Below are positions 1-64,000 of a stretch of 64,000 nucleotides of DNA, piece by piece; within the stretch, counting starts at the first letter, position 1; every line of letters starts with the position of its first letter. Origin of the DNA: Vulcanimicrobiota bacterium (GTDB lineage: Bacteria > Vulcanimicrobiota > Xenobia > Xenobiales > JADMJV01). The DNA lies in NCBI GenBank assembly GCA_050250895.1, contig JBFWNU010000001.1:3459247-3523246 (forward strand). Reading direction: 5' to 3'. The notes under the pieces were generated by a model. That model did no database searches, was not told the origin of the DNA, and saw only the letters and a list, made by a program, of their open reading frames with translations. A program made the translations under genes and the position numbers.

Positions 1-90
1 GGCTTATGCCCGGCTCTGGGTCTGGCTCACGAGTCGTTCGCAGCCTTCTTACGTCGCCAGTTCCCGGCTCAGGCCTCGCGGCTGTGCAAG

Positions 91-3000
91 ATGCTGGCGG
101 GGTGGGCGGTGCACTCGCTGCTGACCGCCAATGAGGCTCGCCTCAAGAGCGCTCAGACCCGCGAGTGGGCCCGCTTCAACTTCATCCGGCTGTTCGACTG
201 GTCGCTCCAGTCGGGGGATAAGGATGTGCTGGAGTGGGTGGTCCGCTGCAAGGACCTGCAGAAGAAGCGAATCTCGATCTCGGGCACCCTCGAAGGCGCC
301 TCGCTCTTCCACCAGAAGATCCAGATTCTCAACCTCTGGGAAACTTCGCTGATGACGCTGGTCGAAAGTCACGGAGCCAAAGACCTCCGCGACGAGTGGG
401 CCTGGGCCCTCAGCAGCCGGGCATTGACCTTCCTCAAGCTGGGCGATCACCATCGTGCCCTGGGCGACATCCAGAAAGCGGTCGAACTCTTCGACACGCT
501 GGTGGAAAAAGAGGGCCAGGGAGAGTTCCGCAACGGTCTGGCCGCGGCCCACAACCGACGCAGCGAGATCTATCGTCAGCTCGGTGACTATCAGAACTCT
601 TTGCTGGACGCCCGCCGGGCCGTCGAGATCTATACCGATCTGGTCGAAGATCACGGTCGCGAGGACCTGCGCTACCTGCTGGGCATGGCTCACCACAACC
701 GCGCCGTCATCTATCGGATGCAGCGAAATCCGGCCGAGGCGCGCAAGGACTGTGAAAAGGCTGCCGAGATCACCCAGCGCCTGATGGACGTCGAAGGCGG
801 AGACACCCATAAGCAGAGGCTGGCTGCGGTCTGCAATACCTGGGGCCTCATCAACCTCAGTCTCGACGACTACAACGGCGCCATCTCGCAGAGCGGTAAG
901 GCGGTTCAGCTTTATAACGATCTGGTCGAGCAAGCTGGCCGTAAGGATCTTAAAAACGAACTGGCCTCAGCCCACAACAACCGGGGCAGCGCCTACCACC
1001 GTCTGGGTGAGTTCGAGCGCGCCAGCCGCGATTATGGCAAGACCATCTCTTTGCGCAATCTGCTCATCGACGAGGGTCGCCTCGACCTGCGCGACGACCT
1101 GGCTCAGACTTATACCAATCGCGCCATCGTCCAGGATTCGCTGGGTCAGCCCCACGAAGTCATTCGGGACTACACCAAGGCGATCGAGCTGCGCAAACAG
1201 CTGGTCGAAGAGGAGGGCAAGGTCGCCCAGAAGTTCGACCTGGCTCAGAACTATCTCTACCGCGGTCTGGGCTCGAAATCGGCTGGCGACCTCGAGGCCG
1301 CAGGTCGCGACTTCGACCAGTCGGCCCGTCTGTTCACTGATTTCTACAAGGCCAACGGCGAGGCCGCCCGCGAGCTGGCCCTGGCCTTCAATAACAAGAC
1401 TTCAGTGCATCTGGCCCTGGGACAGTCAGCCGAGGCCGCCCAAACCAGTCAGGTGTTAATCTCGCTGTTGGGCAATGCCCAGTCGGTGCCGGCCGAAGCC
1501 CTGGCCAGCGCCTACCGTAACCAGGGCCAGTCGCTGCGCAGCCTGGGCAAGTTCGCCAACGCCGAGCAGAGCTACTCTGAGGCGGTCAACCTGCTGACCC
1601 GGATGATCGAGCAAGAGAACCGCCTCGACCTGCTGGGAGAACTGGCCGTGTCTCTACAGAGCCGGGCCTCGGTCAGCCTGGCTTCGGGCAATGTCGATAC
1701 CGCCATCGTCGACTGCGCCAAGTCGATCGAGGCGCTGACCGTGCTCATCGAGAAGGCCCAACGGCGCGATCTGTTTCCCGATCTCGGGTCGGCCTATGGT
1801 CTGCGAGCTCAGGCCTATAACGAGGCCGAGCGCTACACCGAAGCCCTGGAAGACCTCACCCACGCCTTCAAGCTGTTCGGCTTTTTGTCAGAGCAAGGTC
1901 TCGAGGCCATCGACGAGGATTTCGCCCGCGCCTACCGGCAACGGGCCATCGCTCGCCTGCGGACCGGCGACCCTCAAGGCGCCCTGCACGACACCAACGA
2001 GGCTATTCGGCTGTTTCTGGCCACTCGCCAACGCAACCAGCGGGGGCCGTGGTTGCAAGAACTGGCCCGCACCTGGACTGTGCGTGGAGGCATCTTCTAT
2101 GTGCTCAAGGATTTCGGCCAGGCCGAGAACCAGCTCAACGACGCCGTCGAGCAGTTCCAGAATATGGTTGCCGACGGGCGGTTCGAGTTTTTCACCGATC
2201 TGGCCAACGCACTCTATCAGCGAGCTCAGAACGCGCAGCGCAGCGCCAAGATCGACAAAGTGCTCGAAGAGTTCTCGCGCATCGTCAACCTGGCTCAACA
2301 GACCATGGCTCGAAGCCCCGAGGCCGACCTGCATCAGGTGGTGGCCTCGACCCTCATCCGCCGGGCCAAGGTCTATCAAGAACAGGGAATGTTCCAAGAG
2401 GCCTATCAAGACTTCGAGAACGCCTTGACGGTGTTCCGTAAGCTGGTGGGCGAGGAGGAGCGCTACGAACTGGCCCCGCAACTGGCCTCAGCCTTCCTCT
2501 CGCGCGCTCGCTTGTTGGATTCGGCCGGCCATCCCGAGCCGGCCATCAACGACTACACCGAGGCGCTCAACATCTGCCGAGCGCTGGTGTCGCAGGGTAA
2601 CAGCTCTCTCACCAACACGATGGCCACTTCACTCAAGGAACGCGCCCAGGCCAACAAGGCCACGGGACGCATTCCGCAAGCGGCCGAAGACATCGGCGGC
2701 GCCATCAACCTGCAGATGCAGCTGGCCCGCACGGCGCCCACTCCCGAGCTGTTCGCCGAGCTGGGCTCGAGCCTGCTAATTCAGGGCAATCTCTATCAGG
2801 GTGCCGGGCAGGTCAACGAGGCTGCTCAGAGCTACGACAAGGCTATTCAGCTCTATACCAGCCTGGTCGAAGGTCAGGGCAAGAAGGAATACTCCGGCGA
2901 GCTGGCCCAGTGCCTGATGGCTCGCACCTCGCTCGCCGGCGGCGGCGCCGCCCGCGATCCGCATACCCTCAACGTGCTGACCAAGGCTGTCCAGCTGGTG

Positions 3001-3564
3001 ACCCAGCAGGCCCGCGACGGCATGCCGGTTCCCCGCGGCTTCCCCCTCGACTGTCTGCAGAGCGTGGTCGAGCTGGTCAACAACCAGGGCTCGGAAGCGG
3101 CTCCGGAACTGGTCGACTCGGTGCTCAGGCTGCTCGAAGTAGTGGTGGCCAACTCGAAGTCGGCGGGTCAGGACTTCGTCAAGATGACCGACCTGCTGCT
3201 GGCGGCCAGCGCCGGTCTGGCCGACGATCGCCGCTCCTCACGGCGCGCCCACTTCTTGTCGCTGGCCTGCGTGAGCTGCAACCGCGAGATCCAGGTCTTC
3301 GGTAAGAACTCGCTGCCTCGCCTGGTCTACTGTTTGTATGAACTCGGCCAGGCGCTCGAGCGCTCCAAACCGCCCGAGGCGCTCGCCTACGTGGGTGGAA
3401 GCTTCGGCCTGTTGCTGGAGCTGATCGGTCGCTATCAGGGTAGTGAAGACTTCAAGCGCGAGCTGAAAATGATGGTCTCGACCTGGCGCTCGCTGCCACC
3501 GGCCGTGCCGGCCCTGGCCAACGTCTCGCGGCACACCCTCTCGCAGCTATTGAAGATCACCTAG
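91..3564 (+). CDS. Large TPR-repeat protein (1157 aa)
   Basis: Long ORF with many 34-aa TPR-like units (e.g. AHNNRGSAYHRLGEFERASRDYGKTI, AHHNRAVIYRMQRNPAEARKDCEKA). ATG at 91 is the first start in the window, so the true start could lie upstream. Antisense ORFs over it look like GC-rich shadows. Confidence 0.8.
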   Translation: MLAGWAVHSLLTANEARLKSAQTREWARFNFIRLFDWSLQSGDKDVLEWVVRCKDLQKKRISISGTLEGASLFHQKIQILNLWETSLMTLVESHGAKDLRDEWAWALSSRALTFLKLGDHHRALGDIQKAVELFDTLVEKEGQGEFRNGLAAAHNRRSEIYRQLGDYQNSLLDARRAVEIYTDLVEDHGREDLRYLLGMAHHNRAVIYRMQRNPAEARKDCEKAAEITQRLMDVEGGDTHKQRLAAVCNTWGLINLSLDDYNGAISQSGKAVQLYNDLVEQAGRKDLKNELASAHNNRGSAYHRLGEFERASRDYGKTISLRNLLIDEGRLDLRDDLAQTYTNRAIVQDSLGQPHEVIRDYTKAIELRKQLVEEEGKVAQKFDLAQNYLYRGLGSKSAGDLEAAGRDFDQSARLFTDFYKANGEAARELALAFNNKTSVHLALGQSAEAAQTSQVLISLLGNAQSVPAEALASAYRNQGQSLRSLGKFANAEQSYSEAVNLLTRMIEQENRLDLLGELAVSLQSRASVSLASGNVDTAIVDCAKSIEALTVLIEKAQRRDLFPDLGSAYGLRAQAYNEAERYTEALEDLTHAFKLFGFLSEQGLEAIDEDFARAYRQRAIARLRTGDPQGALHDTNEAIRLFLATRQRNQRGPWLQELARTWTVRGGIFYVLKDFGQAENQLNDAVEQFQNMVADGRFEFFTDLANALYQRAQNAQRSAKIDKVLEEFSRIVNLAQQTMARSPEADLHQVVASTLIRRAKVYQEQGMFQEAYQDFENALTVFRKLVGEEERYELAPQLASAFLSRARLLDSAGHPEPAINDYTEALNICRALVSQGNSSLTNTMATSLKERAQANKATGRIPQAAEDIGGAINLQMQLARTAPTPELFAELGSSLLIQGNLYQGAGQVNEAAQSYDKAIQLYTSLVEGQGKKEYSGELAQCLMARTSLAGGGAARDPHTLNVLTKAVQLVTQQARDGMPVPRGFPLDCLQSVVELVNNQGSEAAPELVDSVLRLLEVVVANSKSAGQDFVKMTDLLLAASAGLADDRRSSRRAHFLSLACVSCNREIQVFGKNSLPRLVYCLYELGQALERSKPPEALAYVGGSFGLLLELIGRYQGSEDFKRELKMMVSTWRSLPPAVPALANVSRHTLSQLLKIT

Positions 3565-4346
3565 CCGGCGGTGTCGCTCCACTCGTAAGAGTGCTTCAGC
3601 CTGGGTTCGCGTAGCTCCACCGGCTTTTGCTTAGATTTGTTGGAGCGGATATTGAGCATCTCGACCATGGCCGAGAAGGCCATCGAGAAGTAGATGTACG
3701 GCTTGGGAATGTGATGGCCGAGTCCCTCGCCGACTAACGACAAGCCGATTAGCAGCAAGAAGGACAGGGCCAGCATCTTGACCGAGGGGTGCGCTTCGAC
3801 GAACGAACTGATGCGCTCGGCCGCCAGCATCATGGCTCCCACCGCGATGACGATGGCGGCGATCATGACGGGTACCTGGTCGACCATCCCGACCGCGGTA
3901 ATGACGGAATCGAGCGAAAAGACGATATCCAGCAGGGCGATCGAGACAATCACTTTGCCGAAGCTGGCGGCACGCGAGGATTCGGCGAGGGCCTCGGCCT
4001 CGTCACCCTCCATCTTCTCGTGGATCTCGTGGGTGGCCTTATAGATCAAGAACAACCCGCCGAACAACAGAATCAGGTCGCGTCCCGAAAAGCCACCCTT
4101 CTTGATGAGGTCCAGGTAGAAGAGCGGCTCGGTCAAGTGGGCCAACCAGCTCAAGCAGAGCAGCAGCAGAATGCGCGTGCCCATGGCCAGGGCCAGGCCG
4201 AGCTGGCGAGCTTTCGGCTGCTCTTCCGTGGGAAGCCTGGCCGACACGATCGAGATAAAAATGATGTTGTCGATGCCGAGAACGATCTCAAGGACCGTCA
4301 GTGTCACCAGTGCGATCCAGATCTCCGGGTTGGTGAGCCATTCCAT
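3561..4346 (-). CDS. TerC family integral membrane protein
   Basis: N-terminus MEWLTNPEIWIALVTLTVLEIVLGIDNIIFISI matches the TerC/YjbE-type signature (EIxLxxDNxIFI). Multiple hydrophobic helices. 4-nt overlap with the convergent TPR gene stop. Confidence 0.88.
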   Translation of the reverse strand: MEWLTNPEIWIALVTLTVLEIVLGIDNIIFISIVSARLPTEEQPKARQLGLALAMGTRILLLLCLSWLAHLTEPLFYLDLIKKGGFSGRDLILLFGGLFLIYKATHEIHEKMEGDEAEALAESSRAASFGKVIVSIALLDIVFSLDSVITAVGMVDQVPVMIAAIVIAVGAMMLAAERISSFVEAHPSVKMLALSFLLLIGLSLVGEGLGHHIPKPYIYFSMAFSAMVEMLNIRSNKSKQKPVELREPRLKHSYEWSDTAG

Positions 4347-4547
4347 CCCCGTCGTATTGGGCTCGCCGGTCGGGACTCCTCCAGGAAACCCATTGATGTT
4401 TTCTTGAGGTGGTGAACCTCAGAGGCGTTCCACCGGCGGCCCTGGCGAAGCGAGCGCAATCATGACGCTGTTTACATGCCGGCAATACCATGTGCTATCT
4501 GCTTTATAATAATGCCCATGGACAAGTCAAGAGGAGGCTACATCATC

Positions 4548-5351
4548 ATGAGAGTCAATACGTTTCAACCCACGCCCGTGTTGGCCCGCGCCAACAGCAA
4601 TAACGCTCCTGCTCAGGAACCCACCAAAGAGCAGGGCCAACAGCCCCAGGCCGGCCAGGGCCAGAACCCGCCCGACGCCATGGCCCAGCAGATCGTCGAC
4701 AGTCTGGTGTCTTCACCCGAGTTCACCAAGAAAGCCCTGACCAAACTGGGCAAAGGCGACGAGTTGACCATCGTGGTCAACGACGCCGAGGTGATCAAGG
4801 TCCGCAACGAAGGCCCGACCATGACCCAGAAGTTTCTCAAGGGCGCCAACAGTATCTTCACGGCCGCCAGCAGCGAGGCTGCTCACATCGTGCAGGCCGA
4901 CCCCGCCTTCGCCTTCAAAGAAGCCGCTCTGGGTGTAAGAACTCAGGTTGAAGGCGGCATTCCTAGAGAGATGGCCGGAACCCTCGAGGATGCTTTCCTG
5001 CCGATGCTGCGCATCGCCGCTCTTGCTCTCGACAGCAAGAAGGCCATAGACACCTGGAAGAACAAGGACTCGAGCATGCTCGACAAAGGTGTGGACACGG
5101 CTCACGTCGTGACCGACCTGGTCGGCCTGGCCGGCGCTCTGGGATACAAGTATATTCCGGCGCTCAACGCTTACGCTCCGACCCTGACCGCTATCGGTCT
5201 GGCCGGCGACGTGCTGGCCTACTCGATCCACGTGCTCCAGTACCTGCGCGAGCGTGGACAGGTCAACCTCAACGAGCAGCAGCCCCCCGCCCCGCCCCAG
5301 CAGTTCAACCTTGCCGGGCCGGCCAGCAACAATCAGGCGAACGCTGCCTAG
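4548..5351 (+). CDS. Hypothetical protein with Q/P-rich N-terminus and hydrophobic Gly/Ala-rich C-terminal region
   Basis: ATG at 4548 is preceded by GAGGAGG (4531-4537). This start is preferred over the track start at 4476. No recognisable domain and no classical signal peptide. A terminator follows. Confidence 0.6.
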   Translation: MRVNTFQPTPVLARANSNNAPAQEPTKEQGQQPQAGQGQNPPDAMAQQIVDSLVSSPEFTKKALTKLGKGDELTIVVNDAEVIKVRNEGPTMTQKFLKGANSIFTAASSEAAHIVQADPAFAFKEAALGVRTQVEGGIPREMAGTLEDAFLPMLRIAALALDSKKAIDTWKNKDSSMLDKGVDTAHVVTDLVGLAGALGYKYIPALNAYAPTLTAIGLAGDVLAYSIHVLQYLRERGQVNLNEQQPPAPPQQFNLAGPASNNQANAA

Positions 5352-5371
5352 AAAGCTCCTGGCTTGTCCGA

Positions 5372-5398
5372 GACCCCCGCTTCGTCGGGGGTTTTTTG
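5372..5398 (+). terminator. Rho-independent terminator
   Basis: GACCCCCG-cttcgt-CGGGGGT hairpin followed by TTTTTT, directly after the stop of the 4548-5351 CDS. Confidence 0.7.
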
Positions 5399-5449
5399 CG
5401 TTTGTAGGCGCTTCCAGGGAGGCTGGCGGGGCACAGAGAAAGGGAAGCG

Positions 5450-5782
5450 ATGGCCATGATGAACTGCCCCAAATGTCGGGTCGAGATGCTCGGTCTTGCC
5501 CTGCTCGGGGTCGAGATCGAGGTCTGTCCATTGTGCAATGGGTCCTGGCTCGACAAGAACGAACTGACCCAGATCACGCGCTCGCGGGGCAAGAACGCGG
5601 TGGCCGTCAAGATCATTTCCAAGCGGCCAACGCAATTTCGCTGCCCTCGCTGCCGAGTGCCGCTAGAAGAAGGCTCGCATGTCGACGATCCGGGTTTCTT
5701 GATCGACGAATGCTCGCAGTGTGGGGGAATCTGGCTGGATCGGGGCGAGCTCACTCGCCTCATTTCGCGGGGGGACGCCTAG
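5450..5782 (+). CDS. Tandem TFIIB-type zinc-ribbon protein (zf-TFIIB-like, two CxxC...CxxC units)
   Basis: Two copies of the pattern: CPKCRVEM...CPLCNGSWLDKNELTQI and CPRCRVPL...CSQCGGIWLDRGELTRLI. Confidence 0.75.
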   Translation: MAMMNCPKCRVEMLGLALLGVEIEVCPLCNGSWLDKNELTQITRSRGKNAVAVKIISKRPTQFRCPRCRVPLEEGSHVDDPGFLIDECSQCGGIWLDRGELTRLISRGDA

Positions 5783-5793
5783 AGGACCGCGGT

Positions 5794-7101
5794 TTAGTGG
5801 TCTTTGTTCGGGGCGGCCAGCTTCCTGGGCTCCTCGTCTTCTAGTTCGACCGCTTCTTTGGGGGTCGAGGCCAGATCTTCGGCGATCTCGATGCCGCCCT
5901 TGTAGCCCAGCTCCCAGCCCTCTTTCAGCCCGGCCATAGCGCCCACGACGGCCCCTTTGCCGGCGCGATAGAACACGCGCAGGTTATCCTTGGGAATGTC
6001 TTCGCCGTGAGCCGCGCTCACCGCCTTGTCGACTTCTTTGACCACGGCGCGATTGAAACCGTATTTGCCGTCGATGATCGAGGTCAGGCTGGCCGTGATC
6101 ACGCCGACGGCGGTGCCGATGGCTACCCCAACGGGACCACCGATGGCGCCGGCCACGACCGCTCCCGGAATCACCTTACCGATGTTGGTAGCGAACAGCA
6201 TCAGAGGCTTGGCGATCTGGACGCGTTCGGTTTCATCGGGGCCTTTGAGCGACTCGAGCGCTCCGATGATGGCTCCGCCCGGAGCGTTGATCAGCACGCC
6301 GGTGGCCCCACACAGGACTCCCATGCCCATCTTCAAGGCTTTTCCGATACCCATCGGTTGGTTTTTAAGGGGCTTGTCGGCCGCTTCTTCGGCAGGCTTT
6401 TCGGCCTTCAGTTCTTCGATGACGTGGTCGAACCCGTCGGCAGCCCCGGCAGCCAGGATGGTGCCGGCTGTCTTGCCCAGTTCGAAATTGGTCTTCAGGC
6501 CTTCCCAGGCCCCGACCAGGGCACCCCGGGTGGCGCGGCCAACGTCGTTGTTCTTCGAGACGTTCTTATTGGCCTTGTCGACCTTCTCGGTGACATTGTC
6601 GAGCAGGGTATCGATGGAGTGCGAACGGCTCTCGAGGTGGTTGGCGATGTTGCCCGCCACATAGCCGGCGGCGGCGCCGCAAATCATTCCCACCGGTCCA
6701 CCCACCAGCCAGCCGGCCGCTCCGCCCATCACGGTGTTGGACAGGGCGTAGCTGGTAGCCGAGATGGCTCGAATCTGTTCTTTGCTCTTGCCGCGGGCAA
6801 CTCCCAGACCGACCGCGATCCCCTCAGGGATGCCGCACAACGCGTTGAAGCCGGCCAGGCCCCAGCCGGCGGCTTTGACCAGGAGTTTGCGCAGTCCCCG
6901 CGACTTCTTCTTCTCGGGCGCCGGTGGCGCCACCAGTTCGGTGCTGGTCTCGGGTGAGCCGATCTCTACCTTCTCTTGAGGGACTGGCACCACCGCTCCC
7001 TGGCCCGTGTAGGGTACCAGCGCCCGGCACTCTGAGGGCTTGGAGCCCTCGGCCCGATGGGCAGGGGAAAGAGAGCGTGCTATCGGTGGCGTGATCTGCA
7101 T
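5794..7101 (-). CDS. Hypothetical glycine-zipper-rich membrane protein
   Basis: Repeated GxxxG/AxxxG stretches (GGAAGWLVGGPVGMICGAAAGYVAG; GAVVAGAIGGPVGVAIGTAVGVI). ATG at 7101 is preferred. The track start at 7188 is a TTG only 6 nt from the divergent lepA ATG. Confidence 0.6.
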   Translation of the reverse strand: MQITPPIARSLSPAHRAEGSKPSECRALVPYTGQGAVVPVPQEKVEIGSPETSTELVAPPAPEKKKSRGLRKLLVKAAGWGLAGFNALCGIPEGIAVGLGVARGKSKEQIRAISATSYALSNTVMGGAAGWLVGGPVGMICGAAAGYVAGNIANHLESRSHSIDTLLDNVTEKVDKANKNVSKNNDVGRATRGALVGAWEGLKTNFELGKTAGTILAAGAADGFDHVIEELKAEKPAEEAADKPLKNQPMGIGKALKMGMGVLCGATGVLINAPGGAIIGALESLKGPDETERVQIAKPLMLFATNIGKVIPGAVVAGAIGGPVGVAIGTAVGVITASLTSIIDGKYGFNRAVVKEVDKAVSAAHGEDIPKDNLRVFYRAGKGAVVGAMAGLKEGWELGYKGGIEIAEDLASTPKEAVELEDEEPRKLAAPNKDH

Positions 7102-7193
7102 GGTGAGTTTCTGACAAAAACATACCGTGCTACCCTTAAAAAAAGCATGAAACGCAGGAACAATGCGCTCGTGGTGTAAGTTCGGCAAAGTCC

Positions 7194-8993
7194 ATGAATC
7201 AGAGTCATATCCGCAATTTTTGTATCATTGCCCACATCGATCACGGCAAGTCGACCCTGGCTGATCGCCTGCTCGAGCTGACGGGGACTCTGTCAGAACG
7301 AGAGATGGCCGAACAGGTCCTCGACTCGATGGATCTCGAGCGCGAGCGGGGCATTACCATCAAGAGCCATCCGGTGACGCTTTACCACGACGCCGCCGAC
7401 GGTCAGCGCTACCAGTTGAATCTTTTGGACACGCCCGGGCACGTTGACTTTACCTATGAGGTCTCGCGCTCGCTGGCCGCCTGCGAGGGAGCCTTGCTGG
7501 TGGTGGACGCCGCTCAGGGCGTCGAAGCTCAGACCATGGCCAACTATTTCATGGCCGTCAATCAGAATCTGACCGTCATCCCGGTCATCAACAAGATCGA
7601 CCTGCCCGCCGCCGACCCCGACCGCGTCAAGCACGAAATCGAAGAGGTCCTGGCCCTACCGGCCGACGAGGCCGTGCTGATTTCAGCCAAGAGTGGTATC
7701 GGCATCGAGGGCGTGCTCGAGGCCATCGTCAACCGCATTCCACCGCCTACCGGCGATCGCGAGCAGCCTCTGCGAGCCCTCATCATCGACTCTCACTATG
7801 ACCAGTACCGGGGGGTCATCCCGCTCTTTCGGGTGGTCGACGGCGAAGTTCGGCAGGGAACCCAGGTGTACATGATGACCACCGGCAAGAAGTTCGAAGT
7901 CGACGAAGTGGGCTTTTTCAAGCCGGCACCCGAGCCTTGCGAGGTTCTGCGCGGCGGCGATGTGGGCTATCTGGTGGCCCAGATTCGCGAGATCGCCGAC
8001 ACCCGCGTGGGCGACACCATCACCCTGGCCGGCAAGGCGGGCGCCACCCAGCCCTTGCCAGGCTATCGCGAAGTGGTCTCGATGGTCTATTGCGGGCTCT
8101 ATCCGGTGGACTCGGTGGATTATGAAGCTCTCCGCGATGCCCTGGGTAAACTCAAGCTCAACGATGCGGCTCTCGTCTATGAACCCGAGACTTCGGTGGC
8201 CCTGGGCTTTGGCTTTCGCATTGGCTTCTTGGGCCTGCTCCACATGGAGATCGTACAGGAAAGGCTCGAGCGCGAGTTCGACCTCAACCTGTTGGCCACC
8301 GCCCCTAGCGTCATCTACGACGTCTATCTCAAGTCGGGTGACATGATCAAGATTCAAAACCCTTACGACCTTCCGGGCGTGCAAGATATCGACCGCATCG
8401 AAGAGCCTATCGTGAAAGCCACCGTCATCACGCCCGAAGACTATGTGGGTGCGGTGATGGACCTGTGCCAGAGTCGGCGCGGCGTATTCAAGACCATGGA
8501 ATATCCATCGGATGGACGCTGCTCGCTTCACTACGAGATTCCTCTAGGCGAGATCATCACCGACTTCTTCGACCAGCTCAAATCGCGCACCCGGGGCTAT
8601 GCCTCGCTCGACTACGAGCTTTTTGGCATGGCGGCGGCCCACCTGGTGCGCCTGGATGTGCTGGTCCACAAGGAGAAGGTCGATGCTCTCTCGACCATCG
8701 TTCACCGCGACAAGGCCGAGTACGTAGGCCGGGCGCTGGTGGAAAAGCTCAAGGAAGTGATTCCACGCCAACAGTTCGAAGTGCCGGTCCAGGCTGCCCT
8801 GGGCACCAAGGTGATCGCTCGCGAGACAGTGCGGGCCCTGCGCAAGAACGTGCTGGCCAAGTGTTACGGTGGTGACATCAGCCGCAAGCGCAAGCTGCTC
8901 GAGAAGCAGAAAGAGGGCAAGCGTCGCATGAAGCGGGTGGGCAACGTCGAGATTCCTCAAGAGGCGTTTCTGGCCGTGCTCAAGGTCGGTTGA
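7194..8993 (+). CDS. lepA: Elongation factor 4 (LepA)
   Basis: [23 protein letters not shown]1 motif, [13 protein letters not shown], and the characteristic LepA C-terminus ([37 protein letters not shown]). 599 aa. Confidence 0.97.
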
Positions 8994-8999
8994 CCCGTT

Positions 9000-9008
9000 T
9001 GCTATAAT
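9000..9008 (+). promoter_or_regulatory. Candidate extended -10 promoter element (TGcTATAAT)
   Basis: TGCTATAAT lies about 33 nt upstream of the ATG at 9042. GGAGG at 9030-9034 serves as the SD. An AT-rich hexamer is conspicuous in a GC-rich genome. Confidence 0.4.
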
Positions 9009-9041
9009 GGGCTTGTGGGAGTAACCATTGGAGGTTTCTAA

Positions 9042-9368
9042 ATGATCATAGTAACAGACGCTGCCAAAGACGAAGTCCGGCGGCTCATCGGTGAGCACGA
9101 GTTGTCTGATTCGGTGCTGCGGATGGGCGTGCGTGGGGGCGGATGTTCGGGATTGTCCTACACTCTGGGTTTCGACAAAGAAGTGTCCGAATACGACACG
9201 GTCATCGAACTCGACGAAGGAGTCAAGATAGCCGTAGACATGAAGAGCTACCTTTATCTCAAGGGCACCGAACTCGACTTCACCAAGGACCTGCTCGGGG
9301 GCGGCTTCAAGTTCAACAATCCGAACGCCCGCAAAAGCTGCGGTTGCGGTAGCTCCTTCCAGGTTTAG
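9042..9368 (+). CDS. Iron-sulfur cluster insertion/assembly accessory protein (HesB/IscA/ErpA family)
   Basis: 108 aa with GGGCSGLSY and the C-terminal CGCGSSF motif typical of A-type carriers. Confidence 0.9.
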   Translation: MIIVTDAAKDEVRRLIGEHELSDSVLRMGVRGGGCSGLSYTLGFDKEVSEYDTVIELDEGVKIAVDMKSYLYLKGTELDFTKDLLGGGFKFNNPNARKSCGCGSSFQV

Positions 9369-9387
9369 TATCACCTGGCCACGAAGA

Positions 9388-9415
9388 CAGGGTCCTCACA
9401 GGGGCCCTGTTTTTT
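9388..9415 (+). terminator. Rho-independent terminator
   Basis: CAGGGTCC-tcaca-GGGGCCCTG hairpin followed by TTTTTT, ending immediately before the ATG at 9416. Confidence 0.65.
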
Positions 9416-10531
9416 ATGCAACGACTGCTCGAGGTTGATCTACTTCTAACCATCCTTCACTCGCTGCCCCACGGACTGCTGGTGGTGGACCGCGAGGGGC
9501 AGCTCATTTTTGCTAACAGCCACGCCGAGGAACTCTTCGCTTATCCGGGTGGGGCGCTGACCGGCCAGCCGCTGGAGGCGCTCTTGCCCGAGCGGTTTCG
9601 CGCCGGCCACCGAGCGTTTCGCCAGGCCTATTTCGCGGCGCCCGAACAACGCGCCATGGGCGAGGGCCGCGACCTCTTCGGATTGCGCCGCGACGGCACG
9701 GAATTTCCCATCGAGATCGGGCTCAATCCTCTGAGCGTCGAGGACGATTTGCTGGTGGTAGCGGCCATTGTCGACATTACCCGGCGCAAAGAGCACGAAC
9801 TACGACTGGCCCGAGCCTTTCACACTGCCGAAGAGGTCAACCGCGAGCTGCGACAGTTGACCTACGGCGTCTCTCACGACCTGACCGCTCCTTTGCGTAG
9901 CATCAGCGGCTTCGTTCAGATACTCAAGCGCAAGTGTGCTGAGCTCGATGCCGGCTCGCAAGAGCTGATCGACCGGACCGTGGCCGCGGTCGTCATGATG
10001 CAGGAGCAGTTGTCGCAGCTGCGTGACAACGCAGCCGTGGATGCCCGCAGCCGGCCTTTCACCGAAGTCGATCTCAACGAGGTCATGGGCACCGTCCAGA
10101 TGGCTCTTGGCGCTTCCATCGAAGAGAGCGGAGCCGAGATTCACTGCGACCAGCTGCCCTTCGTGCTGGGCGACCGTGCTCAGTTGATTCAACTCTTCCA
10201 GAACCTGGTCGGCAACTCCATCAAATACCAGCAGCCTGGCCGCACTCCCAAGGTCAGGATCGGGTTCGACGAGTTCAGGTTTTCGGTGACGGATAACGGC
10301 ATCGGGGTGCCGGCTGAGGATTGGGAGCGAGTCTTCATCCTGTTCGAACGCGCTCATGGTCAACCTTACCCGGGCACCGGCATCGGACTGAGCACTTGCC
10401 GCAAGGTGGTGGAGCGGCACGGCGGCAAAATCTGGGTAGAAACCTCCTCGACAGAGGGCACCCAGATCTGCTTTACTCTAGAAGCGGAGAAAGGATCTCA
10501 ACGTGAAGCGAAATCTGATCATGCTCGTTGA
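9416..10531 (+). CDS. PAS-domain sensor histidine kinase
   Basis: N-terminal PAS-like region (GLLVVDREGQLIFANSHAEELF). H-box YGVSHDLTAPLRSI. N and G boxes (GNSIKY, DNGIGV, GTGIGLS). Confidence 0.85.
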   Translation: MQRLLEVDLLLTILHSLPHGLLVVDREGQLIFANSHAEELFAYPGGALTGQPLEALLPERFRAGHRAFRQAYFAAPEQRAMGEGRDLFGLRRDGTEFPIEIGLNPLSVEDDLLVVAAIVDITRRKEHELRLARAFHTAEEVNRELRQLTYGVSHDLTAPLRSISGFVQILKRKCAELDAGSQELIDRTVAAVVMMQEQLSQLRDNAAVDARSRPFTEVDLNEVMGTVQMALGASIEESGAEIHCDQLPFVLGDRAQLIQLFQNLVGNSIKYQQPGRTPKVRIGFDEFRFSVTDNGIGVPAEDWERVFILFERAHGQPYPGTGIGLSTCRKVVERHGGKIWVETSSTEGTQICFTLEAEKGSQREAKSDHAR

Positions 10532-10916
10532 TGACAGCTTCAACGACGCACTCCTGGCGCAAGAGGCTGTCTCGCTAGCAAACCTTCAGGTCGAGCTTCG
10601 CCATGTCGAAAGTGGGCAAGCCTGCCTGGGTGAACTCAAAAACGCCGACCACCCTCGCCCCGACCTGGTCCTGTTAGACTTGAACATGCCCGGAGTCAAC
10701 GGCTTCGAAGTGCTCAAAGCCTTGCGCGACGATCCCGAGCTTCGTCCCTTGCCAGTGGTCGTGCTGACCAGTTCAGATGCGCCAGACGATGTAGCTCAGG
10801 CCTATGAACTCGGCTGCCGTTCCTACATCAGCAAGCCGGTAGACTTCGACCGTTTCATCCGTGTGCTCGAGCGGCTCTACCATTACTGGTTCGGCACGGT
10901 GGTCTTGCCGGGATAG
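10503..10916 (+). CDS. Single-domain response regulator (receiver)
   Basis: GTG start. IMLVDDS acidic pocket, LLDLNMPGVNG phospho-acceptor Asp, SYISKP lysine. Overlaps the kinase gene by 29 nt. Confidence 0.85.
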   Translation: MKRNLIMLVDDSFNDALLAQEAVSLANLQVELRHVESGQACLGELKNADHPRPDLVLLDLNMPGVNGFEVLKALRDDPELRPLPVVVLTSSDAPDDVAQAYELGCRSYISKPVDFDRFIRVLERLYHYWFGTVVLPG

Positions 10917-10922
10917 CCGGGC

Positions 10923-12014
10923 GTGATCTACCTCGATTGGGCCGCCACTGCTCCCCTTCGGCCCGAGGCGCTCGAGGCCATGTTGCCTTACTTGCAGACG
11001 CGTTTCGGAAACCCCTCTGGCTTGCATCGTTTGGCCCGGCAGGCTCGCCAGGCGGTCGAGTCGGCGCGGGAGAAGGTGTGCACCCTGACGGGGGCCAGTA
11101 CGGTGGTCTTCACCTCAGGGGGCACCGAGGCCATCAATCAGGCCATCGCCGGCCTGGCCGGCGGAGGGCATCTGGTCACCAGCACTGTCGAGCACAGCGC
11201 CGTGCTGCGCGCCAGTGAGCGGTCGCAGCGGGTGGACCGGGTGGCCGTCGATGGCGAGGGCCGCTGGAGCCAGGCCGAGGTATTGGCTCGGCTAAAGCCC
11301 GACACAAGACTGGTCAGTTTGATGCAGGCCAACAACGAGGTGGGGGCCGTCTTTCCCCTCGAAGGCCTGCGAGCGGCCCTGCCCGCCGGGGTGCGCCTGC
11401 ACGTCGACGCCGTGCAGGCGGTGGGCCGCTTGCCTCTCGCCGAGGCCGATTGCCTGTCGATCTCGGCTCACAAGTTCGGAGGCCCCAAGGGGGTGGGGGC
11501 CAATCTCTACTTTGGAGAGGTCGAACCCACGGCCATCCTGGTGGGTGGTGAGCAGGAGGGCGGATGGCGCTCGGGCACCGAGAATGTGGCTGGCATCGTG
11601 GGTCTGGCCACGGCTCTCGAGTTGGCTCTCGGCGAGCAGGCTCAGGTAGTCGACCGTCTCGAGGGTTTGAGTCAGCGTCTGCTAGAGCTGTTGCCCGATT
11701 TTCCCCCGACCGGGCCCACTCACCATCGCCTGCCTGGGCTGGTGAGTGTGCTGGTCGAGGGCATTCACGGAGAGGCCCTGGTGGCGGCGCTCGACCAGGC
11801 CGACGTGGCCGCCTCGACCGGTTCGGCGTGTAGCCTGGCCAGACCAGGCGTATCCCATGTCTTGCAGGCCATGGGTTATCCGGTGGAAAAGGCGCGCTCG
11901 AGTTTGCGACTGAGTCTTGGGTCGCAAACCACTATGGAAGAGGTCGAACAGGCCGCGGTCCGGTTGCTCGCTTGCGTCAAGCGGCTTCGGAGCCTGGCCG
12001 GCAAAGATGTATAG
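10923..12014 (+). CDS. Cysteine desulfurase (NifS/IscS-like, class V aminotransferase)
   Basis: IYLDWAATAP N-terminus, SAHKFGGPKG PLP-lysine motif, SSLRLSLG near the C-terminus. 363 aa. Confidence 0.88.
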   Translation: MIYLDWAATAPLRPEALEAMLPYLQTRFGNPSGLHRLARQARQAVESAREKVCTLTGASTVVFTSGGTEAINQAIAGLAGGGHLVTSTVEHSAVLRASERSQRVDRVAVDGEGRWSQAEVLARLKPDTRLVSLMQANNEVGAVFPLEGLRAALPAGVRLHVDAVQAVGRLPLAEADCLSISAHKFGGPKGVGANLYFGEVEPTAILVGGEQEGGWRSGTENVAGIVGLATALELALGEQAQVVDRLEGLSQRLLELLPDFPPTGPTHHRLPGLVSVLVEGIHGEALVAALDQADVAASTGSACSLARPGVSHVLQAMGYPVEKARSSLRLSLGSQTTMEEVEQAAVRLLACVKRLRSLAGKDV

Positions 12015-12369
12015 CGAAGCAGTTCTCGAGCATTTCCACCAGCCAGCCGGTGTGGGCCGACTGGAAAACTACGACGGGCGGGCCCGTTGCTCGAACCCGG
12101 TTTGTGGCGACGAGGTCGAGTTATGGCTAGCTTTGGAGGCCGGCAAAGTGGCCGAATTCGCCTTTCAGGCCAGCGGTTGCGTGGCCACGGTGGCCAGCCT
12201 GAGCTGTCTGTGCGGTCTGGTCAAGGGCGCAACTCTCGAGCGCGCAATGACTTTAACCAAAGAGGACCTTCTCGATCAGTTGGGGGGGCTTCCGAGGAAC
12301 AAAAGCCACGGGGCGGCTTTGGCCATCTCCACCCTGCGCGCGGCGCTGAAGGAAGCAGGCGTTGAATGA
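12007..12369 (+). CDS. IscU/NifU N-terminal-like Fe-S scaffold protein
   Basis: ATG at 12007 overlaps the desulfurase stop by 8 nt. MYSEAVLEHFHQP..., conserved Cys (NPVCGDEVE, SGCVAT). The track ORF start at 11917 lies inside the upstream gene. Confidence 0.82.
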   Translation: MYSEAVLEHFHQPAGVGRLENYDGRARCSNPVCGDEVELWLALEAGKVAEFAFQASGCVATVASLSCLCGLVKGATLERAMTLTKEDLLDQLGGLPRNKSHGAALAISTLRAALKEAGVE

Positions 12370-12462
12370 ATTTCAGAGCTGCCGGTCGCGAGGCGGCGCG
12401 TTTTTTTCCTACAGGCACGAACAGGCGCTCCTTGTTTGATTGTAACGCCATCGGAAAGGTTG

Positions 12463-12468
12463 TATAAT
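12463..12468 (+). promoter_or_regulatory. Candidate -10 box (TATAAT) 8 nt upstream of the ATG at 12477
   Basis: A perfect TATAAT with no SD between it and the ATG. This would give a leaderless or near-leaderless mRNA. Confidence 0.3.
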
Positions 12469-12476
12469 ACCTGCAG

Positions 12477-12800
12477 ATGAAAAAGGTCTACGTCGCCCGG
12501 AAACAGCAACAGGCCGAGGCCGCCCAACTCAAGCAGAAGGCCCTCGAACCGCAAGAGAGGCATTGTCATATCCTCGACAAGAAAGTCAACATCTTAGTCG
12601 AGTATCCTGACTACAAGAATCCCCACTACAAAGGGCCTGAGGGCGCGATCTATTGCGAGAATATCATCGAGTGTTTTCAGAATAACATCGAATGCCGCTA
12701 CAGCGGGATCTCGCCGCTCTATCCCGACCCCTTCATCCCGCGCGAGAAGAAGCCAGACGAAGAGACCGAGGGCGAAGAAGAGGCAGCACCCGAAGAATAG
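12477..12800 (+). CDS. Small hypothetical protein with four Cys and an acidic C-terminal tail
   Basis: 107 aa: basic, coiled N-terminus, Cys at HCH, YCEN, ECF and ECRY, then a tail EKKPDEETEGEEEAAPEE. Noticeably less GC-rich than its neighbours. No recognisable family. Confidence 0.5.
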   Translation: MKKVYVARKQQQAEAAQLKQKALEPQERHCHILDKKVNILVEYPDYKNPHYKGPEGAIYCENIIECFQNNIECRYSGISPLYPDPFIPREKKPDEETEGEEEAAPEE

Positions 12801-12957
12801 GGGGCTTCCGGTTCAGCCGGCGGAAAACTCGCAAAAAATCGTCTTTCGTTGGACTCGCAGGGCGCTTCATGTTCGATTTCGAGCCGTTTGATGCCGACAT
12901 TCCATGGCGCCATTCCCATGGTTGTGGGAATTGAAAAAAATTCGAATGTTCGGATTG

Positions 12958-12984
12958 TTGAATTTTATTCTCCTGTGTTATAAT
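12958..12984 (+). promoter_or_regulatory. Candidate sigma70-type promoter (TTGAAT, 15-nt spacer, extended -10 TGtTATAAT)
   Basis: Sits in the AT-rich 244-bp intergenic region upstream of the TPR gene. That gene's TTG start at 13044 has GGAGG 7 nt upstream. Confidence 0.4.
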
Positions 12985-13043
12985 CGCCGAGGGTTGACAA
13001 CTGCCTATTTACCCCATGGGTAAACAAGTTTGGGGAGGACGGC

Positions 13044-15026
13044 TTGAGCTACGTACTTTTTCGGGTCTGCTATGCCCGGCGAGTCCGCGATCCAGAAAAA
13101 AGAGTAAGGTCTCTGCTCGCGAATCTGCGCGACCGAATTCCCGAGATCGAGCCGCATTGGGTGCAGTCGGCTCCTTTCTTTCAGGACCCCGAGGTGGGCG
13201 TGCTGGTTCGGCTGCCTCGCGACGCTTCGGAAGAGGTCATCGACCGTATTCGGGATACTCTCGAGCGGCGCCGCATTCATTTTGAAGAACAGCGACTGGT
13301 GGCCGAAGAGACCCGCGAGCCTTTCGGCGCTTTCATCGAGCGTGAGTCGATCGAGAAGATGGTCGAGGCGGGCAAGGCGTTCTGCCACATCGGCTTATTG
13401 ACCGAAGGCCTCGACGAGTTGCAGACGGCCCTCGAACTCGAGCCGGGCTGCACCGAAGCCTATCACTACCTGGTGGCCATCCTGCGCCAGCTGGGGCGCC
13501 CTCAAGAGGCCGAGAGCTGGCTCTTGCGCGGACTTAGTCTCCATCACGATTCTTCGTCGTATCACTATCTGCTGGCTTCGGTCTTTCAAGAGATCGGCAA
13601 ACTCGACGAGGCTCTCTCGCACCTCAAGCGGGCTATCCGCCTGGACCCCGATTCGGGTATTCTCTATTGCTGCCTGGGCAACGTGTTGCAAAAGATGGGA
13701 CGCGAGCAGGCCGCGCGCCTGGCCTATGAAGAGGCGCTGGCCAAGGAACTCGAACTGGCCGAGGCGGCACTGGGTCTGGGGGGGTTGTTGCTCGAGCAGG
13801 GCCGGCTGGGCGAGGCCATGGATTGGCTGGTCCGGGCCATCTCGATCGACTCCAACTGCGTCGAGGCCCGTTTGAAGCTGGGCTGGTGCTATCTGCATCT
13901 GGGCGAAACCGAGACCGCCGAGATCGAGTTCTTGCAGGTGGCCAACGGCCCGGCCGTCGAGTATCACTTTCCGGCCCGCTTCAGCCTCGGGCGTCTTTAT
14001 GTACTTTCGGGTAACGACGCCATCGCCGAAGAGATTCTCGACGAGATCTGCAGCCAGCAACCTGAACTGGGCGAAGCCCATCGCTTTCTGGCCGAGGCTT
14101 GCAGCAATCTGGGCGATCACGAGAAGGCTTTGACCCACTGGGAGAAGGCGTGCGAGCTGATGCCTGACGCCTTCGAGCAACTGCGGCCTCACATGGCCCT
14201 GGCCCTCTCGCGGGCGGGTCGCCTGGTCGAAGCCGAGGCGGTGCTGCTGGAGGTGCTCGAGCGCACCGGCGCCCGCGCCGACATCCTCGAGGTGCTGGCC
14301 TCGGTGCACATGGCTCGCGAGGATTGGAAGCTAGCCCGTGAGGTGCTCGAACAGGGCGAGGCGGTGGATCCCGAGTCGGCCATGATCGCCTTCCAGCAGG
14401 GCTGGGTGAGCGAGAACCTGGGCGAAACCCGCCAGGCCTTCGCCTACTACAACAAGGCCGTGCGCCTCGACCCCGAACTGTACGAGGCTTATTGCGGACT
14501 GGGCTGGCTCTACTATGAGTTGGGTGACTACGACATCGCCCTGGTCCTGTTCGAGCAGGCCCACCAGCTGGCTCCTGACAACGCCGAGTATCTCGACCAC
14601 ATCGGCTGGGTGAATCTCTTGCTAGAGAATCACAGCGAGGCTCTGGGCTGGTTCGAGAAGGCGGTCAAGCTCGAGCCTGACTGCGCCTTCTTCCGCAGCC
14701 ACCGAGGGGCCGCCCTGTTCCACCTGGGCCTGCACGAACACGCTCGTCTCGAACTCGAAGACGTGCTGGCCGGCGAGGTCGACCCGATGGTCGAGGCCTT
14801 TGCTCGCTATGTGCTGGGCCTGGTGCTCTCGGAAGAGGGCAAGGCAGAGCAGGCCGAAGAAGAGTTCATCAAGTCGACCCAGACTGACGAGCTACCCCCC
14901 GAGTTCGTGGCCATGACCTCGAAAGGGCGGCTGGCTGGCGGCAATCCCTGGCAGAACTACAGGCACGGCGCTCAAAAGGGAGATAGCGCCCTGTTGAGGA
15001 AACTCTCTGGCGTAGTCAACGAATAG
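13044..15026 (+). CDS. TPR-repeat protein (660 aa)
   Basis: TTG start with GGGGAGG SD. Many TPR units (AYHYLVAILRQLGRPQEAESWLLRGL; AYCGLGWLYYELGDYDIALVLFEQAHQLAPDN). Confidence 0.82.
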   Translation: MSYVLFRVCYARRVRDPEKRVRSLLANLRDRIPEIEPHWVQSAPFFQDPEVGVLVRLPRDASEEVIDRIRDTLERRRIHFEEQRLVAEETREPFGAFIERESIEKMVEAGKAFCHIGLLTEGLDELQTALELEPGCTEAYHYLVAILRQLGRPQEAESWLLRGLSLHHDSSSYHYLLASVFQEIGKLDEALSHLKRAIRLDPDSGILYCCLGNVLQKMGREQAARLAYEEALAKELELAEAALGLGGLLLEQGRLGEAMDWLVRAISIDSNCVEARLKLGWCYLHLGETETAEIEFLQVANGPAVEYHFPARFSLGRLYVLSGNDAIAEEILDEICSQQPELGEAHRFLAEACSNLGDHEKALTHWEKACELMPDAFEQLRPHMALALSRAGRLVEAEAVLLEVLERTGARADILEVLASVHMAREDWKLAREVLEQGEAVDPESAMIAFQQGWVSENLGETRQAFAYYNKAVRLDPELYEAYCGLGWLYYELGDYDIALVLFEQAHQLAPDNAEYLDHIGWVNLLLENHSEALGWFEKAVKLEPDCAFFRSHRGAALFHLGLHEHARLELEDVLAGEVDPMVEAFARYVLGLVLSEEGKAEQAEEEFIKSTQTDELPPEFVAMTSKGRLAGGNPWQNYRHGAQKGDSALLRKLSGVVNE

Positions 15027-15028
15027 CT

Positions 15029-15118
15029 GGAGAGTTGGCCGAGCGGTTGAAGGCGGTGGTCTTGAAAACCACTTTGGGGGTAACCTCAACGGGGGTTCGA
15101 ATCCCTCACTCTCCGCCA
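15029..15118 (+). tRNA. tRNA-Ser (anticodon UGA), CCA encoded
   Basis: Acceptor GGAGAGT/ACTCTCC. Anticodon stem GTGGT/ACCAC with loop CTTGAAA (anticodon TGA). Long variable arm. T-arm GGGGGTTCGAATCCCTC. Discriminator G plus CCA. Confidence 0.92.
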
Positions 15119-15120
15119 TA

Positions 15121-15146
15121 AAAACCCCGAGCAATCGGGGTTTTTT
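15121..15146. terminator. Bidirectional rho-independent terminator
   Basis: AAAACCCCGA-gcaa-TCGGGGTTTTTT, with an A-run on one side and a T-run on the other. It lies between tRNA-Ser (+) and the end of the minus-strand sulfotransferase gene. Confidence 0.75.
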
Positions 15147-15160
15147 CGTGAGAGGGGGAT

Positions 15161-15955
15161 TCAAGTCCCCCGCAGTCGTATCGCGGTTTCTCGTTGCAAA
15201 CGCTTGGCCTGGGTCAGCAACCGATAATCCCAGGGAAAGTCATGCTCGACCCTGGCCTGAATGCTGGGCGTCAGAGACTGAAATTTGTCGACCACCTCGT
15301 CCTGGCGGGGGTGCTGCATGCCCAGTTGAACCGAGGCGCCGGCTACCCGGCGGCGGGTGTAGGCGAGGGGCAGGCCCATGCTCGAAAACAGGTGGGGCAG
15401 GTCGTGGTCGAGCGAATCGGCCAGACCCACGTACCAGCAGCGTTCCAGCAAGGCCAGCGCGGCGCGATACGCCTGTTCGCCGGCCAGGGCAAGCCCGGTA
15501 AATCGCCGAGCATAGAAGTCGCAGGCGCTACTGCGCGCCTGTTTGAGGAAGCAGTCGCCATACCACTGTTCGAAAGAGGCAACCGCCAGGCCCCGGCTGC
15601 GGGCGAAGTTGTAGCGGCTGACGCAGCGCTCGGCCGGGTCGCGCAGCACCGTAAAATAGCGGGCTTCTCGGCCGCCAAATCGTTGATGAATTCCATAGTA
15701 GGTCCGGTGCCCGCACAGCACTCGCACCTCGGCCAGTTCAGGGGCGGTCAAATCTTCAAATTGCGGTAGGCCGTGGTGCAGGCGATCTTGATAGCCCCAC
15801 TGGCCTAGATGAAATACCGCTCGATTCCATTCCAAGTGCTGCCAGAGGTGTCCGTTGATGGTCGTGCCGGCCGCCTTGGGCAGATGGAGAAAGACCCAAA
15901 GGACAGGCGCGCTAGTCGGCAAGGCCGACCCCGTCTTGAGCGAGCTCGAGAGCAA
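15161..15955 (-). CDS. Sulfotransferase (family-2-like)
   Basis: 5'-PSB-like FLHLPKAAGTTI and 3'-PB-like TVLRDPAERCVSRY. The ATG at 15955 overlaps the upstream gene by 44 nt; an alternative TTG sits at 15922. Confidence 0.75.
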   Translation of the reverse strand: MLSSSLKTGSALPTSAPVLWVFLHLPKAAGTTINGHLWQHLEWNRAVFHLGQWGYQDRLHHGLPQFEDLTAPELAEVRVLCGHRTYYGIHQRFGGREARYFTVLRDPAERCVSRYNFARSRGLAVASFEQWYGDCFLKQARSSACDFYARRFTGLALAGEQAYRAALALLERCWYVGLADSLDHDLPHLFSSMGLPLAYTRRRVAGASVQLGMQHPRQDEVVDKFQSLTPSIQARVEHDFPWDYRLLTQAKRLQRETAIRLRGT

Positions 15956-17753
15956 TGATAGAACTGGCGTGCATCAACTTGCCGATTCCCACCTCAGAGG
16001 TTTCCATGGCCGACAGAAGTTTGGCCACATTGATGTAGCGAAACGGATGTCGCTCGATTCCCTCGCTCCGCCATTGACGGGCCAGCAAAGCTAGCGCCTC
16101 GCGCACATCCTCCACCCCCTGTTGGGCGCGGACAGGTTCAGCCTTGCTGTTAAAGCGAATCGAGGCGGGCAAGAGTTCGGCCGCCCCAACGCGCATCAGC
16201 CAGCGCGTGACCCCGTCGCGGCAGAAAAGGCGGGGGGGTAGGGCCAGGCAAAACTCTAGAGCCCTCCGATCGAGCAAAGGATAGGCGTAGGCCACACCAT
16301 GCTCTCTGCCACTGGCATACCACTGTTCGAGCCGGGCGGTAGTGCCACCCTGGCGCAGCAGCTGCAGCTGGGTTTCGTGCACGCCGTAAGGCAGGACCCA
16401 GCGAGTGGGGTACCGTTCGCCCCTTCGACTCAGCTCTTCTCTGAGAAAAGGTGAAGGCTTACGGCTGGCGCCGAAGGCCAGCAAGTCGGAAAGATGGTGG
16501 CGCCAGCTTCTGGGGGCCCAGGGCAAGAGGCGATGGAACAGCAGTGGTAAGATGCCCCAGCGCGCGATCTGTTTCCAGGGTTTGCCCCGAGCGCATGCCT
16601 GACGATAACACTCGCGCCATTGGCCCCGCTTGAGCAGGCTGGCCAGCATGCCTCGTCCGTTGAACGAGAACCCCTCGTCACCGCCCCAACCCGACAAAAT
16701 GACCGGCAAACCCCGACGTTGGGCCTTTTGCTGAATGGCCAGTTCCGACACAAGGGCCCTCAAGGTGGGTTGGCAGGCGGGATTGCGACGAAAGAAGTCG
16801 GCCAGGGTCGAAGGGTCATGGCAGGTGGTCTCGAGCTGCATGCCCTCGCTTTCACAGAACTCGAGCAGGGTCTGGAACTCTTGTTCACCCCGGCACTTTT
16901 CGGTCAACCAGGTGAAGGCCAGCGGCGGCGCCAGGCCCTGACGACGACGGCTGCGCGCCGTGAGCGCCGCTACGGCTGACGAATCCAGGCCGCCGCTAGC
17001 GTGCACGGCCACGGCCGGGTAGCCCTGAATGCGATCCTCGACCACTCGCTCGAGCAGTTCTCTGGTGGCTACCAGGTAATCGTCGTCTTCGGCCAGTTGT
17101 AGCTCTGGCAGGTCGTCAGGCCGCCAATACCGAGTGAGACTCAATCCGGCCGCCGTCCATTTGAGGGTGTGGGCGGGTGGCACCTTGAAGATGTGCTCGT
17201 AAAAGGTGCGCTGCGGGTCGACGAAGGCTTTGCGGGAGAGGCTCGTGAGCAAATAGGTCTCGTCGAGCTGGGTCGACGCCTCGGTGGCCAGGAGGGCGCG
17301 CACATCGCTGGCCAGCAGAAAGGCCGTGCCGACGCGGCTGTAGTACAGAGGGCGGCTGCCGATATGATCTCGGCCACACAGCAACGCTTGAGTGCGCTGG
17401 TCCCATAGCGCGAAGGCGAAGTCTCCGTAGAGCTTGTTGGGAAAGGTTTCTTGCCAGTGATGATAGGCGGCCAGCATCGTCTGGCTGGGGTTTGGACTCT
17501 GGCCCCCGACCGAGACCGGACAATCCAAGCGGGCTTCGGCCACCAGGGCCGCTTTTTCATCGGCTACGGGTGAGGCGTTGGCGGCCTCGGGGCCGGTCTG
17601 GTGGAATTTGAGATAGCCCAGGGCAACTCCGGGAGCACACCAGCGGAAGGTGCCATGGGGACCAAAACCGAGCCCCAGAAGCCGTTGCAACATCGCCTCC
17701 AGGCGACCCTGACAGTCTCTGGCCACCGGGTCGACGACCGCCACGATGCCCAC
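15912..17753 (-). CDS. Asparagine synthetase B-like protein, candidate lasso peptide cyclase (C protein)
   Basis: 613 aa with a GTG start. The N-terminus GIVAVV lacks the catalytic Cys of true AsnB (MCGI). PP-loop VHASGGLDSSAVAAL. Sits next to a PqqD-family gene and a lasso-type precursor. Confidence 0.8.
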   Translation of the reverse strand: MGIVAVVDPVARDCQGRLEAMLQRLLGLGFGPHGTFRWCAPGVALGYLKFHQTGPEAANASPVADEKAALVAEARLDCPVSVGGQSPNPSQTMLAAYHHWQETFPNKLYGDFAFALWDQRTQALLCGRDHIGSRPLYYSRVGTAFLLASDVRALLATEASTQLDETYLLTSLSRKAFVDPQRTFYEHIFKVPPAHTLKWTAAGLSLTRYWRPDDLPELQLAEDDDYLVATRELLERVVEDRIQGYPAVAVHASGGLDSSAVAALTARSRRRQGLAPPLAFTWLTEKCRGEQEFQTLLEFCESEGMQLETTCHDPSTLADFFRRNPACQPTLRALVSELAIQQKAQRRGLPVILSGWGGDEGFSFNGRGMLASLLKRGQWRECYRQACARGKPWKQIARWGILPLLFHRLLPWAPRSWRHHLSDLLAFGASRKPSPFLREELSRRGERYPTRWVLPYGVHETQLQLLRQGGTTARLEQWYASGREHGVAYAYPLLDRRALEFCLALPPRLFCRDGVTRWLMRVGAAELLPASIRFNSKAEPVRAQQGVEDVREALALLARQWRSEGIERHPFRYINVAKLLSAMETSEVGIGKLMHASSIIALELAQDGVGLAD

Positions 17754-17857
17754 CTCAGCTCGCTCTCTTCGCCTGACGCATCCGCGCGTTTTTCCACGCC
17801 GCCTTGGCGGCTACCTTTGAACCAGGGTCTGGCACTCCGTGGGCGAATTGGCACAGC

Positions 17858-18136
17858 ATGACACAGTTGAAGCCGACCAGTATCGTAACGCCCAGTGAGA
17901 GCGTCGTGGCCACAGAATTAGATGGAGAGATCGTGATGATGTCGGTGGAATCGGGCAACTACTTCGGGCTCGACGCCATCGCCACCGATGTCTGGAAGTT
18001 GGTCGATGGTCAGCGCTCGGTGGCTCAGATCGTGGACCAGTTGTGCCAGGAGTATGAGGTGGACGGGCAAGAGTGCCTCGACCACGTGCTCGAGCTGTTC
18101 GAGCGGATGCACGAACAGGGTGTTATCAGGGCATAG
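17858..18136 (+). CDS. PqqD-family peptide chaperone (RRE, lasso B1-like)
   Basis: 92 aa from the first ATG: ELDGEIVMMSVESGNYFGLDAIATDVWKLVDGQRSVAQIVDQLCQEYEVD...LELFERMHEQGVI, a typical PqqD/RRE pattern. Confidence 0.82.
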   Translation: MTQLKPTSIVTPSESVVATELDGEIVMMSVESGNYFGLDAIATDVWKLVDGQRSVAQIVDQLCQEYEVDGQECLDHVLELFERMHEQGVIRA

Positions 18137-19019
18137 TCTTGCGGATGTGTCCCGTGATGGCGAACCGGTAGTGAGAAAACTCCGGGGCGCTGGGGAAGAC
18201 GGGGCGTAGCTCATGCAGGCGCGCGCTTGGAAAAACCAGTAGGGCGTTGTCGGTGTGGACGAAAGTGGTGAAGCCGACCGGGTCGCAATCGCCGCTGGTC
18301 GTGTCTTCGTCGTAGAGGCGAAATTCGCCGCCCTGGAAGCGAGCGGGGCCTAGCTCGAAGGTGTAGACGTAACTCAAGACCCGGTCGGGGTGCTGGCTGC
18401 TGCGGTCGCGGTGGATTGGAAAGGCACCTCCGGGTCCATAACCCGTAAGCTTTCCCTCGAACCGGGCGAGGTTGAACTTGGGCACGGCCAGGTTAACCCA
18501 ATGCTCGGCGCAGATCTCCTCGAGCTGGGTGCAAATCCAATCTCTGATACCCGCCAGCGGCTGGGACCTGGTTCGTCGAAAGGAATGGTCAGCCAGGCGA
18601 AGATGGCCGCTCTCGATGGGGGTGAACTGGTCAGGCTGAGCCTGCACGTAGTTTACAAGGGCCCCGTGCAGCTCGAGGGGGAGCCATTGTTGTCGGCGGT
18701 GGAATGGGGAGGGAGCAATACCCTGGAGGGGCGGTGGACAAGCCCCTTGCAGGATGCTGAGGGCGATCGCGTTGCGCACCTTGCGGGGGTCGGCCGCCAG
18801 GGCAGCCTGGTAGTATCGCTCGGCCTCGTCTAGTTGGCCGCTACACCGAGCCAGGTGGCCGCGCAATCCAAGCACGATGGCGGGGTCGCAGTCACGGTTC
18901 TGATCGAGCCAGGCGCCCGCCCTCGCGAAGTCGCCTTGGGCCAACAAGACCCGAAAGAATTCTCGGATGTCAGGTTTTGCGGTCAAGGGGCTGGCGTTTC
19001 TGGAAGAACTCCTGGCCAT
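18126..19019 (-). CDS. 2OG-Fe(II) oxygenase-like protein with N-terminal TPR-like segment
   Basis: HxD...H facial triad candidates (FPIHRD ... ARLHELRPV) and a GGEFRLYD jelly-roll motif. The N-terminus has one or two TPR-like units. ATG at 19019 is preferred because the longer track ORF overlaps the divergent kinase gene. Confidence 0.65.
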   Translation of the reverse strand: MARSSSRNASPLTAKPDIREFFRVLLAQGDFARAGAWLDQNRDCDPAIVLGLRGHLARCSGQLDEAERYYQAALAADPRKVRNAIALSILQGACPPPLQGIAPSPFHRRQQWLPLELHGALVNYVQAQPDQFTPIESGHLRLADHSFRRTRSQPLAGIRDWICTQLEEICAEHWVNLAVPKFNLARFEGKLTGYGPGGAFPIHRDRSSQHPDRVLSYVYTFELGPARFQGGEFRLYDEDTTSGDCDPVGFTTFVHTDNALLVFPSARLHELRPVFPSAPEFSHYRFAITGHIRKTMP

Positions 19020-19062
19020 CCTCCAGGAGGAGGTTGCAGCTTCGCAGGCGCAGGTGGGTCTC

Positions 19063-19884
19063 ATGGAGCATTGGTACACTTGCCACGGCTTGTTGATTCG
19101 TTCCGAGCTAGCTTTGCCAGAACTGCGCCAGGCCAATCCTGGTGAGACCGCGCTCTCGATTGTGCAGGGCCATCTTCCCCCCGGCCGCCCAGGTCGCCAG
19201 GTCGAGGAGCAATTGGCCACGCTGCGTATCCCCGGGGTGGCCAATCTTCGCATCGCCGAGGGTCGACAGATCACCGTCGAGTTGGCTCCGCGTGCTACAG
19301 TCGAGCAGGTGCGACCCTATCTGCTAGGCACGGGTCTGGCTGCCATCGTGCATCAGAGAGGACTGCTTCCTTTGCATGCCAGCGGCCTGCTAATGGATGC
19401 ACAGGGCGTTGTGCTGGCCGGAGTCAAGGGCAGCGGTAAGTCGACTTTGGCTGCCTACGGCTTGAGTTCGGGCTACCACCCTCTTTGTGACGACGTGGCC
19501 GTGATTCGATTCTCGCCAGCGCCCGAGATCGTCGCCGGGCCCGGTCGCCTCTGGTTAAACGACGATAGCCTCGAACAAGTGGGTCGCCGACCAAGCTGCG
19601 CGATCAACAAAGGACTCAAACGCGGCCTCGATTTTGAAGCTCGCGGGGCCTATTCGATGAGCAAGATCTTCATCCTGGACCCAAAATCAAGCCAATGTGT
19701 TCGCCTGCGAGGGCTCGAAGCACTCGGGGCTCTCCACAAGTGTACCTTCAGGAAGGGCTTCATCCCCGCGCGCGGCCATGTAGAACGGCTCTGCCACCTG
19801 TGCCGCCACGTGCCCGTCTATCGCTTGGGGCGAAGTGAGGTTTGGAGCCTGTCGGACCTGCTTACGCAGGCCATTCGCACCTAG
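19063..19884 (+). CDS. HPr kinase-related kinase (HprK-related kinase A/B type)
   Basis: Start MEHWYTCHGLLIRSELALPEL. LPLHASGL followed by P-loop GVKGSGKSTLAAYG and CDDVAVI. The start is inferred from the typical N-terminus of this family. Confidence 0.75.
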   Translation: MEHWYTCHGLLIRSELALPELRQANPGETALSIVQGHLPPGRPGRQVEEQLATLRIPGVANLRIAEGRQITVELAPRATVEQVRPYLLGTGLAAIVHQRGLLPLHASGLLMDAQGVVLAGVKGSGKSTLAAYGLSSGYHPLCDDVAVIRFSPAPEIVAGPGRLWLNDDSLEQVGRRPSCAINKGLKRGLDFEARGAYSMSKIFILDPKSSQCVRLRGLEALGALHKCTFRKGFIPARGHVERLCHLCRHVPVYRLGRSEVWSLSDLLTQAIRT

Positions 19885-20015
19885 CTCGCTCTATAGAAGG
19901 CACCATCCTGGTCTTCGATGTCATAAGGGCCACCCAGGGTTGCTGCCACTACCGGCACCGGTAGGAACTTGAACTCGGGTTTCGACCAGGGTTTCTTTTT
20001 TTTAGGGTCACTCAT
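19881..20015 (-). CDS. Candidate lasso-type RiPP precursor peptide (44 aa), not in the ORF track
   Basis: My translation: ATG at 20015, TAG at 19883-19881, giving MSDPKKKKPWSKPEFKFLPVPVVAATLGGPYDIEDQDGAFYRAS. Thr at -2, Gly1, Glu7/Asp8, bulky F13/Y14/R15 and a C-terminal Ser. It is the last gene of the minus-strand tailoring operon. Confidence 0.7.
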   Translation of the reverse strand: MSDPKKKKPWSKPEFKFLPVPVVAATLGGPYDIEDQDGAFYRAS

Positions 20016-20037
20016 GTGACCACACTTCGCGGTCGAT

Positions 20038-20694
20038 TTAGTCTACCCTCTGTAGCCAACAAAAACTGTCTTCGCCACCGCTTAGAGAGCGCGAATAGCC
20101 GAACCGGGAAAAATCGCGAGCGTAGAATTCACCTACCATCTGCTCGAGTTCGGCGTCGTAAGCTTCGAATCCGAGACCCGCCGAAGCATTCGCCCTCGGC
20201 AGTCCGTCGAAGGGTAGTTGCAGGCGGCCAAAGAGCCCGGCCAGGTCTTGCTCGAGGTGTTCGAAGCGGCAGACGACATCCACGGCCAGTTCGTCTTCGA
20301 TCAACAGGGTGTCGACCATAGGCCGCAGCAGGAGACGCGCCCACTTGTCCTGGCTTGAAACCAATCGTTTGAGGACTGACCTGGGATCCTCGGGCAGCGG
20401 GGTGTCTCGATACAAGAAGGCGGCCGCCGAGAGAAAACGGCTGTAAGGATTTCGAACCACCGCGAATTTCAGATACTCATCCCAGGGGGGCAAGAAGGGC
20501 CGCAACTGGGTAGCGCTGACATGCCCGTGCCGCAGTGCGGCCAGGGCCTGCACCGGCGCGCACCGTGGTCCGAAAAGCAGGCTCTGTTCCCAGTCGGTGG
20601 CGGCCAGATGCGGTCGCAGGCTTTGACGGATCGCGTGGGAAGCCGTGCGGGGGACGGCCAGAAAGATGAACTGGTGCCGGAACGAGACGATCAA
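20038..20694 (-). CDS. Sulfotransferase (family-2-like)
   Basis: FIFLAVPRTASHAIRQSL (5'-PSB-like), VVRNPYSRFLS (3'-PB-like), RFEHLEQDL. 4-nt overlap with the upstream gene. Confidence 0.75.
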   Translation of the reverse strand: MIVSFRHQFIFLAVPRTASHAIRQSLRPHLAATDWEQSLLFGPRCAPVQALAALRHGHVSATQLRPFLPPWDEYLKFAVVRNPYSRFLSAAAFLYRDTPLPEDPRSVLKRLVSSQDKWARLLLRPMVDTLLIEDELAVDVVCRFEHLEQDLAGLFGRLQLPFDGLPRANASAGLGFEAYDAELEQMVGEFYARDFSRFGYSRSLSGGEDSFCWLQRVD

Positions 20695-21509
20695 GGCTTG
20701 GGCACCAGGTAGCCAAACCTGGCCATGGTTTGGCCGTGTTCGCGTTCGAGCAGCTCTCTTTGAGCTTCATCCAAATGATTGCGGCCGTGGCCGGCTCGGC
20801 CGCTTCGAAAGAAGCTGCCGGAACGGTGCGGACCCTCTCGAAAACCGTCGGCTTGCTCTTGTGCTTGCAGACGATCGAAGGTGGAAAACTCGATAGCTCG
20901 GGCCACTCGTTGTTCTTCGCGCGGTTGGTTCAAAAACTCGAGCGCCGAACCAAAAGTCTGGTGAGGGTGAGCCAGCAGGTCTTCGTAGCGGATCACCAGC
21001 ACCCGAAGTTCGGCAGCCAACCAGCTCTCGACATGGCCACTCCAGCTGCCTACCAGTTCTGGGACCTGCAACCCACGATTGCCCTGAGCCAGGCGATAAC
21101 CGGGGTCGGCCATCCAGCCCGTCACCCGCGCGAGACTCGCGTTGCTGTGATGGGCAAACGAGACGGCCACGTCGTGTGGGTCGCGAACGAGGTAGATGAC
21201 TCCGAAGGTCGCCTCGGGGGGAAAGAGTCTCGGTTGATAGAGATCGTGAACCTTCAAAAAGAGCGGGTCGGTGGTCTGGGCGGCCAGGTGGCGGTAGGCG
21301 ATGGCCCTCCACTCGGGAAGTTCTTCCTCGGTAGCATCCGCCGTTTTTAGTTCCAGCGTGGCATCGAGCAACGCCCGACTGCTGCCCCAGGGTAAGGTGC
21401 CCAGCGCGTTGATCGAGACCGGCACTTTGGCCTGACTGAGATAGTTGGCTAGCAAGACCCTGAGCCAGGTATTGCCGGACTTGGGATACGAGGCAAGCCA
21501 AACGATCAA
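20691..21509 (-). CDS. Sulfotransferase (Sulfotransfer_1-like, aryl/cytosolic type)
   Basis: IVWLASYPKSGNTWLRVLL (PKSGTTW-type 5'-PSB) and IYLVRDPHDVAVSFAHH (RDPRDxxVS-type 3'-PB). Confidence 0.82.
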   Translation of the reverse strand: MIVWLASYPKSGNTWLRVLLANYLSQAKVPVSINALGTLPWGSSRALLDATLELKTADATEEELPEWRAIAYRHLAAQTTDPLFLKVHDLYQPRLFPPEATFGVIYLVRDPHDVAVSFAHHSNASLARVTGWMADPGYRLAQGNRGLQVPELVGSWSGHVESWLAAELRVLVIRYEDLLAHPHQTFGSALEFLNQPREEQRVARAIEFSTFDRLQAQEQADGFREGPHRSGSFFRSGRAGHGRNHLDEAQRELLEREHGQTMARFGYLVPKP

Positions 21510-22342
21510 GAACGAATCCTTTCTGCCAGTTCGGGCAACCGACCGGCCGGCACCCTGGCTCGCCAGAACTCGAGGTCAGAACCGGCCAAGTGACTCGCTT
21601 GACGAAAGTTCTCGCTCATCAGACCCAGGGCCCTCAGACCGGAGCGCGACGGAGTGTATCTGAGCAGAACTTCAAGGCCCTCGCGCCGACTCGACCGGGT
21701 GAGCGAGATTTGCTCGCCATTCCATAGACTGAGGTCATAGACACGTCGAACGAGCACGGGTGTGCCTGGTCGGGCCGGTTTCAGATGTCGCGCCAGGTTG
21801 GGCCGGCGGACCAACCAGTCAGAACCCCTGGGTCGTCCCAGGGTGATGTAGGGTGGGCCCGGCACGAGTCGATTTTCGGCCAGCACCACCAGTTCGTCAC
21901 TGATGAAATCGCAGCCCTGCTGATGCAGCAGATCGATGAGGGTCGACTTGCCCGCCCCGGAGATACCGACAAAGATCATGCCGCCACTTGGGCCGACCAC
22001 AGCGCTGGCCTGAAGGACCGCTCTGCCGGACAGAGTCAGCAGCACACCCAAGACATTCCCTAGAAGAAACGTCTCGATATCCTGACTGGTCACTTCTGCC
22101 TCGCTCTCGACGGTGACCTGATGGTTGGGGCGGATCAAGTATCTGGCCACTTTGGGCACGTGAAGGAGTAGCAGGCCGTCGCTGGTCTCCCAGAGCGGAC
22201 CGTGGCGGCGGCCGCCTGGCAGGCGTCGGGGTACGGGGCCGCGTCGGACCGTCCAATCGGGAGCGGTGTCGGTGGGAGTCAAGCGTTGGCTGGACCAATC
22301 CAGGCCCAGGGCCAGGCCAAAAGCGTTGTAGACTTCGAGCAT
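21506..22342 (-). CDS. Second HPr kinase-related kinase
   Basis: N-terminus MLEVYNAFGLALGLD, LQASAVV, P-loop GISGAGKSTLIDLL, SDELVVL. 4-nt overlap with the downstream sulfotransferase. Confidence 0.75.
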   Translation of the reverse strand: MLEVYNAFGLALGLDWSSQRLTPTDTAPDWTVRRGPVPRRLPGGRRHGPLWETSDGLLLLHVPKVARYLIRPNHQVTVESEAEVTSQDIETFLLGNVLGVLLTLSGRAVLQASAVVGPSGGMIFVGISGAGKSTLIDLLHQQGCDFISDELVVLAENRLVPGPPYITLGRPRGSDWLVRRPNLARHLKPARPGTPVLVRRVYDLSLWNGEQISLTRSSRREGLEVLLRYTPSRSGLRALGLMSENFRQASHLAGSDLEFWRARVPAGRLPELAERIRS

Positions 22343-22354
22343 CGGTGCGCCTCG

Positions 22355-23179
22355 CTAGCCGCGCAACCGGTAGCCAAAGTTTGCCAGCAGGGCCTCACAC
22401 TCGCCGTAGACCCGGTTGAGTGTCGCCAGATCCTCGCCACTCAAGCGCCCCCACTGTTGCTCGTTCATGTTGCGCAAGGGCTCATCATAGCTTCCTTTGA
22501 CCGGTAGCTGCTGGCGCAGGTCGAGGTCGGCCAGTTGCGGCATCAAGCCGGCGATCTGGGCTTGCACCTGTTGAGGTCGGTCGCACATGTCTTCATAGCT
22601 AAAGAATGTCCCCAGATGGCCATAGCGGCGGAGATTCTCGGCTTGCGCCTCGAGACAAAGGGCCAGGTGGAGAGCGGCCAGAGCCAGGCGCTCCTGACGT
22701 TCGTAACCCGCCAGGCAAAGGCGGCGCGAGATTCCTTCGGCGGTCGCATACGGGTCGCGAACCATGAAAAGGAAGCGAGCATCCGAGAAGCTGTCCACCA
22801 GTTGGTCGACGAGCAGGAGAAAGGGCGGAGACTTCTCGACGAAGACGGTCGCCCCGGCGCTCCGTGAGAAGGCCTGAAAATACCAGGCTCGGCGAGTGGT
22901 CACCCAGTCAAAGTTGGCAGGGTTCTGAAAGGCAGCGACCCATTGTGGCCTGGTGGCCCAGATGGTGGCCGCGCCGAGGGCGCGCGAACTCGGACCGGCG
23001 AAGCCGAAAGTGTGTTGGCCTTCGCGGGGCAGGTTCCAGGTGGCCCGACTGGTGGCCAGAGCGTTTCGCAAGAATGTGCTGCCGCTATTGTTAGGGCAAA
23101 TGACAAAGAGATGATGCTCGACCAGAGTGGGCAGGTCGGCAAGCGCCCCTCGGAAGATCTTGGTGGCCCCGGATTTCAA
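22355..23179 (-). CDS. Sulfotransferase (third sequence type)
   Basis: LFVICPNNSGSTFLRNAL (P-loop-like 5'-PSB) and FLFMVRDPYATAEGISRR (3'-PB-like). Confidence 0.7.
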   Translation of the reverse strand: MKSGATKIFRGALADLPTLVEHHLFVICPNNSGSTFLRNALATSRATWNLPREGQHTFGFAGPSSRALGAATIWATRPQWVAAFQNPANFDWVTTRRAWYFQAFSRSAGATVFVEKSPPFLLLVDQLVDSFSDARFLFMVRDPYATAEGISRRLCLAGYERQERLALAALHLALCLEAQAENLRRYGHLGTFFSYEDMCDRPQQVQAQIAGLMPQLADLDLRQQLPVKGSYDEPLRNMNEQQWGRLSGEDLATLNRVYGECEALLANFGYRLRG

Positions 23180-24105
23180 AGCTCGGATAGGTTGGCCTCA
23201 GGGAAGGTCGTCGTGGCCGGGTTTCGGTTTTGGCCCGAATCCCCCCTGCTCGAGCTGTCGTGGGGGCGCACCCTTAGAGCTTGCAGGTGGGTGGACGCGT
23301 CTAGAAAGCTGCGCTGCCAACGAGCCCAGCAGTGGAGAAACCTTGGCGAGGCCAGCCCTCGCCAGAGGGCCGAACTGGACCATGGCTTGACCGGAGTATT
23401 GTAATGCAAGACCCTGGCCTGGAGCCAGGAAATACCGCTGTGGGCCGAGATGGTCTGGGCGTGGAGTAGTAGATAATTGAATTCACAGCCGACCAGGGTT
23501 TGCTTGCCCTGGAGCAGCCGATTGAGAACCAGTTGGTCGGTGTGCGGTTGCTCGACGCCGGACCAGGTGTCGGGCCTCAGCAAACCCAGCGCCGCCTGAT
23601 AGGTTGATGGTTCGAATTGGCTCGGATCGACCACCATGAATCCCGAGTTGAAGGTGTTCTTCAAGCTGCCGCCGGCCAGCGGCGAGTAGGTCACCGGGTC
23701 GCGAGGCAGACCTCGGTAGTAGGCACCGTCTCCGGCACAAAGGAGGGGACCCGTGTGGTCCAGGACGGGCTCGATCGAATCAAGAAAGAGCAGGTCGCTG
23801 TCGCAGAAGAACAGGCGTTCATAGCGGGTCCACCGGAAGAGTTCCAAAGAATAGAAACGAGCCTTGCGATCGTTTAACTCAGGCCGAGCCAGGACCAACT
23901 CGCCCACCTGTGCTTGAAGTTCGCGGCTGACCGGCACCAACCGGGCCCCGGTAGCTTTTTCGAGCAATCTGCGCGAAGAACCGGGCAGACGGTGATGCAG
24001 CACCAGGATGTCTCCGCCGAACCAGGGGTTATGGCGGCGGAAGGAGTGGAGCATCACCAACGTGCCTAGCACAAAGCTCTGACTGGTGACGGTAATCAGG
24101 GCCAT
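23176..24105 (-). CDS. Glycosyltransferase family 8-like
   Basis: ITVTSQSFVLGTLVMLHSF, DxD (FFCDSDLLFLD), FNSGFMVVD. Start MALITV at 24105 is preferred; alternatives at 24120 and 24162. Confidence 0.72.
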   Translation of the reverse strand: MALITVTSQSFVLGTLVMLHSFRRHNPWFGGDILVLHHRLPGSSRRLLEKATGARLVPVSRELQAQVGELVLARPELNDRKARFYSLELFRWTRYERLFFCDSDLLFLDSIEPVLDHTGPLLCAGDGAYYRGLPRDPVTYSPLAGGSLKNTFNSGFMVVDPSQFEPSTYQAALGLLRPDTWSGVEQPHTDQLVLNRLLQGKQTLVGCEFNYLLLHAQTISAHSGISWLQARVLHYNTPVKPWSSSALWRGLASPRFLHCWARWQRSFLDASTHLQALRVRPHDSSSRGDSGQNRNPATTTFPEANLSEL

Positions 24106-24197
24106 TCGCGAATGGGCCATAGGGTCAGGTTGGCTGGAAGCGGCCTTCGTCCCTTTGAACAACCGGGCAGCGATTCTGCAATCAGGGCGGTTAGACC

Positions 24198-24311
24198 TCA
24201 GCTCATCGCTTCGGAGATCTGGTTTTCGATCAGCCAGATGAGAATAGGATCCGGCCGGGTCGGGACTTCTAGACCCTGGTTACTGAATTGGTCCGTGCCA
24301 AGAACAAACAT
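24198..24311 (-). CDS. Small ORF (37 aa) with SD; speculative second peptide
   Basis: AGGAGG, 4 nt, then ATG at 24311: MFVLGTDQFSNQGLEVPTRPDPILIWLIENQISEAMS, ending in Ser. It is the first ORF of the minus-strand operon. No family recognised and it could be spurious. Confidence 0.25.
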   Translation of the reverse strand: MFVLGTDQFSNQGLEVPTRPDPILIWLIENQISEAMS

Positions 24312-24579
24312 GCGTCCTCCTGTGGGTTGCTTGCCTATCCACTGTCTCGTACGCGGTCTCCCTGGCAAACCCGATCCCGGATGGCATGGCTCCATCCGGC
24401 GGGGGAGCAACCGGCGGACCCACCCACCGATGGCGAACATGTTAGGAAACGTTCGATGTTACAAACTTTTTACGATTCTTCCATTGCCTCAAGATCCTTC
24501 AGGCAGTAGAGTAGTGAGGTGGGGGCGTATCGATGGCCACGCGCGCGGGTGGCCCTGACTTGAGAGGAAAGACAAACAC

Positions 24580-25818
24580 ATGGCAGTTCCTGGCATCGCT
24601 TTCGGGGGGCAAAATTTCGCAACCAATCAACTTTTTCAACGGCCGCTCAGCAGCCCACCGCTACAGCAGATCGCCGGAAACCCTCAGTTAGCCGGTCAGT
24701 TTCAGCAGCTTCTTCAGGTCCTGATCGGCGCCCTCTCGCAGCTCAGCCAGGGCTACCAGTCCTTCGGCGGCTACCCCACCCCTGGTTTCCCCAATCCAGG
24801 CTTCCCTGGACAGCCCCCCTTCGGAACTCCTCCCTTCGGCACTCCCACCCCGGGGACGCCGATTTTCGGCGGCTACAACCCACCCGTGGGCGGCTATCCC
24901 ACCCCCGGCACGCCGACCTTTCCCCCCGCACCCGGTGGCGCCAGCCCCACCGATCCTCGCTTTTTCAACTGGGGCGTAGCCGCCCATAACGGCAACGCCA
25001 AGCAAGCCGTCAGCACCCAACAGCGCACCAGCATCAGCGGCCTCGACGACGGCCAGCGCGCCATTCTTCACCTCTGGGGTCGTCAGATGACGGCCGGCGG
25101 CAAGCAAGACGGCAGTATCTATTTCAACGTGCTCAATGACAAGACCGGCGCCTTCACCCCGGCCGAGCACGCCCTGGTCGAGCAGGCCTACGCCCGCGAG
25201 ATGGCGATGTATGGCGGCGTCACCGGTAAAGAGCTAGATCGCGCTTTCTTCGGCCTCTACGGCCAGATGACCGGCGAAGACATCTCGGGCAAGTATGGCA
25301 ACGCGCCGGTCCACTTCTCTAACGGCCAGCAACTGGATCTCAGCAACAATAACCAGGCTCTGGGAGAGTTCGGCAACACGGTGATGCGCCTGTGGGGTCA
25401 CGACCGTCTCGACAACGGCCGCAACGACGGCTCGATCCTGGCCTTCAGCCTGCAGAATCCCGACGTTGCCTTCGACTCGGCGGCCTCGGGGGCCAACCAG
25501 CAGACCATCGAGTCGCTGGCTGCCGCCGATATGGCCGACGACGGCGTGTTGAACAACAGCAGCCTCTCCAAGGCTTTCAGTCAGACCCTCGACCAGGCCT
25601 ACTTCGGAGCCCCCTCTGGCAACAATCAGCAGGTGCTCCAGGGGGCCGGCATCAGCACTGTCCAGGTCGGCTCGATTCTCGATAAGATCAAGAACTCGCC
25701 CATCCCGGGTGTGCCGGCCGGAGTCGACATCACCAACATCGCCAACATCGGCAAATGCCCGGTCCTGGGTCAGTCGGTTCAACAGAGCGGTCTCGGCGGC
25801 GTTGGCTTCTTCGGCTAA
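24580..25818 (+). CDS. Hypothetical Pro/Gly-rich protein with duplicated LWG...DGSI module
   Basis: 412 aa. GYPTPG/FGTP repeats at residues about 70-115. Two similar modules (AILHLWGRQMTAGGKQDGSIYFNVLN and TVMRLWGHDRLDNGRNDGSILAFSLQN). No signal peptide recognised. Confidence 0.6.
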   Translation: MAVPGIAFGGQNFATNQLFQRPLSSPPLQQIAGNPQLAGQFQQLLQVLIGALSQLSQGYQSFGGYPTPGFPNPGFPGQPPFGTPPFGTPTPGTPIFGGYNPPVGGYPTPGTPTFPPAPGGASPTDPRFFNWGVAAHNGNAKQAVSTQQRTSISGLDDGQRAILHLWGRQMTAGGKQDGSIYFNVLNDKTGAFTPAEHALVEQAYAREMAMYGGVTGKELDRAFFGLYGQMTGEDISGKYGNAPVHFSNGQQLDLSNNNQALGEFGNTVMRLWGHDRLDNGRNDGSILAFSLQNPDVAFDSAASGANQQTIESLAAADMADDGVLNNSSLSKAFSQTLDQAYFGAPSGNNQQVLQGAGISTVQVGSILDKIKNSPIPGVPAGVDITNIANIGKCPVLGQSVQQSGLGGVGFFG

Positions 25819-25839
25819 CCCAGCGCAGGCATAGCGGCA

Positions 25840-26664
25840 GTGAAGCCGATCGCAGTGAAAGTCTGGCAGCCAATCTGGCTGCCGGGCGTTTCTCTTAGAG
25901 AGACCACCGCACTTCAAGAGCGAGAGCTGCCGTGCCACGTTCACCACAGCGATATCTTCACGCTGGCTCTTTCGGGTGGGGGCGAGATCACCGATGTGAT
26001 CTCGGGCAAGACCTTTTTGGTCGAAGAGGGCGATTGTATGGTCGGCCACGCCGGCACCGCCCTTTCGGGCCGGATCATCGGTCGTAGTCTAAGCCTGGTT
26101 CTGCCAGGCAGAGCGAGCCGTTCTCGCCAGGCACTGCAGCGACGAACCGAGCATTCCGTGCGCGATGAGGTGCTGGTCGCCAGGTTTTTGGAGTTGTTTG
26201 GGGGGCTTACCAGGGCCGACGACCTGGACCAGCAATTGCATTTGATGGAGCAGCTCACGAGCTGTCTGCAGGACTTCGAACTGGCCGGGCCCTGCTCGGC
26301 CGGGCCCCGGGTCACGCCCGAGCAGACGGAGGTCCTCGAGCGAGTGCGCGCTCAGATCGACGAGCGCCCAGGCCGGAAGCTGACCCTCGAGGAGCTGGCC
26401 CGCCAGGTGAGTTGGCATCCCCACCATTTGCAGAAGCTCTTTCGAGCCCGCTACGGTTTATCGCCCGGGCGCTATCAGAATCAGTTGCGCCTGGAACAGG
26501 CCGTGCGTCTGCTGCGCGAGCAACGGGCCGCAGCCGAAGTGGCCCTCGAGGTCGGCTTCACCGACCAGAGCCATCTGATTCGAGCCTTCCGTCGTTGGCA
26601 CGGGTGCACCCCCGCCGCCTACATGTCAAGTTTGTCCAATCCGTCCGGCGGCTGGGTCGAGTAA
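25840..26664 (+). CDS. AraC family transcriptional regulator
   Basis: C-terminal dual HTH (LEELARQVSWHPHHLQKLFRARYGLSPGRYQNQLRLEQAVRLL...VGFTDQSHLIRAFRRWHGCTPAAY) with an N-terminal cupin-like domain. GTG start. Confidence 0.88.
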   Translation: MKPIAVKVWQPIWLPGVSLRETTALQERELPCHVHHSDIFTLALSGGGEITDVISGKTFLVEEGDCMVGHAGTALSGRIIGRSLSLVLPGRASRSRQALQRRTEHSVRDEVLVARFLELFGGLTRADDLDQQLHLMEQLTSCLQDFELAGPCSAGPRVTPEQTEVLERVRAQIDERPGRKLTLEELARQVSWHPHHLQKLFRARYGLSPGRYQNQLRLEQAVRLLREQRAAAEVALEVGFTDQSHLIRAFRRWHGCTPAAYMSSLSNPSGGWVE

Positions 26665-26673
26665 AGTTGCAAT

Positions 26674-27339
26674 ATGATATTCACTCAAGAACAAGCCTCA
26701 ACCTACAATGATCGTTACGAACGCTTGGCGCCCCTCAAGGACGTCCTCCATCTGTGCGCGGCTCGCGTGCTCGAGCCTTTGCCGCCCCAAGCCCGAGTGC
26801 TGGTGGTGGGAGCCGGAACCGGCAACGAGTTGCTCTATCTGGCCGAGCATTTTCCAGCCTGGCAATTTACTGTGGTCGAGCCTTCTGAACCGATGCTGGC
26901 CGTCTGTCGCGAGCGGGTCGAGCAAGCCGGCATCGCCGGGCGGACCACCCTGGTTCATGGCTTTCTGGAAGATGTTGCGGTCGAGCCGCACCACGGAGCC
27001 ACCAGCTTCTTGGTGTCTCATTTCCTGACCGAGCGCGACCGTCGGCTGGGCTTCTTTCGGGCCATCGCCGCGCGGCTTCACCCCGGCGGAGTCCTGGTCA
27101 ACGCCGACTTGACTCACGGTGGAGAGGATCACGAGCAAGTGATGGACCTGTGGTTTCGAACCCTGAGCTACTCTTTCCCGGAGTCGTTCCAGGTCGACAA
27201 CTATCTCGAGCACTTCAACCGCGAGGTTTCGCTCTTGGCCGATGACGAGATTCGCCGGTTGCTGGTCGAAGCCGGGTTTCGCCAACCGACACTGTTCTTG
27301 AAGACCCTGATGATCAACGCCTGGTTTGCTCGTCTGTAA
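26674..27339 (+). CDS. Class I SAM-dependent methyltransferase
   Basis: Motif I VLVVGAGTGNELLYLA and post-I FTVVEPSEPML. 221 aa. Confidence 0.85.
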   Translation: MIFTQEQASTYNDRYERLAPLKDVLHLCAARVLEPLPPQARVLVVGAGTGNELLYLAEHFPAWQFTVVEPSEPMLAVCRERVEQAGIAGRTTLVHGFLEDVAVEPHHGATSFLVSHFLTERDRRLGFFRAIAARLHPGGVLVNADLTHGGEDHEQVMDLWFRTLSYSFPESFQVDNYLEHFNREVSLLADDEIRRLLVEAGFRQPTLFLKTLMINAWFARL

Positions 27340-27374
27340 GCACTCTTTCAGCGCCTTGCTCTAACCTTCAGGCT

Positions 27375-27974
27375 ATGAGGATTGTGTCTACGCCACCCAC
27401 TCGCGCCGCCGGCGCGGCCGACTTCTTGAGCGACAAGCAGCAAAGCGAATTCCAGACGCTCGACCGACAGATCGATAGCTGGTCTGGTCGCCTGGAGCGC
27501 AATCGCCGCTTGCTCGAGGCCGAGCGCGGCGACCGGCTGGCGGGATGCTCGAGCGAGCTTTACGACGCCTGCTGGAAGACCACCACCGAGAAACACAAGC
27601 CCTACTTCATGGCTGCTTGCCTGGGCACGATGTTTGCCGGGGCGGCGGGTGGCGCCTGGGCCACCCTGGCCGGCGCGCCTCAGTTGGCTGGCGCCATCGC
27701 GCTGGGCGGCCTGGTGGGCTGCTTTTACGCCACTCCCCGGTTTTATGCGGGGGCGGTCAAGAAGTTCGTCCTTCCCGGTCAGATGGACAAGCTGGTGGTG
27801 CCCGCCCTCGAGCAAGAGAGCGCCCGCCTGACCGCCTCGGTAGCCGCAGCCAAAGAGCGTCGCCAGAGCATGCTCGACCAGGCACTGTCCGGCTCTCAGC
27901 CGCCCAACCTGAGCCTGGAAGTGGACGAGGCCTACGTGATCATCAACGGCCAATCCATCGAAGTTCTCGACTAG
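27375..27974 (+). CDS. Hypothetical membrane protein (coiled N-terminus, Gly/Ala-rich TM hairpin)
   Basis: 199 aa with hydrophobic segments FMAACLGTMFAGAAGGAWATLAG and LAGAIALGGLVGCFYA. No family recognised. Confidence 0.55.
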   Translation: MRIVSTPPTRAAGAADFLSDKQQSEFQTLDRQIDSWSGRLERNRRLLEAERGDRLAGCSSELYDACWKTTTEKHKPYFMAACLGTMFAGAAGGAWATLAGAPQLAGAIALGGLVGCFYATPRFYAGAVKKFVLPGQMDKLVVPALEQESARLTASVAAAKERRQSMLDQALSGSQPPNLSLEVDEAYVIINGQSIEVLD

Positions 27975-28009
27975 GCTGGCGGGCCTGGGCGGGCTGCGGG
28001 ACTGCCAAC

Positions 28010-28335
28010 TTCCACCGGGCGATCGCCGCCCCTGGCCTTGGCCAGCCCGCTGGCCGTGCCCCAACCGGGGTGGGCGAAATCCCCCAGCCGGGGTGGGCGA
28101 TCGCTGGCCTGGGCCAGCCCGCCAGCCGTGGCCCCACCCGGAGTGGGCGAAATCCCCCAGCCGGAGTGGGCGATCGCTAGCCTTGGCCAGCCCGCCAGCC
28201 GTGGCCCCACCCGGAGTGGGCGAAATCCCCCAGCCGGGGTGGGCGATCGCTGGGCTTGACCACGGCCGGTGGCCGTGGCCCCACCCGGGGTGGGCGAAAT
28301 CCCCCAGCCGGAGTGGGCGATCGCTGGCTCCCGCG
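28010..28335. repeat. Intergenic tandem repeat, about 73-bp unit, 4-5 copies, each carrying GGGCGATCGC
   Basis: The GGGCGA(TCGC) anchor recurs at 28017, 28095, 28168, 28241 and 28315. GGGCGAAATCCCCCAGCCGG recurs at 28072, 28145, 28218 and 28292 (periods 73, 73, 74). Each unit is an internal duplication of about 36 bp. Confidence 0.9.
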
Positions 28336-28430
28336 AAAAGCCGGAGCAAGCCGGGTCTGGCGGCGGGCGTGCTCCCGCGAAATGCCGGAGTAAACCGGAC
28401 CACGGCCCCGGCTCCCGCGAAATCCCGGAG
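28327..28430. repeat. Three copies of GCTCCCGCGAAAnnCCGGAG spaced 40-44 bp
   Basis: Copies start at 28327, 28371 and 28411. Confidence 0.8.
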
Positions 28431-28578
28431 CCTGTTCCGACAAAGCCCGGGAGCCAGCGGGCGCTCACCGGGCCTCCGGCGAGCGCTAGGAACACCCACT
28501 TCCGCGCGGAAGTCACGATGGCGGCGCGCTTCGGCGGTAGCTGGGAGCGGCCACTTCCACCTGGAAGTTGCGGCCCGG

Positions 28579-29574
28579 CTAGGCGGGTTTGGCGCGTTTG
28601 CGCAACCAGGCCACCAGCGGCGCGACCACCAGTCCTATCAGGGCTCCTAACAAGACCTCGGCTAAGCCTCCGAGCATTCTGGCATAGCTGAAACTGCGCG
28701 AGATCTGTTCGAGGTCGAACGTTCCCGAGGCGATGGCGCTGCCGCCGGCCACGCCGACACCTGTGAAGAGGCAGCCGGCCAGCAGGGCCAGTAAAGGTCT
28801 GGGTCCGGCCAGCAGAATGGCCAGAGCCAGGCCGAGAAAGCCGCCGACCCAGCGATAGACAGGCGTGGGGTCGCTGCCCACCTTGCCCACCGTCAAAGCC
28901 AGATAGTCGGCTGGCACGCCCTCGAACTTGCCGGTCAGGTTGTCGCCCTGGCGTTCTAGTTTGAGGTTGCTGGTCTGCTCGAAGCCCTGGGGCAGGATCA
29001 CCTCGACCTCCAGGGTGCCGAACGAGGCCCAGGCTTTGGCCGGGCTGAGCAAATAGACGAGCTGATGCTCACGATAGACCCGGTCGGTGGGGTGGTAGGC
29101 GCCGGGCAGGCATTCATAGCTCACCTCGAGTTTGTGCTGGCCAGGGGTGAGAACAGGTTGAAAGCGCAGGCCGCCCAGCCCGTCTTCATACTCGCTGTTG
29201 GTCGTTCCACCGTCGAGAGACGGCACTTTCTCAGGCGGAGCCCAGTCGGGAGGAGCCTCGCTGACCTCGACCTTCTCGGCTTGGATCGGCTGGCCGTCGA
29301 GGCTGACCTGGCATTTATCCAGGGCCACGCTCACGAACAGCAACTCGGGGCTCTTCAGGCCGGCAGTATTCTCGAGGTCGTAGACGGCCGTGATCCTGGC
29401 CCGGCCGTTGCGCTCGCTCAACGAGGTCAGGTCGAGGGTCAGGCGCTCGTGGCGTACGTGCAGGTCGGCCAGGGCACCCACCGGTTCGCCCACGGCATCC
29501 CCGCGTTGCCAGGGGCTGGCCATGTTGGCGCTGGCGGGCAGGACGAGACAAAGCAGAAGGAGTAAGGTTCTCAC
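28579..29574 (-). CDS. Hypothetical exported protein with C-terminal transmembrane anchor region
   Basis: Signal peptide MRTLLLLLCLVLPASA. Beta-rich ectodomain. Three or four hydrophobic helices at the C-terminus ending in basic WLRKRAKPA. Confidence 0.65.
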   Translation of the reverse strand: MRTLLLLLCLVLPASANMASPWQRGDAVGEPVGALADLHVRHERLTLDLTSLSERNGRARITAVYDLENTAGLKSPELLFVSVALDKCQVSLDGQPIQAEKVEVSEAPPDWAPPEKVPSLDGGTTNSEYEDGLGGLRFQPVLTPGQHKLEVSYECLPGAYHPTDRVYREHQLVYLLSPAKAWASFGTLEVEVILPQGFEQTSNLKLERQGDNLTGKFEGVPADYLALTVGKVGSDPTPVYRWVGGFLGLALAILLAGPRPLLALLAGCLFTGVGVAGGSAIASGTFDLEQISRSFSYARMLGGLAEVLLGALIGLVVAPLVAWLRKRAKPA

Positions 29575-29610
29575 CCCGGCGAGTTCGTGGCCGCTCGGGC
29601 CTGCGCCTGG

Positions 29611-29949
29611 CTAAAGCTCGAGCTGGGTGCCGAAAAGGACGTAATAGTTCTCGCTGGCCGCTTGAGCCATTTCAGGGTCCTCCAGGTGCCGGCGGCAGAG
29701 TTCGAGGCGTTCCGCCATTCTGGCTGGACCGAAGTGGGTCGACAGCACCCGCAGGTCGTCGAGGTCCTTGGTGCGCCGCGACATCAGCTTGCCGGTGGCC
29801 ACGTCGAGCGGATCGACGCAGTGGGCCTCGATGCGGAACAGGCGGGTGCGGTAGTCGGGCGATGGCTCGCAAACCTGCTGCTCGATCGCTTTGGCCAACT
29901 CGTTGGCGTCGAGCCTGGGGATGCGAGTTGTCAGCGTCCATAGGTCCAC
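29611..29949 (-). CDS. Hypothetical protein (112 aa)
   Basis: Protein-like composition. KLMSRRTKDLDDLRVL faintly resembles DUF6036/nucleotidyltransferase-associated helices, but I cannot support a family call. Confidence 0.45.
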   Translation of the reverse strand: MDLWTLTTRIPRLDANELAKAIEQQVCEPSPDYRTRLFRIEAHCVDPLDVATGKLMSRRTKDLDDLRVLSTHFGPARMAERLELCRRHLEDPEMAQAASENYYVLFGTQLEL

Positions 29950-29989
29950 TCTGAGGATTTCTCAGGTCAGCCGGCTCGATCCTGGAAGG

Positions 29990-31222
29990 TCAGGCCGAGC
30001 CCGAGGCCGGCCAGTCGCGTTCGAGCACGCAGCCCCGGCGCAAATCGGCCAGGGAATAGTGGGTGCCGCGCCAGGTGGTGCCGTCGTTGACATAGGCGCG
30101 CAGGGTGCCCCACACCAGGGCGGCGCACAGGACCGGGATCATCAAGAGCTGAGTCAGTCCCTCGGCGCCGCTGCCGCCGGCCAGTCGCCGGGCGGCCAGG
30201 CCGTGAGCAGCCGTGGCCAGGGCGAAGGCGAGCAGGCTGGGCAGACTGGGGCCGAGCCAGAGCGGGCTGGCCAGAATCGCAAAGATGGCTAGCGGAAAGA
30301 TGGCTTGCCAGGGCTGCCATTCTAGCGCGCACAGGGCGCGCTCGGCGTGGGCCCGCCAGGCCTTGAAGAGGCCCGGCATCCACTCCACCTCCAGGCAGTC
30401 GGTCAAATCGACCAGGGCCTGGTGCACACCGCTGCGGCGCAAGACCATGCCCAGCTTCATGTCGTCGGCCATGTCCATGGCCACCGCGGCGTAGCCTCCT
30501 ATCCGTTCATAATCGCTGCGACGAATCAGGTTGAACGCGCCCACCCCGGCATAGCCGGCGCTGCCGGGGTGGGCAAGCTGCCAGCAGCGAAAGCGGATCA
30601 GAATCCACATCAGGCTCGAGCTGAGAAAGGCCCGTTCCCAGAACGTGCGGGCCACGATCAAGGGCATTCCGGCCAGGTGGCCCAGGTCGTGGGCCAGCGC
30701 GTGGGCCATTGCCTGGCGCAACACCCCCGGTCCGTGGTGGACATCGCCATCGGTGAAGAGCACCCAGTCACCACTCGCCTGGGCGGCGCCGCGATGGCAG
30801 GCGTGATTCTTCCCCAGCCAGCCCGGGGGAAGGTCGTGGATGTGAACCACCTTGAGACGCGGGTCGGCCGCTGCCAGCCGCTCGAGAATCTCGCCGGTGC
30901 CGTCGTCGGAGCGGTCGTTGACGGCGATCACCTCAAGCGCGGGATAGTCGCTGGCAAGGAGCGAGCGGGTGGCCGATTCGACGGCTACCGCCTCATTGCG
31001 CGAAGGAGCGATCACACTGACTCGGGGCCATTGGGTTGGCTCGGGCCCCTGGGGCCGGGGAGTGCTGCGCACGGCCAGATTGACGAACCAGAGCACCGCC
31101 GCCCAGAGAATGACCGGCAGCCATGGGTAACAGCCAGGTAAACTGCTGTTGCCAAGAGTTGAACCGGTGGCGAGATGCCAGAATCCGTCGACCAGGGTCA
31201 GCCAGGAAGTGATATAAATCAT
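29990..31222 (-). CDS. Membrane-bound family 2 glycosyltransferase
   Basis: VSVIAPSRNEA...SDYPALEVIAVNDRSDDGT (GT-A DxD region), FTDGD, with N- and C-terminal TM helices. Confidence 0.8.
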   Translation of the reverse strand: MIYITSWLTLVDGFWHLATGSTLGNSSLPGCYPWLPVILWAAVLWFVNLAVRSTPRPQGPEPTQWPRVSVIAPSRNEAVAVESATRSLLASDYPALEVIAVNDRSDDGTGEILERLAAADPRLKVVHIHDLPPGWLGKNHACHRGAAQASGDWVLFTDGDVHHGPGVLRQAMAHALAHDLGHLAGMPLIVARTFWERAFLSSSLMWILIRFRCWQLAHPGSAGYAGVGAFNLIRRSDYERIGGYAAVAMDMADDMKLGMVLRRSGVHQALVDLTDCLEVEWMPGLFKAWRAHAERALCALEWQPWQAIFPLAIFAILASPLWLGPSLPSLLAFALATAAHGLAARRLAGGSGAEGLTQLLMIPVLCAALVWGTLRAYVNDGTTWRGTHYSLADLRRGCVLERDWPASGSA

Positions 31223-31245
31223 TTAGCTCCGTAAACCGTCTGGGA

Positions 31246-32481
31246 TTGACTGAAGACGTGGTTCTTAGAAACCGAGATTTCGCCCTGCTCTGGTGTGGTC
31301 AGCTGGTCTCGCAGCTGGGCAACCAGTTCAACTACATCGCCCTGGCCTGGCTGGTGCTGACCACCACCGGGTCGAGCGTCGCCATGAGCGGCGTGTTTCT
31401 GGCCCAGGTCTTACCCAACGCGCTGTTCGGCTGTTTTGCCGGGGTGGTGGTTGACCGCTGCGACCGTCGCCGGTTGATGCTGTTCACTGACTGGCTGCGG
31501 GCCGGGCTGGTCCTGGCGCTGCCTGGACTGGTGCTGTATGGCGCCTTGCCGCTGGCGGCCATCTATGGGGTAACCTTCCTGGTGTCGAGCTTGAGCCTGC
31601 TTTTCTATGCCAGCGAGAAGTCGATGCTGCCCAACCTGGTCAGCTCCGACGAGCTGACCGAAGCCAACGCTTATTCAGAAATGACGGCTCAGGCAGCCGG
31701 CCTGGTGGGCCCGGTCCTGGCGGGGCTGTTGGTGGCCGTCTTGCCTTCGCCCGTCTATGTGCTTTTTTTGGATGGCGCAAGCTTTGCGGTCTCGGCCCTG
31801 ACTTTGCTGGCCATGCGTTGGCGCGACGCGCGCAGACCCACCGAGCGCCTGCGGGTCAGCCAGTGGCTGAGCGAGGGCCTGGCGGGCATCCGCTACCTGG
31901 TGCGCGGTCGCTTCTTGCGCATCGTTTTTCTCACCGCCACGGCCGTTAATTTTCTGGTCATGCCGTTTGCGGTGGTCTTTCCGGTCTATGCCAGAGAGGT
32001 GCTGCTGGCCGGTGCCCCCGGTTTTGGCTGGCTGATGGGAGGCATCGGAGCCGGTATGCTTCTTGGCTCCCTGGCGGCCGGCTGGCTGGCGCGGCGCCTC
32101 GAGCCGGCCGTGATCGTGTATGCCGGCATGGCTCTGTTGGGAGTCAGCTTCGCCCTGATGGCTCACGTCGATCACCTGGGTCCCGCGATTTTGTTAGCCG
32201 CGGTGGCCGGCTTTGGGGTTTCGCCCGGCAACGCCGTGATCCTGACGATGGTGCAGCGGACCACTCCTGAAGAGATGCAGGGCCGGGTGTTTTCGAGTCT
32301 TTTTGCGGTAGTGGGGATGGCCGCCCCGCTGGGGGTGGGATTGGCCGGTCCCCTGTTGGGGGTGGTGGGACCGGCGACCTTGTTGGGCTGGATCGGCGGG
32401 CTGACTCTTTTGGCGGCCGGGTGGGGTTATCTGCTGTTGGCCGAAGAGCCCATCAGCCTTGCAGGTTGCGAGCCAGAATGA
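31246..32481 (+). CDS. MFS transporter
   Basis: About 12 predicted TM helices. N-terminus RNRDFALLWCGQLVSQLGN and a VVDRCDRRR loop typical of enterobactin-exporter-like MFS proteins. TTG at 31246 or GTG at 31258. Confidence 0.82.
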   Translation: MTEDVVLRNRDFALLWCGQLVSQLGNQFNYIALAWLVLTTTGSSVAMSGVFLAQVLPNALFGCFAGVVVDRCDRRRLMLFTDWLRAGLVLALPGLVLYGALPLAAIYGVTFLVSSLSLLFYASEKSMLPNLVSSDELTEANAYSEMTAQAAGLVGPVLAGLLVAVLPSPVYVLFLDGASFAVSALTLLAMRWRDARRPTERLRVSQWLSEGLAGIRYLVRGRFLRIVFLTATAVNFLVMPFAVVFPVYAREVLLAGAPGFGWLMGGIGAGMLLGSLAAGWLARRLEPAVIVYAGMALLGVSFALMAHVDHLGPAILLAAVAGFGVSPGNAVILTMVQRTTPEEMQGRVFSSLFAVVGMAAPLGVGLAGPLLGVVGPATLLGWIGGLTLLAAGWGYLLLAEEPISLAGCEPE

Positions 32482-33163
32482 CCAGCGCCACCACCACCAG
32501 CATGACGCCGAAGCCCTGTTTGAGCTGTTCTTGATCGACCCGGCGGGCCAGTTTGGTGCCCGCGTACATTCCCGCCAGGGCAGCGGTCAGAAAGCCGGCC
32601 ACCAGACCCCAATCGAAGTGAGTCGTGCGCGAATAGCCCAGCAGGCCTACTGCCGAGTTGGCCGCGATGATAGCCAATGAGGTGGGCACTGCCGCGCTCA
32701 TCTCGAGGCCGACCAGCAACACCAGGGCTGGCACGATGAGAAAGCCTCCACCCACTCCTACCAAACCGGTGAAAAGGCCCACTCCGAAGGCTTGCAGCGC
32801 CAGGGGTATCTTTAGGGGCCGGCGCTCTTTCTTGAGCATTCCGGCGGCCGAGCCCAGCATCATCACGGCAAAGAGAATCATCTGGGCCGGCCCGCTCATC
32901 CAGTGGGCTAGAAAGGTGCCCAGGGCCGTGCCGAACGAGCCGAACAGGGCGAAGAAGAGAGCTGTCCTCCAGACCACTGCCTTATGATGAACAGCCGCTC
33001 CCACCAGCGCGATGGCGCCCACGATGGCCAAACTGGTGGCGATCGCCGTTTTGGCTTCGAGCCCACCCACCTCGTGCAGGATCGGAACGGCCAGGATCGA
33101 GCCACCGGCACCGAGCATCCCGAGGGAGACACCCACCAGAGCCGCTAAAAAATAGAATAACAT
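32453..33163 (-). CDS. TauE/SafE family sulfite exporter-like membrane protein
   Basis: MLFYFLAALVGVSLGMLGAGGSILAVP and the second half-repeat GLVGVGGGFLIVPALV. 236 aa. Confidence 0.85.
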   Translation of the reverse strand: MLFYFLAALVGVSLGMLGAGGSILAVPILHEVGGLEAKTAIATSLAIVGAIALVGAAVHHKAVVWRTALFFALFGSFGTALGTFLAHWMSGPAQMILFAVMMLGSAAGMLKKERRPLKIPLALQAFGVGLFTGLVGVGGGFLIVPALVLLVGLEMSAAVPTSLAIIAANSAVGLLGYSRTTHFDWGLVAGFLTAALAGMYAGTKLARRVDQEQLKQGFGVMLVVVALVILARNLQG

Positions 33164-33206
33164 CTGTATATGTAAATATATTGTCTCTGCCGGGAAAACG
33201 CAAGCC

Positions 33207-34352
33207 TTACGGCTCCAGAGTCAGGCCGTGCAATCCCAGCGAGGTCCGCAGGTGGTCGTGCAGAGCGACCTGCTCGGCCGGCCGGGCCGGTCCGGCCTGC
33301 CGGCCTCGAACCACTCCGATTTTGCGCCAGTGGCGACACAGCGGGGCCAGGCTCTGGCGGGCCATTCTCCAGAGGCGGTCGAGCAGGTCGGCGTAGGCCT
33401 GGTCTTCGACCACCTGAAACTCGCTCAGGTCGAGTTGCAAGCCATGTCCGCTCAAGAAGGCTTCCATGCCGGACAGGCCGATGTCCACTCGCTTCGGGGG
33501 CAGGGTGACCCCGTCGACCACGATTGTGAGCCGGGTCGAGCCGATCCATTTGCGAGCGAACCGCATAACCATCTGGCAGGGCATGCGCTCGCCTTCGGCC
33601 GGGGCCTCGAAGGCCACCAGCCAGGTCGGGGACGAGCCGACCCGACCACCCTGCCAGGCAAACAGACCGGGTTCGACCTCCTGGTAGGCAGCCAGCGACG
33701 GGTTGGGCAAGCTCAAGCCCGAACCGGCCTGATACCGGCAAAGCAAAGCCTCGGGCCGGGTCAGGCTGCTCCAGGTCGGGCGACCGTTGACCACCACCGG
33801 CACGGGCGAGAAGGCGGTGGCCGAGGTGACCGCGTCGAGTTCGGCCCTCACCGCCCGCGCCTGATCCAGCCTCGGTCGGGTCAACAGCAATTGATAGAGG
33901 TGGCGATGCTCGGGCACCTCGGGCCGTGGGGGCCCCGCCACGAGCTCGGCCTGATCGCCCTCCACCGCCAGCTGCAGGCTGCTCTGGCGGGTCGAGTGGG
34001 TCCATTCGAAGCGGCCCAGCGGGGCGGTATTGAGACCCACCGCCAGGTGACGCACGGCGGGGTCGGCCACCTGCTGGGGATTCTCCAGGGCTTTGAGCAA
34101 GGCCTCGGGCGTGGCGGCCCGAGACGAGAGAAAGCCCAGGCGGGTCGAGCGCTGGCCGATGGCAAGCTCCACCCGATCCGCCTCGAGAGCCACCCCCGCC
34201 TGAACGAGTTTGAGCAGATAGAAGTTGGGGTCGGCCAGCGCAAAGCGGCGCAGGGTGGCCTGAGCCCGAGCCAGGTTGAGGGTGAAAACACCGCTCGAGT
34301 CCTGGCTGCCCAGCTGACGCTGGTGGTCGAGAAAGTCGTCGAGTTCGCTCAC
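33207..34352 (-). CDS. Hypothetical protein (381 aa) translationally coupled to nfi
   Basis: The GTG at 34352 overlaps the nfi stop (GTGA). The track's upstream extension to 34748 is Arg/Pro-rich and lies inside nfi, so it is probably not translated. No family recognised. Confidence 0.55.
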   Translation of the reverse strand: MSELDDFLDHQRQLGSQDSSGVFTLNLARAQATLRRFALADPNFYLLKLVQAGVALEADRVELAIGQRSTRLGFLSSRAATPEALLKALENPQQVADPAVRHLAVGLNTAPLGRFEWTHSTRQSSLQLAVEGDQAELVAGPPRPEVPEHRHLYQLLLTRPRLDQARAVRAELDAVTSATAFSPVPVVVNGRPTWSSLTRPEALLCRYQAGSGLSLPNPSLAAYQEVEPGLFAWQGGRVGSSPTWLVAFEAPAEGERMPCQMVMRFARKWIGSTRLTIVVDGVTLPPKRVDIGLSGMEAFLSGHGLQLDLSEFQVVEDQAYADLLDRLWRMARQSLAPLCRHWRKIGVVRGRQAGPARPAEQVALHDHLRTSLGLHGLTLEP

Positions 34353-35113
34353 ACCCGGCCCGCTCGCAGCTCGATGGAGTAGTGGTGAGCCCAACGCTGC
34401 GGCTCGGGAAAACGAAACTTCGAGTGGGCCAGCGTGAGGGCGATGGCGCCGTCTAGATCGCAGAGGTGGCCCACCGACACGAACAGCGGCCTGACACCAC
34501 TTCGCGTTACCAGAGCCGCTCCGATCACCTCGCCCCGGTCGAGCACGGGCGACCAGCAGCCGCGTTCGGGTTGGGGAAGGGTGAACTCTCCCACCATCGA
34601 CTGCTTGGCCACCCCCACGGTGGGAATCTCGAAGCTCAGGCCCAGCTGGCAGGCCAGGCCGAAGCGGCGAGGATGGGCCCGACCGTGGCCGTCGACCATG
34701 AGCGCCTCGACTGGTTCGCGCAACCTTTCGAGCACCCGGCTGGCGCACTCGACCTCACGCGCTGCGAACAGTCCCGGCTGGTAGTCGTCAGGACACTCCA
34801 GGGTGAGCACCTGGTGCTCCACCAGCCGGGCTCCTTCCACCACCACCGCGGCGGCGAAGGCCCATCGGTCGCGATAGGCGACATCCACGGCGGCGACTCG
34901 TGAACATGGGGCCAGCGGCGATTCACGAATCTGGTGGGCCAGTTCGGCCTGACGGGCCGCCGGCTCGGAACCCAGCTCGATGACTCGTTGGCGTAGCACC
35001 TCGACCCTTTCGGTCGGCACGCTGGCCCACTCCTGTTGGTTAGCGTTCCTTAAGACTTGTCTTCGGTAACATTCCGATAACATCTGCCGGCCCGATTCCA
35101 TAACCGATTCCAA
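34349..35113 (-). CDS. nfi: Endonuclease V
   Basis: VAAVDVAY (catalytic Asp region), QPGLFAAREV, LMVDGHGRAHPRRFGLACQLG, PTVGVAK, PLFVSVGH. Confidence 0.85.
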   Translation of the reverse strand: MESVMESGRQMLSECYRRQVLRNANQQEWASVPTERVEVLRQRVIELGSEPAARQAELAHQIRESPLAPCSRVAAVDVAYRDRWAFAAAVVVEGARLVEHQVLTLECPDDYQPGLFAAREVECASRVLERLREPVEALMVDGHGRAHPRRFGLACQLGLSFEIPTVGVAKQSMVGEFTLPQPERGCWSPVLDRGEVIGAALVTRSGVRPLFVSVGHLCDLDGAIALTLAHSKFRFPEPQRWAHHYSIELRAGRV

Positions 35114-35152
35114 GTTTGGAAACTAGGCTGAAATTAGCGACAGGGGGCAACC

Positions 35153-35869
35153 ATGAGCATTCAATCTCACTCTCAGGGCATCCGCGTAGGTCACCAGCCA
35201 CAGCTCCGAGGACACGGTTTTCAGCAGGATGGCGGCGCCTGGTTCCACCAGGACCAGAAGGTCACCCACACCCCGCAAGGCGACATCGTCGACAGTTACA
35301 CCCAGACGGGCGCGGGACATCTCCAGGGCGAGACCAGTCCGGACAAGTCCATGGCTGACGCTCTCTATAACGGCTTCAAGTTCGCGACCCACGATGTCAA
35401 GGGCGGCGGGCACGACAGCAGCAGCATCGAGGCGCAGGTCGGTTTCAAGCAAGAAGGCCACCTCTACTCCAAAGAGGTCAAGCAGGGCGACCTGACCTTC
35501 AAGAGCGCCTTCCATAGCAATTCCGACGTGGGACTCGGGATGAAGTATACCCGCACCTCGGTCAAAACCCGAGACCGCGAGGAACACGGCTCTACCCTCG
35601 AGTTCAACGGGCCCAGCCTGGGTTACAAGGGCGATGCCGAGGTGAAGACCAGGTCGGGCAGTTCGCTCGCGCTGCACGGCAACCTTGGGCTGGGTGCCAG
35701 CGGGCAAGGTGGTCTACATTTTAGCCACGACAAGCACCATGAAGGCGTCAGCTTCAACATGGCCGGCAACGGATTCGATCTCAGCGTCAGCCGGCGGGAT
35801 CTCGATCAGATGCGGCGGGCGGCCAGTCAGCTACCGCTGGTGGGCGGTCTCTTCGATCACCAGGGTTAG
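35153..35869 (+). CDS. Hypothetical His/Gly/Ser-rich, probably beta-rich, protein
   Basis: 238 aa with alternating polar and hydrophobic short strands (DLTFKSAFHSNSDVGLGMKYTRTSVKT). No signal peptide or family recognised. Confidence 0.55.
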   Translation: MSIQSHSQGIRVGHQPQLRGHGFQQDGGAWFHQDQKVTHTPQGDIVDSYTQTGAGHLQGETSPDKSMADALYNGFKFATHDVKGGGHDSSSIEAQVGFKQEGHLYSKEVKQGDLTFKSAFHSNSDVGLGMKYTRTSVKTRDREEHGSTLEFNGPSLGYKGDAEVKTRSGSSLALHGNLGLGASGQGGLHFSHDKHHEGVSFNMAGNGFDLSVSRRDLDQMRRAASQLPLVGGLFDHQG

Positions 35870-35940
35870 TTGCGAAACAGCCTCGTCGAAGACGGCGAAC
35901 CCTTGGAGGAGCCCGGGGCCGGCCGGGGAAGACGCCCTCG

Positions 35941-36234
35941 ATGGACTCGTTTCTGGCCGCCGGACTCCCTCCCGAACTTGCCAGCTTGTTGGCCGATGTG
36001 CAACAGGAAGAGCCGGCCGAGGTGGCCCGTCGGACCATCACCCTCATCGGCAAGACACCCTCGCCCGACCAGCAGGCCGAGATTGGCCGTCACGCCCTGA
36101 ATTTTCTCAAACCGCGGCTCGAGCCCAGTCAGATCGAGACGGTCGAGCGGGCGCTGGAAGTGATGGACAAGTTTCCCCACTTTCCCCGCCCCCGAGCCGG
36201 AGTGGCCCTCAAAGCCCTCAAGGCTCTGTGCTAG
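35941..36234 (+). CDS. Small helical hypothetical protein (97 aa)
   Basis: Plausible helical composition immediately downstream of the 35153 gene. The competing minus ORF 35866-36696 is Arg/Ser-rich shadow. Confidence 0.4.
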   Translation: MDSFLAAGLPPELASLLADVQQEEPAEVARRTITLIGKTPSPDQQAEIGRHALNFLKPRLEPSQIETVERALEVMDKFPHFPRPRAGVALKALKALC

Positions 36235-36829
36235 AACAGAACTCCGAAGGCCCCTCCAGGGGGCAACCGTAGCAGGGAGGCCGTGGCGTCTGAGCCTGTC
36301 CCTCCCCCCGAAGATAGAGATAGAGCGCCGTCTTGCCGATCGATTCGCCTTGATGGCCCCGCGACGGGGTGATACCTCCGCAAAAGCGCAACCGCCCCCG
36401 GCTGTCGTAGACCACCACCTCACCTGAGGTATGGATCCCGAAGCGGTGGCTTTCCAGGGCTTCCTGGTCAAGCCTGGTCTCGAGCCCCGTCGAGCCGGTG
36501 GCGATGCGCTTGAGCAGGCCGTCTTCCCAGCCTGCCTCGACGCCCGACGGCAGCGTAAATAGGACATACACCCTGGGAGGAGCAGGCAGTCGAGCCAACA
36601 GGCGCCGCAGTTCTTCGAGGCTGGCCACGGTGCAAGGGCACTTCGGATGGACGAAGAGGAGCAGGGTATCGCGTTGTGAATCGAGTTCCAACGCACTCTT
36701 CCGAGGCCAGGCCACAGGTGCCTGGCCAGCCTGGCCCGGCGCGCCCTGGTATTGATACAGCACTACCAGGCAAGCTGCCACTGCGGTCAGCCACAGGCTG
36801 GCTCCAACCAGCGACAGATAACGCTTCAA
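36218..36829 (-). CDS. Membrane-anchored thioredoxin-fold-like protein with CPC motif
   Basis: N-terminal TM helix LVGASLWLTAVAACLVVL, then LLLFVHPKCPCTVASLEEL, and a C-terminal CYGC. ATGA overlap with the upstream response regulator. Confidence 0.55.
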   Translation of the reverse strand: MKRYLSLVGASLWLTAVAACLVVLYQYQGAPGQAGQAPVAWPRKSALELDSQRDTLLLFVHPKCPCTVASLEELRRLLARLPAPPRVYVLFTLPSGVEAGWEDGLLKRIATGSTGLETRLDQEALESHRFGIHTSGEVVVYDSRGRLRFCGGITPSRGHQGESIGKTALYLYLRGEGQAQTPRPPCYGCPLEGPSEFCSSTEP

Positions 36830-37215
36830 GCGCTTTCTCGCTTGCGTTGACGGTGTTGCTCGAAGGCTCCGGTGACGGCCTTGACCAACTCAGCCATGGG
36901 ATGGGGCTTGGTGAGAAAGCGAAACACTCGCCCGTCTTGCAGGGCCTCGGCGGCGAGGCCTAGATCCGACTGTCCGGTGAGGATGATGGCCACCGTGAAA
37001 GGCCAGCGATCGCGGATTCTCGCCAGCAGCGTCAAGCCATCCATGACGGGCATATTGAGGTCGGAGACCACCACCGGATAATCGGTTTGCTCGAGTTTTT
37101 GCAGGGCTTCGACCGGACCCAGGGCGGTCTCGACCTGCAGAGTGCGTCGCAGGCAGCGACGATAGGTCGCCAGCAGAGCCTCGTCGTCATCCACCAACAG
37201 GAGCCGGTCAGCCAC
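36826..37215 (-). CDS. Single-domain response regulator
   Basis: LLLVDDDE, VVVSDLNMPVMDG, FLTKP. 129 aa. Confidence 0.85.
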   Translation of the reverse strand: MADRLLLVDDDEALLATYRRCLRRTLQVETALGPVEALQKLEQTDYPVVVSDLNMPVMDGLTLLARIRDRWPFTVAIILTGQSDLGLAAEALQDGRVFRFLTKPHPMAELVKAVTGAFEQHRQRKRESA

Positions 37216-38341
37216 GTTCGTGACCCCAATCCTGGTCGGTCCACAGGTGCGATTCGGCTGCCCTCCGAGCCTGCTCGGTCAGAGCCAGGACGCGGGCTTC
37301 GAGCCATTGATCGGGGAGAGAATCGGTCTGGTTTTCTAGCAAGGCGTGGGCCAGCCAGACATAACTGCTGGGACACCGTTTGAGGTTGAGGGTGCGGGCG
37401 TGCATGGTGCCGGTCGCGGCCAGTACGGTGGGCGGACAGCCCCACAGAGACATCAGATACTGGCTGGCCAATCGAGCGGTTTGGGGATCCGAGCCCAGCG
37501 CCTCATCAAGCAGCGGGTTGGCGCGCTGCAAGTGGATCGGCATCTCGGTGAGGCGGGCGGCCACCCAGGTCGTTCGGAGCTCGGAGAGTCCGAGCCCGTC
37601 CAGCCGCGCCAGGCGGGGGGCCAGCCAGCAGAGGGCGCGGGTGGGCTGACCACACGGTCGAGCACGGCAGTCGGTGGGCCGGTCGGGGGTGCCGGAGAGG
37701 AAGGCCCGCAAAGGCTCTAAGGCCAGAGCCTCGCGCAGACCCGCCTGATAGCCAAGCTCGCGAGGATGACCCAGGAAATAGGTGTTGAAGATGCGCAGGA
37801 GCTGGCAGTAGAGTCCCAGATCGTCGTGGGCGATGAGGGCCAGAGACTCGAGATTTGGACTGGTCCGGCTCAGCTCCTGAGAGAAGCTCTCGAGAGTCTC
37901 GGGATGACACGGCAGGTCTCTTAGCCCGCACAGTTCGGAGCGCACAGCGGGGGGAAGCTGGTCACCCAGCTCAAACGCCGTCTCGAGGCTGGCCACCAGC
38001 GCTTCCATCTGACACGGCTTGGTCCAGAACTGGTGGAGATATTCGGCTGAGTCGGCCAGTCTTCGGGTCTCGCTATAGCCTGACAGGCCGACTCTGAGAC
38101 CGGACGGGTCGATTCCGTGAACTCGTCGCACCAGTTCGGCTCCATCCATGCCGGGCATTCGCATGTCGGACACGATGGCGTCATAACTCTCTTGGGCGTG
38201 GGCATCGAGAGCTTGAGGACCGCTGGTCACGAAGTCGAAGGTCCAGCCGGGTCGGCAGCGACGAAGCACGCGCCGCAGGCCGCCAAGGATGTTCAGTTCG
38301 TCGTCAACAAATAGCAGGCGTTTTGGGGTCATAGCACTCAC
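37208..38341 (-). CDS. Response regulator with C-terminal HDOD-like helical domain
   Basis: Receiver region: LLFVDDE, IVSDMRMPGMDG, FWTKP. The C-terminal 230 aa resemble HDOD-type output domains; that part of the call is tentative. Confidence 0.7.
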   Translation of the reverse strand: MSAMTPKRLLFVDDELNILGGLRRVLRRCRPGWTFDFVTSGPQALDAHAQESYDAIVSDMRMPGMDGAELVRRVHGIDPSGLRVGLSGYSETRRLADSAEYLHQFWTKPCQMEALVASLETAFELGDQLPPAVRSELCGLRDLPCHPETLESFSQELSRTSPNLESLALIAHDDLGLYCQLLRIFNTYFLGHPRELGYQAGLREALALEPLRAFLSGTPDRPTDCRARPCGQPTRALCWLAPRLARLDGLGLSELRTTWVAARLTEMPIHLQRANPLLDEALGSDPQTARLASQYLMSLWGCPPTVLAATGTMHARTLNLKRCPSSYVWLAHALLENQTDSLPDQWLEARVLALTEQARRAAESHLWTDQDWGHERG

Positions 38342-38394
38342 GCTCCCTTTATCGGTCGACGGTCTGCAGTCTTAAGAGAATCAGGCATACGCCG

Positions 38395-40230
38395 ATGAGA
38401 GGTGCCATGAATAGCCCCGCCCGAGCAGAACTCGAGCATCGGCGACGTGAGCTCTACCGTCAGGCCCGCCACGAGGTCCAGGCCAGGACCGATCGGATGT
38501 TCGCGCGGTTGATGTGCCTTCAATATGGGGCCGGAATTCTGGCCGTGCTCTGGCTGAGCCCGTACACCTGGTATGGGACGACGGCCCGGGTCCACCTGCA
38601 TGTATTGGCCACCCTCTTCCTGGGAGCTTTGCTGGCCGCTCCTCCGGTCTGGCTGGCCTGGCGCCGAGCCGGACGCTACTCGACCCGAATGGTCATCGCC
38701 GCCTGCCAGATGCTCTTCTCGGCCCTGCTCATCCACATCACTGGCGGTCGCATCGAGACCCACTTCCATGTCTTTGGCTCGCTGGCGTTCCTTTCGTTTT
38801 ATCGAGACTGGCGGGTCTACGTTCCGGCCACGCTGGTGGTGAGCCTCGATCATCTGGTTCGAGGCCTCTACTATCCGCTGTCGGTGTTCGGGGTGGCTGA
38901 CGCCAGTCATTGGCGCTGGCTCGAGCACGCGGCCTGGGTCATGTTTTGCGTGTTCTTCCTGGTTCGCTCGGTGCGCGAGACGCGCCAGGAGATGATGCAG
39001 ATCGCCGACCAGCAGGCCAGGTTGGAGCACACCAACCTGCTGATCGAGTCCGAAGTCAGGCACCGAACCATCGAATTGGCCGGCGAACGCTTGCGCTTTC
39101 TCAGCGCTTTCGAAAACGCTCCCATCGGCATGGCCATCGTGGCCGTGAACGGAGCCCTGCTGAGGGTCAATCAGGAGTTCTGCCGAGTGCTTGGCTATCG
39201 TGCCGAAGAGTTGACCGGACGCCAGCTGCAAAGCCTGGTGCCCGGCGACAGGGAGCACCCCGAACTCGGCTCGGCGGGGCGCGGAGAGTTTCGGGTGACC
39301 TATGTCGAGCAGCAGGGAGCCGAGGTAGAGTTAAGCTGCCACGCTAGCTACCAGGCCGGCTCGGAGCACCAGATGGCCCATTTCATCGTCCAGTTTCTAG
39401 ATATCACCGAGCGGGTTCGGGCGGCTCGTCTGATGTTAGAGCAAGAGCAACGGACCCAACTGGCCCAGAAGCTCGAGTCCCTGGGTATCCTGGCCGGCGG
39501 GATCGCCCACGAGCTGGCCACGCCGATCCAGTATATCGGAGACAACGCCAACTTCCTGGAAGACCTTTTCCGGAGCGAGATTACTCAGTTGCTGGCCGCC
39601 TACCAGCCAACCGGGGAGGGCGCCATCGATATCGATTTTCTGCGCGAGGAGATGCCCGCTGCCCTGGCTCAGATCGGCGAGGGGGTAGAGCGGGTGAGTA
39701 GCATCGTTCGTTCGATCAAGGAATACGCTCACAACCGCGAGGGCGACGGGGGGCCGGTGGACCTCAACGAGCTTATAGAGAACACCATTACGATGTCCCG
39801 CAACGAGTGGAAGTACATCGCTGAGGTCGAAGTTGACCTGGCCTCGCAGCTGCCCTCGGTGGTGGCCGATCGAAGCGGGCTTGCTCAGGTCTTTCTCAAC
39901 CTTCTGGTCAACGCCGCCCACGCGGTCGAAGACGTGTTCAAAGCCACCGAGCGTAGAGGCCTGATCAAGGTCTCGACCGCGTGCTGCCAGAACGGCGTCG
40001 AGGTTCTCTTTCAGGATACAGGACCAGGGGTGCCGCCAGAAATCGCCAGCCGCATCTTCGACCCCTTCTTCACCACCAAGGATGTCGGTCGCGGAACAGG
40101 GCAGGGGCTGTCGATTTCGAGCAACATTCTCAAAGCCCACGGTGGCTGTCTCGAGCTGGTCGACAGCAGCCGGCAAGGCAGTTGCTTCCGCGTCTGGCTT
40201 CCCCTCACTTCCCTTCAGGAAGTGGCCTGA
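38395..40230 (+). CDS. Membrane sensor histidine kinase (multi-TM N-terminus, PAS, HisKA, HATPase)
   Basis: Five or six N-terminal TM helices. PAS (APIGMAIVAVNGALLRVNQEFCRVLGY). H-box GGIAHELATPIQYI. N box LLVNAAHA. G boxes DTGPGV and GTGQGLS. Confidence 0.85.
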   Translation: MRGAMNSPARAELEHRRRELYRQARHEVQARTDRMFARLMCLQYGAGILAVLWLSPYTWYGTTARVHLHVLATLFLGALLAAPPVWLAWRRAGRYSTRMVIAACQMLFSALLIHITGGRIETHFHVFGSLAFLSFYRDWRVYVPATLVVSLDHLVRGLYYPLSVFGVADASHWRWLEHAAWVMFCVFFLVRSVRETRQEMMQIADQQARLEHTNLLIESEVRHRTIELAGERLRFLSAFENAPIGMAIVAVNGALLRVNQEFCRVLGYRAEELTGRQLQSLVPGDREHPELGSAGRGEFRVTYVEQQGAEVELSCHASYQAGSEHQMAHFIVQFLDITERVRAARLMLEQEQRTQLAQKLESLGILAGGIAHELATPIQYIGDNANFLEDLFRSEITQLLAAYQPTGEGAIDIDFLREEMPAALAQIGEGVERVSSIVRSIKEYAHNREGDGGPVDLNELIENTITMSRNEWKYIAEVEVDLASQLPSVVADRSGLAQVFLNLLVNAAHAVEDVFKATERRGLIKVSTACCQNGVEVLFQDTGPGVPPEIASRIFDPFFTTKDVGRGTGQGLSISSNILKAHGGCLELVDSSRQGSCFRVWLPLTSLQEVA

Positions 40231-42085
40231 GATAGGTCTCGAGAAACAGGACCACGGCCTGCAAATAGGCGTCGCGGTTGTCTTTCTTCTTGAACCCGTG
40301 CCCTTCGTCGCGGGCCATGAGATACCATACCTGCCCCCCCTGGCGACGGACCTCGGCCACCATCTGTTCTGACTCGGTGACCGGCACTCGAGGGTCGTTG
40401 AAGCCCTGGACCACCAGTAGCGGGGCGCGAATGGACGAGGCTCTGGTGGTCGGCGAGATGGCGGTGAGAAAGCGGCGCATCTCGGGGTCTCGCTCGTCAC
40501 CGTACTCGACCCGCCTGCGGTCGCGCCGATAGTCCTGGGTGTTCTCGAGGAAGGTGACGAAGTTGCTGATGCCCACCACATCGATGCCCGCGGCCAGCCG
40601 GTCGGGAAAGTGAATCAAGCTGGCCAGCACCATATAGCCTCCGTAGGAGCCGCCATAGACGGCCACTTGTCTGGCATCGAGTTCGGGTTGAGCGGCTATC
40701 CAGTCGAGCAGGGCTCCGATATCCTTGACCGAGTCTTCGCGGCTGCGGCCGTCGTCGAGCTTGAGGTAACTTTTGCCGTAGCCCCGAGAGCCCCGCACGT
40801 TGGGGGCCACCACGGCCAGTCCCATTTCGTTGACCAGATACTGGATGGTGGAAGAAAAGGCTGGAGTGAACTGGCTCTCGGGTCCGCCGTGGATGAGCAC
40901 CACCGTCGCGAACGGTCCCTGGCCGCTCGGTCGATAATAGAAAGCGGGGATGCGACGCTGGTCAAAGCTGGCGAACTCCACCAGGCTGGGCGACACGAAG
41001 CGGGCCGTGTCTAGCCCCCCGACCTCGCTGTGGGTCCAGGCCTGCACCCGGTTGGTCGCCAGGTCATAGACGTAGACATCTCCCGGGCTGGTGGCGGCGT
41101 CGGCTGAAAAGGCCAGCTTCTTTCCATCGGGAGAAAAGCGAAGATTGCCCATCGTCCCGAGCGGCGTGTCTTTGACTTCGATGATCTCGCCGCTCTGGCG
41201 GTCGAGCAGATAGAGGTGGTCGATGCCCCCCTGATTGACCAGATAGGCCACCCGGTCCGCCGTGGCCTCGACCTCGGTGACGTCCCAGGGTCGGTCGAAG
41301 AACTGTAGCCGGCCGGCCTGATATCGCACCAGGCGCAGAAACTCGTGGTCGCGGTCGCTGGTGAAATAGAGCGAATCACCGGCGAAGGCGGCCGAGCCAT
41401 GGGCCACCTCGCCGGGTCCGCCGTCAACCTCGACCAGTTTGCCGCTGGCCAACTCGAGCAGGTACAGGTCGGAGTCGTTGGCCGACTGGTAGCGGCGCAA
41501 CAGCAGCTGGCGGTCGTCGGGCGACCAGGCCATCGGCATGAATGACCCTTCGGCCTGATAGACCAGCTGGCGTTGGCCGTCGGGAGTGGCCGTGTAGATG
41601 TCCCAGTCTTTGCCGTTGCGAGCCGTGCCGTAAAAGGCTATGCGATCGCCGCTGTGAGACCAGACGGGGTTACCGTGGCGAGCCTTGCCATCGGTCAATT
41701 GCCGGCTCTGGCCGCTGTCGAGGTCGAGGTAGAAGAGCTGATAAAACTCGCCGCCTCCCACATCCTTGAGAAAGACCAGCCCATGCCCGCCGGCCGGACG
41801 CACCACCGCCCCGGCCACCGGTTCGTCGAAGAAGGTCAACTGGGTGCGAGCCGCGCCCGGGCCGGCCACGTGATGCAACTGGTTGGTCTGGCCAAAGCGG
41901 GTCAGTACGATCACCCCGCCGGCGGTCGGGTCCCAGTCGCATAGGCTGGCGGAGCGCGTTTCGCTATACTGGCGCAGCCGTTGGGCCACCTGGTCGGGAA
42001 TGGGAGGGATCCCTTCGCGCACCAGGTTGCCGTCGTCGGCCACGGCGGCCAGGGTCAAGAGCAGAAACAGACAAAGCCATCGCAT
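40205..42085 (-). CDS. S9 family serine peptidase (beta-propeller plus prolyl-oligopeptidase-type alpha/beta hydrolase)
   Basis: Signal peptide MRWLCLFLLLTLAAVA (ATG at 42085). WSPDG-type propeller repeats. Nucleophile motif GGSYGGYM. C-terminal HGF. Confidence 0.85.
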   Translation of the reverse strand: MRWLCLFLLLTLAAVADDGNLVREGIPPIPDQVAQRLRQYSETRSASLCDWDPTAGGVIVLTRFGQTNQLHHVAGPGAARTQLTFFDEPVAGAVVRPAGGHGLVFLKDVGGGEFYQLFYLDLDSGQSRQLTDGKARHGNPVWSHSGDRIAFYGTARNGKDWDIYTATPDGQRQLVYQAEGSFMPMAWSPDDRQLLLRRYQSANDSDLYLLELASGKLVEVDGGPGEVAHGSAAFAGDSLYFTSDRDHEFLRLVRYQAGRLQFFDRPWDVTEVEATADRVAYLVNQGGIDHLYLLDRQSGEIIEVKDTPLGTMGNLRFSPDGKKLAFSADAATSPGDVYVYDLATNRVQAWTHSEVGGLDTARFVSPSLVEFASFDQRRIPAFYYRPSGQGPFATVVLIHGGPESQFTPAFSSTIQYLVNEMGLAVVAPNVRGSRGYGKSYLKLDDGRSREDSVKDIGALLDWIAAQPELDARQVAVYGGSYGGYMVLASLIHFPDRLAAGIDVVGISNFVTFLENTQDYRRDRRRVEYGDERDPEMRRFLTAISPTTRASSIRAPLLVVQGFNDPRVPVTESEQMVAEVRRQGGQVWYLMARDEGHGFKKKDNRDAYLQAVVLFLETYLRPLPEGK

Positions 42086-42134
42086 GGCCGGCTCCTTCGC
42101 AGGAACCCCCTCATCCTCTTGCCAAGAGCCTGGC

Positions 42135-42770
42135 ATGCCGCCAATCGAACGCGTGCTCACCCGTGACGGCTCGGTGACTTATCGCCACCTCGAGCTGGGG
42201 GTGACCTATCGCTCGCTGGGTGGGGCCAGCGCCGAGTCTGACCATGTCTTCGTGCAGGGGACCGGCCTGCCGGCTCGCCCCGGCCCCTGGCGGGTGCTCG
42301 AACTGGGCTTTGGCAGCGGGCTCAACTTCGCCCGCACGCTGGCTCACCTGGACGGCCGCCGCCTCGACTATCTCAGCTGCGAACCGGACCCCCTCGACCC
42401 CCAGTTGTGGCTGGTGCCGGCCGTGTGGCAAGACCCCGCCGTCGAGCAGGTGGGCGAGGTGCGCCGCCGCCTGGCCGGTCGCTGGCAAGAGTGCCAGCTG
42501 GCCAGCAACTATTTCCATGCCTACTTTCACGACCCGTTCGCCCCGCGCACCGCCCCCGATTGCTGGACGGCTGAGTGCTTTGCCTGGGCGGCCCGGGCTC
42601 TCACCCCGGACGGTGTGCTGGCCACCTATGGCGCTTCGACCGCCGCCCGCCGCGCCATGGCCGAGGCGGGGCTGGCGGTGGGGGTGTTACCCGGAGCCGG
42701 CGGCAAGCGCGAGATGACGGTGGCCTCGCGCTGCCCCACAGCCATCGCTCGGGCCCGGAGGTGGCCGTGA
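42135..42770 (+). CDS. MnmC-like SAM-dependent methyltransferase domain protein (DUF752-type)
   Basis: VLELGFGSGLNF motif I and AYFHDPFAPRTAPDCWT (DGFxP-type motif). ATG at 42135; the track extension to 41883 overlaps the divergent peptidase. Confidence 0.75.
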   Translation: MPPIERVLTRDGSVTYRHLELGVTYRSLGGASAESDHVFVQGTGLPARPGPWRVLELGFGSGLNFARTLAHLDGRRLDYLSCEPDPLDPQLWLVPAVWQDPAVEQVGEVRRRLAGRWQECQLASNYFHAYFHDPFAPRTAPDCWTAECFAWAARALTPDGVLATYGASTAARRAMAEAGLAVGVLPGAGGKREMTVASRCPTAIARARRWP

Positions 42771-43591
42771 TCGAGGTGGTCGGGGCCGGCATGGCCGGTC
42801 TGATGACGGCTCGCAGCCTGCACGAGCGCGGCCACCCGGTGGTGGTCTATGACGATGGCCGGGCCCTGGCTCCGCCGGCCGGCCTGGTCCACCTGTTCGC
42901 CGGTCGCACCTTTCGTCGTCATCCTCTCGAGGTCGAAGCCTTCGAACGCGCCATCGACTATTGGCGAAGCCAGCCCGAGGCCCGCGAGTACAGCGTGCGA
43001 CGCCAGGCGGGCCAGCGCCTGATCGGCAGTGCCGAAAGCCCGCTCCCAGCCGCCTTTGCCCCCCGCCGAGAGGGGGACTACTTTCATTACTCGCCGGCCT
43101 TCGTCGTCGACACGCCAGCCTGGCTCGAGCAGTTGCGCTCGCAACTGACCGTGCGAGGGGAGAGCCGCCAACTCGACCCCGGTGTGGTGGTGGCTACCGG
43201 TCCGGCCCTGGCCCAATGGCTGGCCCTGGACTGGGACCAGACCACCGGTAGCCTGTGGACCCTGGCCGGCCAACTCGACCAGGTCGAGATCGGCTCAGGC
43301 TATCACCTGGCTCCGCGGGGCGACCAGGTCGTAGCCGGCGGGGATTGCGAGGCGGCCTGCCTGCGCCTGAAGGCCACCCCGCACGGGCAATGGTCCGGCC
43401 AGCGCCTCACCCCGCGTCGGGATCACTGGCCGGTGTTGGGCTGGCACCGCCAACGCTTTCTCATCGGCGGCCTCGGCTCCCGCGGCCTGTTCTGGATGCC
43501 CTACCTGGCCCCTCTGGCGGCCCTGGCCATCGAACAAGGCCACAACGGCTCGCTGCCGGCCGAACTGTCGGTGGGACGGTTCGGCAGCTAG
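42767..43591 (+). CDS. FAD-dependent oxidoreductase (MnmC oxidoreductase-domain-like, DAO family)
   Basis: GTG at 42767 overlaps the upstream stop (GTGA). Dinucleotide fold IEVVGAGMAGLMTARSLHERGHPVVVYD. Confidence 0.72.
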   Translation: MIEVVGAGMAGLMTARSLHERGHPVVVYDDGRALAPPAGLVHLFAGRTFRRHPLEVEAFERAIDYWRSQPEAREYSVRRQAGQRLIGSAESPLPAAFAPRREGDYFHYSPAFVVDTPAWLEQLRSQLTVRGESRQLDPGVVVATGPALAQWLALDWDQTTGSLWTLAGQLDQVEIGSGYHLAPRGDQVVAGGDCEAACLRLKATPHGQWSGQRLTPRRDHWPVLGWHRQRFLIGGLGSRGLFWMPYLAPLAALAIEQGHNGSLPAELSVGRFGS

Positions 43592-45228
43592 CCGGGACCC
43601 GCGCTCGGACACTTTGTGGAAAGGCACTCTCGCAGACTGGCGAACTGGATCGGCTTGCAGATATAGTCGTCCATGCCGGCCTTCAGGCAGCGTTCTCGCC
43701 AGTCCTCGGCGGCGTGGGCCGTGAGGGCGATGACGGGAGTGTAGGAGCGGCCTGTGTCACGCTCTTCCAAGCGCAGGCGCTCGGTAGCCGCAAAGCCGTC
43801 GAGGACCGGCATCTGGACATCCATGAGGACGATGTCGAAGACCTGACTGCGGTAGGCTTCCACGGCCTCCTGGCCGTCCGTGGCCACCTCCACCTGACAC
43901 CCCAGCCGTCGCAGCAGCCCAACGGCCACCTTGCGATTGATGAGGTTATCGTCGGCCAACAGCACCCGTAAATCGGGACGGACCTGAAAGTCGGGCTCGA
44001 GCTGGCGGGCGGGCTGGATTTGAGGAACCTTCTGCAAGGGCAATTCGAGGTCCATGGACAGGGTGGTGCCCCGCCCCACCTCGCTCTCGATGGCCAGTTG
44101 GCCGCCCATGCGCCCGACTAGCTCTTTACAGATGGCCAGCCCTAAGCCGGTCCCACCCTGGCCGAGCAGGTCCGAGCGTTCGACCTGGGTGAAATGGTCA
44201 AAGATGCTCTCGAGCTTGTCGGCCGGAATACCGACGCCGGTGTCGGCCACCCACATTCGCAGGCGCGCCGACTCGGGCTTACGCTCGAGCAGTTCAGCTC
44301 CCACGGTCACCGAGCCGAACTCGGTGAACTTCAACGCGTTGCCGACCAGATTGATCAGCACCTGCCGGATGCGGCCGGCATCGCCATGAAGGTGGACCGG
44401 CAGCTCGGCCGCCAGCCGCCCTTCCAGCCGAACGCCTTTGCTTTTGGCCTGGCTCGAGAGAAGGTCCAGGACGGTCTGGACCTCTTCGGCGAGGTTGAAA
44501 TCGATCGGATGAAGGGTGAACTTGCCGGACTCTAACTTGGCGAAGTCCAGGATTTCGTTGATCACGTTGAGCAGGCCCACACTGCATTCTCTGATGGTGT
44601 CCAGCTTGGCCGCTACCCCACCCGGTAGGCCGTCCCGCTCGATCAGTTCTAGCATGCCCAGGATGCCGTTCATCGGGGTGCGCAGTTCGTGGCTGACGTT
44701 GGCCGTAAACCGCGCCCGGGCTTCGGCCTGGCGGAGCGCCTCGTCGCGTGCCCTGGAGAGTTCCTCTTCCGAGGCCCGCAGGAGTTGTTCGGTGCGCTTT
44801 CGCTCTTCCACTTCGGCCAGGGCTCTATCGCGAACCTCTCGATAGGCTCGGATGCGATGGCTGGCCTCGGTCACGTCCTCGACAGCCACCACCGCGTCAA
44901 AGCGTCCATCTTCGCGCGGCAGAGCCGAAACCGTCGCCTTTTGTAAGCGCTTGCCACCGTCAGGCAGTTCGCAGTCAAAAAAGTAGCCATGGAGCTGGGG
45001 GGAGAAGATCGCCGGGCAACCGTGCCCGAACACCATATTGAGCCGCTCGCGGAAGCGCGGAGTGCTCAGTTCGGGAAAGAACTCCCCCACGGACCGCCCC
45101 ACGATCTCGCTGCGGGGGATGCCGGTCCAGTCTTCCAAGCAACGATTCCAGGCCAGGACGATCAGATGCTCTTCGAGCACGCAGATCCCCTGGGGAATGC
45201 GATCGATCAGGTTGGGCCAGTAGGACAT
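43588..45228 (-). CDS. Hybrid sensor histidine kinase (PAS, HisKA, HATPase, C-terminal receiver)
   Basis: Starts at MSYWPNLIDRIPQGICVLE (PAS). H-box NVSHELRTPMNGI. GTGLGLAICK. Receiver VLLADDNLINR...LMDVQMPVLDG...ICKP. Confidence 0.85.
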   Translation of the reverse strand: MSYWPNLIDRIPQGICVLEEHLIVLAWNRCLEDWTGIPRSEIVGRSVGEFFPELSTPRFRERLNMVFGHGCPAIFSPQLHGYFFDCELPDGGKRLQKATVSALPREDGRFDAVVAVEDVTEASHRIRAYREVRDRALAEVEERKRTEQLLRASEEELSRARDEALRQAEARARFTANVSHELRTPMNGILGMLELIERDGLPGGVAAKLDTIRECSVGLLNVINEILDFAKLESGKFTLHPIDFNLAEEVQTVLDLLSSQAKSKGVRLEGRLAAELPVHLHGDAGRIRQVLINLVGNALKFTEFGSVTVGAELLERKPESARLRMWVADTGVGIPADKLESIFDHFTQVERSDLLGQGGTGLGLAICKELVGRMGGQLAIESEVGRGTTLSMDLELPLQKVPQIQPARQLEPDFQVRPDLRVLLADDNLINRKVAVGLLRRLGCQVEVATDGQEAVEAYRSQVFDIVLMDVQMPVLDGFAATERLRLEERDTGRSYTPVIALTAHAAEDWRERCLKAGMDDYICKPIQFASLRECLSTKCPSAGPG

Positions 45229-45821
45229 CAGGCCACCTCCGCCCAGCGACAGGTCGTTAGATAGAGCTTTAGAAGCTCCAGCGATTCTTGACGGAAGAAG
45301 AGCAAGATATCGGCTTCGATGATCCGGCCGCGAGTCTTGAAACTGGTGGTGACAGACAGGACTTTGGTGGTAGAGTTGGCCAGTTGTTCGGGTGAGGCCT
45401 CGAGATAATAGGGCACCCGGAAGTCGAACTGTCGCTCGAGCAGGTTGGCGAGCGTTCCCATAATGCTGTTGAGCACGATGTTGCCTACTTCGGTGAGGGT
45501 GGCAACCTTGAGCAGATCGAAGTCCTCGTCTTCTTCTCCCTCGCCGCTGAGGATGGCAGCCAGGTTGGCGGCACTCTCCGGCGAGAAGACCAGCGAGGCC
45601 GAGCCAATCAGGTTGCCGGTGAAGTCTAGCCTCACACAAGCCAGTTGCGAGCTGCCAAAGCGCTTTAGTTGATGCAGAAGCGCCTGCGGGAGGCTCAACA
45701 GTACCTGCGGGATACCGAGTTCGAGATGGTCCTCGAGCAGATCATTGAGAAGGACTGCGGCTCGTCCCATGCCGATATTGGTGAGCTCGGCCAGGGCGTC
45801 CAGGGTGTACTCGTCGAGCAT
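45228..45821 (-). CDS. CheC-like phosphatase family protein
   Basis: DALAELTNIGMGRAAVLLNDLL and the second pseudo-repeat LTEVGNIVLNSIMGTL. 1-nt overlaps with both neighbouring genes. Confidence 0.72.
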   Translation of the reverse strand: MLDEYTLDALAELTNIGMGRAAVLLNDLLEDHLELGIPQVLLSLPQALLHQLKRFGSSQLACVRLDFTGNLIGSASLVFSPESAANLAAILSGEGEEDEDFDLLKVATLTEVGNIVLNSIMGTLANLLERQFDFRVPYYLEASPEQLANSTTKVLSVTTSFKTRGRIIEADILLFFRQESLELLKLYLTTCRWAEVA

Positions 45822-46183
45822 CAGGCAGCGTCCAGTTCTGCTCGCACGACTTCGGCCAGATTGTCCGCGCAGAAGGGCTTGTTGAGAAAGGCTTTGACGC
45901 CATAGGCCAGACAGGCCTGGTGGGAGGTGTGCTGGATATCGGCGGTGAGCACCACCACCGGTGTCGTGACGCCTCGGTCGCGTAGGGCCGACAGCATCTC
46001 GAGGCCGGTTCGATTCGGCATCAACAGGTCCGTCAGGATGAGGTCGGGTTGCTCGCATTCGACGGCCTGGAGCCCTTCGTCTCCGTCACAGGCCTCCAGC
46101 AACTCCCAACCCCATGGAGCCAGGGCTTGCTTGACTCGCGAGCGTTGAAAGCGCGAATCGTCGACGATCAGAACTTTGGGCAT
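45821..46183 (-). CDS. CheY-like single-domain response regulator
   Basis: VLIVDDSRFQR, ILTDLLMPNRTG, FLNKP. 120 aa. Confidence 0.88.
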   Translation of the reverse strand: MPKVLIVDDSRFQRSRVKQALAPWGWELLEACDGDEGLQAVECEQPDLILTDLLMPNRTGLEMLSALRDRGVTTPVVVLTADIQHTSHQACLAYGVKAFLNKPFCADNLAEVVRAELDAA

Positions 46184-46274
46184 GTCTCCTCCGATTGTTG
46201 GCTCCTAGCCTCATCGGTGGACAGCGAGAATGGTTAAGGCCCGTGGACCTATACGGAGGTATGCGTTTGAGCGC

Positions 46275-47021
46275 TTAGGCGGCGATGGCGGCTTCGGCCA
46301 GGGGGATCCGGACCGAGAAGCGGGCGCCACCCAGTGGGCTTTCGTCGACTTCGATCGAACCGCCGTGTTCGCCCACGATGCGCTGGCAGTTCCACAGCCC
46401 CAGACCAGAACCGCCGGCCTTGGCAGTGAAGAACGGCGAGAAGATGCGAGCGCGGTGTTCGGCGGGTACTCCGGGGCCGTTGTCGTCGACGGTGAGCACG
46501 GCCCAGCCGTTGTGCCGGGTCAGGCTGACTTGAATCTCTCCGTGGCGGTCGAGGGCTTCGCTGGCGTTGAGCACCAGGTTGCACAGCACCTGACGCAGTT
46601 GCACGCTCAGGCCGTGCACCTGGACTTCGGGCTGCGCTTCGAAGAGGACGCGCACGCCTCTTTCGCGGGCGGTAGGACGGACCAGCCGCAAGGTGTCTTC
46701 GGCCAGACGGCCGAGATCGATCAGGTCGAGAGCCGGCTGTTCACGAGCCACTTCGAGCACGCTCGAGAGCATCTCGTTCATGTCTTTCATACTCTCGTGG
46801 ATGCGGTCAAAGCCCCGGGTGACCCGCTGATCCTGGTCGTCTTTCTCGAGCAGAGCTTCGACCCGGTCGACCAGCAGCACCATGTTGCACAGTAGGTTTC
46901 TGGCGTCGTGAACGACTCCGGCCGAGAGGCGCCCAAGCAGGGCGAGCATTTCTTCCTGGCCGTCTGTGTGCTCTGGTCTGTGTAGCATTTCAACCTCGTG
47001 TGTGTTTGTTCTTGGAACCAT
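46275..47021 (-). CDS. Cytoplasmic histidine kinase (HisKA plus HATPase, no sensor domain recognised)
   Basis: H-box SAGVVHDARNLL. N box LVLNASEA. DNGPGV. GSGLGLWNC. The start is uncertain (ATG at 47021 or an internal Met). Confidence 0.8.
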   Translation of the reverse strand: MVPRTNTHEVEMLHRPEHTDGQEEMLALLGRLSAGVVHDARNLLCNMVLLVDRVEALLEKDDQDQRVTRGFDRIHESMKDMNEMLSSVLEVAREQPALDLIDLGRLAEDTLRLVRPTARERGVRVLFEAQPEVQVHGLSVQLRQVLCNLVLNASEALDRHGEIQVSLTRHNGWAVLTVDDNGPGVPAEHRARIFSPFFTAKAGGSGLGLWNCQRIVGEHGGSIEVDESPLGGARFSVRIPLAEAAIAA

Positions 47022-47066
47022 CTTAATCTTCGGCAGTGTAGAGCAAGTTTTATCGGCCCGGATTTG

Positions 47067-48017
47067 ATGAACAAAGTGTTAAAAGTTTCGAACAAGTTTG
47101 TTAACCTGTTCGATTGGCTCCAAAGGAATGACTCTGCTGGCCCAGAAACTCGGGGAGTGGGGAAGCGGTTGCTCATACTCGAGGACGATGAGGACATGCG
47201 CGAGAGCCTGTTGGAAGCGCTCGAAGACCTCGATTTTGACGTGACCGGCGCTGCTTCCAGCCACCAGGCCCTCGAGCTGGCCCGGCGTTCTCGTTTTGAC
47301 CTGGTGATTCACGATGTGCGCATGGCCGAGATGGACGGGCTCGAGGCGATGGCCGGTATCCGCCAGCTGCAACCCGACATCAAGGCCATCGTGATCACCG
47401 GTTATGCCGACGATAGCGCCCCCACCCGGGCCATCCAGCAGCGTGCCTCGGACTACATCTACAAGCCGTTCCAGCTGCGCGAATTGATCAAAGTGATCGA
47501 GAACGTGCTCAGTGCCGAAGAACTGGCCCGCCGGAACGACGGCATCATGGAGAAGCTGTCGCGGGGGTTTCAGGCTTTGCGTTCGCGCTTGACGGCCCGT
47601 CGCTGGGAAAGTGTCAGACAGTTGCGCCTGGATACTTATCAGGCCTATTTCGTGGGGGTGCGCTCGCGCAAGCTCGACGAGCGCAACGCCCGTCGCCTGT
47701 GGTATCTGTTCGAGCCGCTCGAAGGGCTGTGGTTGCAAGAGAGAGAGCAAGACCTCGACACCCTCGAGCAACGCTATCAGTACATCCTGGACCTGCTGGG
47801 GGCACTCGACCGGCAAGAACTGCAGCTCAACGAAGTCAGCAAGTCCATCGATGCCGATCTCTTTGCCGGTTTCTATCGGCGCCTGCAAGAAGGTAAGCTG
47901 GCTTTGCATCAGCTCACCATGGCCGCGTTCTTGCGCTCCGTCGATCGGGTGACGCTACTGCAGTTTCCCGACATGCAAGAGCTACGCCGACTGGTTTGGG
48001 GTCAGCCCCAGGAGTGA
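47067..48017 (+). CDS. Response regulator with uncharacterised helical C-terminal domain
   Basis: LLILEDDEDMRE, VIHDVRMAEMDG, IYKP. The C-terminal roughly 190 aa have no recognisable family. Confidence 0.78.
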   Translation: MNKVLKVSNKFVNLFDWLQRNDSAGPETRGVGKRLLILEDDEDMRESLLEALEDLDFDVTGAASSHQALELARRSRFDLVIHDVRMAEMDGLEAMAGIRQLQPDIKAIVITGYADDSAPTRAIQQRASDYIYKPFQLRELIKVIENVLSAEELARRNDGIMEKLSRGFQALRSRLTARRWESVRQLRLDTYQAYFVGVRSRKLDERNARRLWYLFEPLEGLWLQEREQDLDTLEQRYQYILDLLGALDRQELQLNEVSKSIDADLFAGFYRRLQEGKLALHQLTMAAFLRSVDRVTLLQFPDMQELRRLVWGQPQE

Positions 48018-50380
48018 GCGGCCACATTCTTCTGCTCGAAGACGACCAGCACATGCGGGCGGCGCTGGTCCAGGTGCTTACCGACCAGGGCTATGAGGTC
48101 ACGGCCGTCACCCGGGGCGAAGAGGCGGTGGAGAAGGCTCGTGCCCACAGTTTCGACCTGATCGTGGCCGACATTCGGATGGAAGGAATGGGCGGGCTTG
48201 AGGCCGTCGCCCAGACCAAGCAGCACCAGCCCGACATCGGCTCGCTGCTGGTGACCGGTTACGCCTCCGAAGAAGAGACCTCGCGGGCGCGCGATCTCAG
48301 GGTGGGCGGTTACTTGAAGAAGCCCTTTCGCATGCGTAAGCTGGTGGAACTGGTCAATCAGCAACTGGCCGCCCGTCGCACCCAGCAACGACGCCAGGCC
48401 CGAGGCTCCAATCACCGGCGCATCTCGTTGTGGGCGCTGGGCGAGTTGGCCCGACTGGCCGACCGCGAGGGCGTGGTCCAGGCCAGTGGCACCCTGGCCC
48501 GGGCGGGCGGCCTGGCCGAGTCGCTGGCCGGGCTGCTCGAACTCGAGCCCGAAGTAGCCCAAGAGTTGGGCGTGGCCACCATGTTGTTACCCCTGCGCGA
48601 TCGCCTGGGATGGTCGTGTGAGCCGCTGCTGGATGACCCGAGCCTGTTGCCGGTGGTGGCCTCGGTGCTGTCCCCCCCCGACCCCGAGGCCGGGCTCCCC
48701 GTCGAGGTTGCTCTGGCCGACCTTTGTTGGACCGCCTGTCAGGACCGCCCCGACGAGGAGTTGCCGGATGCCGATGAGCTGGCCCAGCGTTACCCCGGCC
48801 GTTTCGAGCCAGAGCTGCTGGCGGACTATCAGCGCGTGCGCCAGACTCGCCCCCTGGTCAGTGATAGCCAGGCTCTGCCGGGTCACGAGCCGCGCAGCTT
48901 GCTGGGCCTGGCCCGAACTTTGGAGCGGGTGGGCGACCACGAGGCGGCCGAGCGGGCCTATCGCGAGGTGCTGGCGGCCAGCCGCACCCGCCGCTCGGGA
49001 GTTGAAGCGCGGCTGGGACTGGGCCGGCTGGCTCTGGCCGGCAAGTTGCCCGACCAGGCCCGGCAGCTGGTGGAAGAGGCCACCGCCGCGGCCCGCAGCC
49101 TGGGGCCGGTGGCCAAGGCCGGCGCCCAGCTCGAAGCCGGGCTGACCTTGCTGCAACTTGGCGCCGAAGAGGCTAGCGAGGTGCTGAGGGCGGCTCGCGA
49201 CGGCTATGACCGACTGGGGCTTTCGGCCGGAGCCGCCCTCGCCAGTGTGGCCCTGGCCCGGCTCGGCGAGGTCGACGACTTTTCTCAAAGGCTGGCGGCC
49301 CTGGTGGGTGGCGCCCGCTCCCCCGAGGTGGAAGCGGCCCTGGCCTGGCTCTGGCCCAGTCTGCTCGAGCTTTCGGGCCAGCTCGACTGCGAATCGGCGG
49401 TGCTCGGTCTGTTGGGCCAGTTGAGCTGGTCTCTCGAGGCGCTCCTGGCCCAGGGGCGCCTGAGCCGCGAGCACAAGTTGCGCTTGCTGGAGATGCTCGA
49501 GGCCGGGGGCGGCTTCGGGCCCGAAGGGCTGGTGGCCCGCCTGAGCCAGGACTCCGACAGCGAACTGGCCGAACGAGCCGCTCGTCTGGGCGAAGAGGCA
49601 AGCTCGGCCCCGGCCGCCCCCACGGTGAGGGTCAGCTCGTTTGGATACTTCACCGTTCAGATCGGGGGCAAGGTGCTCTCGGACCGCGAGTGGCGCACCC
49701 AGAAAACCCGCTATCTGTTCGCCTATCTGGCCAACCCCTGGGGTAGCCAGTCCCACTCCGAGGCCGTGCTCGAAGCCTTTTGGCCCGAAGACCTGATGAA
49801 GGCTCGTCAGGCTATGTATTGGTCCATCTCGACCGCCCGCCGCGTGATGCGCGAGCATTCCGACGAGTTGAGCGAGTTGATCGTGCGTGACGGCGACAAT
49901 CTATGCCTGGCTGGCGAGATTCCCCACTGGCACGATGTGGAGGAGTTCGAGCGGGCCTACGAGGCCGCCCGAACGGCCGACCAGGAGGGGCGGCATCAAG
50001 AGGCTCAAGCAGGTTACCGCGAGGCGGTCGAACTCTATCGAGGACCCTACCTCGAGGGGTGCTTTTTCGACTGGGCTCTCGAGCGTCGCCGCGATTACAC
50101 CCGCAAATGCAGCGACGCTCTCGCGAAGCTGGCCGGGGCGGCCGCCGCTCGCGATGACCATGACCTGACCCTGGAATACGCCCAACGTTTGCTCGAGCAA
50201 TCGCCCCACGCTCAGGATGCCCACCTGTTGGTCATGAATACCTATCTCAAGACGGGCCGCCCCGAACTTGCCATCGAGCAGTTTCGGCGCTGCGAGAAAC
50301 TGTTGCGTAGCGAGTACGAGCTCGAGCCGGTCACCGAGTTGATCGAAGCCTATTATCGGGCTCGCCTGGAGATGCCTTGA
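48014..50380 (+). CDS. Receiver-domain protein with a long helical/TPR-like middle and a C-terminal SARP-type winged-helix plus BTAD domain
   Basis: GTGA overlap with the upstream gene. REC: ILLLEDDQHMR, IVADIRMEGMGG, LKKP. C-terminus: VRVSSFGYFTVQIGGKVL...WRTQKTRYLFAYLA (wHTH) followed by BTAD (YREAVELYRGPYLEG...AHLLVMNTYLKTGRPELAIEQFRRCEKLLRSEYELEP). Confidence 0.78.
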   Translation: MSGHILLLEDDQHMRAALVQVLTDQGYEVTAVTRGEEAVEKARAHSFDLIVADIRMEGMGGLEAVAQTKQHQPDIGSLLVTGYASEEETSRARDLRVGGYLKKPFRMRKLVELVNQQLAARRTQQRRQARGSNHRRISLWALGELARLADREGVVQASGTLARAGGLAESLAGLLELEPEVAQELGVATMLLPLRDRLGWSCEPLLDDPSLLPVVASVLSPPDPEAGLPVEVALADLCWTACQDRPDEELPDADELAQRYPGRFEPELLADYQRVRQTRPLVSDSQALPGHEPRSLLGLARTLERVGDHEAAERAYREVLAASRTRRSGVEARLGLGRLALAGKLPDQARQLVEEATAAARSLGPVAKAGAQLEAGLTLLQLGAEEASEVLRAARDGYDRLGLSAGAALASVALARLGEVDDFSQRLAALVGGARSPEVEAALAWLWPSLLELSGQLDCESAVLGLLGQLSWSLEALLAQGRLSREHKLRLLEMLEAGGGFGPEGLVARLSQDSDSELAERAARLGEEASSAPAAPTVRVSSFGYFTVQIGGKVLSDREWRTQKTRYLFAYLANPWGSQSHSEAVLEAFWPEDLMKARQAMYWSISTARRVMREHSDELSELIVRDGDNLCLAGEIPHWHDVEEFERAYEAARTADQEGRHQEAQAGYREAVELYRGPYLEGCFFDWALERRRDYTRKCSDALAKLAGAAAARDDHDLTLEYAQRLLEQSPHAQDAHLLVMNTYLKTGRPELAIEQFRRCEKLLRSEYELEPVTELIEAYYRARLEMP

Positions 50381-51414
50381 CGGCCTGGCTGCTGGCGGCG
50401 GCCGTCGCCCTGGGGGCCGCTCGCAGCGAGCCCGGCTGGCAACAGGTGGTGGCCACCAGCCTGGAGCGCTTTTCGGCCGTCCGGGTCATCCTCTTTGAAC
50501 TCGAGCCTGAACTGGTCCATCAGCGGGGTGAACTCGGCTTTGAGCGAGCCCGCTGGCTGCCGCAATCAGCCGGTCTTAGCCCGGAGGGGTGGCTGGTGGC
50601 TCCCATCCTCAACGACGACAAGCCCCTGGGATTGATCGTGGCCGCCGGTGAGGCGGACGACCTCGACGGGCTACGACTGTTTGGCCATCTGGCCGGGGCC
50701 AGCCTGACCAACTTGCGGCTGTTGGACCAGCTGATGCAGTCAGCCAAGCTGGCCACCCTCGGTCAGATGACGGCCGGGGTAGCCCATGAACTCAACAATC
50801 CGCTAGGGGCGATGACCCTGTGGCTGGATACGGCTTCGATGCTGGTCGACCGCAAGCCCGAGAAGGCCGTGGCCCAGATCGAGTCGGCCCTCGAGGCGCT
50901 CGAGCGCTGTCAGCGCATTCTCGACAACGTGCTGCATTTCGCTCGCAAACGGGAAGCTCACAGCACCGAGGAGATCACTCTCGACACCCTGGTAGAGCGG
51001 GTGCTCGAGACCCTGCATCCCAATCTCAAACGGATTCCTCAGACGGTCGAGTTGGGTTCGCGCGCCCGGGTCGAGGGCAACAGTCTCGAGTTGCAGCAGC
51101 TGCTGGTCAACTTGCTGCTCAACGCGCGCGACGCCCTGCTGCCGGTGGAGGGTCCTCGGCTGTGGGTGAGGACGCGCCAGCAGAACGGTCGAGCCCGGGT
51201 CGAGATCGAAGACAACGGCCCCGGAGTGGGAGCGGCCGACGCGGAGCGGATCTTTGCCCCGTTCTTCACCACCAAGCCTCCGGGCAGTGGCACCGGGCTC
51301 GGCCTCTCCTTGAGTCGCGAGATAGCCCGCAGCCACCAGGGCTATCTGACCGTGACCGGCGGCGCCCAGGGCGGGGCCCTGTTCGTACTCGACCTACCCG
51401 TGGCCGAAGTTTGA
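50377..51414 (+). CDS. GAF-like domain histidine kinase
   Basis: TTG start overlaps the upstream stop (TTGA). H-box AGVAHELNNPLG. N box LLLNARDA. DNGPGV. GTGLGLS. Confidence 0.82.
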   Translation: MTAWLLAAAVALGAARSEPGWQQVVATSLERFSAVRVILFELEPELVHQRGELGFERARWLPQSAGLSPEGWLVAPILNDDKPLGLIVAAGEADDLDGLRLFGHLAGASLTNLRLLDQLMQSAKLATLGQMTAGVAHELNNPLGAMTLWLDTASMLVDRKPEKAVAQIESALEALERCQRILDNVLHFARKREAHSTEEITLDTLVERVLETLHPNLKRIPQTVELGSRARVEGNSLELQQLLVNLLLNARDALLPVEGPRLWVRTRQQNGRARVEIEDNGPGVGAADAERIFAPFFTTKPPGSGTGLGLSLSREIARSHQGYLTVTGGAQGGALFVLDLPVAEV

Positions 51415-51927
51415 ATCGGCTAGATAGTGGTCGAGGTGATGGGCCCGGTCCTCGCAGCCCATGAGCACGCCCCGCAGCAGGGTCTCGGAGCCGAAGTCGC
51501 CCAACTCGTTGGTGGCCCGAATGGATTGGCGCAACATCATAGCCATACGCTGCTCGGCTCGCAGGTCGTGCACCAGCATGGCCCGCAACGGATAGTTCTG
51601 CTCGGGCTCGTGGTCGAGATAAGAGAACTCTAGCAGCGCGGCCGGACTCGAGGCGGGCATGCCGCCGAGCATGGTGACGCGCTCGGCCACTGCATCGAGA
51701 GCCTTGAGGACGGCGGTGTACTGTTCTTCGAAGAAGTGATGCAGATCGCGGAAGACGTGCCCCTCGACCATCCAGTGATGCTTCTGGTATTGGTGAAACA
51801 GTACGCTCAGCGAAGCCTGGTGGCGGCGTAAGTCGGTGGCCACCGCCGAGGCGGTCTCGCTCTCGAGTCCGATCGGATTGCCGGTGTTCTCTTCGGATAT
51901 GCCTGGTTGAGAAGAAAGTGTGTCCAC
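51394..51927 (-). CDS. dps: Dps family DNA-protection/ferritin-like protein
   Basis: LFHQYQKHHWMVEGHVFRDLHHFFEEQY and DAVAERVTMLGG are typical Dps ferroxidase-site helices. Confidence 0.88.
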   Translation of the reverse strand: MDTLSSQPGISEENTGNPIGLESETASAVATDLRRHQASLSVLFHQYQKHHWMVEGHVFRDLHHFFEEQYTAVLKALDAVAERVTMLGGMPASSPAALLEFSYLDHEPEQNYPLRAMLVHDLRAEQRMAMMLRQSIRATNELGDFGSETLLRGVLMGCEDRAHHLDHYLADSNFGHG

Positions 51928-51992
51928 GTTCGATCCTTTCCGGAGCCCGAGCCCCGGACGCCACCTTTGGCAAGCATGCGCCGGCCTCCTTT

Positions 51993-54410
51993 CTAGCCGG
52001 CTGCATCGGCCGCTCCGGGCAGCGGCAAGCGTAGGTAGAAGACGGCTCCTTGGCCCGGTTCGGATTCGGCCGTCAGGGTGCCCCCGTGGCGGGCCACGAT
52101 CTGGTGGCTGACCGACAGACCCAGGCCGGTGCCCTCGCCCACCTCTTTGGTGGTATAGAACGGCTCGAAGATGCGTTCCAACACCTCGGGTGTCATACCC
52201 GGCCCGCGGTCGCGAACGCTGATTTGAGCGTTTTGCCGGTCGTGACTGGTGGCCACGGTGACCTGGCGCGACTCGGCCGGCAAGGTCTTGCCGGCGTCGA
52301 TGGCGTTGAGCACCAGATTGACCAGCACTTGCTGAAGGTCTTTGGGGCGGGCCATCACGGTGGGCACCGGGGCCAGCTCGGTGGTGATGGTGAAGCCGTG
52401 CTGGTCGACATGATGATGAAGGAAATCGATGGTGTCGGTGACCACCTCGACCAGGTCTACCGGCTCGTCGTCGGCGCTCTTGCGCGAATAAAACAACAGC
52501 TTGTTGATGATGTGCTGGGCCCGTTCGGTGGCCTTTAGAGCGCGCTCCAGACGCTGGTTGGCTTTGTCGGGGTTGCCTTTGGACAGCTGCGTTTGGGCGC
52601 TGGCGATCGAGACCGAGATGGCTCCCAACGGGTTGTTGAGCTCGTGGGATACACCCGCTGCCAGTTGACCAACGGCTGTCAGTTTGCTGGTCTGGATGAG
52701 CTGAGCCTGTGACTCCTCCAACTGGCGCCGAGCCTCGACCACATCCTGGAAATGGCCGGCATTGGCCAGGGCCACGGCGGCTTGATAAGCGATGGCCGAG
52801 AGCAGGTTCTCGTGCTCTTTGTTAAAACTACGGGCCGGCCCGGCCGCCAGGAGCAGGGCGCCGGTGACTTCTTGCTCGGTGCGCAGCGGCACGACGATCA
52901 GGCTTTTCATTCCCTCGATCAGGGTGGCCCCTTCGGCGTCGAGGTGGGGCTGCCCGCTGGTGAGCACCTTGCGCACCAGCACGGCGTGGGCCAGTTCGGG
53001 ACCCGGTTTGCGGTGGTCTCGCTCGGCCCAGGCAAACTGGCCGCGCGTCGTGATCAAAGCGCCCACATCGTGAGGAACCACCCGTTCCAGCAGCTCTTTG
53101 ACCGACTTCTCCAGCACCGGGATCTCCAGGCTTGAAGCCAGCTCGCGGGCGCCTTCCATCAGCAGCGCCAGCAGTTGCACACGTTCTTGCAGTTGGTAGC
53201 GGGCGGCCGTGCTCTCTTGAAAGGCCTGTTGGCGGGCTTGGCTGCGGCGGGAAGCTCCGATGGCCAGGGTGGCCTTCTCGGCTACCAGCGCCAGGCGCGC
53301 CCCCTCTTCCTTGTTGAACGGTTTTTTATCGCGTCCCACATAGAGCACTCCCTCGCGCCCCAGGGGAACGGCCAGCCAGTGGGCGTCGCGGCTGTCGGCG
53401 GGCTCGGCCAGCGTGCGGGCGGTGGCCACCCGCCCGCTCTCGAAGGCCTGACGCACCCCCGGTTCGGCCTGACCCGACGGCTCGAGCCGGCCTTCCTGGG
53501 CTAGATAGATGGCGGCCTGGTCGCAGGGCACCAGAGCCCGGATGGTCGCCAGGGCCCCTTTCACCACCTGCTCGATGGTCGGGTCTGACGCCAGTTGCTG
53601 GGCGAAACCCTCTAATAAAGCCTCGCGCTCGGCCGCGGACTGCAGCTGCACCCGGGCCCGAGAGGCCTCGGTGCGGGCCTCTTCGAGGTGGCTCTGCGAC
53701 TCGGCCAGCTTTTTGCGCGAGGCTTCGGCCTCGAGGGCCTCGACCCGAAAGATGGCGTAGTCGGCGGCCTTACAAACGCCCCACAGCAACGGCAAGGCCC
53801 ACAGCATCTGCCACTTGCTGGACTGCATCAGCGCCAGGATGGTCAGACCACCGAAGATCGGCCCCAGCCACAGCGACTGCAAGGTCAATAGCACGCCAAC
53901 CCAGGTGAGGTATTGATTGCGTTCGAGCCGCTCGGCCATCAAGCGACGCGGCCAGTACTGCCGGGCCAAAGCCATGACCACTCCGGCCGCCAGGGCTTTC
54001 GGCCACGGGTCGTCGAGACCGGCCCGCGCCAGAGCGGCCATGGCCGCGATGCCAAGAACCACCGGCATCAGTTCGAGCCAGGCCTCGAACCACTTGCAGT
54101 CACGCTGGGGCGCCACCAGCACCGTGCGCAGCAAGAGGCCTCCCAGGGCCAGCAGGACGCCCACCGCCGGGCCCAGACCGGGCGTAGCCGCAGCCGCCAG
54201 ATAAACCGCCGGAGCTGGAGAAAAGACTCCGAAGCAGGGCATGAAGACGGCCGCATTTTCGAGCAAGAGGGCGGATACGCCAAGAAACAGGAGAGACTCC
54301 GAGTCGAGGCTGCGGCTGGGCGCTCCCATGGCCACCGTGGCTATCATCACCAACAGCAGGCTCAAAGCGAGCCAGCTGCTAGCCCGGGCGATGGCAGCCG
54401 GAGGCGTCAT
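51993..54410 (-). CDS. Membrane sensor histidine kinase with tandem GAF domains
   Basis: ATG at 54410 (MTPPAAIARASSWLALSLLLV). About 8 TM helices, a coiled coil, two GAF-like regions, H-box AGVSHELNNPLG, DRGPGM, GTGLGLS. The track extension to 54812 overlaps the upstream gene. Confidence 0.82.
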   Translation of the reverse strand: MTPPAAIARASSWLALSLLLVMIATVAMGAPSRSLDSESLLFLGVSALLLENAAVFMPCFGVFSPAPAVYLAAAATPGLGPAVGVLLALGGLLLRTVLVAPQRDCKWFEAWLELMPVVLGIAAMAALARAGLDDPWPKALAAGVVMALARQYWPRRLMAERLERNQYLTWVGVLLTLQSLWLGPIFGGLTILALMQSSKWQMLWALPLLWGVCKAADYAIFRVEALEAEASRKKLAESQSHLEEARTEASRARVQLQSAAEREALLEGFAQQLASDPTIEQVVKGALATIRALVPCDQAAIYLAQEGRLEPSGQAEPGVRQAFESGRVATARTLAEPADSRDAHWLAVPLGREGVLYVGRDKKPFNKEEGARLALVAEKATLAIGASRRSQARQQAFQESTAARYQLQERVQLLALLMEGARELASSLEIPVLEKSVKELLERVVPHDVGALITTRGQFAWAERDHRKPGPELAHAVLVRKVLTSGQPHLDAEGATLIEGMKSLIVVPLRTEQEVTGALLLAAGPARSFNKEHENLLSAIAYQAAVALANAGHFQDVVEARRQLEESQAQLIQTSKLTAVGQLAAGVSHELNNPLGAISVSIASAQTQLSKGNPDKANQRLERALKATERAQHIINKLLFYSRKSADDEPVDLVEVVTDTIDFLHHHVDQHGFTITTELAPVPTVMARPKDLQQVLVNLVLNAIDAGKTLPAESRQVTVATSHDRQNAQISVRDRGPGMTPEVLERIFEPFYTTKEVGEGTGLGLSVSHQIVARHGGTLTAESEPGQGAVFYLRLPLPGAADAAG

Positions 54411-54436
54411 TGGTGGCAGTTCGCCACCAGCCCCGG

Positions 54437-55804
54437 CTAACCTGGCAGGCGTAAACGCGAAGGAATCTGCTCGAGCCGCCGCCAGTCCTGCCAGCTCTCG
54501 CGAGCGCGAATCAGCTCGACCCCGTGGCCTCCTACCAGGACCACCGCCGGCCGGGTCTGAATGAACTGCCACGATTGGGAGAAGTTGTAAGCCCCCACCC
54601 GCTTGACGACCAGTGGGTCGCCCCGCCGGACCGGCGGCAGGGGCACCCCGTGGCGCAGGATGTCGATCTGCATGCAGAGCGAGCCGAAGACCGAGGCCTC
54701 TTCCAGCATGCCACAACCTTCGAAGGCCGGCACGATGTCGTGGCGATACCAGTTGGCCGTATAGAGCAGGTTGACGCCCGCGTCGACGACCACACCGCGG
54801 CTGCCGTCGCAAAGACGTCGGTTCGAAACCACCGAGGTACCCAGATGCATGGCCTCGTCAACCAGAAACCGACCCGGCTCGAGGAATAGGGTCGGCAGTT
54901 TTTCAAAGCCCGCCGCCAACAACCGGGGGCCGATGGCCCGGGCATAGTCCTCGGCCGCTGGACAGGCGTATTCGGCCGGCAAGGGTTCGCCATGGAGCGA
55001 ATTGCCGGCCGCAAAACCGCCTCCCAGGTCGAGATCTTCGAGTTCGACCTGGTGCTGTTGGCGCAAGAGCCGGGCTAAGCCTAGAACTCGCTCGAGGGCC
55101 ATCCCATAGCGGTTGGGGTCGAGCACGTAGGTGCCGATGTGGCAGTGCAGGCCACGCAAGCGAAGATAGGGCGAGCCCACGATCCGGCGGGCGGCCTCCA
55201 GAGCCTGGCCGCTCTCGAGGTTGAGGCCAAAGCGGTCCCAGGGGACAGCGTCCAGGCGCACGTTCACGCGCAGGCCGACCGGCAGCCGTTGGCCGACTTG
55301 ACGGGCCACTTCTTCAGCCAGAGCGATCTCTTCGAGCGAATCGAGGTTGACCCGGGCCCCCTCCAGGAAAGCGCGCCTGAGCTCGTCGGCCCGTTTGAGC
55401 GGGCCGTTGAAGAGGATGTGGGCGCCCTTCACCCCGTTGGCCCGGGCCAGGGCGTACTCCGTGCCCGAGACCACTTCGGCCCAGGCGCCTTCGCTGTGCA
55501 GCACCGAACAAAGGGCGCCCAGGTAATTGGTCTTGTAGGAAAAGGCGATCACCGTGCGCGGATAGTGCAGCTCGAAGGCCCGGGCCAGCCTGCGATACTG
55601 CTGGCGCAGGGTGGATTCCGAGACCATCCACAAAGGCGAGCCGAACTCGTCCATCATGCCCCTGATTTCATGACCGTCGAGATGAGTGAAGGGGGCGGCG
55701 GTCCGCATGGGACCGTAGGGGTTCATCCGACCCACGGCGTGGCGGATGATGGCCGGCCTTTGATAGGGCCGGCGCTGGTCTACCTGAACATCAGACTGCA
55801 GCAC
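54437..55804 (-). CDS. PLP-dependent decarboxylase (Orn/DAP/Arg decarboxylase fold-type III family)
   Basis: AFSYKTN (PLP-Lys region), HCHIGT, DLGGGF, LEPGRFLV. 455 aa. Confidence 0.82.
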   Translation of the reverse strand: MLQSDVQVDQRRPYQRPAIIRHAVGRMNPYGPMRTAAPFTHLDGHEIRGMMDEFGSPLWMVSESTLRQQYRRLARAFELHYPRTVIAFSYKTNYLGALCSVLHSEGAWAEVVSGTEYALARANGVKGAHILFNGPLKRADELRRAFLEGARVNLDSLEEIALAEEVARQVGQRLPVGLRVNVRLDAVPWDRFGLNLESGQALEAARRIVGSPYLRLRGLHCHIGTYVLDPNRYGMALERVLGLARLLRQQHQVELEDLDLGGGFAAGNSLHGEPLPAEYACPAAEDYARAIGPRLLAAGFEKLPTLFLEPGRFLVDEAMHLGTSVVSNRRLCDGSRGVVVDAGVNLLYTANWYRHDIVPAFEGCGMLEEASVFGSLCMQIDILRHGVPLPPVRRGDPLVVKRVGAYNFSQSWQFIQTRPAVVLVGGHGVELIRARESWQDWRRLEQIPSRLRLPG

Positions 55805-56837
55805 GGATCAGTTCTCCTTTCATGGCTAAACTCTCGAGGTCGCTCACATCGCCCACCACATCCAGAGCGTGGCGCACGAAGAACTTTCCGGTCTGATAGT
55901 CGAGGCGGGGCGGCGGCTCGTTTCCCAGCAACTCTTGCAGCGCCAGGGCCGGCAGGTTGAGGCCGGCCCCGGCCGACAGATAGATCCAGGACGGAAAGCG
56001 AGGGTTGATTTCGAGCAGATAGAAGCGGTCGCTGGCGCTATCGAGCAGAAACTCGAACTCGACGGGCCCCACCCAGGCCAACTTCTCCATCAGCCGCCGA
56101 GCCTTGCCCAACAGTCCCTGGTGGCTTACCGTGATGGCAGCCCAGGCGGTGCCTTTGGCCGTGATTCTCAGCTTGCGCATGGCCACCCAACCCAGCGGTA
56201 GGCCCGCTCGTGAGCCGACGGCCGCCACGTCGTATTCCTCGCCGCAAAGATGTTCTTGCACCAGCAAAGGCAGCCCCCACTCGCGCCGGGTTTGTTCGAA
56301 CCAGACGGCCGCCTCGCCCGGGTGGTGGGCCACCCGGGCCCCGTGAAAGACGCCCTTCACCACCACCGGCCAGCCCCAGGCGTGACCCATTTCGACCACC
56401 TCTTGAGGGCTGTGGACCACCCGGGTGCGAGGGTGCAGAAAGCCATGCTCGCGGCAGAACTCGGCCAGATGCAGCTTGGATCGCAGCTTGAGCACCCGGG
56501 GGCTGGGCAAAAGCGTGCGCACCCCCATCTCGGCGAGCCGGCCGGCCAGGCGGGCATAGCCCATCAGCTCCGAGTCGAGGTTGGGCACCAGGGCTTGGAA
56601 GGGGCGTCGCTCCAGGATGTGGCCGAGGCGCTCGAGCAGAACCTGCTCGCCTTCAAACGGATAGGGCACTAGATAGGTTTCATCGAGCAGACCGGGGCTA
56701 TGCACGCAGGTGTCCAGGGCGTCATAGGCCAGGCCCACGAAACGATGCTCCCCGGCCTCGCGCAGGCAACGCACCACGGCCATGCCCGGAGCGGGGTTAT
56801 CGGTGGCGTTGAGTCCGGTGACGGCTACGGTCGTCAT
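55791..56837 (-). CDS. ATP-grasp ligase
   Basis: WPVVVKGVFHG, LVQEHLCGEEYDV, LLEINPRFP(SW) are ATP-grasp fold motifs. It overlaps both neighbours (14 nt and 4 nt). Confidence 0.8.
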   Translation of the reverse strand: MTTVAVTGLNATDNPAPGMAVVRCLREAGEHRFVGLAYDALDTCVHSPGLLDETYLVPYPFEGEQVLLERLGHILERRPFQALVPNLDSELMGYARLAGRLAEMGVRTLLPSPRVLKLRSKLHLAEFCREHGFLHPRTRVVHSPQEVVEMGHAWGWPVVVKGVFHGARVAHHPGEAAVWFEQTRREWGLPLLVQEHLCGEEYDVAAVGSRAGLPLGWVAMRKLRITAKGTAWAAITVSHQGLLGKARRLMEKLAWVGPVEFEFLLDSASDRFYLLEINPRFPSWIYLSAGAGLNLPALALQELLGNEPPPRLDYQTGKFFVRHALDVVGDVSDLESLAMKGELIRAAV

Positions 56838-57103
56838 TGTAGGGCCGCCAATCCGAGCTGGCCAGCCTGCAACAGAAACTCATACACGTCCACCTGAGCC
56901 TGTTCGGGCTCCACTTCAAACTCGCCGGCCAGCCTCACCGCCATTTCGCCTGGCTCAAGCCCTTCCCGCAGGCGCTGCAACAGAAAGGCTGCCGACTCGT
57001 TGAGCCCAAAGGTCTGCCCTGAGGTGGGACAAAAGACGAAGCTGCCGGGCTCGGCCGAAGCCGCGAAAGGGCTGGGACGGTAGGGGATGGGACTGGTCTT
57101 CAT
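56834..57103 (-). CDS. PqqD-family (RRE-like) small protein
   Basis: 89 aa: FVFCPTSGQTFGLNESAAFLLQRLREGLEPGEMAVRLAGEFEVEPEQAQVDVYEFLLQAGQLGL, matching the PqqD pattern. 4-nt overlaps on both sides. Confidence 0.72.
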   Translation of the reverse strand: MKTSPIPYRPSPFAASAEPGSFVFCPTSGQTFGLNESAAFLLQRLREGLEPGEMAVRLAGEFEVEPEQAQVDVYEFLLQAGQLGLAALQ

Positions 57104-58842
57104 TGGAGTTCTCCGATCTCACCGCTGCGGTAGAGCAGCATGTCGTCCATGTGGTAGCCGTAGCGGGGGCAGAACTGGCAGCCCTCGAGCTGGCAATCCT
57201 TTTTGAGTACTTTGCGGCCCCACAGGGCGACTTCGTACGTGCCGCCGTGATAGGCCGAGGTCGAGAAAGTCTCGCGAAAAGACCCGCTCTTGAGCGAGCG
57301 CACCAGGTGGCGTCCGTCGCGCACGGCATCGCGGGCGTTGACGGGATACATGGACACGCCCACATAGGCTCGCCGGGGAGTTTGCCCGGTGATCTCGAGC
57401 AAGCGGCCGGCCGAGACCACCAGCGTCGGGTCGGGGGAGGGGCTGGCACTGCTACTCAAAGCGGCGCTCAGCATCAGCGCCAAGAGGCTGGCCGCGAACA
57501 AAGTCTTGATCGTCATGACACTCCTTGGTGGGGCTTGACTCACCAGGCTTCCCTGGCGGGGGACAGGGCCGGCCGGGCCGACCTGGTTCTGGAAGGGACG
57601 AAAGTGAGCGGCCACGGTATGGCCACCGAGCACAGGTTGGCTCTGCAGTTGAAGATGCAGATGCGGTTCGCAAGAATAGCCCGAGTTGCCGCACTCACCG
57701 AGCAGTTGACCGCGACCAACCCGCTGCCCCGGACGAACCACCACCGAGCCCTGGCGAAAATGGCTCAACTCGCTATAGTAGCTGCCGTGGCGCAGGATGA
57801 CGTAGTTTCCCCAGTTGTGCTCGGTCTGGGGTTGACCCGGAGGGTTGTCGGGCAGGCTGTTCTCGACCGCCACCACCACTCCGCCCGCCGGTGCGAAGAC
57901 GGCGCGCCCCCAGCAGTAGTAGTCTTCCAGTCGCTCGCCTTGTTCGCGAAAGCTGCGGCCCTGGCCGTCGAGCACGATGAAGTCCCAGGCGTGACGCCAG
58001 GGTCCCTGGTGAGTCCAATCGCCGTCGGCGCCCTGACTGACGTACCACCAGCCCCGAAAGGGAAGGCTCAGACAGGGCTTGCGCAGTCGCCAGGCCTGGG
58101 CCACCAGCACCACGAACACGAAAGGCGCCACCAGCGTGCGCAGGCCGAAAAGCTCGAGGCTGGCCCGGGTCAGCAGAAGGGTCAGGCCGCTGCCGAGTGC
58201 GGCCGGCGCCAGTCCTTCCCAGAGGCTAGGCGCAAAGACCGCGCCCAGAGCAACAGCCGTCAAGGCGGCGTTGAAAGCCACCACCGGCGAGTCGGTGAAG
58301 AGCAGTCCTAGTCCGCCTCCCACAGCGGCCAGCAGGGCCTGATAAGGGCGCTGCCAGAGCAGGGCGGCCCCAACCAAAAGCCCGGCCAGATCGTGGGGCG
58401 TGAAGACCACTGCCCCCAACCAGCCCAGCAGCGAAGGGTGCCCCTCGACGGCCGGCCCGCTCACCAGGGCCCAGCCGCACAGCAGGAAAGGCAGACTCAG
58501 CACCGGCAACTCGCCCAGGGCCAGGCTCAGCTGGTCGACCAGCCAGGCGCTGACCAGAGCGCAGCCGACCGCCACCGGCAGGCCCAGCCAGAGCGGCCAG
58601 CTCAGCCACCCCACCAACAAGCCGGTCAGGGCTCCGTTGCAACCATAGAGCCCGTCTTCGACCCCCCGCCGGCCTCGCATTCCCCACAGGGTCGCCACCA
58701 CTGCCCCCAGCAGGCCGAACAGTCCCAGGGCGGGGTCGAGCAGGCTGGCCAGCAACACCAGCCCACCGCTCACCGGCTTCGAGCAAAAGAAGATTTGTCC
58801 GTAGCCGGCGAGAACCGAGGGCAGAAGCTTACGTATAGGCAA
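57100..58842 (-). CDS. Fusion protein: urea-transporter-like membrane domain, M23 metallopeptidase domain and a C-terminal Cys-containing domain
   Basis: UT-like N-terminus (AGYGQIFFCSKPVSGGLVLLASLL plus about 9 TM helices). M23 motifs (HNWGNYVILRHGSYYSELSHF, GNSGYSCEPHLHLQL). TTG start at 58842, so the start is uncertain. See the finding on the in-frame internal start at 57516. Confidence 0.72.
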   Translation of the reverse strand: MPIRKLLPSVLAGYGQIFFCSKPVSGGLVLLASLLDPALGLFGLLGAVVATLWGMRGRRGVEDGLYGCNGALTGLLVGWLSWPLWLGLPVAVGCALVSAWLVDQLSLALGELPVLSLPFLLCGWALVSGPAVEGHPSLLGWLGAVVFTPHDLAGLLVGAALLWQRPYQALLAAVGGGLGLLFTDSPVVAFNAALTAVALGAVFAPSLWEGLAPAALGSGLTLLLTRASLELFGLRTLVAPFVFVVLVAQAWRLRKPCLSLPFRGWWYVSQGADGDWTHQGPWRHAWDFIVLDGQGRSFREQGERLEDYYCWGRAVFAPAGGVVVAVENSLPDNPPGQPQTEHNWGNYVILRHGSYYSELSHFRQGSVVVRPGQRVGRGQLLGECGNSGYSCEPHLHLQLQSQPVLGGHTVAAHFRPFQNQVGPAGPVPRQGSLVSQAPPRSVMTIKTLFAASLLALMLSAALSSSASPSPDPTLVVSAGRLLEITGQTPRRAYVGVSMYPVNARDAVRDGRHLVRSLKSGSFRETFSTSAYHGGTYEVALWGRKVLKKDCQLEGCQFCPRYGYHMDDMLLYRSGEIGELQ

Positions 58843-58885
58843 TTTGCACCTCCAGATCCCCAGTCTAGACGGCGCTTGCGTGAAA

Positions 58886-59407
58886 ATGTCTGCTAAGTGT
58901 GTCGAAAACGTACCTCAGCGCATCTGCATCCTCGGCTGCAGCGGCGCCGGCAAATCGACCCTGGCCCGCCGCCTGGGCCGCGACCTCGAACTGCCGGTGG
59001 TCCACTCCGACCAGCTCTTCTGGCGCCCCGGCTGGACCCCGTCACCGATGGAGGAGTTCGAAGCGCGGATGCTGGCAGAGGTCGAAAAGCCGGCCTGGAT
59101 CTTCGACGGCAACTATGCCGGCACACTGGGCTTGAGGCTACGCCGGGCCCAGCTGGTCATCTGGCTCGACTACCCCGGCTGGCTGTGCCTTTATCGTGTG
59201 CTCAAGCGCATCTGGCAATCGCGCGGCCAGGTGCGCCCCGACATGGGCCCGGGCTGCCCCGAGCGCCTGGACTGGTCCTTCCTCTGGTTCGTCCTCACCT
59301 TTCGCCACTACGAGCGCCCCAAACTGGTCCAGGCCCTCGAGGGCTGGCAGGGCCGCCTCATCCACCTCACCCGCCCGCCGGCGGCGGGCTTCCGGCTCGA
59401 GGTCTAG
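58886..59407 (+). CDS. P-loop NTPase, adenylate-kinase/topology-modulation (FlaR)-like
   Basis: RICILGCSGAGKSTLARRLG P-loop, then VVHSDQLFWRPGWTP and VIWLDYP. ATG at 58886 is preferred over the TTG at 58844. Confidence 0.75.
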   Translation: MSAKCVENVPQRICILGCSGAGKSTLARRLGRDLELPVVHSDQLFWRPGWTPSPMEEFEARMLAEVEKPAWIFDGNYAGTLGLRLRRAQLVIWLDYPGWLCLYRVLKRIWQSRGQVRPDMGPGCPERLDWSFLWFVLTFRHYERPKLVQALEGWQGRLIHLTRPPAAGFRLEV

Positions 59408-59409
59408 CT

Positions 59410-60178
59410 CTGGTGCCGGGCTTGGCTAGGAGTAAGGCACGTGACAGCGCCGAATTCGGGCCTGGCCGGGCTTGGCTAGGAGTACGGCACGTGACAGCGC
59501 CGAATTCGGGCCTGGCCGGGCTTGGCTAGGAGTACGGCACGTGGCAGCGCCGAATTCGGCACCTGGTGGCGCCGTACCGCGCCTGGCCGGGCTTGGCTAG
59601 GAGTACGGCACGTGGCAGCGCCGAATTCGGCACCTGGTGGCGCCGTACCGGGCCTGGCCCGGCTTGGCTAGGAGTACGGCACGTGGCAGCGCCGAATTCG
59701 GCACCTGGTGGCGCCGTAACCCGGGCTGGCCGGGCGTGGCTAGGAGTACGGCACGTGGCAGCGCCGAATTCGGCACCTGGTGGCGCCGTACCCGGGCTGG
59801 CCCGGCTTGGCTAGGAGTACGGCACGTGGCAGCGCCGAATTCGGCACCTGGTGGCGCCGTACCCGGGCTGGCCCGGCTTGGCTAGGAGTACGGCACGTGG
59901 CAGCGCCGAATTCGGCACCTGGTGGCGCCGTACCGCGCCTGGCCGGGCTTGGCTAGGAGTACGGCACGTGGCAGCGCCGAATTCGGCACCTGGTGGCGCC
60001 GTACCGGGCCTGGCCCGGCTTGGCTAGGAGTACGGCACGTGGCAGCGCCGTACCGGGCCTGGCCGGGCGTGGCTAGGAGTACGGCACGTGGCAGCGCCGT
60101 ACCGGGCCAGGCGGGCGTGGCTAGGAGTACGGCACGTGGCAGCGCCGAATTCGGCACCTGGTGGCGCCGTACCGGGCT
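59410..60178. repeat. Intergenic tandem repeat array, 12 copies (units of 48-50 bp and 70-73 bp)
   Basis: The GGCTAGGAGTA anchor occurs at 59424, 59474, 59524, 59595, 59666, 59739, 59809, 59880, 59951, 60022, 60071 and 60119. Long unit: GGCTAGGAGTACGGCACGTGGCAGCGCCGAATTCGGCACCTGGTGGCGCCGTACCGGGCCTGGCCCGGCTT. It contains the palindrome GCCGAATTCGGC and inverted GTACGGC/GCCGTAC arms. Confidence 0.92.
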
Positions 60179-60262
60179 AGGCGCGACCCATCGCGGCGAA
60201 GCCGCCCAAAGTTACGACGCGAAGCGTCGAGTACCTCAAAAACTCGAGGTGAGCCAAAGCGA

Positions 60263-60512
60263 ACCTCGCTCCTTCCTCCCGAGCGCAGCGAGGGCTCCTT
60301 TCTCCCGAAGGGGCTCCCTTCTCCCGAAGGGCTCCTTCCTCCCGAGCGCAGCGAGGGCTCCTCTCTCCCGAAGGGCTCCTTCCTCCCGAGCGCAGCGAGG
60401 GCTCCTTTCTCCCGAAGGGGCTCCTTTCTCCCGAAGGCCTCCTTCCTCCCAAGCGCAACGAGGGCTCCTCTCTCCCGAGCCCAGCGAGGGCTCCCCGAAG
60501 GGCTCTCCAACA
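60263..60512. repeat. Short-unit tandem repeat (about 18- and 26-bp units, about 11 copies)
   Basis: Alternating units GCTCCTT(T/C)CTCCCGAAGG and GCTCCTTCCTCCCGAGCGCAGCGAGG lie between the previous array and the ATG at 60533. Confidence 0.88.
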
Positions 60513-60532
60513 CCGGCCTGGAAACAGCCTCG

Positions 60533-62179
60533 ATGCAAAGCGATGCGATCGTGGTCGGAGCCGGGCTGGCCGGGTTGGTGGCGACAGCCGAATTGGCCGC
60601 GGCAGGCAAGCGGGTCGTGCTCGTGGACCAGGAGTCCGAGGCGAACCTGGGGGGGCAGGCCTTCTGGTCGCTGGGCGGATTGTTTCTGGTCGATTCGCCC
60701 GAGCAGAGGCGCTTGCGCATTCGCGACAGCTACGAGTTGGCGCTGGCCGACTGGTTGGGCACAGCCGGGTTCGACCGCGAGGAAGACCATTGGCCGATGC
60801 GCTGGGCCACAGCTTACGTCGACTTTGCCGCTGGCGAAAAGCGAGCCTGGCTCAGCCAGCGGGGCTTTCGCTTTTTTCCGGTGGTGGGCTGGGCCGAACG
60901 AGGCGGTCAAGGCGCCATCGGTCACGGCAACTCGGTGCCGCGCTTTCATGTGACCTGGGGGGCGGGACCGGGGGTGGTCGAGCCGTTCGAGCGGCTGGTG
61001 CGCCAGGCTGCCGAGCGGGGGTTGGTCACCTTCAAGTTTCGTCACCGGGTCGAGCGACTCGAGCGAAAGGACGGGGCTGTCACCGGTATCTCGGGTCAGG
61101 TGCTCAAAGACGACGGGGCCCAGCGCGGGTATCCCACCAACCGCGAAGTGGTGGGCGACTTTGCCTTCGAGGCGCCGGCGGTGATCGTGACCTCAGGCGG
61201 CATCGGGGCCAATCATGAGCTGGTGCGCAAGAACTGGCCCCAGCGTCTGGGCCAGGCTCCCCGGCGGCTCTTGACCGGCGTGCCTGACTACGTCGACGGA
61301 CGCATGCTGGCAGTGGCCGAGCAGGCCGGGGCCCGGCTCATCAACCGCGACCGAATGTGGCACTACACCGAGGGCATCGCCAACTGGGACTCTATCTGGA
61401 CGGGCCATGGCATCCGCATCTTGCCCGGCCCCTCCTCGATGTGGTTTGACGCCACCGGCAAGCGACTCCCCGTGCCGCTCTTTCCGGGCTTTGACACGCT
61501 GGCCACCCTCGAGCATATCCTCAAAACAGGTTATGACTATTCGTGGTTTATCTTGACCCAGAAGATCATCGAGAAAGAGTTCGCGCTTTCGGGTTCAGAG
61601 CAAAATCCCGACCTGACCGGCAAGAGCTTATGGAAGTTGTTGCAGCGGCTGGGCCCGGGGGCGCCTCCTCCGGTCGAGGCCTTCAAGCAGAAGGGGGCGG
61701 ACTTCGTGGTGGCCCGCGAGCTGGGTGAACTGGTGCATGGCATGAACGCCCTCACTCCCGAGCCCCTTTTGGATGCGGCCTCGATCGAGCATCAGATTCG
61801 GGTACGAGACGGGCAACTCGACAACCCCTTCTGTAAAGACCTGCAGGTGGTGGCTTTGCGCGGCTCTCGCAACTATCTGGGAGATCGCTTGCTGCGAGTG
61901 GCCGCTCCTCACAAGCTTCTCGACCCGGCCGCCGGGCCACTCATCGCCGTGCGCCTCAACATTCTCACCCGCAAGACCCTGGGTGGGCTCGAGACCGACC
62001 TCTCGGCTCGCGTGATCGGGGCTGATGGCCAGCCGATCGGGGGGCTGTATGCGGCCGGTGAGGTGGCCGGCTTCGGCGGGGGAGGCATGCACGGCTACCG
62101 CGCTTTGGAAGGAACCTTCTTGGGGGGCTGTATCTTCTCGGGTCGGACTGCCGGCCGCGCCGCCGCAGGGGCTGTTTAA
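60533..62179 (+). CDS. FAD-binding dehydrogenase (COG3573-like, fumarate reductase/KstD-type flavoprotein fold)
   Basis: ATG at 60533 gives MQSDAIVVGAGLAGLVATAELAAAGKRVVLVDQE (GxGxxG). C-terminal GLYAAGEVAGFGGGGMHG. The track's N-terminal extension runs through the repeats. Confidence 0.82.
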   Translation: MQSDAIVVGAGLAGLVATAELAAAGKRVVLVDQESEANLGGQAFWSLGGLFLVDSPEQRRLRIRDSYELALADWLGTAGFDREEDHWPMRWATAYVDFAAGEKRAWLSQRGFRFFPVVGWAERGGQGAIGHGNSVPRFHVTWGAGPGVVEPFERLVRQAAERGLVTFKFRHRVERLERKDGAVTGISGQVLKDDGAQRGYPTNREVVGDFAFEAPAVIVTSGGIGANHELVRKNWPQRLGQAPRRLLTGVPDYVDGRMLAVAEQAGARLINRDRMWHYTEGIANWDSIWTGHGIRILPGPSSMWFDATGKRLPVPLFPGFDTLATLEHILKTGYDYSWFILTQKIIEKEFALSGSEQNPDLTGKSLWKLLQRLGPGAPPPVEAFKQKGADFVVARELGELVHGMNALTPEPLLDAASIEHQIRVRDGQLDNPFCKDLQVVALRGSRNYLGDRLLRVAAPHKLLDPAAGPLIAVRLNILTRKTLGGLETDLSARVIGADGQPIGGLYAAGEVAGFGGGGMHGYRALEGTFLGGCIFSGRTAGRAAAGAV

Positions 62180-62184
62180 GAACA

Positions 62185-62207
62185 AAGCCGCACTTTTGGT
62201 GCGGCTT
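62185..62207 (+). terminator. Candidate terminator hairpin (no clear T-run)
   Basis: AAGCCGCAC-ttttg-GTGCGGCTT, 6 nt after the stop at 62179. The T tract is weak, so confidence is low. Confidence 0.35.
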
Positions 62208-62415
62208 GCCTCTACCCGATACGGCAGACGAAAACGGCTACGGCGTACATCAACGCCAGAAGCATGAACGGTTCCACTGGATATTCCTCCGGTCGAAGTT
62301 CCTCGCACACATGTTTGGTCCGATGAACGTTATTCCTCTCCAGGGGGAGAAAAATTCAATTCGAGGCTATCCAGCCGGCGGCAGGGTCAGGCCGGCGTCG
62401 GTTGAAGGCCCAGGC

Positions 62416-63447
62416 GTGCTAAACAAGAAGTCCATCGAATATCTACGGAGTCTGGTCGAGTGCCATGGAGGGCCCGGCTACGAGCAGGGCGTCCAACAAC
62501 TTTTTCGCGAGCGGGTCGAGGCGTGTTGCCAGCAACTCGAGACCGATCGCCTGGGCTCGGTCGTGGCCGTGCGCAATCCTGAGGGTTCCCCGCGTATCTT
62601 GCTCGACGCCCATGCTGACGAGATTGCCTTTGTGGTCAAGCATATCGACGAGCAGGGCTTCTTGCACCTGGCCGCCTCGGGGGGCTGGGACGCCGAAGTG
62701 GTGGTCGGCCAGCGCGTGTTGGTGCATGGTATCGAGGGGCCGCGGTCGGGAGTGATCGGCAAGAAGGCTATCCACCTGATGGAGGAGTCCGAACTCTCGA
62801 AGAAATCGCAACTCGAGAAGCTGTGGGTCGACCTGGGGGCGCGCGACGGCGAGCAGGCGCGCCAGTGGGTCGAGATCGGCGACTCGGTGACGATGCACGC
62901 GCCTTTCACTCGGTTGCTCAACAATTGCGCCACCGCCAAGTCGTTCGACAACCGAGCCGGCCTGTTCGTGGTCAGCGAGACCCTGCGGGGGCTCAAGAAG
63001 TTCAAGGCGGCCGTCCATGGAGTCTCGGCGGTGCAAGAAGAGATCGGCTTGCGGGGGGCGGTGGCCACTGCCTATGCGGTCGAGCCCGACATCGCCGTGG
63101 CCATCGATGTCACTCACGCCAACGACCAGCCCGATGGCGACCCTCGCAGAGTGGGCGACATCAAGTTGGGCAAGGGCCCGGTCATCGTGCGTGGGCCCAA
63201 CGTCTGTCCCCAGGTGTTCGAGCGGCTGGTAAAGGTGGCCAGGAAGGGCAAGATCCCTCACCAGGTCGCCGCCAGCGGCCGTGGTACCGGCACCGATGCC
63301 AACGTGATCCAGTTGAGTCGAAGCGGCGTCTCGACGGGACTGATCGGCCTGCCCTTGCGTTACATGCATAATCCTTGCGAGGTGCTCTCGCTCGAGGACC
63401 TCGAGAGCGCGGTCCGCTTGTTGATCGCCTTCGTCGAGTCCTACTAG
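62416..63447 (+). CDS. M42 family metallopeptidase (glutamyl aminopeptidase / FrvX-like)
   Basis: GTG at 62416 gives LNKKSIEYLRSLVECHGGPGYEQ (typical M42 N-terminus). LLDAHADEIAFVV, SFDNRAG, VQEEIGLRGA, IAIDVTHA, RYMHNPCEV. Confidence 0.85.
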   Translation: MLNKKSIEYLRSLVECHGGPGYEQGVQQLFRERVEACCQQLETDRLGSVVAVRNPEGSPRILLDAHADEIAFVVKHIDEQGFLHLAASGGWDAEVVVGQRVLVHGIEGPRSGVIGKKAIHLMEESELSKKSQLEKLWVDLGARDGEQARQWVEIGDSVTMHAPFTRLLNNCATAKSFDNRAGLFVVSETLRGLKKFKAAVHGVSAVQEEIGLRGAVATAYAVEPDIAVAIDVTHANDQPDGDPRRVGDIKLGKGPVIVRGPNVCPQVFERLVKVARKGKIPHQVAASGRGTGTDANVIQLSRSGVSTGLIGLPLRYMHNPCEVLSLEDLESAVRLLIAFVESY

Positions 63448-63479
63448 GGGCAAGCGCGAGGGCGGCGAATCAGGCCAGC

Positions 63480-64000
63480 GTGAACGACGGACGTTACGAG
63501 CTGGCCAACATCGCTCGACTGGTGGTCGACAGCGAGTCGACCGAGGACGAGATGACCCTGGTCTTTCTTTGCGTGGTCAGCGGCCGCGAGACGGCGGTCC
63601 AGTGGCCGCTGAGCAAGGGAGTGAGTGTCGAGCAGTCGATCTTTGACGCTTTTCGCTCCGTCGAGAAAGAGTTCTTCTGGGACGGGCGCCGCTGGATCGG
63701 ATGGGATGCCAACGACCTGGTGGTGACCTTCCTGGGCCTGCTCGAACGCGACGAGTTAACCGGTTTCGAGAATCGGGTTTTGCTGGCCCGGGCCCTGCAC
63801 GAGGTTTTGTGCACCGATGGCGTGTTGGCTCCCGAGGAGGAGAAGATGTTCGCCCAGTTCTGCCCCGAGTTCACCGACATGCCGGCCTTTGAACCGCTGC
63901 GCGACGAGGACTATCAAGGCCTGAGTCGGCGGGGTCGGGATGCCCTCTACGCCTTCTGTTGCGCCATGGCCATGTGCGACTTTGATTTGCACGACAGCGA
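63480..64000 (+). CDS. Partial hypothetical protein running off the window end (possibly TerB-like)
   Basis: My translation from the GTG at 63480 is open to the window end: MNDGRYELANIARLVVDSESTEDEMTLVFLCVV...TDGVLAPEEEKMFAQF...AFCCAMAMCDFDLHDS. GC3-rich codon usage. The listed minus ORF 63494-63880 is Ser/Arg-rich shadow. Confidence 0.6.
   Translation, partial: MNDGRYELANIARLVVDSESTEDEMTLVFLCVVSGRETAVQWPLSKGVSVEQSIFDAFRSVEKEFFWDGRRWIGWDANDLVVTFLGLLERDELTGFENRVLLARALHEVLCTDGVLAPEEEKMFAQFCPEFTDMPAFEPLRDEDYQGLSRRGRDALYAFCCAMAMCDFDLHDS

Follow-up and report, generated by a model that had tools for sequence, protein, structure and literature searches.

Among the closest described relatives of the system analyzed here are the lasso-peptide clusters encoding PadeK (paeninodin), ThcoK and SyanK, P-loop kinases homologous to HprK that are accompanied by a precursor ending in serine. 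A His-Lys-Asp-Asp tetrad is conserved in these kinases, and its four residues are essential in ThcoK according to a review (PMC9266682). In the pseudomycoidin system, which combines a lasso peptide, a C-terminal serine, a kinase (PsmK) and a sugar-adding function (PsmN), a C-terminal phosphoserine and a hexose attached to it have been documented (PMC6993621). The same authors described a related case of a cluster without B genes, and the idea that a recognisable glycosyltransferase might substitute for PsmN was raised in 2019 for a Stanieria cluster (PMC6993621). A dedicated glycosyltransferase is also present in the cluster of the davasins, where IgtG iteratively glycosylates serine of the mature lasso peptide; it has been described as the only such glycosyltransferase in a lasso cluster and as a separate clade among RiPP glycosyltransferases.

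Within the window (the whole 64-kb stretch of DNA analyzed here, from a Vulcanimicrobiota bacterium), the interval 19063–24105 corresponds to the tailoring half of a gene cluster for a lasso peptide, which extends over approximately 15.2–24.1 kb, with identical genes in two independent public assemblies. On the minus strand, five enzyme genes and the precursor gene lie head to tail in the order GT8 glycosyltransferase, ST3, K2, ST1, ST2, precursor, separated by 4-nt overlaps or gaps of 12–22 nt, and the plus-strand K1 gene runs convergently toward the end of the precursor gene. Both P-loop genes (K1 and K2), the GT8 gene and the 44-residue precursor ending in YRAS lie exactly where the original prediction had placed them. 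Next to this run are the genes for the cyclase, a PqqD chaperone and a TPR-2OG oxygenase, together with a fourth gene of sulfotransferase type. The cyclase, a lasso macrolactam synthetase (C protein, 613 aa; 15912–17753, minus strand), matches NF033535 at 6.5e-72, with 243 bits falling under the model cutoff of 525, and contains Asn_synthase (2.5e-25) and GATase_7 (3.7e-17) domains; it shares 34% identity with the cyclases of the related loci L007 and L006. The PqqD-type leader-binding chaperone (B1/RRE, 92 aa; 17858–18136, plus strand) matches PF05402 at 7e-21 and scores 74.6 bits on NF033536 (lasso_PqqD_Bac; cutoff 80). These two matches bear out the lasso-peptide setting from which the original prediction had started. 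The oxygenase gene (18126–19019, minus strand; PF13640 at 2.4e-10 plus TPR_2) begins at 19019 or 18947, corresponding to gene calls of 297 or 273 aa, and genes of this type adjoin a K gene in four related loci (L014, L036, L037 and L041).

Relative to the PadeK, ThcoK and SyanK systems, the cluster thus adds four sulfotransferases, a GT8 enzyme and a 2OG oxygenase, and is without B2 and an ABC exporter. Neither a B2 leader peptidase, nor a nucleotidyltransferase, nor an ABC exporter was found in the whole 64-kb window, and maturation must therefore depend on genes elsewhere.

The precursor gene (44 aa; 19881–20015, minus strand), found by six-frame translation, encodes MSDPKKKKPWSKPEFKFLPVPVVAATLGGPYDIEDQDGAFYRAS. 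Its leader is predicted to end in AATL, leaving the predicted core GGPYDIEDQDGAFYRAS; a threonine at −2, Gly1 and Glu7/Asp8 are visible directly in the sequence. Approximately 85 homologous precursors occur in related loci, sharing a K(K/R)xW.xP leader motif and a Y-x(1-6)-S ending. Of the distinct homologous precursors, 59 of 64 from GT8-containing loci and 13 of 14 from GT8-free loci keep the C-terminal serine. A tyrosine within 8 residues of the end is likewise found in 59 of the 64. By locus, the presence of GT8 tracks this conserved tyrosine, 1–6 residues before the C-terminal serine: it occurs in 44/44 GT8-containing loci with a recognised precursor versus 2/10 GT8-free loci (three labels in these counts having been corrected by hand). 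In a rough cyclase tree the GT8-containing loci fall into a single large clade and two small placements, and the association between tyrosine and GT8 is largely phylogenetic. The tyrosine could also be a steric plug of the lasso and nothing more.

We lean toward a reading in which the product is a heavily decorated lasso peptide whose tail is phosphorylated by K1, glycosylated by GT8 and sulfated, a proposal that we hold to be slightly better than an even call. The PqqD protein would bind the precursor via its leader, and K1 would use ATP to phosphorylate the C-terminal Ser44 of the linear precursor, as PadeK, ThcoK and PsmK do. GT8 would use a UDP-sugar to attach a hexose to one of the hydroxyls of the conserved Y-R-A-S tail, with Tyr41 favored as the acceptor because of the analogy to glycogenin and because GT8 tracks that tyrosine. 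PAPS-dependent sulfotransferases would next place sulfate esters on the sugar and/or on Tyr/Ser hydroxyls; after removal of the leader, the cyclase would close Gly1 onto Asp8 (or Glu7). If this is correct, the product should be a small lasso peptide of strongly anionic character that bears phosphate, sugar and sulfate on its tail.

The two P-loop proteins differ in ways that bear directly on this scheme. K1 (273 aa; 19063–19884, plus strand; P-loop GVKGSGKST) has a start codon at 19063 backed by homologue N-termini in the alignment and by one independent gene call, carries the motifs LHASG, GSGKST and CDDV, and retains the intact His-Lys-Asp-Asp tetrad seen in PadeK, ThcoK and SyanK. It is on record as a member of PF27840 (ScmC family), and the lasso clusters that contain its closest relatives are simple ones, with B2, K, C, B1 and NTP5. 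K2 (278 aa; 21506–22342, minus strand; P-loop GISGAGKST) carries VLQASAV, GAGKST and ISDEL, and its tetrad reads Gln-Lys-Asp-Glu; the K2 homologues that were looked up, from the 34 found, all lie in lasso clusters. The original prediction described the pair as paralogous HprK-related kinases. The PEPCK/HprK fold stands: AlphaFold models of K1 (pLDDT 86.9) and K2 (pLDDT 90.8) both have ATP-PEPCK and then HprK/P as top Foldseek matches. The kinship itself is only distant, with 30% identity over 127 aa (E approximately 1e-8 to 1e-11); the two are old, remote paralogues. Against NCBIfam models the two reach 21–31 bits where the cutoffs are 200, including 31.5 bits for K1 on TIGR04352 and 28.2 bits for K2 on TIGR04355, in matches covering approximately 50 residues around the P-loop; the relationship to HprK is therefore weak by sequence, and the predicted fold supports it. 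Our comparison with PadeK, ThcoK and SyanK is through these two models and published descriptions. Neither protein is a member of TIGR04352 or TIGR04355, the models against which their placement had been proposed, and neither is a bona fide HprK/P.

Across the family, 95 of 111 K proteins have the HKDD tetrad. Copies with a deviant tetrad occur in 9 of 16 loci with multiple K genes, each of which retains one HKDD copy, versus 4 of 81 loci (Fisher 4e-6); among these approximately 95 related loci, degenerate copies are thus enriched where a second, intact copy exists. For this reason, one catalytic kinase together with a diverged, sulfotransferase-tied paralogue fits better than the two equivalent kinases originally envisaged. 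Phosphorylation of Ser44 by the candidate kinase K1 is plausible, given the conserved serine and the intact tetrad. Since K2 keeps its P-loop and fold and has lost two of four catalytic residues, it is most likely a weak or non-catalytic partner of ST1, acting for example to hold the peptide tail, rather than a second equivalent kinase. The replacements, Gln and Glu, are conservative, however, and K2 may therefore have remained active as a kinase.

The GT8 protein (309 aa; 23176–24105, minus strand) is the first gene of its run, matches PF01501 at 2.1e-13 (50.9 bits versus a cutoff of 24.3), and has the motifs DSD (DxD) and, C-terminally, H..KPW. Its subfamily comprises 47 proteins and 54 genome loci, of which nearly all belong to lasso clusters. 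Searched on its own, the window's protein matched nothing in the PDB at E<=0.01; for the subfamily profile, the best solved relative is glycogenin-1 (4.6e-17), and the other solved relatives found were LgtC, Skp1 GalT and LARGE1, with Tyr-OH or sugar-OH as acceptors. None of these four is known to transfer to phosphate. Glycogenin self-glucosylates a tyrosine, and a tyrosine is present in the presumed substrate here, although the match is at profile level only and the acceptor would be a separate peptide. Glycosylation of tyrosine by GT8 is thus suggested by analogy. The subfamily also differs from IgtG in being widespread, linked to sulfotransferases and associated with tyrosine.

It had been proposed that K1 and K2 are both active on the C-terminal serine, sequentially or at different sites, and that GT8 takes the place of the nucleotidyltransferase by adding sugar to the phosphate as PsmN does. 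Pseudomycoidin offers a precedent, carrying hexose(s) on phosphoserine with PsmN required; a single lasso kinase has been documented to polyphosphorylate, the C-terminal serine is conserved, and the window holds a classical GT8 as its sugar transferase, with no PsmN-type NTP_transf_5 gene found in it. Nevertheless, NTP_transf_5 and the GT8 subfamily coexist in 9 of 32 loci (L007, L016, L036, L043 and L046 among them), so that the two are not interchangeable and GT8 is no replacement as a rule. In addition, six loci that contain GT8, ST3 and the cyclase have no K gene within 10 kb, and their precursors still keep the Y..S ending; the serine may therefore serve GT8 or ST3 and no kinase, or the kinase may act in trans. 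Together with the tracking of tyrosine by GT8, the acceptors of its solved relatives, and the loss from K2 of the tetrad His and second Asp, this leaves glycosylation of the phosphate without specific support, and we regard the proposal as unlikely.

Sulfotransferases are the most abundant tailoring genes of the cluster; the three in the interval had not been mentioned in the original prediction. ST1 (272 aa; 20691–21509, minus strand) belongs to the Sulfotransfer_1 family (PF00685, 7.3e-27), overlaps the K2 stop codon by 4 nt and has a PAPS loop reading SYPKSGNTW. ST2 (218 aa; 20038–20694, minus strand; Sulfotransfer_2, PF03567, 3e-07, 31.3 bits versus a cutoff of 22) is 42% identical to its L007 orthologue. 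ST3 (274 aa; 22355–23179, minus strand; Sulfotransfer_3, PF13469, 5.1e-10) overlaps the GT8 stop codon by 4 nt, shares 46–53% identity with the ST3 genes next to GT8 in L006 and L007, and belongs to a Pfam family that includes protein-tyrosine sulfotransferases. The fourth, STa (264 aa; 15161–15955, minus strand), ends the cyclase transcription unit; its PF00685 match is borderline (21.9 bits versus a cutoff of 22), its HLPKAAGTT motif resembles a PAPS 5'-phosphosulfate-binding loop, and relatives adjoin related clusters (L049, L050, L118 and L134).

This abundance suits another division of labor, in which a sulfotransferase sulfates the conserved tyrosine, GT8 glycosylates a Ser/Thr hydroxyl such as that of Ser44, and a kinase modifies another site or the sugar. 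The best solved relatives of ST1, alongside cytosolic SULTs that include phenol SULTs, are the glycopeptide sulfotransferases Teg14, Teg12 and StaL (2e-15 to 4e-10, with the PAPS-binding loop conserved), which sulfate phenolic residues of peptide antibiotics. In most precursors the tyrosine follows acidic residues (as in EDQDGAFY, NDQDDIFY and NEEASY); this is the usual context of tyrosine sulfation, and it fits sulfation as well as glycosylation. Unlike Teg12, Teg14 and StaL, however, ST1 is usually coupled to an HprK-like gene, and it also occurs with precursors lacking any aromatic residue near the end; it is equally present in loci whose cores lack a tyrosine there (L001, L079, L084, L127 and L141). 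The tyrosine is also kept in GT8-containing loci with no ST3 or ST2 found nearby (L017, L025, L040 and L051). We therefore consider this arrangement doubtful. That GT8 and the sulfotransferases are chance neighbors making cell-envelope polysaccharide, with the kinases as sole peptide-tailoring enzymes, is very improbable: several sources do name GT8 homologues 'lipopolysaccharide biosynthesis glycosyltransferase' and polysaccharide export genes adjoin some related lasso loci (L006, L011 and L013), but the tight run of GT8, ST3, K2, ST1 and ST2 ends with the precursor gene, the subfamily was found beside a lasso cyclase in 29 of 32 long loci, from Alpha- and Gammaproteobacteria, Acidobacteria, Verrucomicrobia and Binatia, and the window's flanks hold housekeeping genes and no polysaccharide genes.

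The cluster belongs to a large, widespread family, for which the literature searched contained neither a described product nor a biochemical characterization of any member. In this family a Sulfotransfer_1 gene usually comes immediately after an HprK-like gene: 69 of 115 ST1 genes have a K gene immediately upstream, 67 of 116 K genes have ST1 as the next gene downstream, and metagenomes contain at least 584 ST1 family relatives. The sub-branch to which this cluster belongs, with precursors ending Tyr-x(1-6)-Ser, adds the glycogenin-like GT8, which usually has a Sulfotransfer_3 gene as its neighbor; 27 of 65 GT8 genes adjoin ST3, and the two are fused in one case, P0200 of Amylibacter marinus.

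Examination of the 15.1–24.2 kb region of the window, by ORF listing and family scans, bore out the coordinates of the two HprK-like kinase genes, both of their P-loop motifs, the assignment of the neighboring glycosyltransferase to family 8 (GT8) and the ...YRAS ending of the precursor, all as given in the original prediction. The interval 19063–24105 also holds three sulfotransferase genes that this prediction did not mention. Reading from the left, the lasso-peptide cluster comprises a weak sulfotransferase-like gene (STa, 15161–15955, minus strand; PF00685 score 21.9, just below the cutoff of 22), the cyclase, or lasso macrolactam synthetase (15912–17753, minus strand; NF033535, 6.5e-72), a PqqD-type RRE chaperone (B1, 17858–18136, plus strand; 7e-21), a protein combining TPR repeats with a 2OG-Fe(II) oxygenase (18126–19019, minus strand), the first HprK-like P-loop protein (K1, 19063–19884, plus strand) and the 44-residue precursor (19881–20015, minus strand). 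Beyond these lie, all on the minus strand, ST2 (Sulfotransfer_2, PF03567; 20038–20694; 31.3 versus a Pfam gathering threshold of 22), ST1 (Sulfotransfer_1, PF00685; 20691–21509; 94.8 versus 22), the second HprK-like protein (K2, 21506–22342), ST3 (Sulfotransfer_3, PF13469; 22355–23179; 40.4 versus 27) and GT8 (PF01501; 23176–24105; 50.9 versus 24.3).

The six minus-strand genes that run from GT8 to the precursor are spaced by 4-nt overlaps or by gaps of 12–22 nt, and the stop codon of the precursor is faced by the converging K1 gene. A promoter and terminator scan of 15.0–24.7 kb returned sites no more numerous than those in shuffled sequence, so that the operon structure is read from gene spacing alone. 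The same genes were found in two independent public assemblies, and the flanks of the cluster consist of housekeeping and signalling genes. Between a group of NifS/NifU genes and the cluster are a 107-residue ORF without a family match (12477–12800, plus strand) and a 660-residue protein composed entirely of TPR repeats (13044–15026, plus strand).

For comparison, we sampled 54 genome loci via the GT8 subfamily and 80 metagenome loci via ST1 (which has at least 584 metagenome relatives), and used HMMs derived from the window and the first loci for their annotation. A canonical lasso cluster contains a cyclase, B1 and the leader peptidase B2, whereas the window has the cyclase and B1, and four B2 queries gave no tblastn match in the whole 64 kb. 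Three NTP_transf_5 proteins (PsmN-type nucleotidyltransferases) from related loci likewise gave no tblastn match at E <0.6, and no lasso ABC exporter was detected by tblastn across the same 64 kb. The window cluster is without these three genes, which many sister loci carry. B2 is also missing within 10 kb from many sister loci, being present in 12 of the 32 long GT8-containing loci that bear a cyclase. Lasso formation without B proteins was described in the pseudomycoidin study, which also mentions a B-less cyanobacterial cluster that encodes a kinase together with a glycosyltransferase (PMC6993621).

HprK-like Ser kinases are known from lasso clusters, including that of paeninodin and those encoding ThcoK, SyanK and PsmK (PMC9266682, PMC6993621). 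K1 and K2 are 30% identical to each other over 127 residues. Compared with the HprK-related NCBIfam models TIGR04352 and TIGR04355, against which the original prediction proposed to place them, they proved to be members of neither: the respective scores were 31.5 and 23.8 bits for K1 and 21.0 and 28.2 bits for K2, versus a cutoff of 200, and came from local matches of approximately 50 residues around the P-loop. The HprK/P equivalog model NF003883 gave 17.6 bits for K1 (cutoff 252) and no match for K2, and a crude search of all frames of the window for the HPr active-site motif G[ILVMF]H[AT]R[PA] found none. With model scores this low and the HPr motif absent, we judge from sequence that K1 and K2 are not bona fide HprK/P enzymes working on a cognate HPr; a grouping with HprK/P, together with a cognate HPr, was what the original prediction had named as evidence against itself. 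The AlphaFold models of both proteins are confident (pLDDT 86.9 for K1 and 90.8 for K2), and Foldseek matched each to ATP-PEPCK first (E ~1e-7 to 1e-8) and to HprK/P next (~1e-5 to 1e-6). The models therein agree with an HprK C-domain/PEPCK-like P-loop fold for both proteins, as expected of this kinase superfamily.

The lasso kinases have a common His-Lys-Asp-Asp motif, all four residues of which are required in ThcoK (review, PMC9266682). K1 reads H-K-D-D (from LHASG, GSGKST and CDDV) and K2 reads Q-K-D-E (from VLQASAV, GAGKST and ISDEL); the predicted tetrad of a lasso Ser kinase of the PadeK/ThcoK/PsmK type is therefore present in K1 only, not in K2. The genomic context is that of a lasso kinase, in that cyclase and PqqD genes adjoin and the Ser ending the precursor is conserved in its homologues. 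Among the K proteins of related loci (the same gene type), 95 of 111 read HKDD. Copies with a deviant tetrad occur in 9 of 16 loci with multiple K genes versus 4 of 81 other loci (Fisher 4e-6, which overstates the significance because related loci are not independent), and all nine multi-K loci with a deviant copy retain one HKDD copy. Because the HKDD of K1 and the QKDE of K2 fit this multi-K pattern, we consider K1 the likely candidate for the Ser kinase and read K2 as a candidate diverged paralogue, possibly active or inactive, that stays coupled to ST1.

That coupling is a recurrent one: for 67 of 116 K genes the next gene downstream on the same strand is ST1, and 69 of 115 ST1 genes have a K gene immediately upstream. 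Of 28 long ST1-type lasso loci, 6 carry two or more K genes, as do some GT8-type loci, among them L036 (Alteromonas), L037 (Methylophaga MAG) and L041 (Sphingorhabdus MAG). A second recurring pair joins a K gene to a TPR-2OG oxygenase gene; in L036, L037 and L041 the two share a strand with 13–70 nt between them, and in L014 and the window (18126–19884) they are divergent. Genes for polysaccharide export and polymerisation (Poly_export, Wzz, Wzy_C) directly adjoin three kinase-type lasso loci, L006, L011 and L013.

Homologues of K2 are few: 34 were found, and the four that were looked up are all in lasso clusters. K1 falls within a larger family, the ScmC-like PF27840. Its closest relatives are in lasso clusters with B2, cyclase, PqqD and NTP_transf_5 genes, and its more distant relatives are outside lasso clusters. 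The possibility that K1 is not a lasso gene, raised by a Sphingomonas cannabina homologue without lasso neighbors, was rejected because closer homologues are in lasso clusters. A PF27840 gene outside lasso clusters is found in this species (L002, 10001–10909), where it adjoins a GNAT acetyltransferase gene and a gene of the CBU_0592 family. Another (L009, 8001–9367) has a PqqD gene as its sole partner, with large genes for transglutaminase and ATP-grasp proteins in the vicinity.

Small ORFs searched with an iterated profile yielded approximately 85 distinct homologous precursors, which have in common a leader motif, K(K/R)xW.xP.l..l, and a core ending in Tyr-x(1-6)-Ser. Examples of the tail are FYRAS (the window), FYRTS, FYRNS, SYRPS, NYRAS and RYTPSG. 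We read the core of the window precursor as GGPYDIEDQDGAFYRAS. At its predicted junction (...AATL/GGPYDIED...) Thr occupies position −2, Gly position 1, Glu position 7 and Asp position 8, and all of the canonical features of a lasso precursor (Thr at −2, a small first residue and Asp or Glu at 7–9) are found; the ring would be closed from Gly1 onto Asp8 or Glu7. The nearest counterpart of this precursor, from L007, has the same length and layout (...KTQ/GGTGNRND) and also Asp8. In L053–L060 (Pseudomonadales and Gammaproteobacteria MAGs), individual loci bear several distinct precursor genes of the family, with up to four or five in 20 kb, and on the chromosome OY282455.1 GT8-type clusters occur in at least three separate places (L020, L024 and L035).

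The GT8 protein contains a DSD (DxD) motif in FFCDSDLLF and an H..KPW region, LHYNTPVKPW; residues D102, D104 and K240-P241-W242 show little or no variation across its small subfamily of 47 proteins. A profile of the subfamily matched glycogenin-1 best among solved structures (4.6e-17), with LgtC at 3.9e-9. The window protein by itself had no match among PDB sequences at E≤0.01, and only the subfamily profile reaches glycogenin.

The tails of the precursors differ with the presence of GT8. Of 64 distinct precursors from GT8-containing loci, 59 end in Ser and 59 have a Tyr within the last 8 residues; for 14 distinct precursors from loci that lack GT8 and span 10 kb or more, the corresponding numbers are 13 and 7. 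Counted by locus, with L045, L061 and L062 taken as GT8-containing, the Tyr is present in 44 of 44 GT8-containing loci that have a recognised precursor and in 2 of 10 GT8-free loci (L073 and L090 only), an association that traces to few independent events, since in a rough neighbor-joining tree of the cyclases the GT8-containing loci form one large clade and two small placements (L036/L037/L041 and L061). The eight GT8-free loci without the Tyr are L079, L084, L120, L127, L141, L001, L011 and L013. These patterns favor a hydroxyl in the Y-x-x-S tail as the target of GT8, with Tyr41 as the preferred site and Ser44 as the alternative.

The conserved Tyr could also be read as a structural plug of the lasso. 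Attachment of a sugar to the phosphate of Ser, as the original prediction held, has a known precedent in the hexose on phospho-Ser of pseudomycoidin (PMC6993621); for GT8 it is possible, and no specific pattern points to it. Six loci with GT8, ST3 and a cyclase lack any K gene within 10 kb and keep the Y..S ending. The pseudomycoidin type of phosphoglycosylation differs in requiring a PsmN-type NTP_transf_5, which the window lacks, and the proposal that GT8 takes the place of that enzyme does not hold as a rule: NTP_transf_5 is present in 9 of the 32 long GT8 loci with a cyclase, which indicates that the two coexist and that neither replaces the other. Here it occurs fused to B2, as has likewise been described for PsmN-type nucleotidyltransferases.

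An action of GT8 on the tail hydroxyl would be followed by sulfation of the sugar, the peptide or both. The same 32 loci contain ST3 in 29 cases, K in 26, ST1 in 19 and an Asp/Arg-hydroxylase-type oxygenase in 17, and ST3 immediately adjoins 27 of 65 GT8 genes. Among solved structures, ST1 most resembles the glycopeptide sulfotransferases Teg14, Teg12 and StaL and the cytosolic SULTs, and it keeps the PAPS loop. Sulfotransferase genes beside lasso kinases have been noticed since 2014–2016, their function being unassigned in the literature searched. Amylibacter marinus NBRC 110140 has a GT8-Sulfotransfer_3 fusion of 537 residues (L015, 3037–4650; L061), flanked by a PqqD gene on one side and a lasso cyclase gene on the other, with a precursor that ends in ...NYTPS.

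Past gene identity and comparative patterns, the mechanistic steps are what we infer. Put together, they would give a tail with phospho-Ser, a Tyr O-glycosylated by GT8 and sulfate esters, with K2 as a non-catalytic adaptor that presents the tail to ST1; we doubt that this combination is correct in all its parts. It would apply to the window cluster and to the family around it, which numbers at least several hundred loci.

Work on lasso peptides treats them as stable scaffolds on which antibiotics and drugs might be built, and only a handful of their tailoring reactions are known. The window cluster combines a known type of kinase with an uncharacterised set of tailoring enzymes, within a large, phylogenetically broad and unstudied family that has a fixed kinase-then-sulfotransferase pair. 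Searches of the literature (lasso peptide with sulfotransferase, sulfation or glycogenin) found no description of a sulfated lasso peptide or of a GT8 in a lasso cluster; one dedicated lasso glycosyltransferase, IgtG, was found described and is presented as a separate clade. The GT8 sub-branch, with its conserved Tyr-x(n)-Ser tail, offers testable acceptor sites (Ser44 and Tyr41) and enzyme pairs. If confirmed, lasso chemistry would gain sulfation, with sulfate esters on sugar or peptide making these the first sulfated lasso peptides in the literature searched, and perhaps Tyr glycosylation, which by a glycogenin-like GT8 would amount to a Tyr-O-glycoside in a ribosomal natural product. A further gain would be a case in which a diverged kinase paralogue has been kept alongside an intact one.

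Elsewhere in the window, an S9 prolyl-oligopeptidase-family protein (40205–42178, minus strand) was considered as a cluster member and rejected, having scored 42 bits against the Atxe2 isopeptidase model (cutoff 400); located approximately 16 kb from the cluster, it is probably unrelated to it. A 412-residue protein with a Pro/Gly-rich N-terminal third and no Pfam or NCBIfam match (24580–25818, plus strand) is divergent from the GT8 run and approximately 470 bp away from it. Positions 28058–28350, without a convincing ORF, contain four tandem copies of a 73-nt unit (75–100% identity), each with the palindrome GCGATCGC. This palindrome occurs at 11 sites in the window versus 2.7 expected by shuffling, and 5 of the 11 are accounted for by the repeat and a nearby site.

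Follow-up and report, generated by a model that had tools for sequence, protein, structure and literature searches.

An undescribed operon for an orphan RRE, an ATP-grasp ligase, a decarboxylase and a membrane protein, found across bacterial phyla

Four tightly packed genes in a Vulcanimicrobiota genome form one copy of a gene cassette that recurs in many bacterial phyla and for which we found no published description. They encode a membrane protein with a peptidase domain, a PqqD-family RiPP recognition element (RRE), an ATP-grasp ligase and a PLP decarboxylase. The RRE has no separate substrate gene, and we infer, tentatively and from sequence motifs alone, that it docks onto a leader-like tail of the cassette's own decarboxylase.

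The window is a 64,000-nt stretch of contig JBFWNU010000001.1 (assembly GCA_050250895.1, positions 3,459,247 to 3,523,246). A preliminary description had reported a translationally coupled four-gene operon without a substrate gene, and that observation is confirmed with one correction. The genes (Table 1) overlap by 4, 4 and 14 nt. The decarboxylase stop codon, TAG at 54439-54437, is followed by 26 nt and then by the ATG that opens the kinase, MTPPAAIARASS... Gene calls in a relative, L086 (L numbers denote related loci), show the same spacing. The same genes and overlaps recur in independent assemblies at 81-93% identity, and the module recurs across phyla, so the arrangement is not a chance adjacency.

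Table 1. Features of the operon, in positions of the window
Position	Strand	Size or residues	Feature
57100-58842	-	580 aa	First ORF, containing the next three features
58093-58842	-	Residues 1 to about 250	UT-fold (urea-transporter-like) polytopic membrane domain
57535-58059	-	Residues about 262-436	M23 metallopeptidase domain, predicted to be cytoplasmic
57100-57516	-	138 aa	c10 module: signal-peptide/TM helix plus Ig/FN3-like beta-sandwich with a C...C-x-W-C motif
56834-57103	-	89 aa	PqqD-family RRE
55791-56837	-	348 aa	ATP-grasp carboxylate-amine ligase, CPS / biotin-carboxylase / L-amino-acid-ligase clade
54437-55804	-	455 aa	Fold-type III PLP decarboxylase, FslC/LysA-like
55712-55774	-	Residues 11-31	Leader-like N-terminal tail of the decarboxylase: Y14-Q-R-P17-A-I19 ... 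G25 ... N28-P-Y30-G31
51993-54410	-	805 aa	Multi-TM GAF histidine kinase, probably the operon's last gene or its regulator

Pfam searches gave hits above the gathering score for UT (85 bits, 5.4e-24), Peptidase_M23 (51 bits, 1.3e-13), PqqD (46 bits, 5.8e-12), ATPgrasp_Ter (44 bits), Orn_Arg_deC_N (102 bits, together with Orn_DAP_Arg_deC), and GAF, HisKA and HATPase_c in the kinase. All four domain assignments of the preliminary description hold, as does translational coupling. The correction concerns the first ORF, which has three parts rather than the two (UT and M23) described.

Conservation of the module was examined in 80 metagenome loci seeded on the ATP-grasp protein. Among loci with room for the gene, the PqqD-like gene was present in 72/73, the decarboxylase in 56/56 and UT-M23 in 42/43; the PqqD-like gene lies directly upstream of the ATP-grasp gene in 69 of 73 loci. 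Named examples come from Hymenobacter gummosus, an uncultured Nannocystaceae MAG, and MAGs of Eremiobacterota, Armatimonadetes, Ignavibacteriae, Planctomycetota and Chloroflexi. Co-occurrence of the genes elsewhere and the family of the small protein had been named beforehand as points on which the description could fail, and both came out in its favour. Many diderm loci add a periplasmic TPR protein, probable outer-membrane barrels and a regulator: downstream, a TPR protein with a signal peptide, and signal-peptide proteins ending in aromatic residues with barrel-like sequence, were found in 42, 22 and 10 loci respectively. The barrel assignment rests on sequence features only, and the window's own locus lacks the TPR and barrel genes. 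The position of the kinase is conserved in L086 and L087, while other loci carry a different regulator at the module: HK+RR in L093, LytS/LytTR in 12 loci, AraC, or ECF sigma.

The UT domain is shorter than in most relatives. It scores 48 bits with the NCBIfam urea_trans_yut model, far below the cut-off of 274.6, and is not an orthologue of urea transporters. Hydropathy shows a multi-pass domain ending in RLRKP, and repeated LPxLSLPF / LxxLVAPF motifs can be read in the sequence. In the M23 domain H278, D287, H361, H394 and H396 are invariant in 47/47 family members, although the first motif is H-x8-D rather than HxxxD. Its predicted cytoplasmic location rests on the K/R-rich exit from the last UT helix, on the TM/signal helix that follows it in this lineage together with a domain that is secreted in its stand-alone homologues, and on the in-in topology of UT proteins. 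Cell-wall-directed action of M23, as first suggested, is thus not supported, while export, suggested alongside it, remains plausible.

The third part of the ORF, which we call c10, starts with its own AAGGAG Shine-Dalgarno sequence, an ATG and a signal-peptide-like helix. It is homologous to stand-alone secreted proteins of about 140 aa encoded directly upstream of PqqD in L006-L009, L012, L018, L020, L078 and L093, and its in-frame fusion to UT-M23 is kept in L086-L091. An AlphaFold2 model (pLDDT 94) shows one helix plus a beta-sandwich, whose best PDB matches are only FN3-like (E >= 0.01). The family is small, with 73 clusters among 1.84 billion representative proteins.

The small protein is closest to lasso B1 proteins. 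Its family profile, A3, hits the lasso RREs TbiB1 (5v1u) at 3.9e-14 and TfuB1 (6jx3) at 3.5e-11, PbaB1 (9x90) at 5e-5 and LppB (9x8z) at 8e-4. The (nearly) invariant residues are F22, F24, G29, N35, G21, D72 and F76, of which N35, D72 and F76 align with LppB N33, D70 and F74, the leader-binding residues of lasso-type RREs (PMC13381572). None of the invariant residues is a Cys, Lys, Ser or Glu attachment site, and the termini are not conserved.

The operon has no intergenic room for a short precursor ORF, in agreement with the preliminary description. No short ORF of 12-90 aa other than PqqD is conserved in the 80 related loci: none is shared by more than three loci within 2.5 kb of the core, and the only 3-locus family overlaps the PqqD gene. 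Many loci have gaps of only 3-15 nt around PqqD, although some have unique small ORFs upstream of it, for example one of 71 aa in L002.

The ATP-grasp protein, which hits Pfam CPSase_L_D2 as well as ATPgrasp_Ter, scores below the cut-offs of all NCBIfam PRK12767-type models and has 1646 homologues at E <= 1e-5. Its AlphaFold2 model (pLDDT 93, pTM 0.90) best matches 2pn1 (function unknown) in Foldseek, followed by CPS, biotin carboxylases, RizA and BL00235. It has no characterised close relative, so its substrates are a guess.

The decarboxylase best matches FslC (7kh2, 2e-48) and archaeal LysA (1twi, 7e-47) among PDB sequences and is much more distant from BtrK (about 1e-24). It scores 231 bits with TIGR01048 lysA (cut-off 298) and 182 bits with the FslC model (cut-off 500). 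It is closer to FslC than to LysA, sharing the CMQxD motif and a shortened loop with FslC where LysA has CESxD. The PLP lysine in SYKTNY and the HCHIGT, DLGGGF and EPGR motifs are conserved across the family. Its N-terminal tail lies outside the region that aligns with FslC and LysA, which starts at residues 37-42. An aromatic residue at 14, Pro at 17, an aliphatic residue at 19 and Gly at 31 are invariant in 54/54 family members. The resulting motif, [Y/F/W]xxPx[I/L/V], equals the [Y/W]xxPx[L/V/I/F/A] motif bound by discrete lasso-type RREs (PMC13381572; PMC10368454). Among the module proteins only this family carries it, but the match involves only three specified positions, and 3.7% of unrelated proteins have it near the N-terminus.

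Our preferred but tentative reading, held at less than even confidence, is that the locus is the Eremiobacterota-type version of a widespread cassette encoding a membrane-associated ligase/decarboxylase/peptidase complex that makes and exports an amide-linked amine product. In this view the RRE does not wait for a separate ribosomal precursor but binds the decarboxylase tail, which would tie the decarboxylase to the ATP-grasp, whose gene overlaps that of the RRE, and to the UT-M23 protein at the inner membrane. By family chemistry, the ATP-grasp would form an amide between a carboxylate and the side-chain function of a bifunctional amino acid, and the FslC-like decarboxylase would then remove the free alpha-carboxylate to leave an amine-terminated amide, as when citrate + ornithine give N-citrylornithine and then N-citrylputrescine. 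The M23 domain would trim or release the product, or alternatively cut the decarboxylase tail; its role is the weakest link. The product would leave through the UT-like pore and, in most diderm relatives, be taken further by the TPR protein and probable barrels, with a sensor kinase or another dedicated regulator controlling the operon. A UT pore is narrow, so export of anything larger than a small linear amide is uncertain, and the tail could simply be a structural element of this decarboxylase subfamily. The analysis establishes gene order and overlaps, domain identities, conservation of the module, absence of a conserved small ORF, and the motif match on both the RRE and the tail, whereas physical binding, the chemistry, substrates, product and direction of transport are matters of inference. 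The interpretation in the preliminary description is only partly supported, its carrier and BtrK analogies finding no support here.

A conventional RiPP pathway, whose precursor peptide is encoded elsewhere in the genome or is too short or variable to be detected, is unlikely but survives best among the alternatives. The RRE would present the peptide, the ATP-grasp form an amide or macrolactam, the decarboxylase supply or tailor an amine, M23 remove the leader, and the UT domain or another transporter export the product. The kinship with lasso B1 proteins, the retained leader-binding residues and the unique small ORFs of some loci favour it, and a peptidase plus an ATP-dependent amide-forming enzyme mirrors the lasso B2/C pair (PMC10368454). 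Against it stand the lack of a conserved short ORF and the narrow gaps around PqqD. Moreover, fold-type III decarboxylases need a free alpha-amino acid and are not known to act inside a peptide, and unlinked precursors are unusual for RRE-dependent pathways.

More doubtful is the possibility that the decarboxylase is itself the precursor, its leader being presented by the RRE to M23 for cleavage near the conserved N-K-F-G, with the ATP-grasp perhaps also acting on it, so that the cassette would mature or activate an enzyme at the membrane, a protein-sized analogue of leader-dependent processing. The leader motif is followed by a second conserved block, G25..N28-K-F-G31, before the folded core; M23 enzymes favour Gly-containing sites; and leader-bearing precursors of up to 200 aa are documented for the related LPP RREs (PMC13381572). 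However, all catalytic motifs of the decarboxylase are conserved, so it is an enzyme and not a scaffold, there is no evidence of cleavage, and an ATP-grasp and a channel have no clear use in such a scheme.

Peptidoglycan-precursor remodelling is very unlikely. Here the decarboxylase would remove the free D-centre carboxylate of meso-DAP in a stem peptide, the ATP-grasp would add a side-chain residue as the D-aspartate ligase Aslfm does, and M23 would cut stem-peptide bonds. All three enzyme families have members that act on DAP or stem peptides, the M23 catalytic residues are intact and LytS/LytTR-type regulators adjoin 12 loci, but M23 is predicted to be cytoplasmic, the LysA signature CES is replaced by CMQ/CMN, the RRE and the leader-like tail are left unexplained, and no mur, fem or other wall genes are conserved in the loci. 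Least likely is the butirosin-like logic first proposed, with the PqqD-like protein as a covalent carrier loaded by the ATP-grasp and the decarboxylase acting on the tethered residue: the trio parallels BtrI/BtrJ/BtrK and BtrK is a detectable homologue, but the small protein is an RRE and not an ACP, lacks a conserved attachment residue or terminus, and conserves residues that bind a leader non-covalently, and a related idea, a swinging-arm Lys in the decarboxylase tail, fails because the window's tail has no Lys.

Several known systems resemble the cassette in part. Lasso B1 (RRE) / B2 (leader peptidase) / C (ATP-dependent lactam synthetase) systems share the RRE with the Asn, Asp and Phe residues that hold the YxxPxL leader motif, a peptidase and an ATP-dependent amide-forming enzyme. 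Here, however, there is no Asn-synthetase-like cyclase, no transglutaminase-like B2 and no precursor gene; the peptidase is M23 fused to a UT-fold channel, a PLP decarboxylase is a core member, and the only YxxP motif found sits on that enzyme. In linear polyphosphorylated peptide (LPP) systems, LppB, a discrete RRE of the same family, recognises an N-terminal YxxPx[V/L] motif on precursors of 35-200 aa and presents it to a membrane peptidase (PMC13381572). They use a kinase and a signal-peptidase-like enzyme with dedicated precursor genes, whereas here the motif sits on a catalytically intact enzyme and the partners are an ATP-grasp and M23.

The rhizoferrin pathway of FslA (NIS synthetase) and FslC (N-citrylornithine decarboxylase) fits in its logic of forming an amide on a side chain and then decarboxylating the free alpha-amino-acid end, but the cassette has no NIS synthetase and no siderophore genes. 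The butirosin enzymes BtrI (ACP), BtrJ (ATP-grasp) and BtrK (PLP decarboxylase) likewise combine a small protein with these two enzyme types, though no aminoglycoside genes are present here. The UT plus C-terminal M23 architecture was reported as a previously unknown combination in bacteria in a 2026 survey of urea-transporter architectures (PMC12998343), which, in the parts consulted, gives no function and no link to PqqD, ATP-grasp or decarboxylase genes and does not mention the c10 fusion. The TPR and barrel-like proteins encoded after the module in most diderm relatives recall, on sequence features and background knowledge only, synthase-dependent exopolymer export (e.g. PgaA, BcsC, AlgK/AlgE), with no glycosyltransferase or synthase conserved. 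Graspetides (microviridin-type ATP-grasp RiPPs) share ATP-grasp chemistry in a RiPP-like setting, but their ligases belong to another ATP-grasp branch, bind their leaders themselves and always come with precursor genes (PMC8939145), while the enzyme here clusters with CPS, biotin carboxylase and L-amino-acid ligases.

The window carries four minus-strand ORFs that overlap successively by 4, 4 and 14 nt and are followed after 26 nt by a histidine kinase gene; their coordinates are collected in the table below with those of other features discussed. The tightly packed arrangement reported in the preliminary description holds, although a third part of the first gene had been missed. Pfam annotation confirms UT plus Peptidase_M23 for the first ORF, PqqD for the second, ATPgrasp_Ter/CPSase_L_D2 for the third and Orn_Arg_deC_N plus Orn_DAP_Arg_deC for the fourth, and GAF, HisKA and HATPase_c for the kinase. 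NCBIfam gives only sub-threshold hits, so that no curated protein-naming model covers any of the four proteins. Composition is uniform at about 65% GC, and a consensus scan for promoters and terminators found nothing above the shuffled expectation.

Coordinates of the operon, of other features of the window, and of features in related loci (L numbers)
Sequence	Coordinates	Strand	Feature	Size
Window	57100-58842	-	UT plus Peptidase_M23 ORF, including the c10 part	580 aa
Window	57100-57516	-	c10, signal-peptide-like helix and secreted domain at the end of the 580-aa ORF	138 codons
Window	56834-57103	-	PqqD-like protein	89 aa
Window	55791-56837	-	ATP-grasp	348 aa
Window	54437-55804	-	PLP decarboxylase	455 aa
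Window	54410 (ATG)		GAF histidine kinase	805 aa
Window	51394-51927 and 47996-51414		Downstream of the kinase: Dps/ferritin-like gene, second histidine kinase and large response-regulator/BTAD/TPR protein	
Window	13044-15026		Generic multi-TPR protein	660 aa
Window	15161-24162		Separate RiPP-like locus	
Window	15912-17753		Asn-synthetase homologue (PF00733) of that locus	
Window	18967-19884 and 21506-22342		Two HprK-like P-loop proteins of that locus	
Window	15161-15955, 20038-21509 and 22355-23179		Three sulfotransferase-like genes of that locus	
Window	18126-19274		TPR/2OG-Fe(II) oxygenase of that locus	
Window	23176-24162		Possible glycosyltransferase of that locus	
Window	59415-60147 and 60268-60505		Tandem arrays	
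Window	60161-62179		Long ORF with the second array in its 5' part	
L006	4878-6785		Secreted FG-GAP/VCBS-like protein between PqqD and ATP-grasp (537-635 aa in L006 and L008)	
L008	6342-7955		The same, with a T9SS sorting domain	
L025	2317-2800		Two PqqD-family paralogues in tandem upstream of the ATP-grasp	
L092	470-1551		c10 homologue next to an M50B peptidase	

The last part of the 580-aa ORF, here termed c10, begins with AAGGAG, six bases, an ATG and a signal-peptide-like helix. It is homologous to stand-alone genes of about 140 aa that lie immediately upstream of PqqD in the related loci L006-L009, L012, L018, L020 and L078, and also in L093, whose gene order is c10-PqqD-ATP-grasp-decarboxylase-UT/M23-HK-RR. 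We considered whether the 580-aa ORF might be an assembly artefact, but four independent assemblies of close relatives (81-93% identity) keep the fusion in frame, with indels in multiples of three at the junction, and it is therefore real. A search of all 1.84 billion representative proteins found only 73 clusters related to c10, mostly of 130-160 aa, and every aligned member carries a signal peptide and a WLGxSxYP...GGxYEVALW...C..C.WC..GYH signature. An AlphaFold2 model (pLDDT 94) shows one helix and a beta-sandwich, with only weak, FN3-like matches in the PDB. We also considered c10 as a missing precursor peptide; this was rejected because it is a folded, Ig-like secreted accessory domain and occurs in only about a tenth of the loci. 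The family is not exclusive to this cassette, since the c10 homologue in L092 (43% identical) lies on a 3.9-kb contig beside the peptidase gene and not next to the module.

The ATP-grasp has 1646 homologues at E <= 1e-5, the best 120 of which are 40-89% identical to it. The few that carry names come from MAGs of Eremiobacterota, Armatimonadetes, Ignavibacteriae, Planctomycetota and Chloroflexi, and from Hymenobacter gummosus, a cultured carrier that has the full cassette (locus L001). The first neighborhoods inspected all read PqqD - ATP-grasp - decarboxylase - UT/M23. A scan of genome contigs with a single protein as query returned only one locus (L005), whereas a metagenome scan with an alignment of the ATP-grasp family gave the 80 loci used here. 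Among those with enough sequence, the PqqD-like gene was present in 72 of 73 (directly adjacent to the ATP-grasp in 69), the decarboxylase in 56 of 56 and UT-M23 in 42 of 43, the one miss being an over-extended ORF that does contain UT and M23. The adjacency of PqqD and ATP-grasp, otherwise near-universal, is broken in L006 and L008, the two loci whose ATP-grasp matches that of the window best in the metagenome scan (49% and 48% identity), by the insertion of the large secreted FG-GAP/VCBS-like protein. Word-indexed homologue searches with the 89-aa PqqD-like protein and with c10 returned only 2 and 1 close relatives, too few for alignments, but supplied the sister loci L086-L091. The gene order in the window is a rotation of the common one, with UT-M23 first, and is shared by L086 and L087. 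The plasmid collection contained no match to the ATP-grasp. A PqqD-ATP-grasp fusion was suspected in the longer homologues and rejected: one (P0020) has a low-complexity N-terminus, and the other (P0060, 607 aa) is made of two tandem ATP-grasp units of this family, the second truncated.

Clustering of all neighboring ORFs showed further recurrent members: a TPR protein of about 207 aa with a signal peptide in 42 loci, a protein of about 415 aa with a signal peptide, a TPR-like stretch and a barrel-like region ending in W-x-F in 22 loci, and a barrel-like protein of about 276 aa in 10 loci. None of these is in the window; its one TPR hit was considered as the TPR partner but rejected as a generic protein. 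The region upstream of PqqD is variable and can hold T9SS-sorted secreted proteins, c10, a GNAT, an MFS transporter, a BspA-like LRR protein or regulators (LytS/LytTR, AraC, ECF sigma). The T9SS-CTD proteins were rejected as a universal substrate, since they occur in only 22 loci and their cluster was joined mainly through the sorting domain.

To look for a precursor peptide gene we collected all ORFs of 12-90 aa within 2.5 kb of the core that are not covered by larger genes, 1334 in total over the 80 loci, and clustered them with blastp-short. The only families shared by many loci were PqqD itself and its antisense shadow. Gaps around PqqD are often only 3-15 nt, and the operon in the window has no room for such a gene. 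The absence of a substrate gene noted in the preliminary description thus holds, and the locus lacks this defining element of a RiPP biosynthetic gene cluster. The RRE gene overlaps or abuts the ATP-grasp gene in 69 of 73 loci, an association of genes without evidence of peptide modification. An Asn-synthetase-like cyclase (PF00733) and a transglutaminase-like B2 protease, as expected of a lasso peptide system, are present neither in the operon nor in the conserved set; the Asn-synthetase homologue of the window belongs to a different locus 38 kb away.

The small protein is a member of the PqqD / RiPP recognition element (RRE) family, scoring 46.2 bits with PF05402 against a cut-off of 23.4 and covering profile positions 7-66 of 67. 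A profile from a 30-member alignment of the family hit the solved structures of TbiB1 (5v1u, 3.9e-14), TfuB1 (6jx3, 3.5e-11), PbaB1 (9x90, 5e-5), LppB (9x8z, 8e-4) and PqqD (3g2b, 0.016); the winged-helix fold is inferred from this sequence homology only. The termini of the family are not conserved, and the invariant or nearly invariant residues are G21, F22, F24, G29, N35, D72 and F76. In LppB, N33 fixes the kink at the proline of the leader, D70 hydrogen-bonds its tyrosine and F74 separates the two hydrophobic pockets, and N33 and D70 are reported as conserved in many lasso and PQQ RREs (PMC13381572). The HMMER alignment places N35, D72 and F76 on exactly these residues, with the same spacings of 37 and 4. 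The protein is therefore equipped, as inferred from sequence, to bind a [Y/W]xxPx[L/V/I/F/A] motif (PMC13381572; PMC10368454).

Such a motif is found on the decarboxylase. This protein aligns with FslC from residue 37 and with M. jannaschii LysA from residue 42, and ahead of that lies an extension conserved across the family, with K11, an aromatic residue at 14 (Y 47, F 5, W 2), P17 (54/54), I/L/V at 19 (54/54), G25 (52/54), N28, K29, F30 and G31 (54/54). In the window it reads Y14-Q-R-P17-A-I19, within the tail peptide QRRPYQRPAIIRHAVGRMNPYG. None of the other module families carries the motif near a terminus, and its background frequency in the first 40 residues of other genes in the loci is 3.7%. 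This two-sided match is our main reason to propose that the ligand of the RRE is the decarboxylase's own tail, which would explain why no precursor gene exists; it remains an inference from sequence. That a Lys of the tail acts as a swinging arm was also considered, and rejected because the tail in the window has no Lys.

The decarboxylase keeps the PLP lysine (SYKTNY) and the HCHIGT, DLGGGF, EPGR and GAYN motifs. Its best solved relatives are FslC (2e-48) and archaeal LysA (7e-47), while BtrK (2j66, 7ru7) matches at about 1e-24 and ranks below FslC and many LysA structures. It falls short of the diaminopimelate decarboxylase model TIGR01048 (231 bits against 297.9), and in place of the CES(G/S)D substrate motif of LysA it has CMQID in the window and CMNID in the family consensus. 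It shares CMQxD and a shortened loop with FslC, but at 182 bits against a cut-off of 500 for NF041039 it resembles N-citrylornithine decarboxylase FslC without being an FslC orthologue. Enzymes of this fold need a free alpha-amino acid, and FslC and BtrK act on amino acids tethered through their side chains; the likely substrate is therefore a side-chain-acylated or side-chain-linked amino acid. A paper on polyamine decarboxylases offered no relevant context.

The ATP-grasp model is confident (pLDDT 93), but the protein has no characterized close relative. Sequence profile and structure searches place it with 2pn1 (function unknown), followed by CPS, biotin carboxylases and the L-amino-acid ligases RizA and BL00235, and not in the microviridin/RimK-like branch of graspetide ligases, RimK-type chains scoring only E about 0.008. 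The M23 domain keeps all five catalytic and zinc residues (H278, D287, H361, H394 and H396) in 47 of 47 members, as expected of an active metallopeptidase, although the first motif has the atypical spacing H-x8-D. The UT domain belongs to its fold family only at the Pfam level and does not reach equivalog-level similarity to characterized urea channels (TIGR03441, 48 bits against 274.6). The sequence after the last UT helix is rich in K and R, and UT proteins have both termini inside the cell. In the lineage of the window M23 is followed by one hydrophobic helix and a domain that is secreted in all its stand-alone homologues. M23 is therefore most likely cytoplasmic, which is unusual for the family and argues against a direct cell-wall role.

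The best-supported picture, which we hold tentatively, is a membrane-associated complex. In it the RRE, bound to the ATP-grasp with which it is translationally coupled, would hold the decarboxylase by its leader-like tail next to the UT-M23 protein. Ligation followed by decarboxylation would give an amine-terminated amide, M23 would trim or release it, the UT-like pore would pass it out and, in relatives, TPR and barrel proteins would carry it further, under control of an adjacent sensor. Gene order and overlaps, domain identities, conservation of the module, the lack of a conserved small ORF in the loci and the motif match on both partners are results of the analysis, whereas physical binding, the substrates, the product and the direction of transport are inferred.

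Less likely alternatives are, first, a normal RiPP pathway with an unlinked precursor and, second, the decarboxylase itself as the processed 'precursor'. Peptidoglycan-precursor remodelling appears unlikely. The interpretation in the preliminary description is only partly supported: the domain assignments stand, but butirosin-type carrier logic, the least likely of these alternatives, finds no support, because the small protein is of the PqqD family and has no conserved Ser, Cys, Lys or Glu and no conserved terminus for attachment.

A bolder view, less probable than the best-supported picture but not ruled out, is that an RRE has been taken out of ribosomal-peptide biosynthesis and now reads a 'leader peptide' that is part of an enzyme. 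The YxxPxI tail would be the address label, either assembling a ligase-decarboxylase-peptidase-channel machine at the membrane or making the enzyme itself a substrate for leader-dependent processing by a cytoplasmic M23 peptidase. The machine would then build, by repeated ligation and decarboxylation, a side-chain-poor amide or oligo-amide and thread it out through a urea-channel-like pore, with a TPR/barrel conduit carrying it across the outer membrane in diderm bacteria. If true, this would be a new class of secreted product and a new use of three well-known protein folds.

Literature searches for the gene combination found nothing. A 2026 survey (PMC12998343) lists UT-M23 as a previously unknown bacterial architecture but, in the parts consulted, gives no function for it. 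The parts are familiar, whereas the cassette and the apparent recognition of an enzyme tail by an RRE are not described; we therefore place it among RRE-dependent systems, from which it differs in these respects, with a real chance that it is something more distinct. RREs are the main handle for class-independent RiPP genome mining, and an RRE with no precursor gene is usually set aside as unexplained. This cassette is common, occurring in Bacteroidota, in Myxococcota (a Nannocystaceae MAG) and in MAGs of the other phyla named earlier. Binding of the tail by the RRE would show that leader/RRE recognition is also used to assemble enzymes or to mature a protein. It would also give a first functional context to the bacterial UT-M23 fusion proteins that were only recently noticed, to a rare case of an M23 peptidase working inside the cell, and to an unknown exported amine or amide product under two-component control.

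The genes downstream of the kinase in the window also follow it in L086, so the regulatory neighborhood is conserved within this lineage. The separate RiPP-like locus resembles kinase-tailored lasso clusters, but no B1, B2 or precursor gene was identified in it. Just beyond the divergent neighbor of the operon lies a tandem array with a 71-bp unit in 7.6 copies at 96% identity, flanked by 49-50-bp variants, and a second array has units of 19-107 bp. The 71-bp period is not a multiple of three, so the repeated 'peptides' seen among the ORFs there are not coding.
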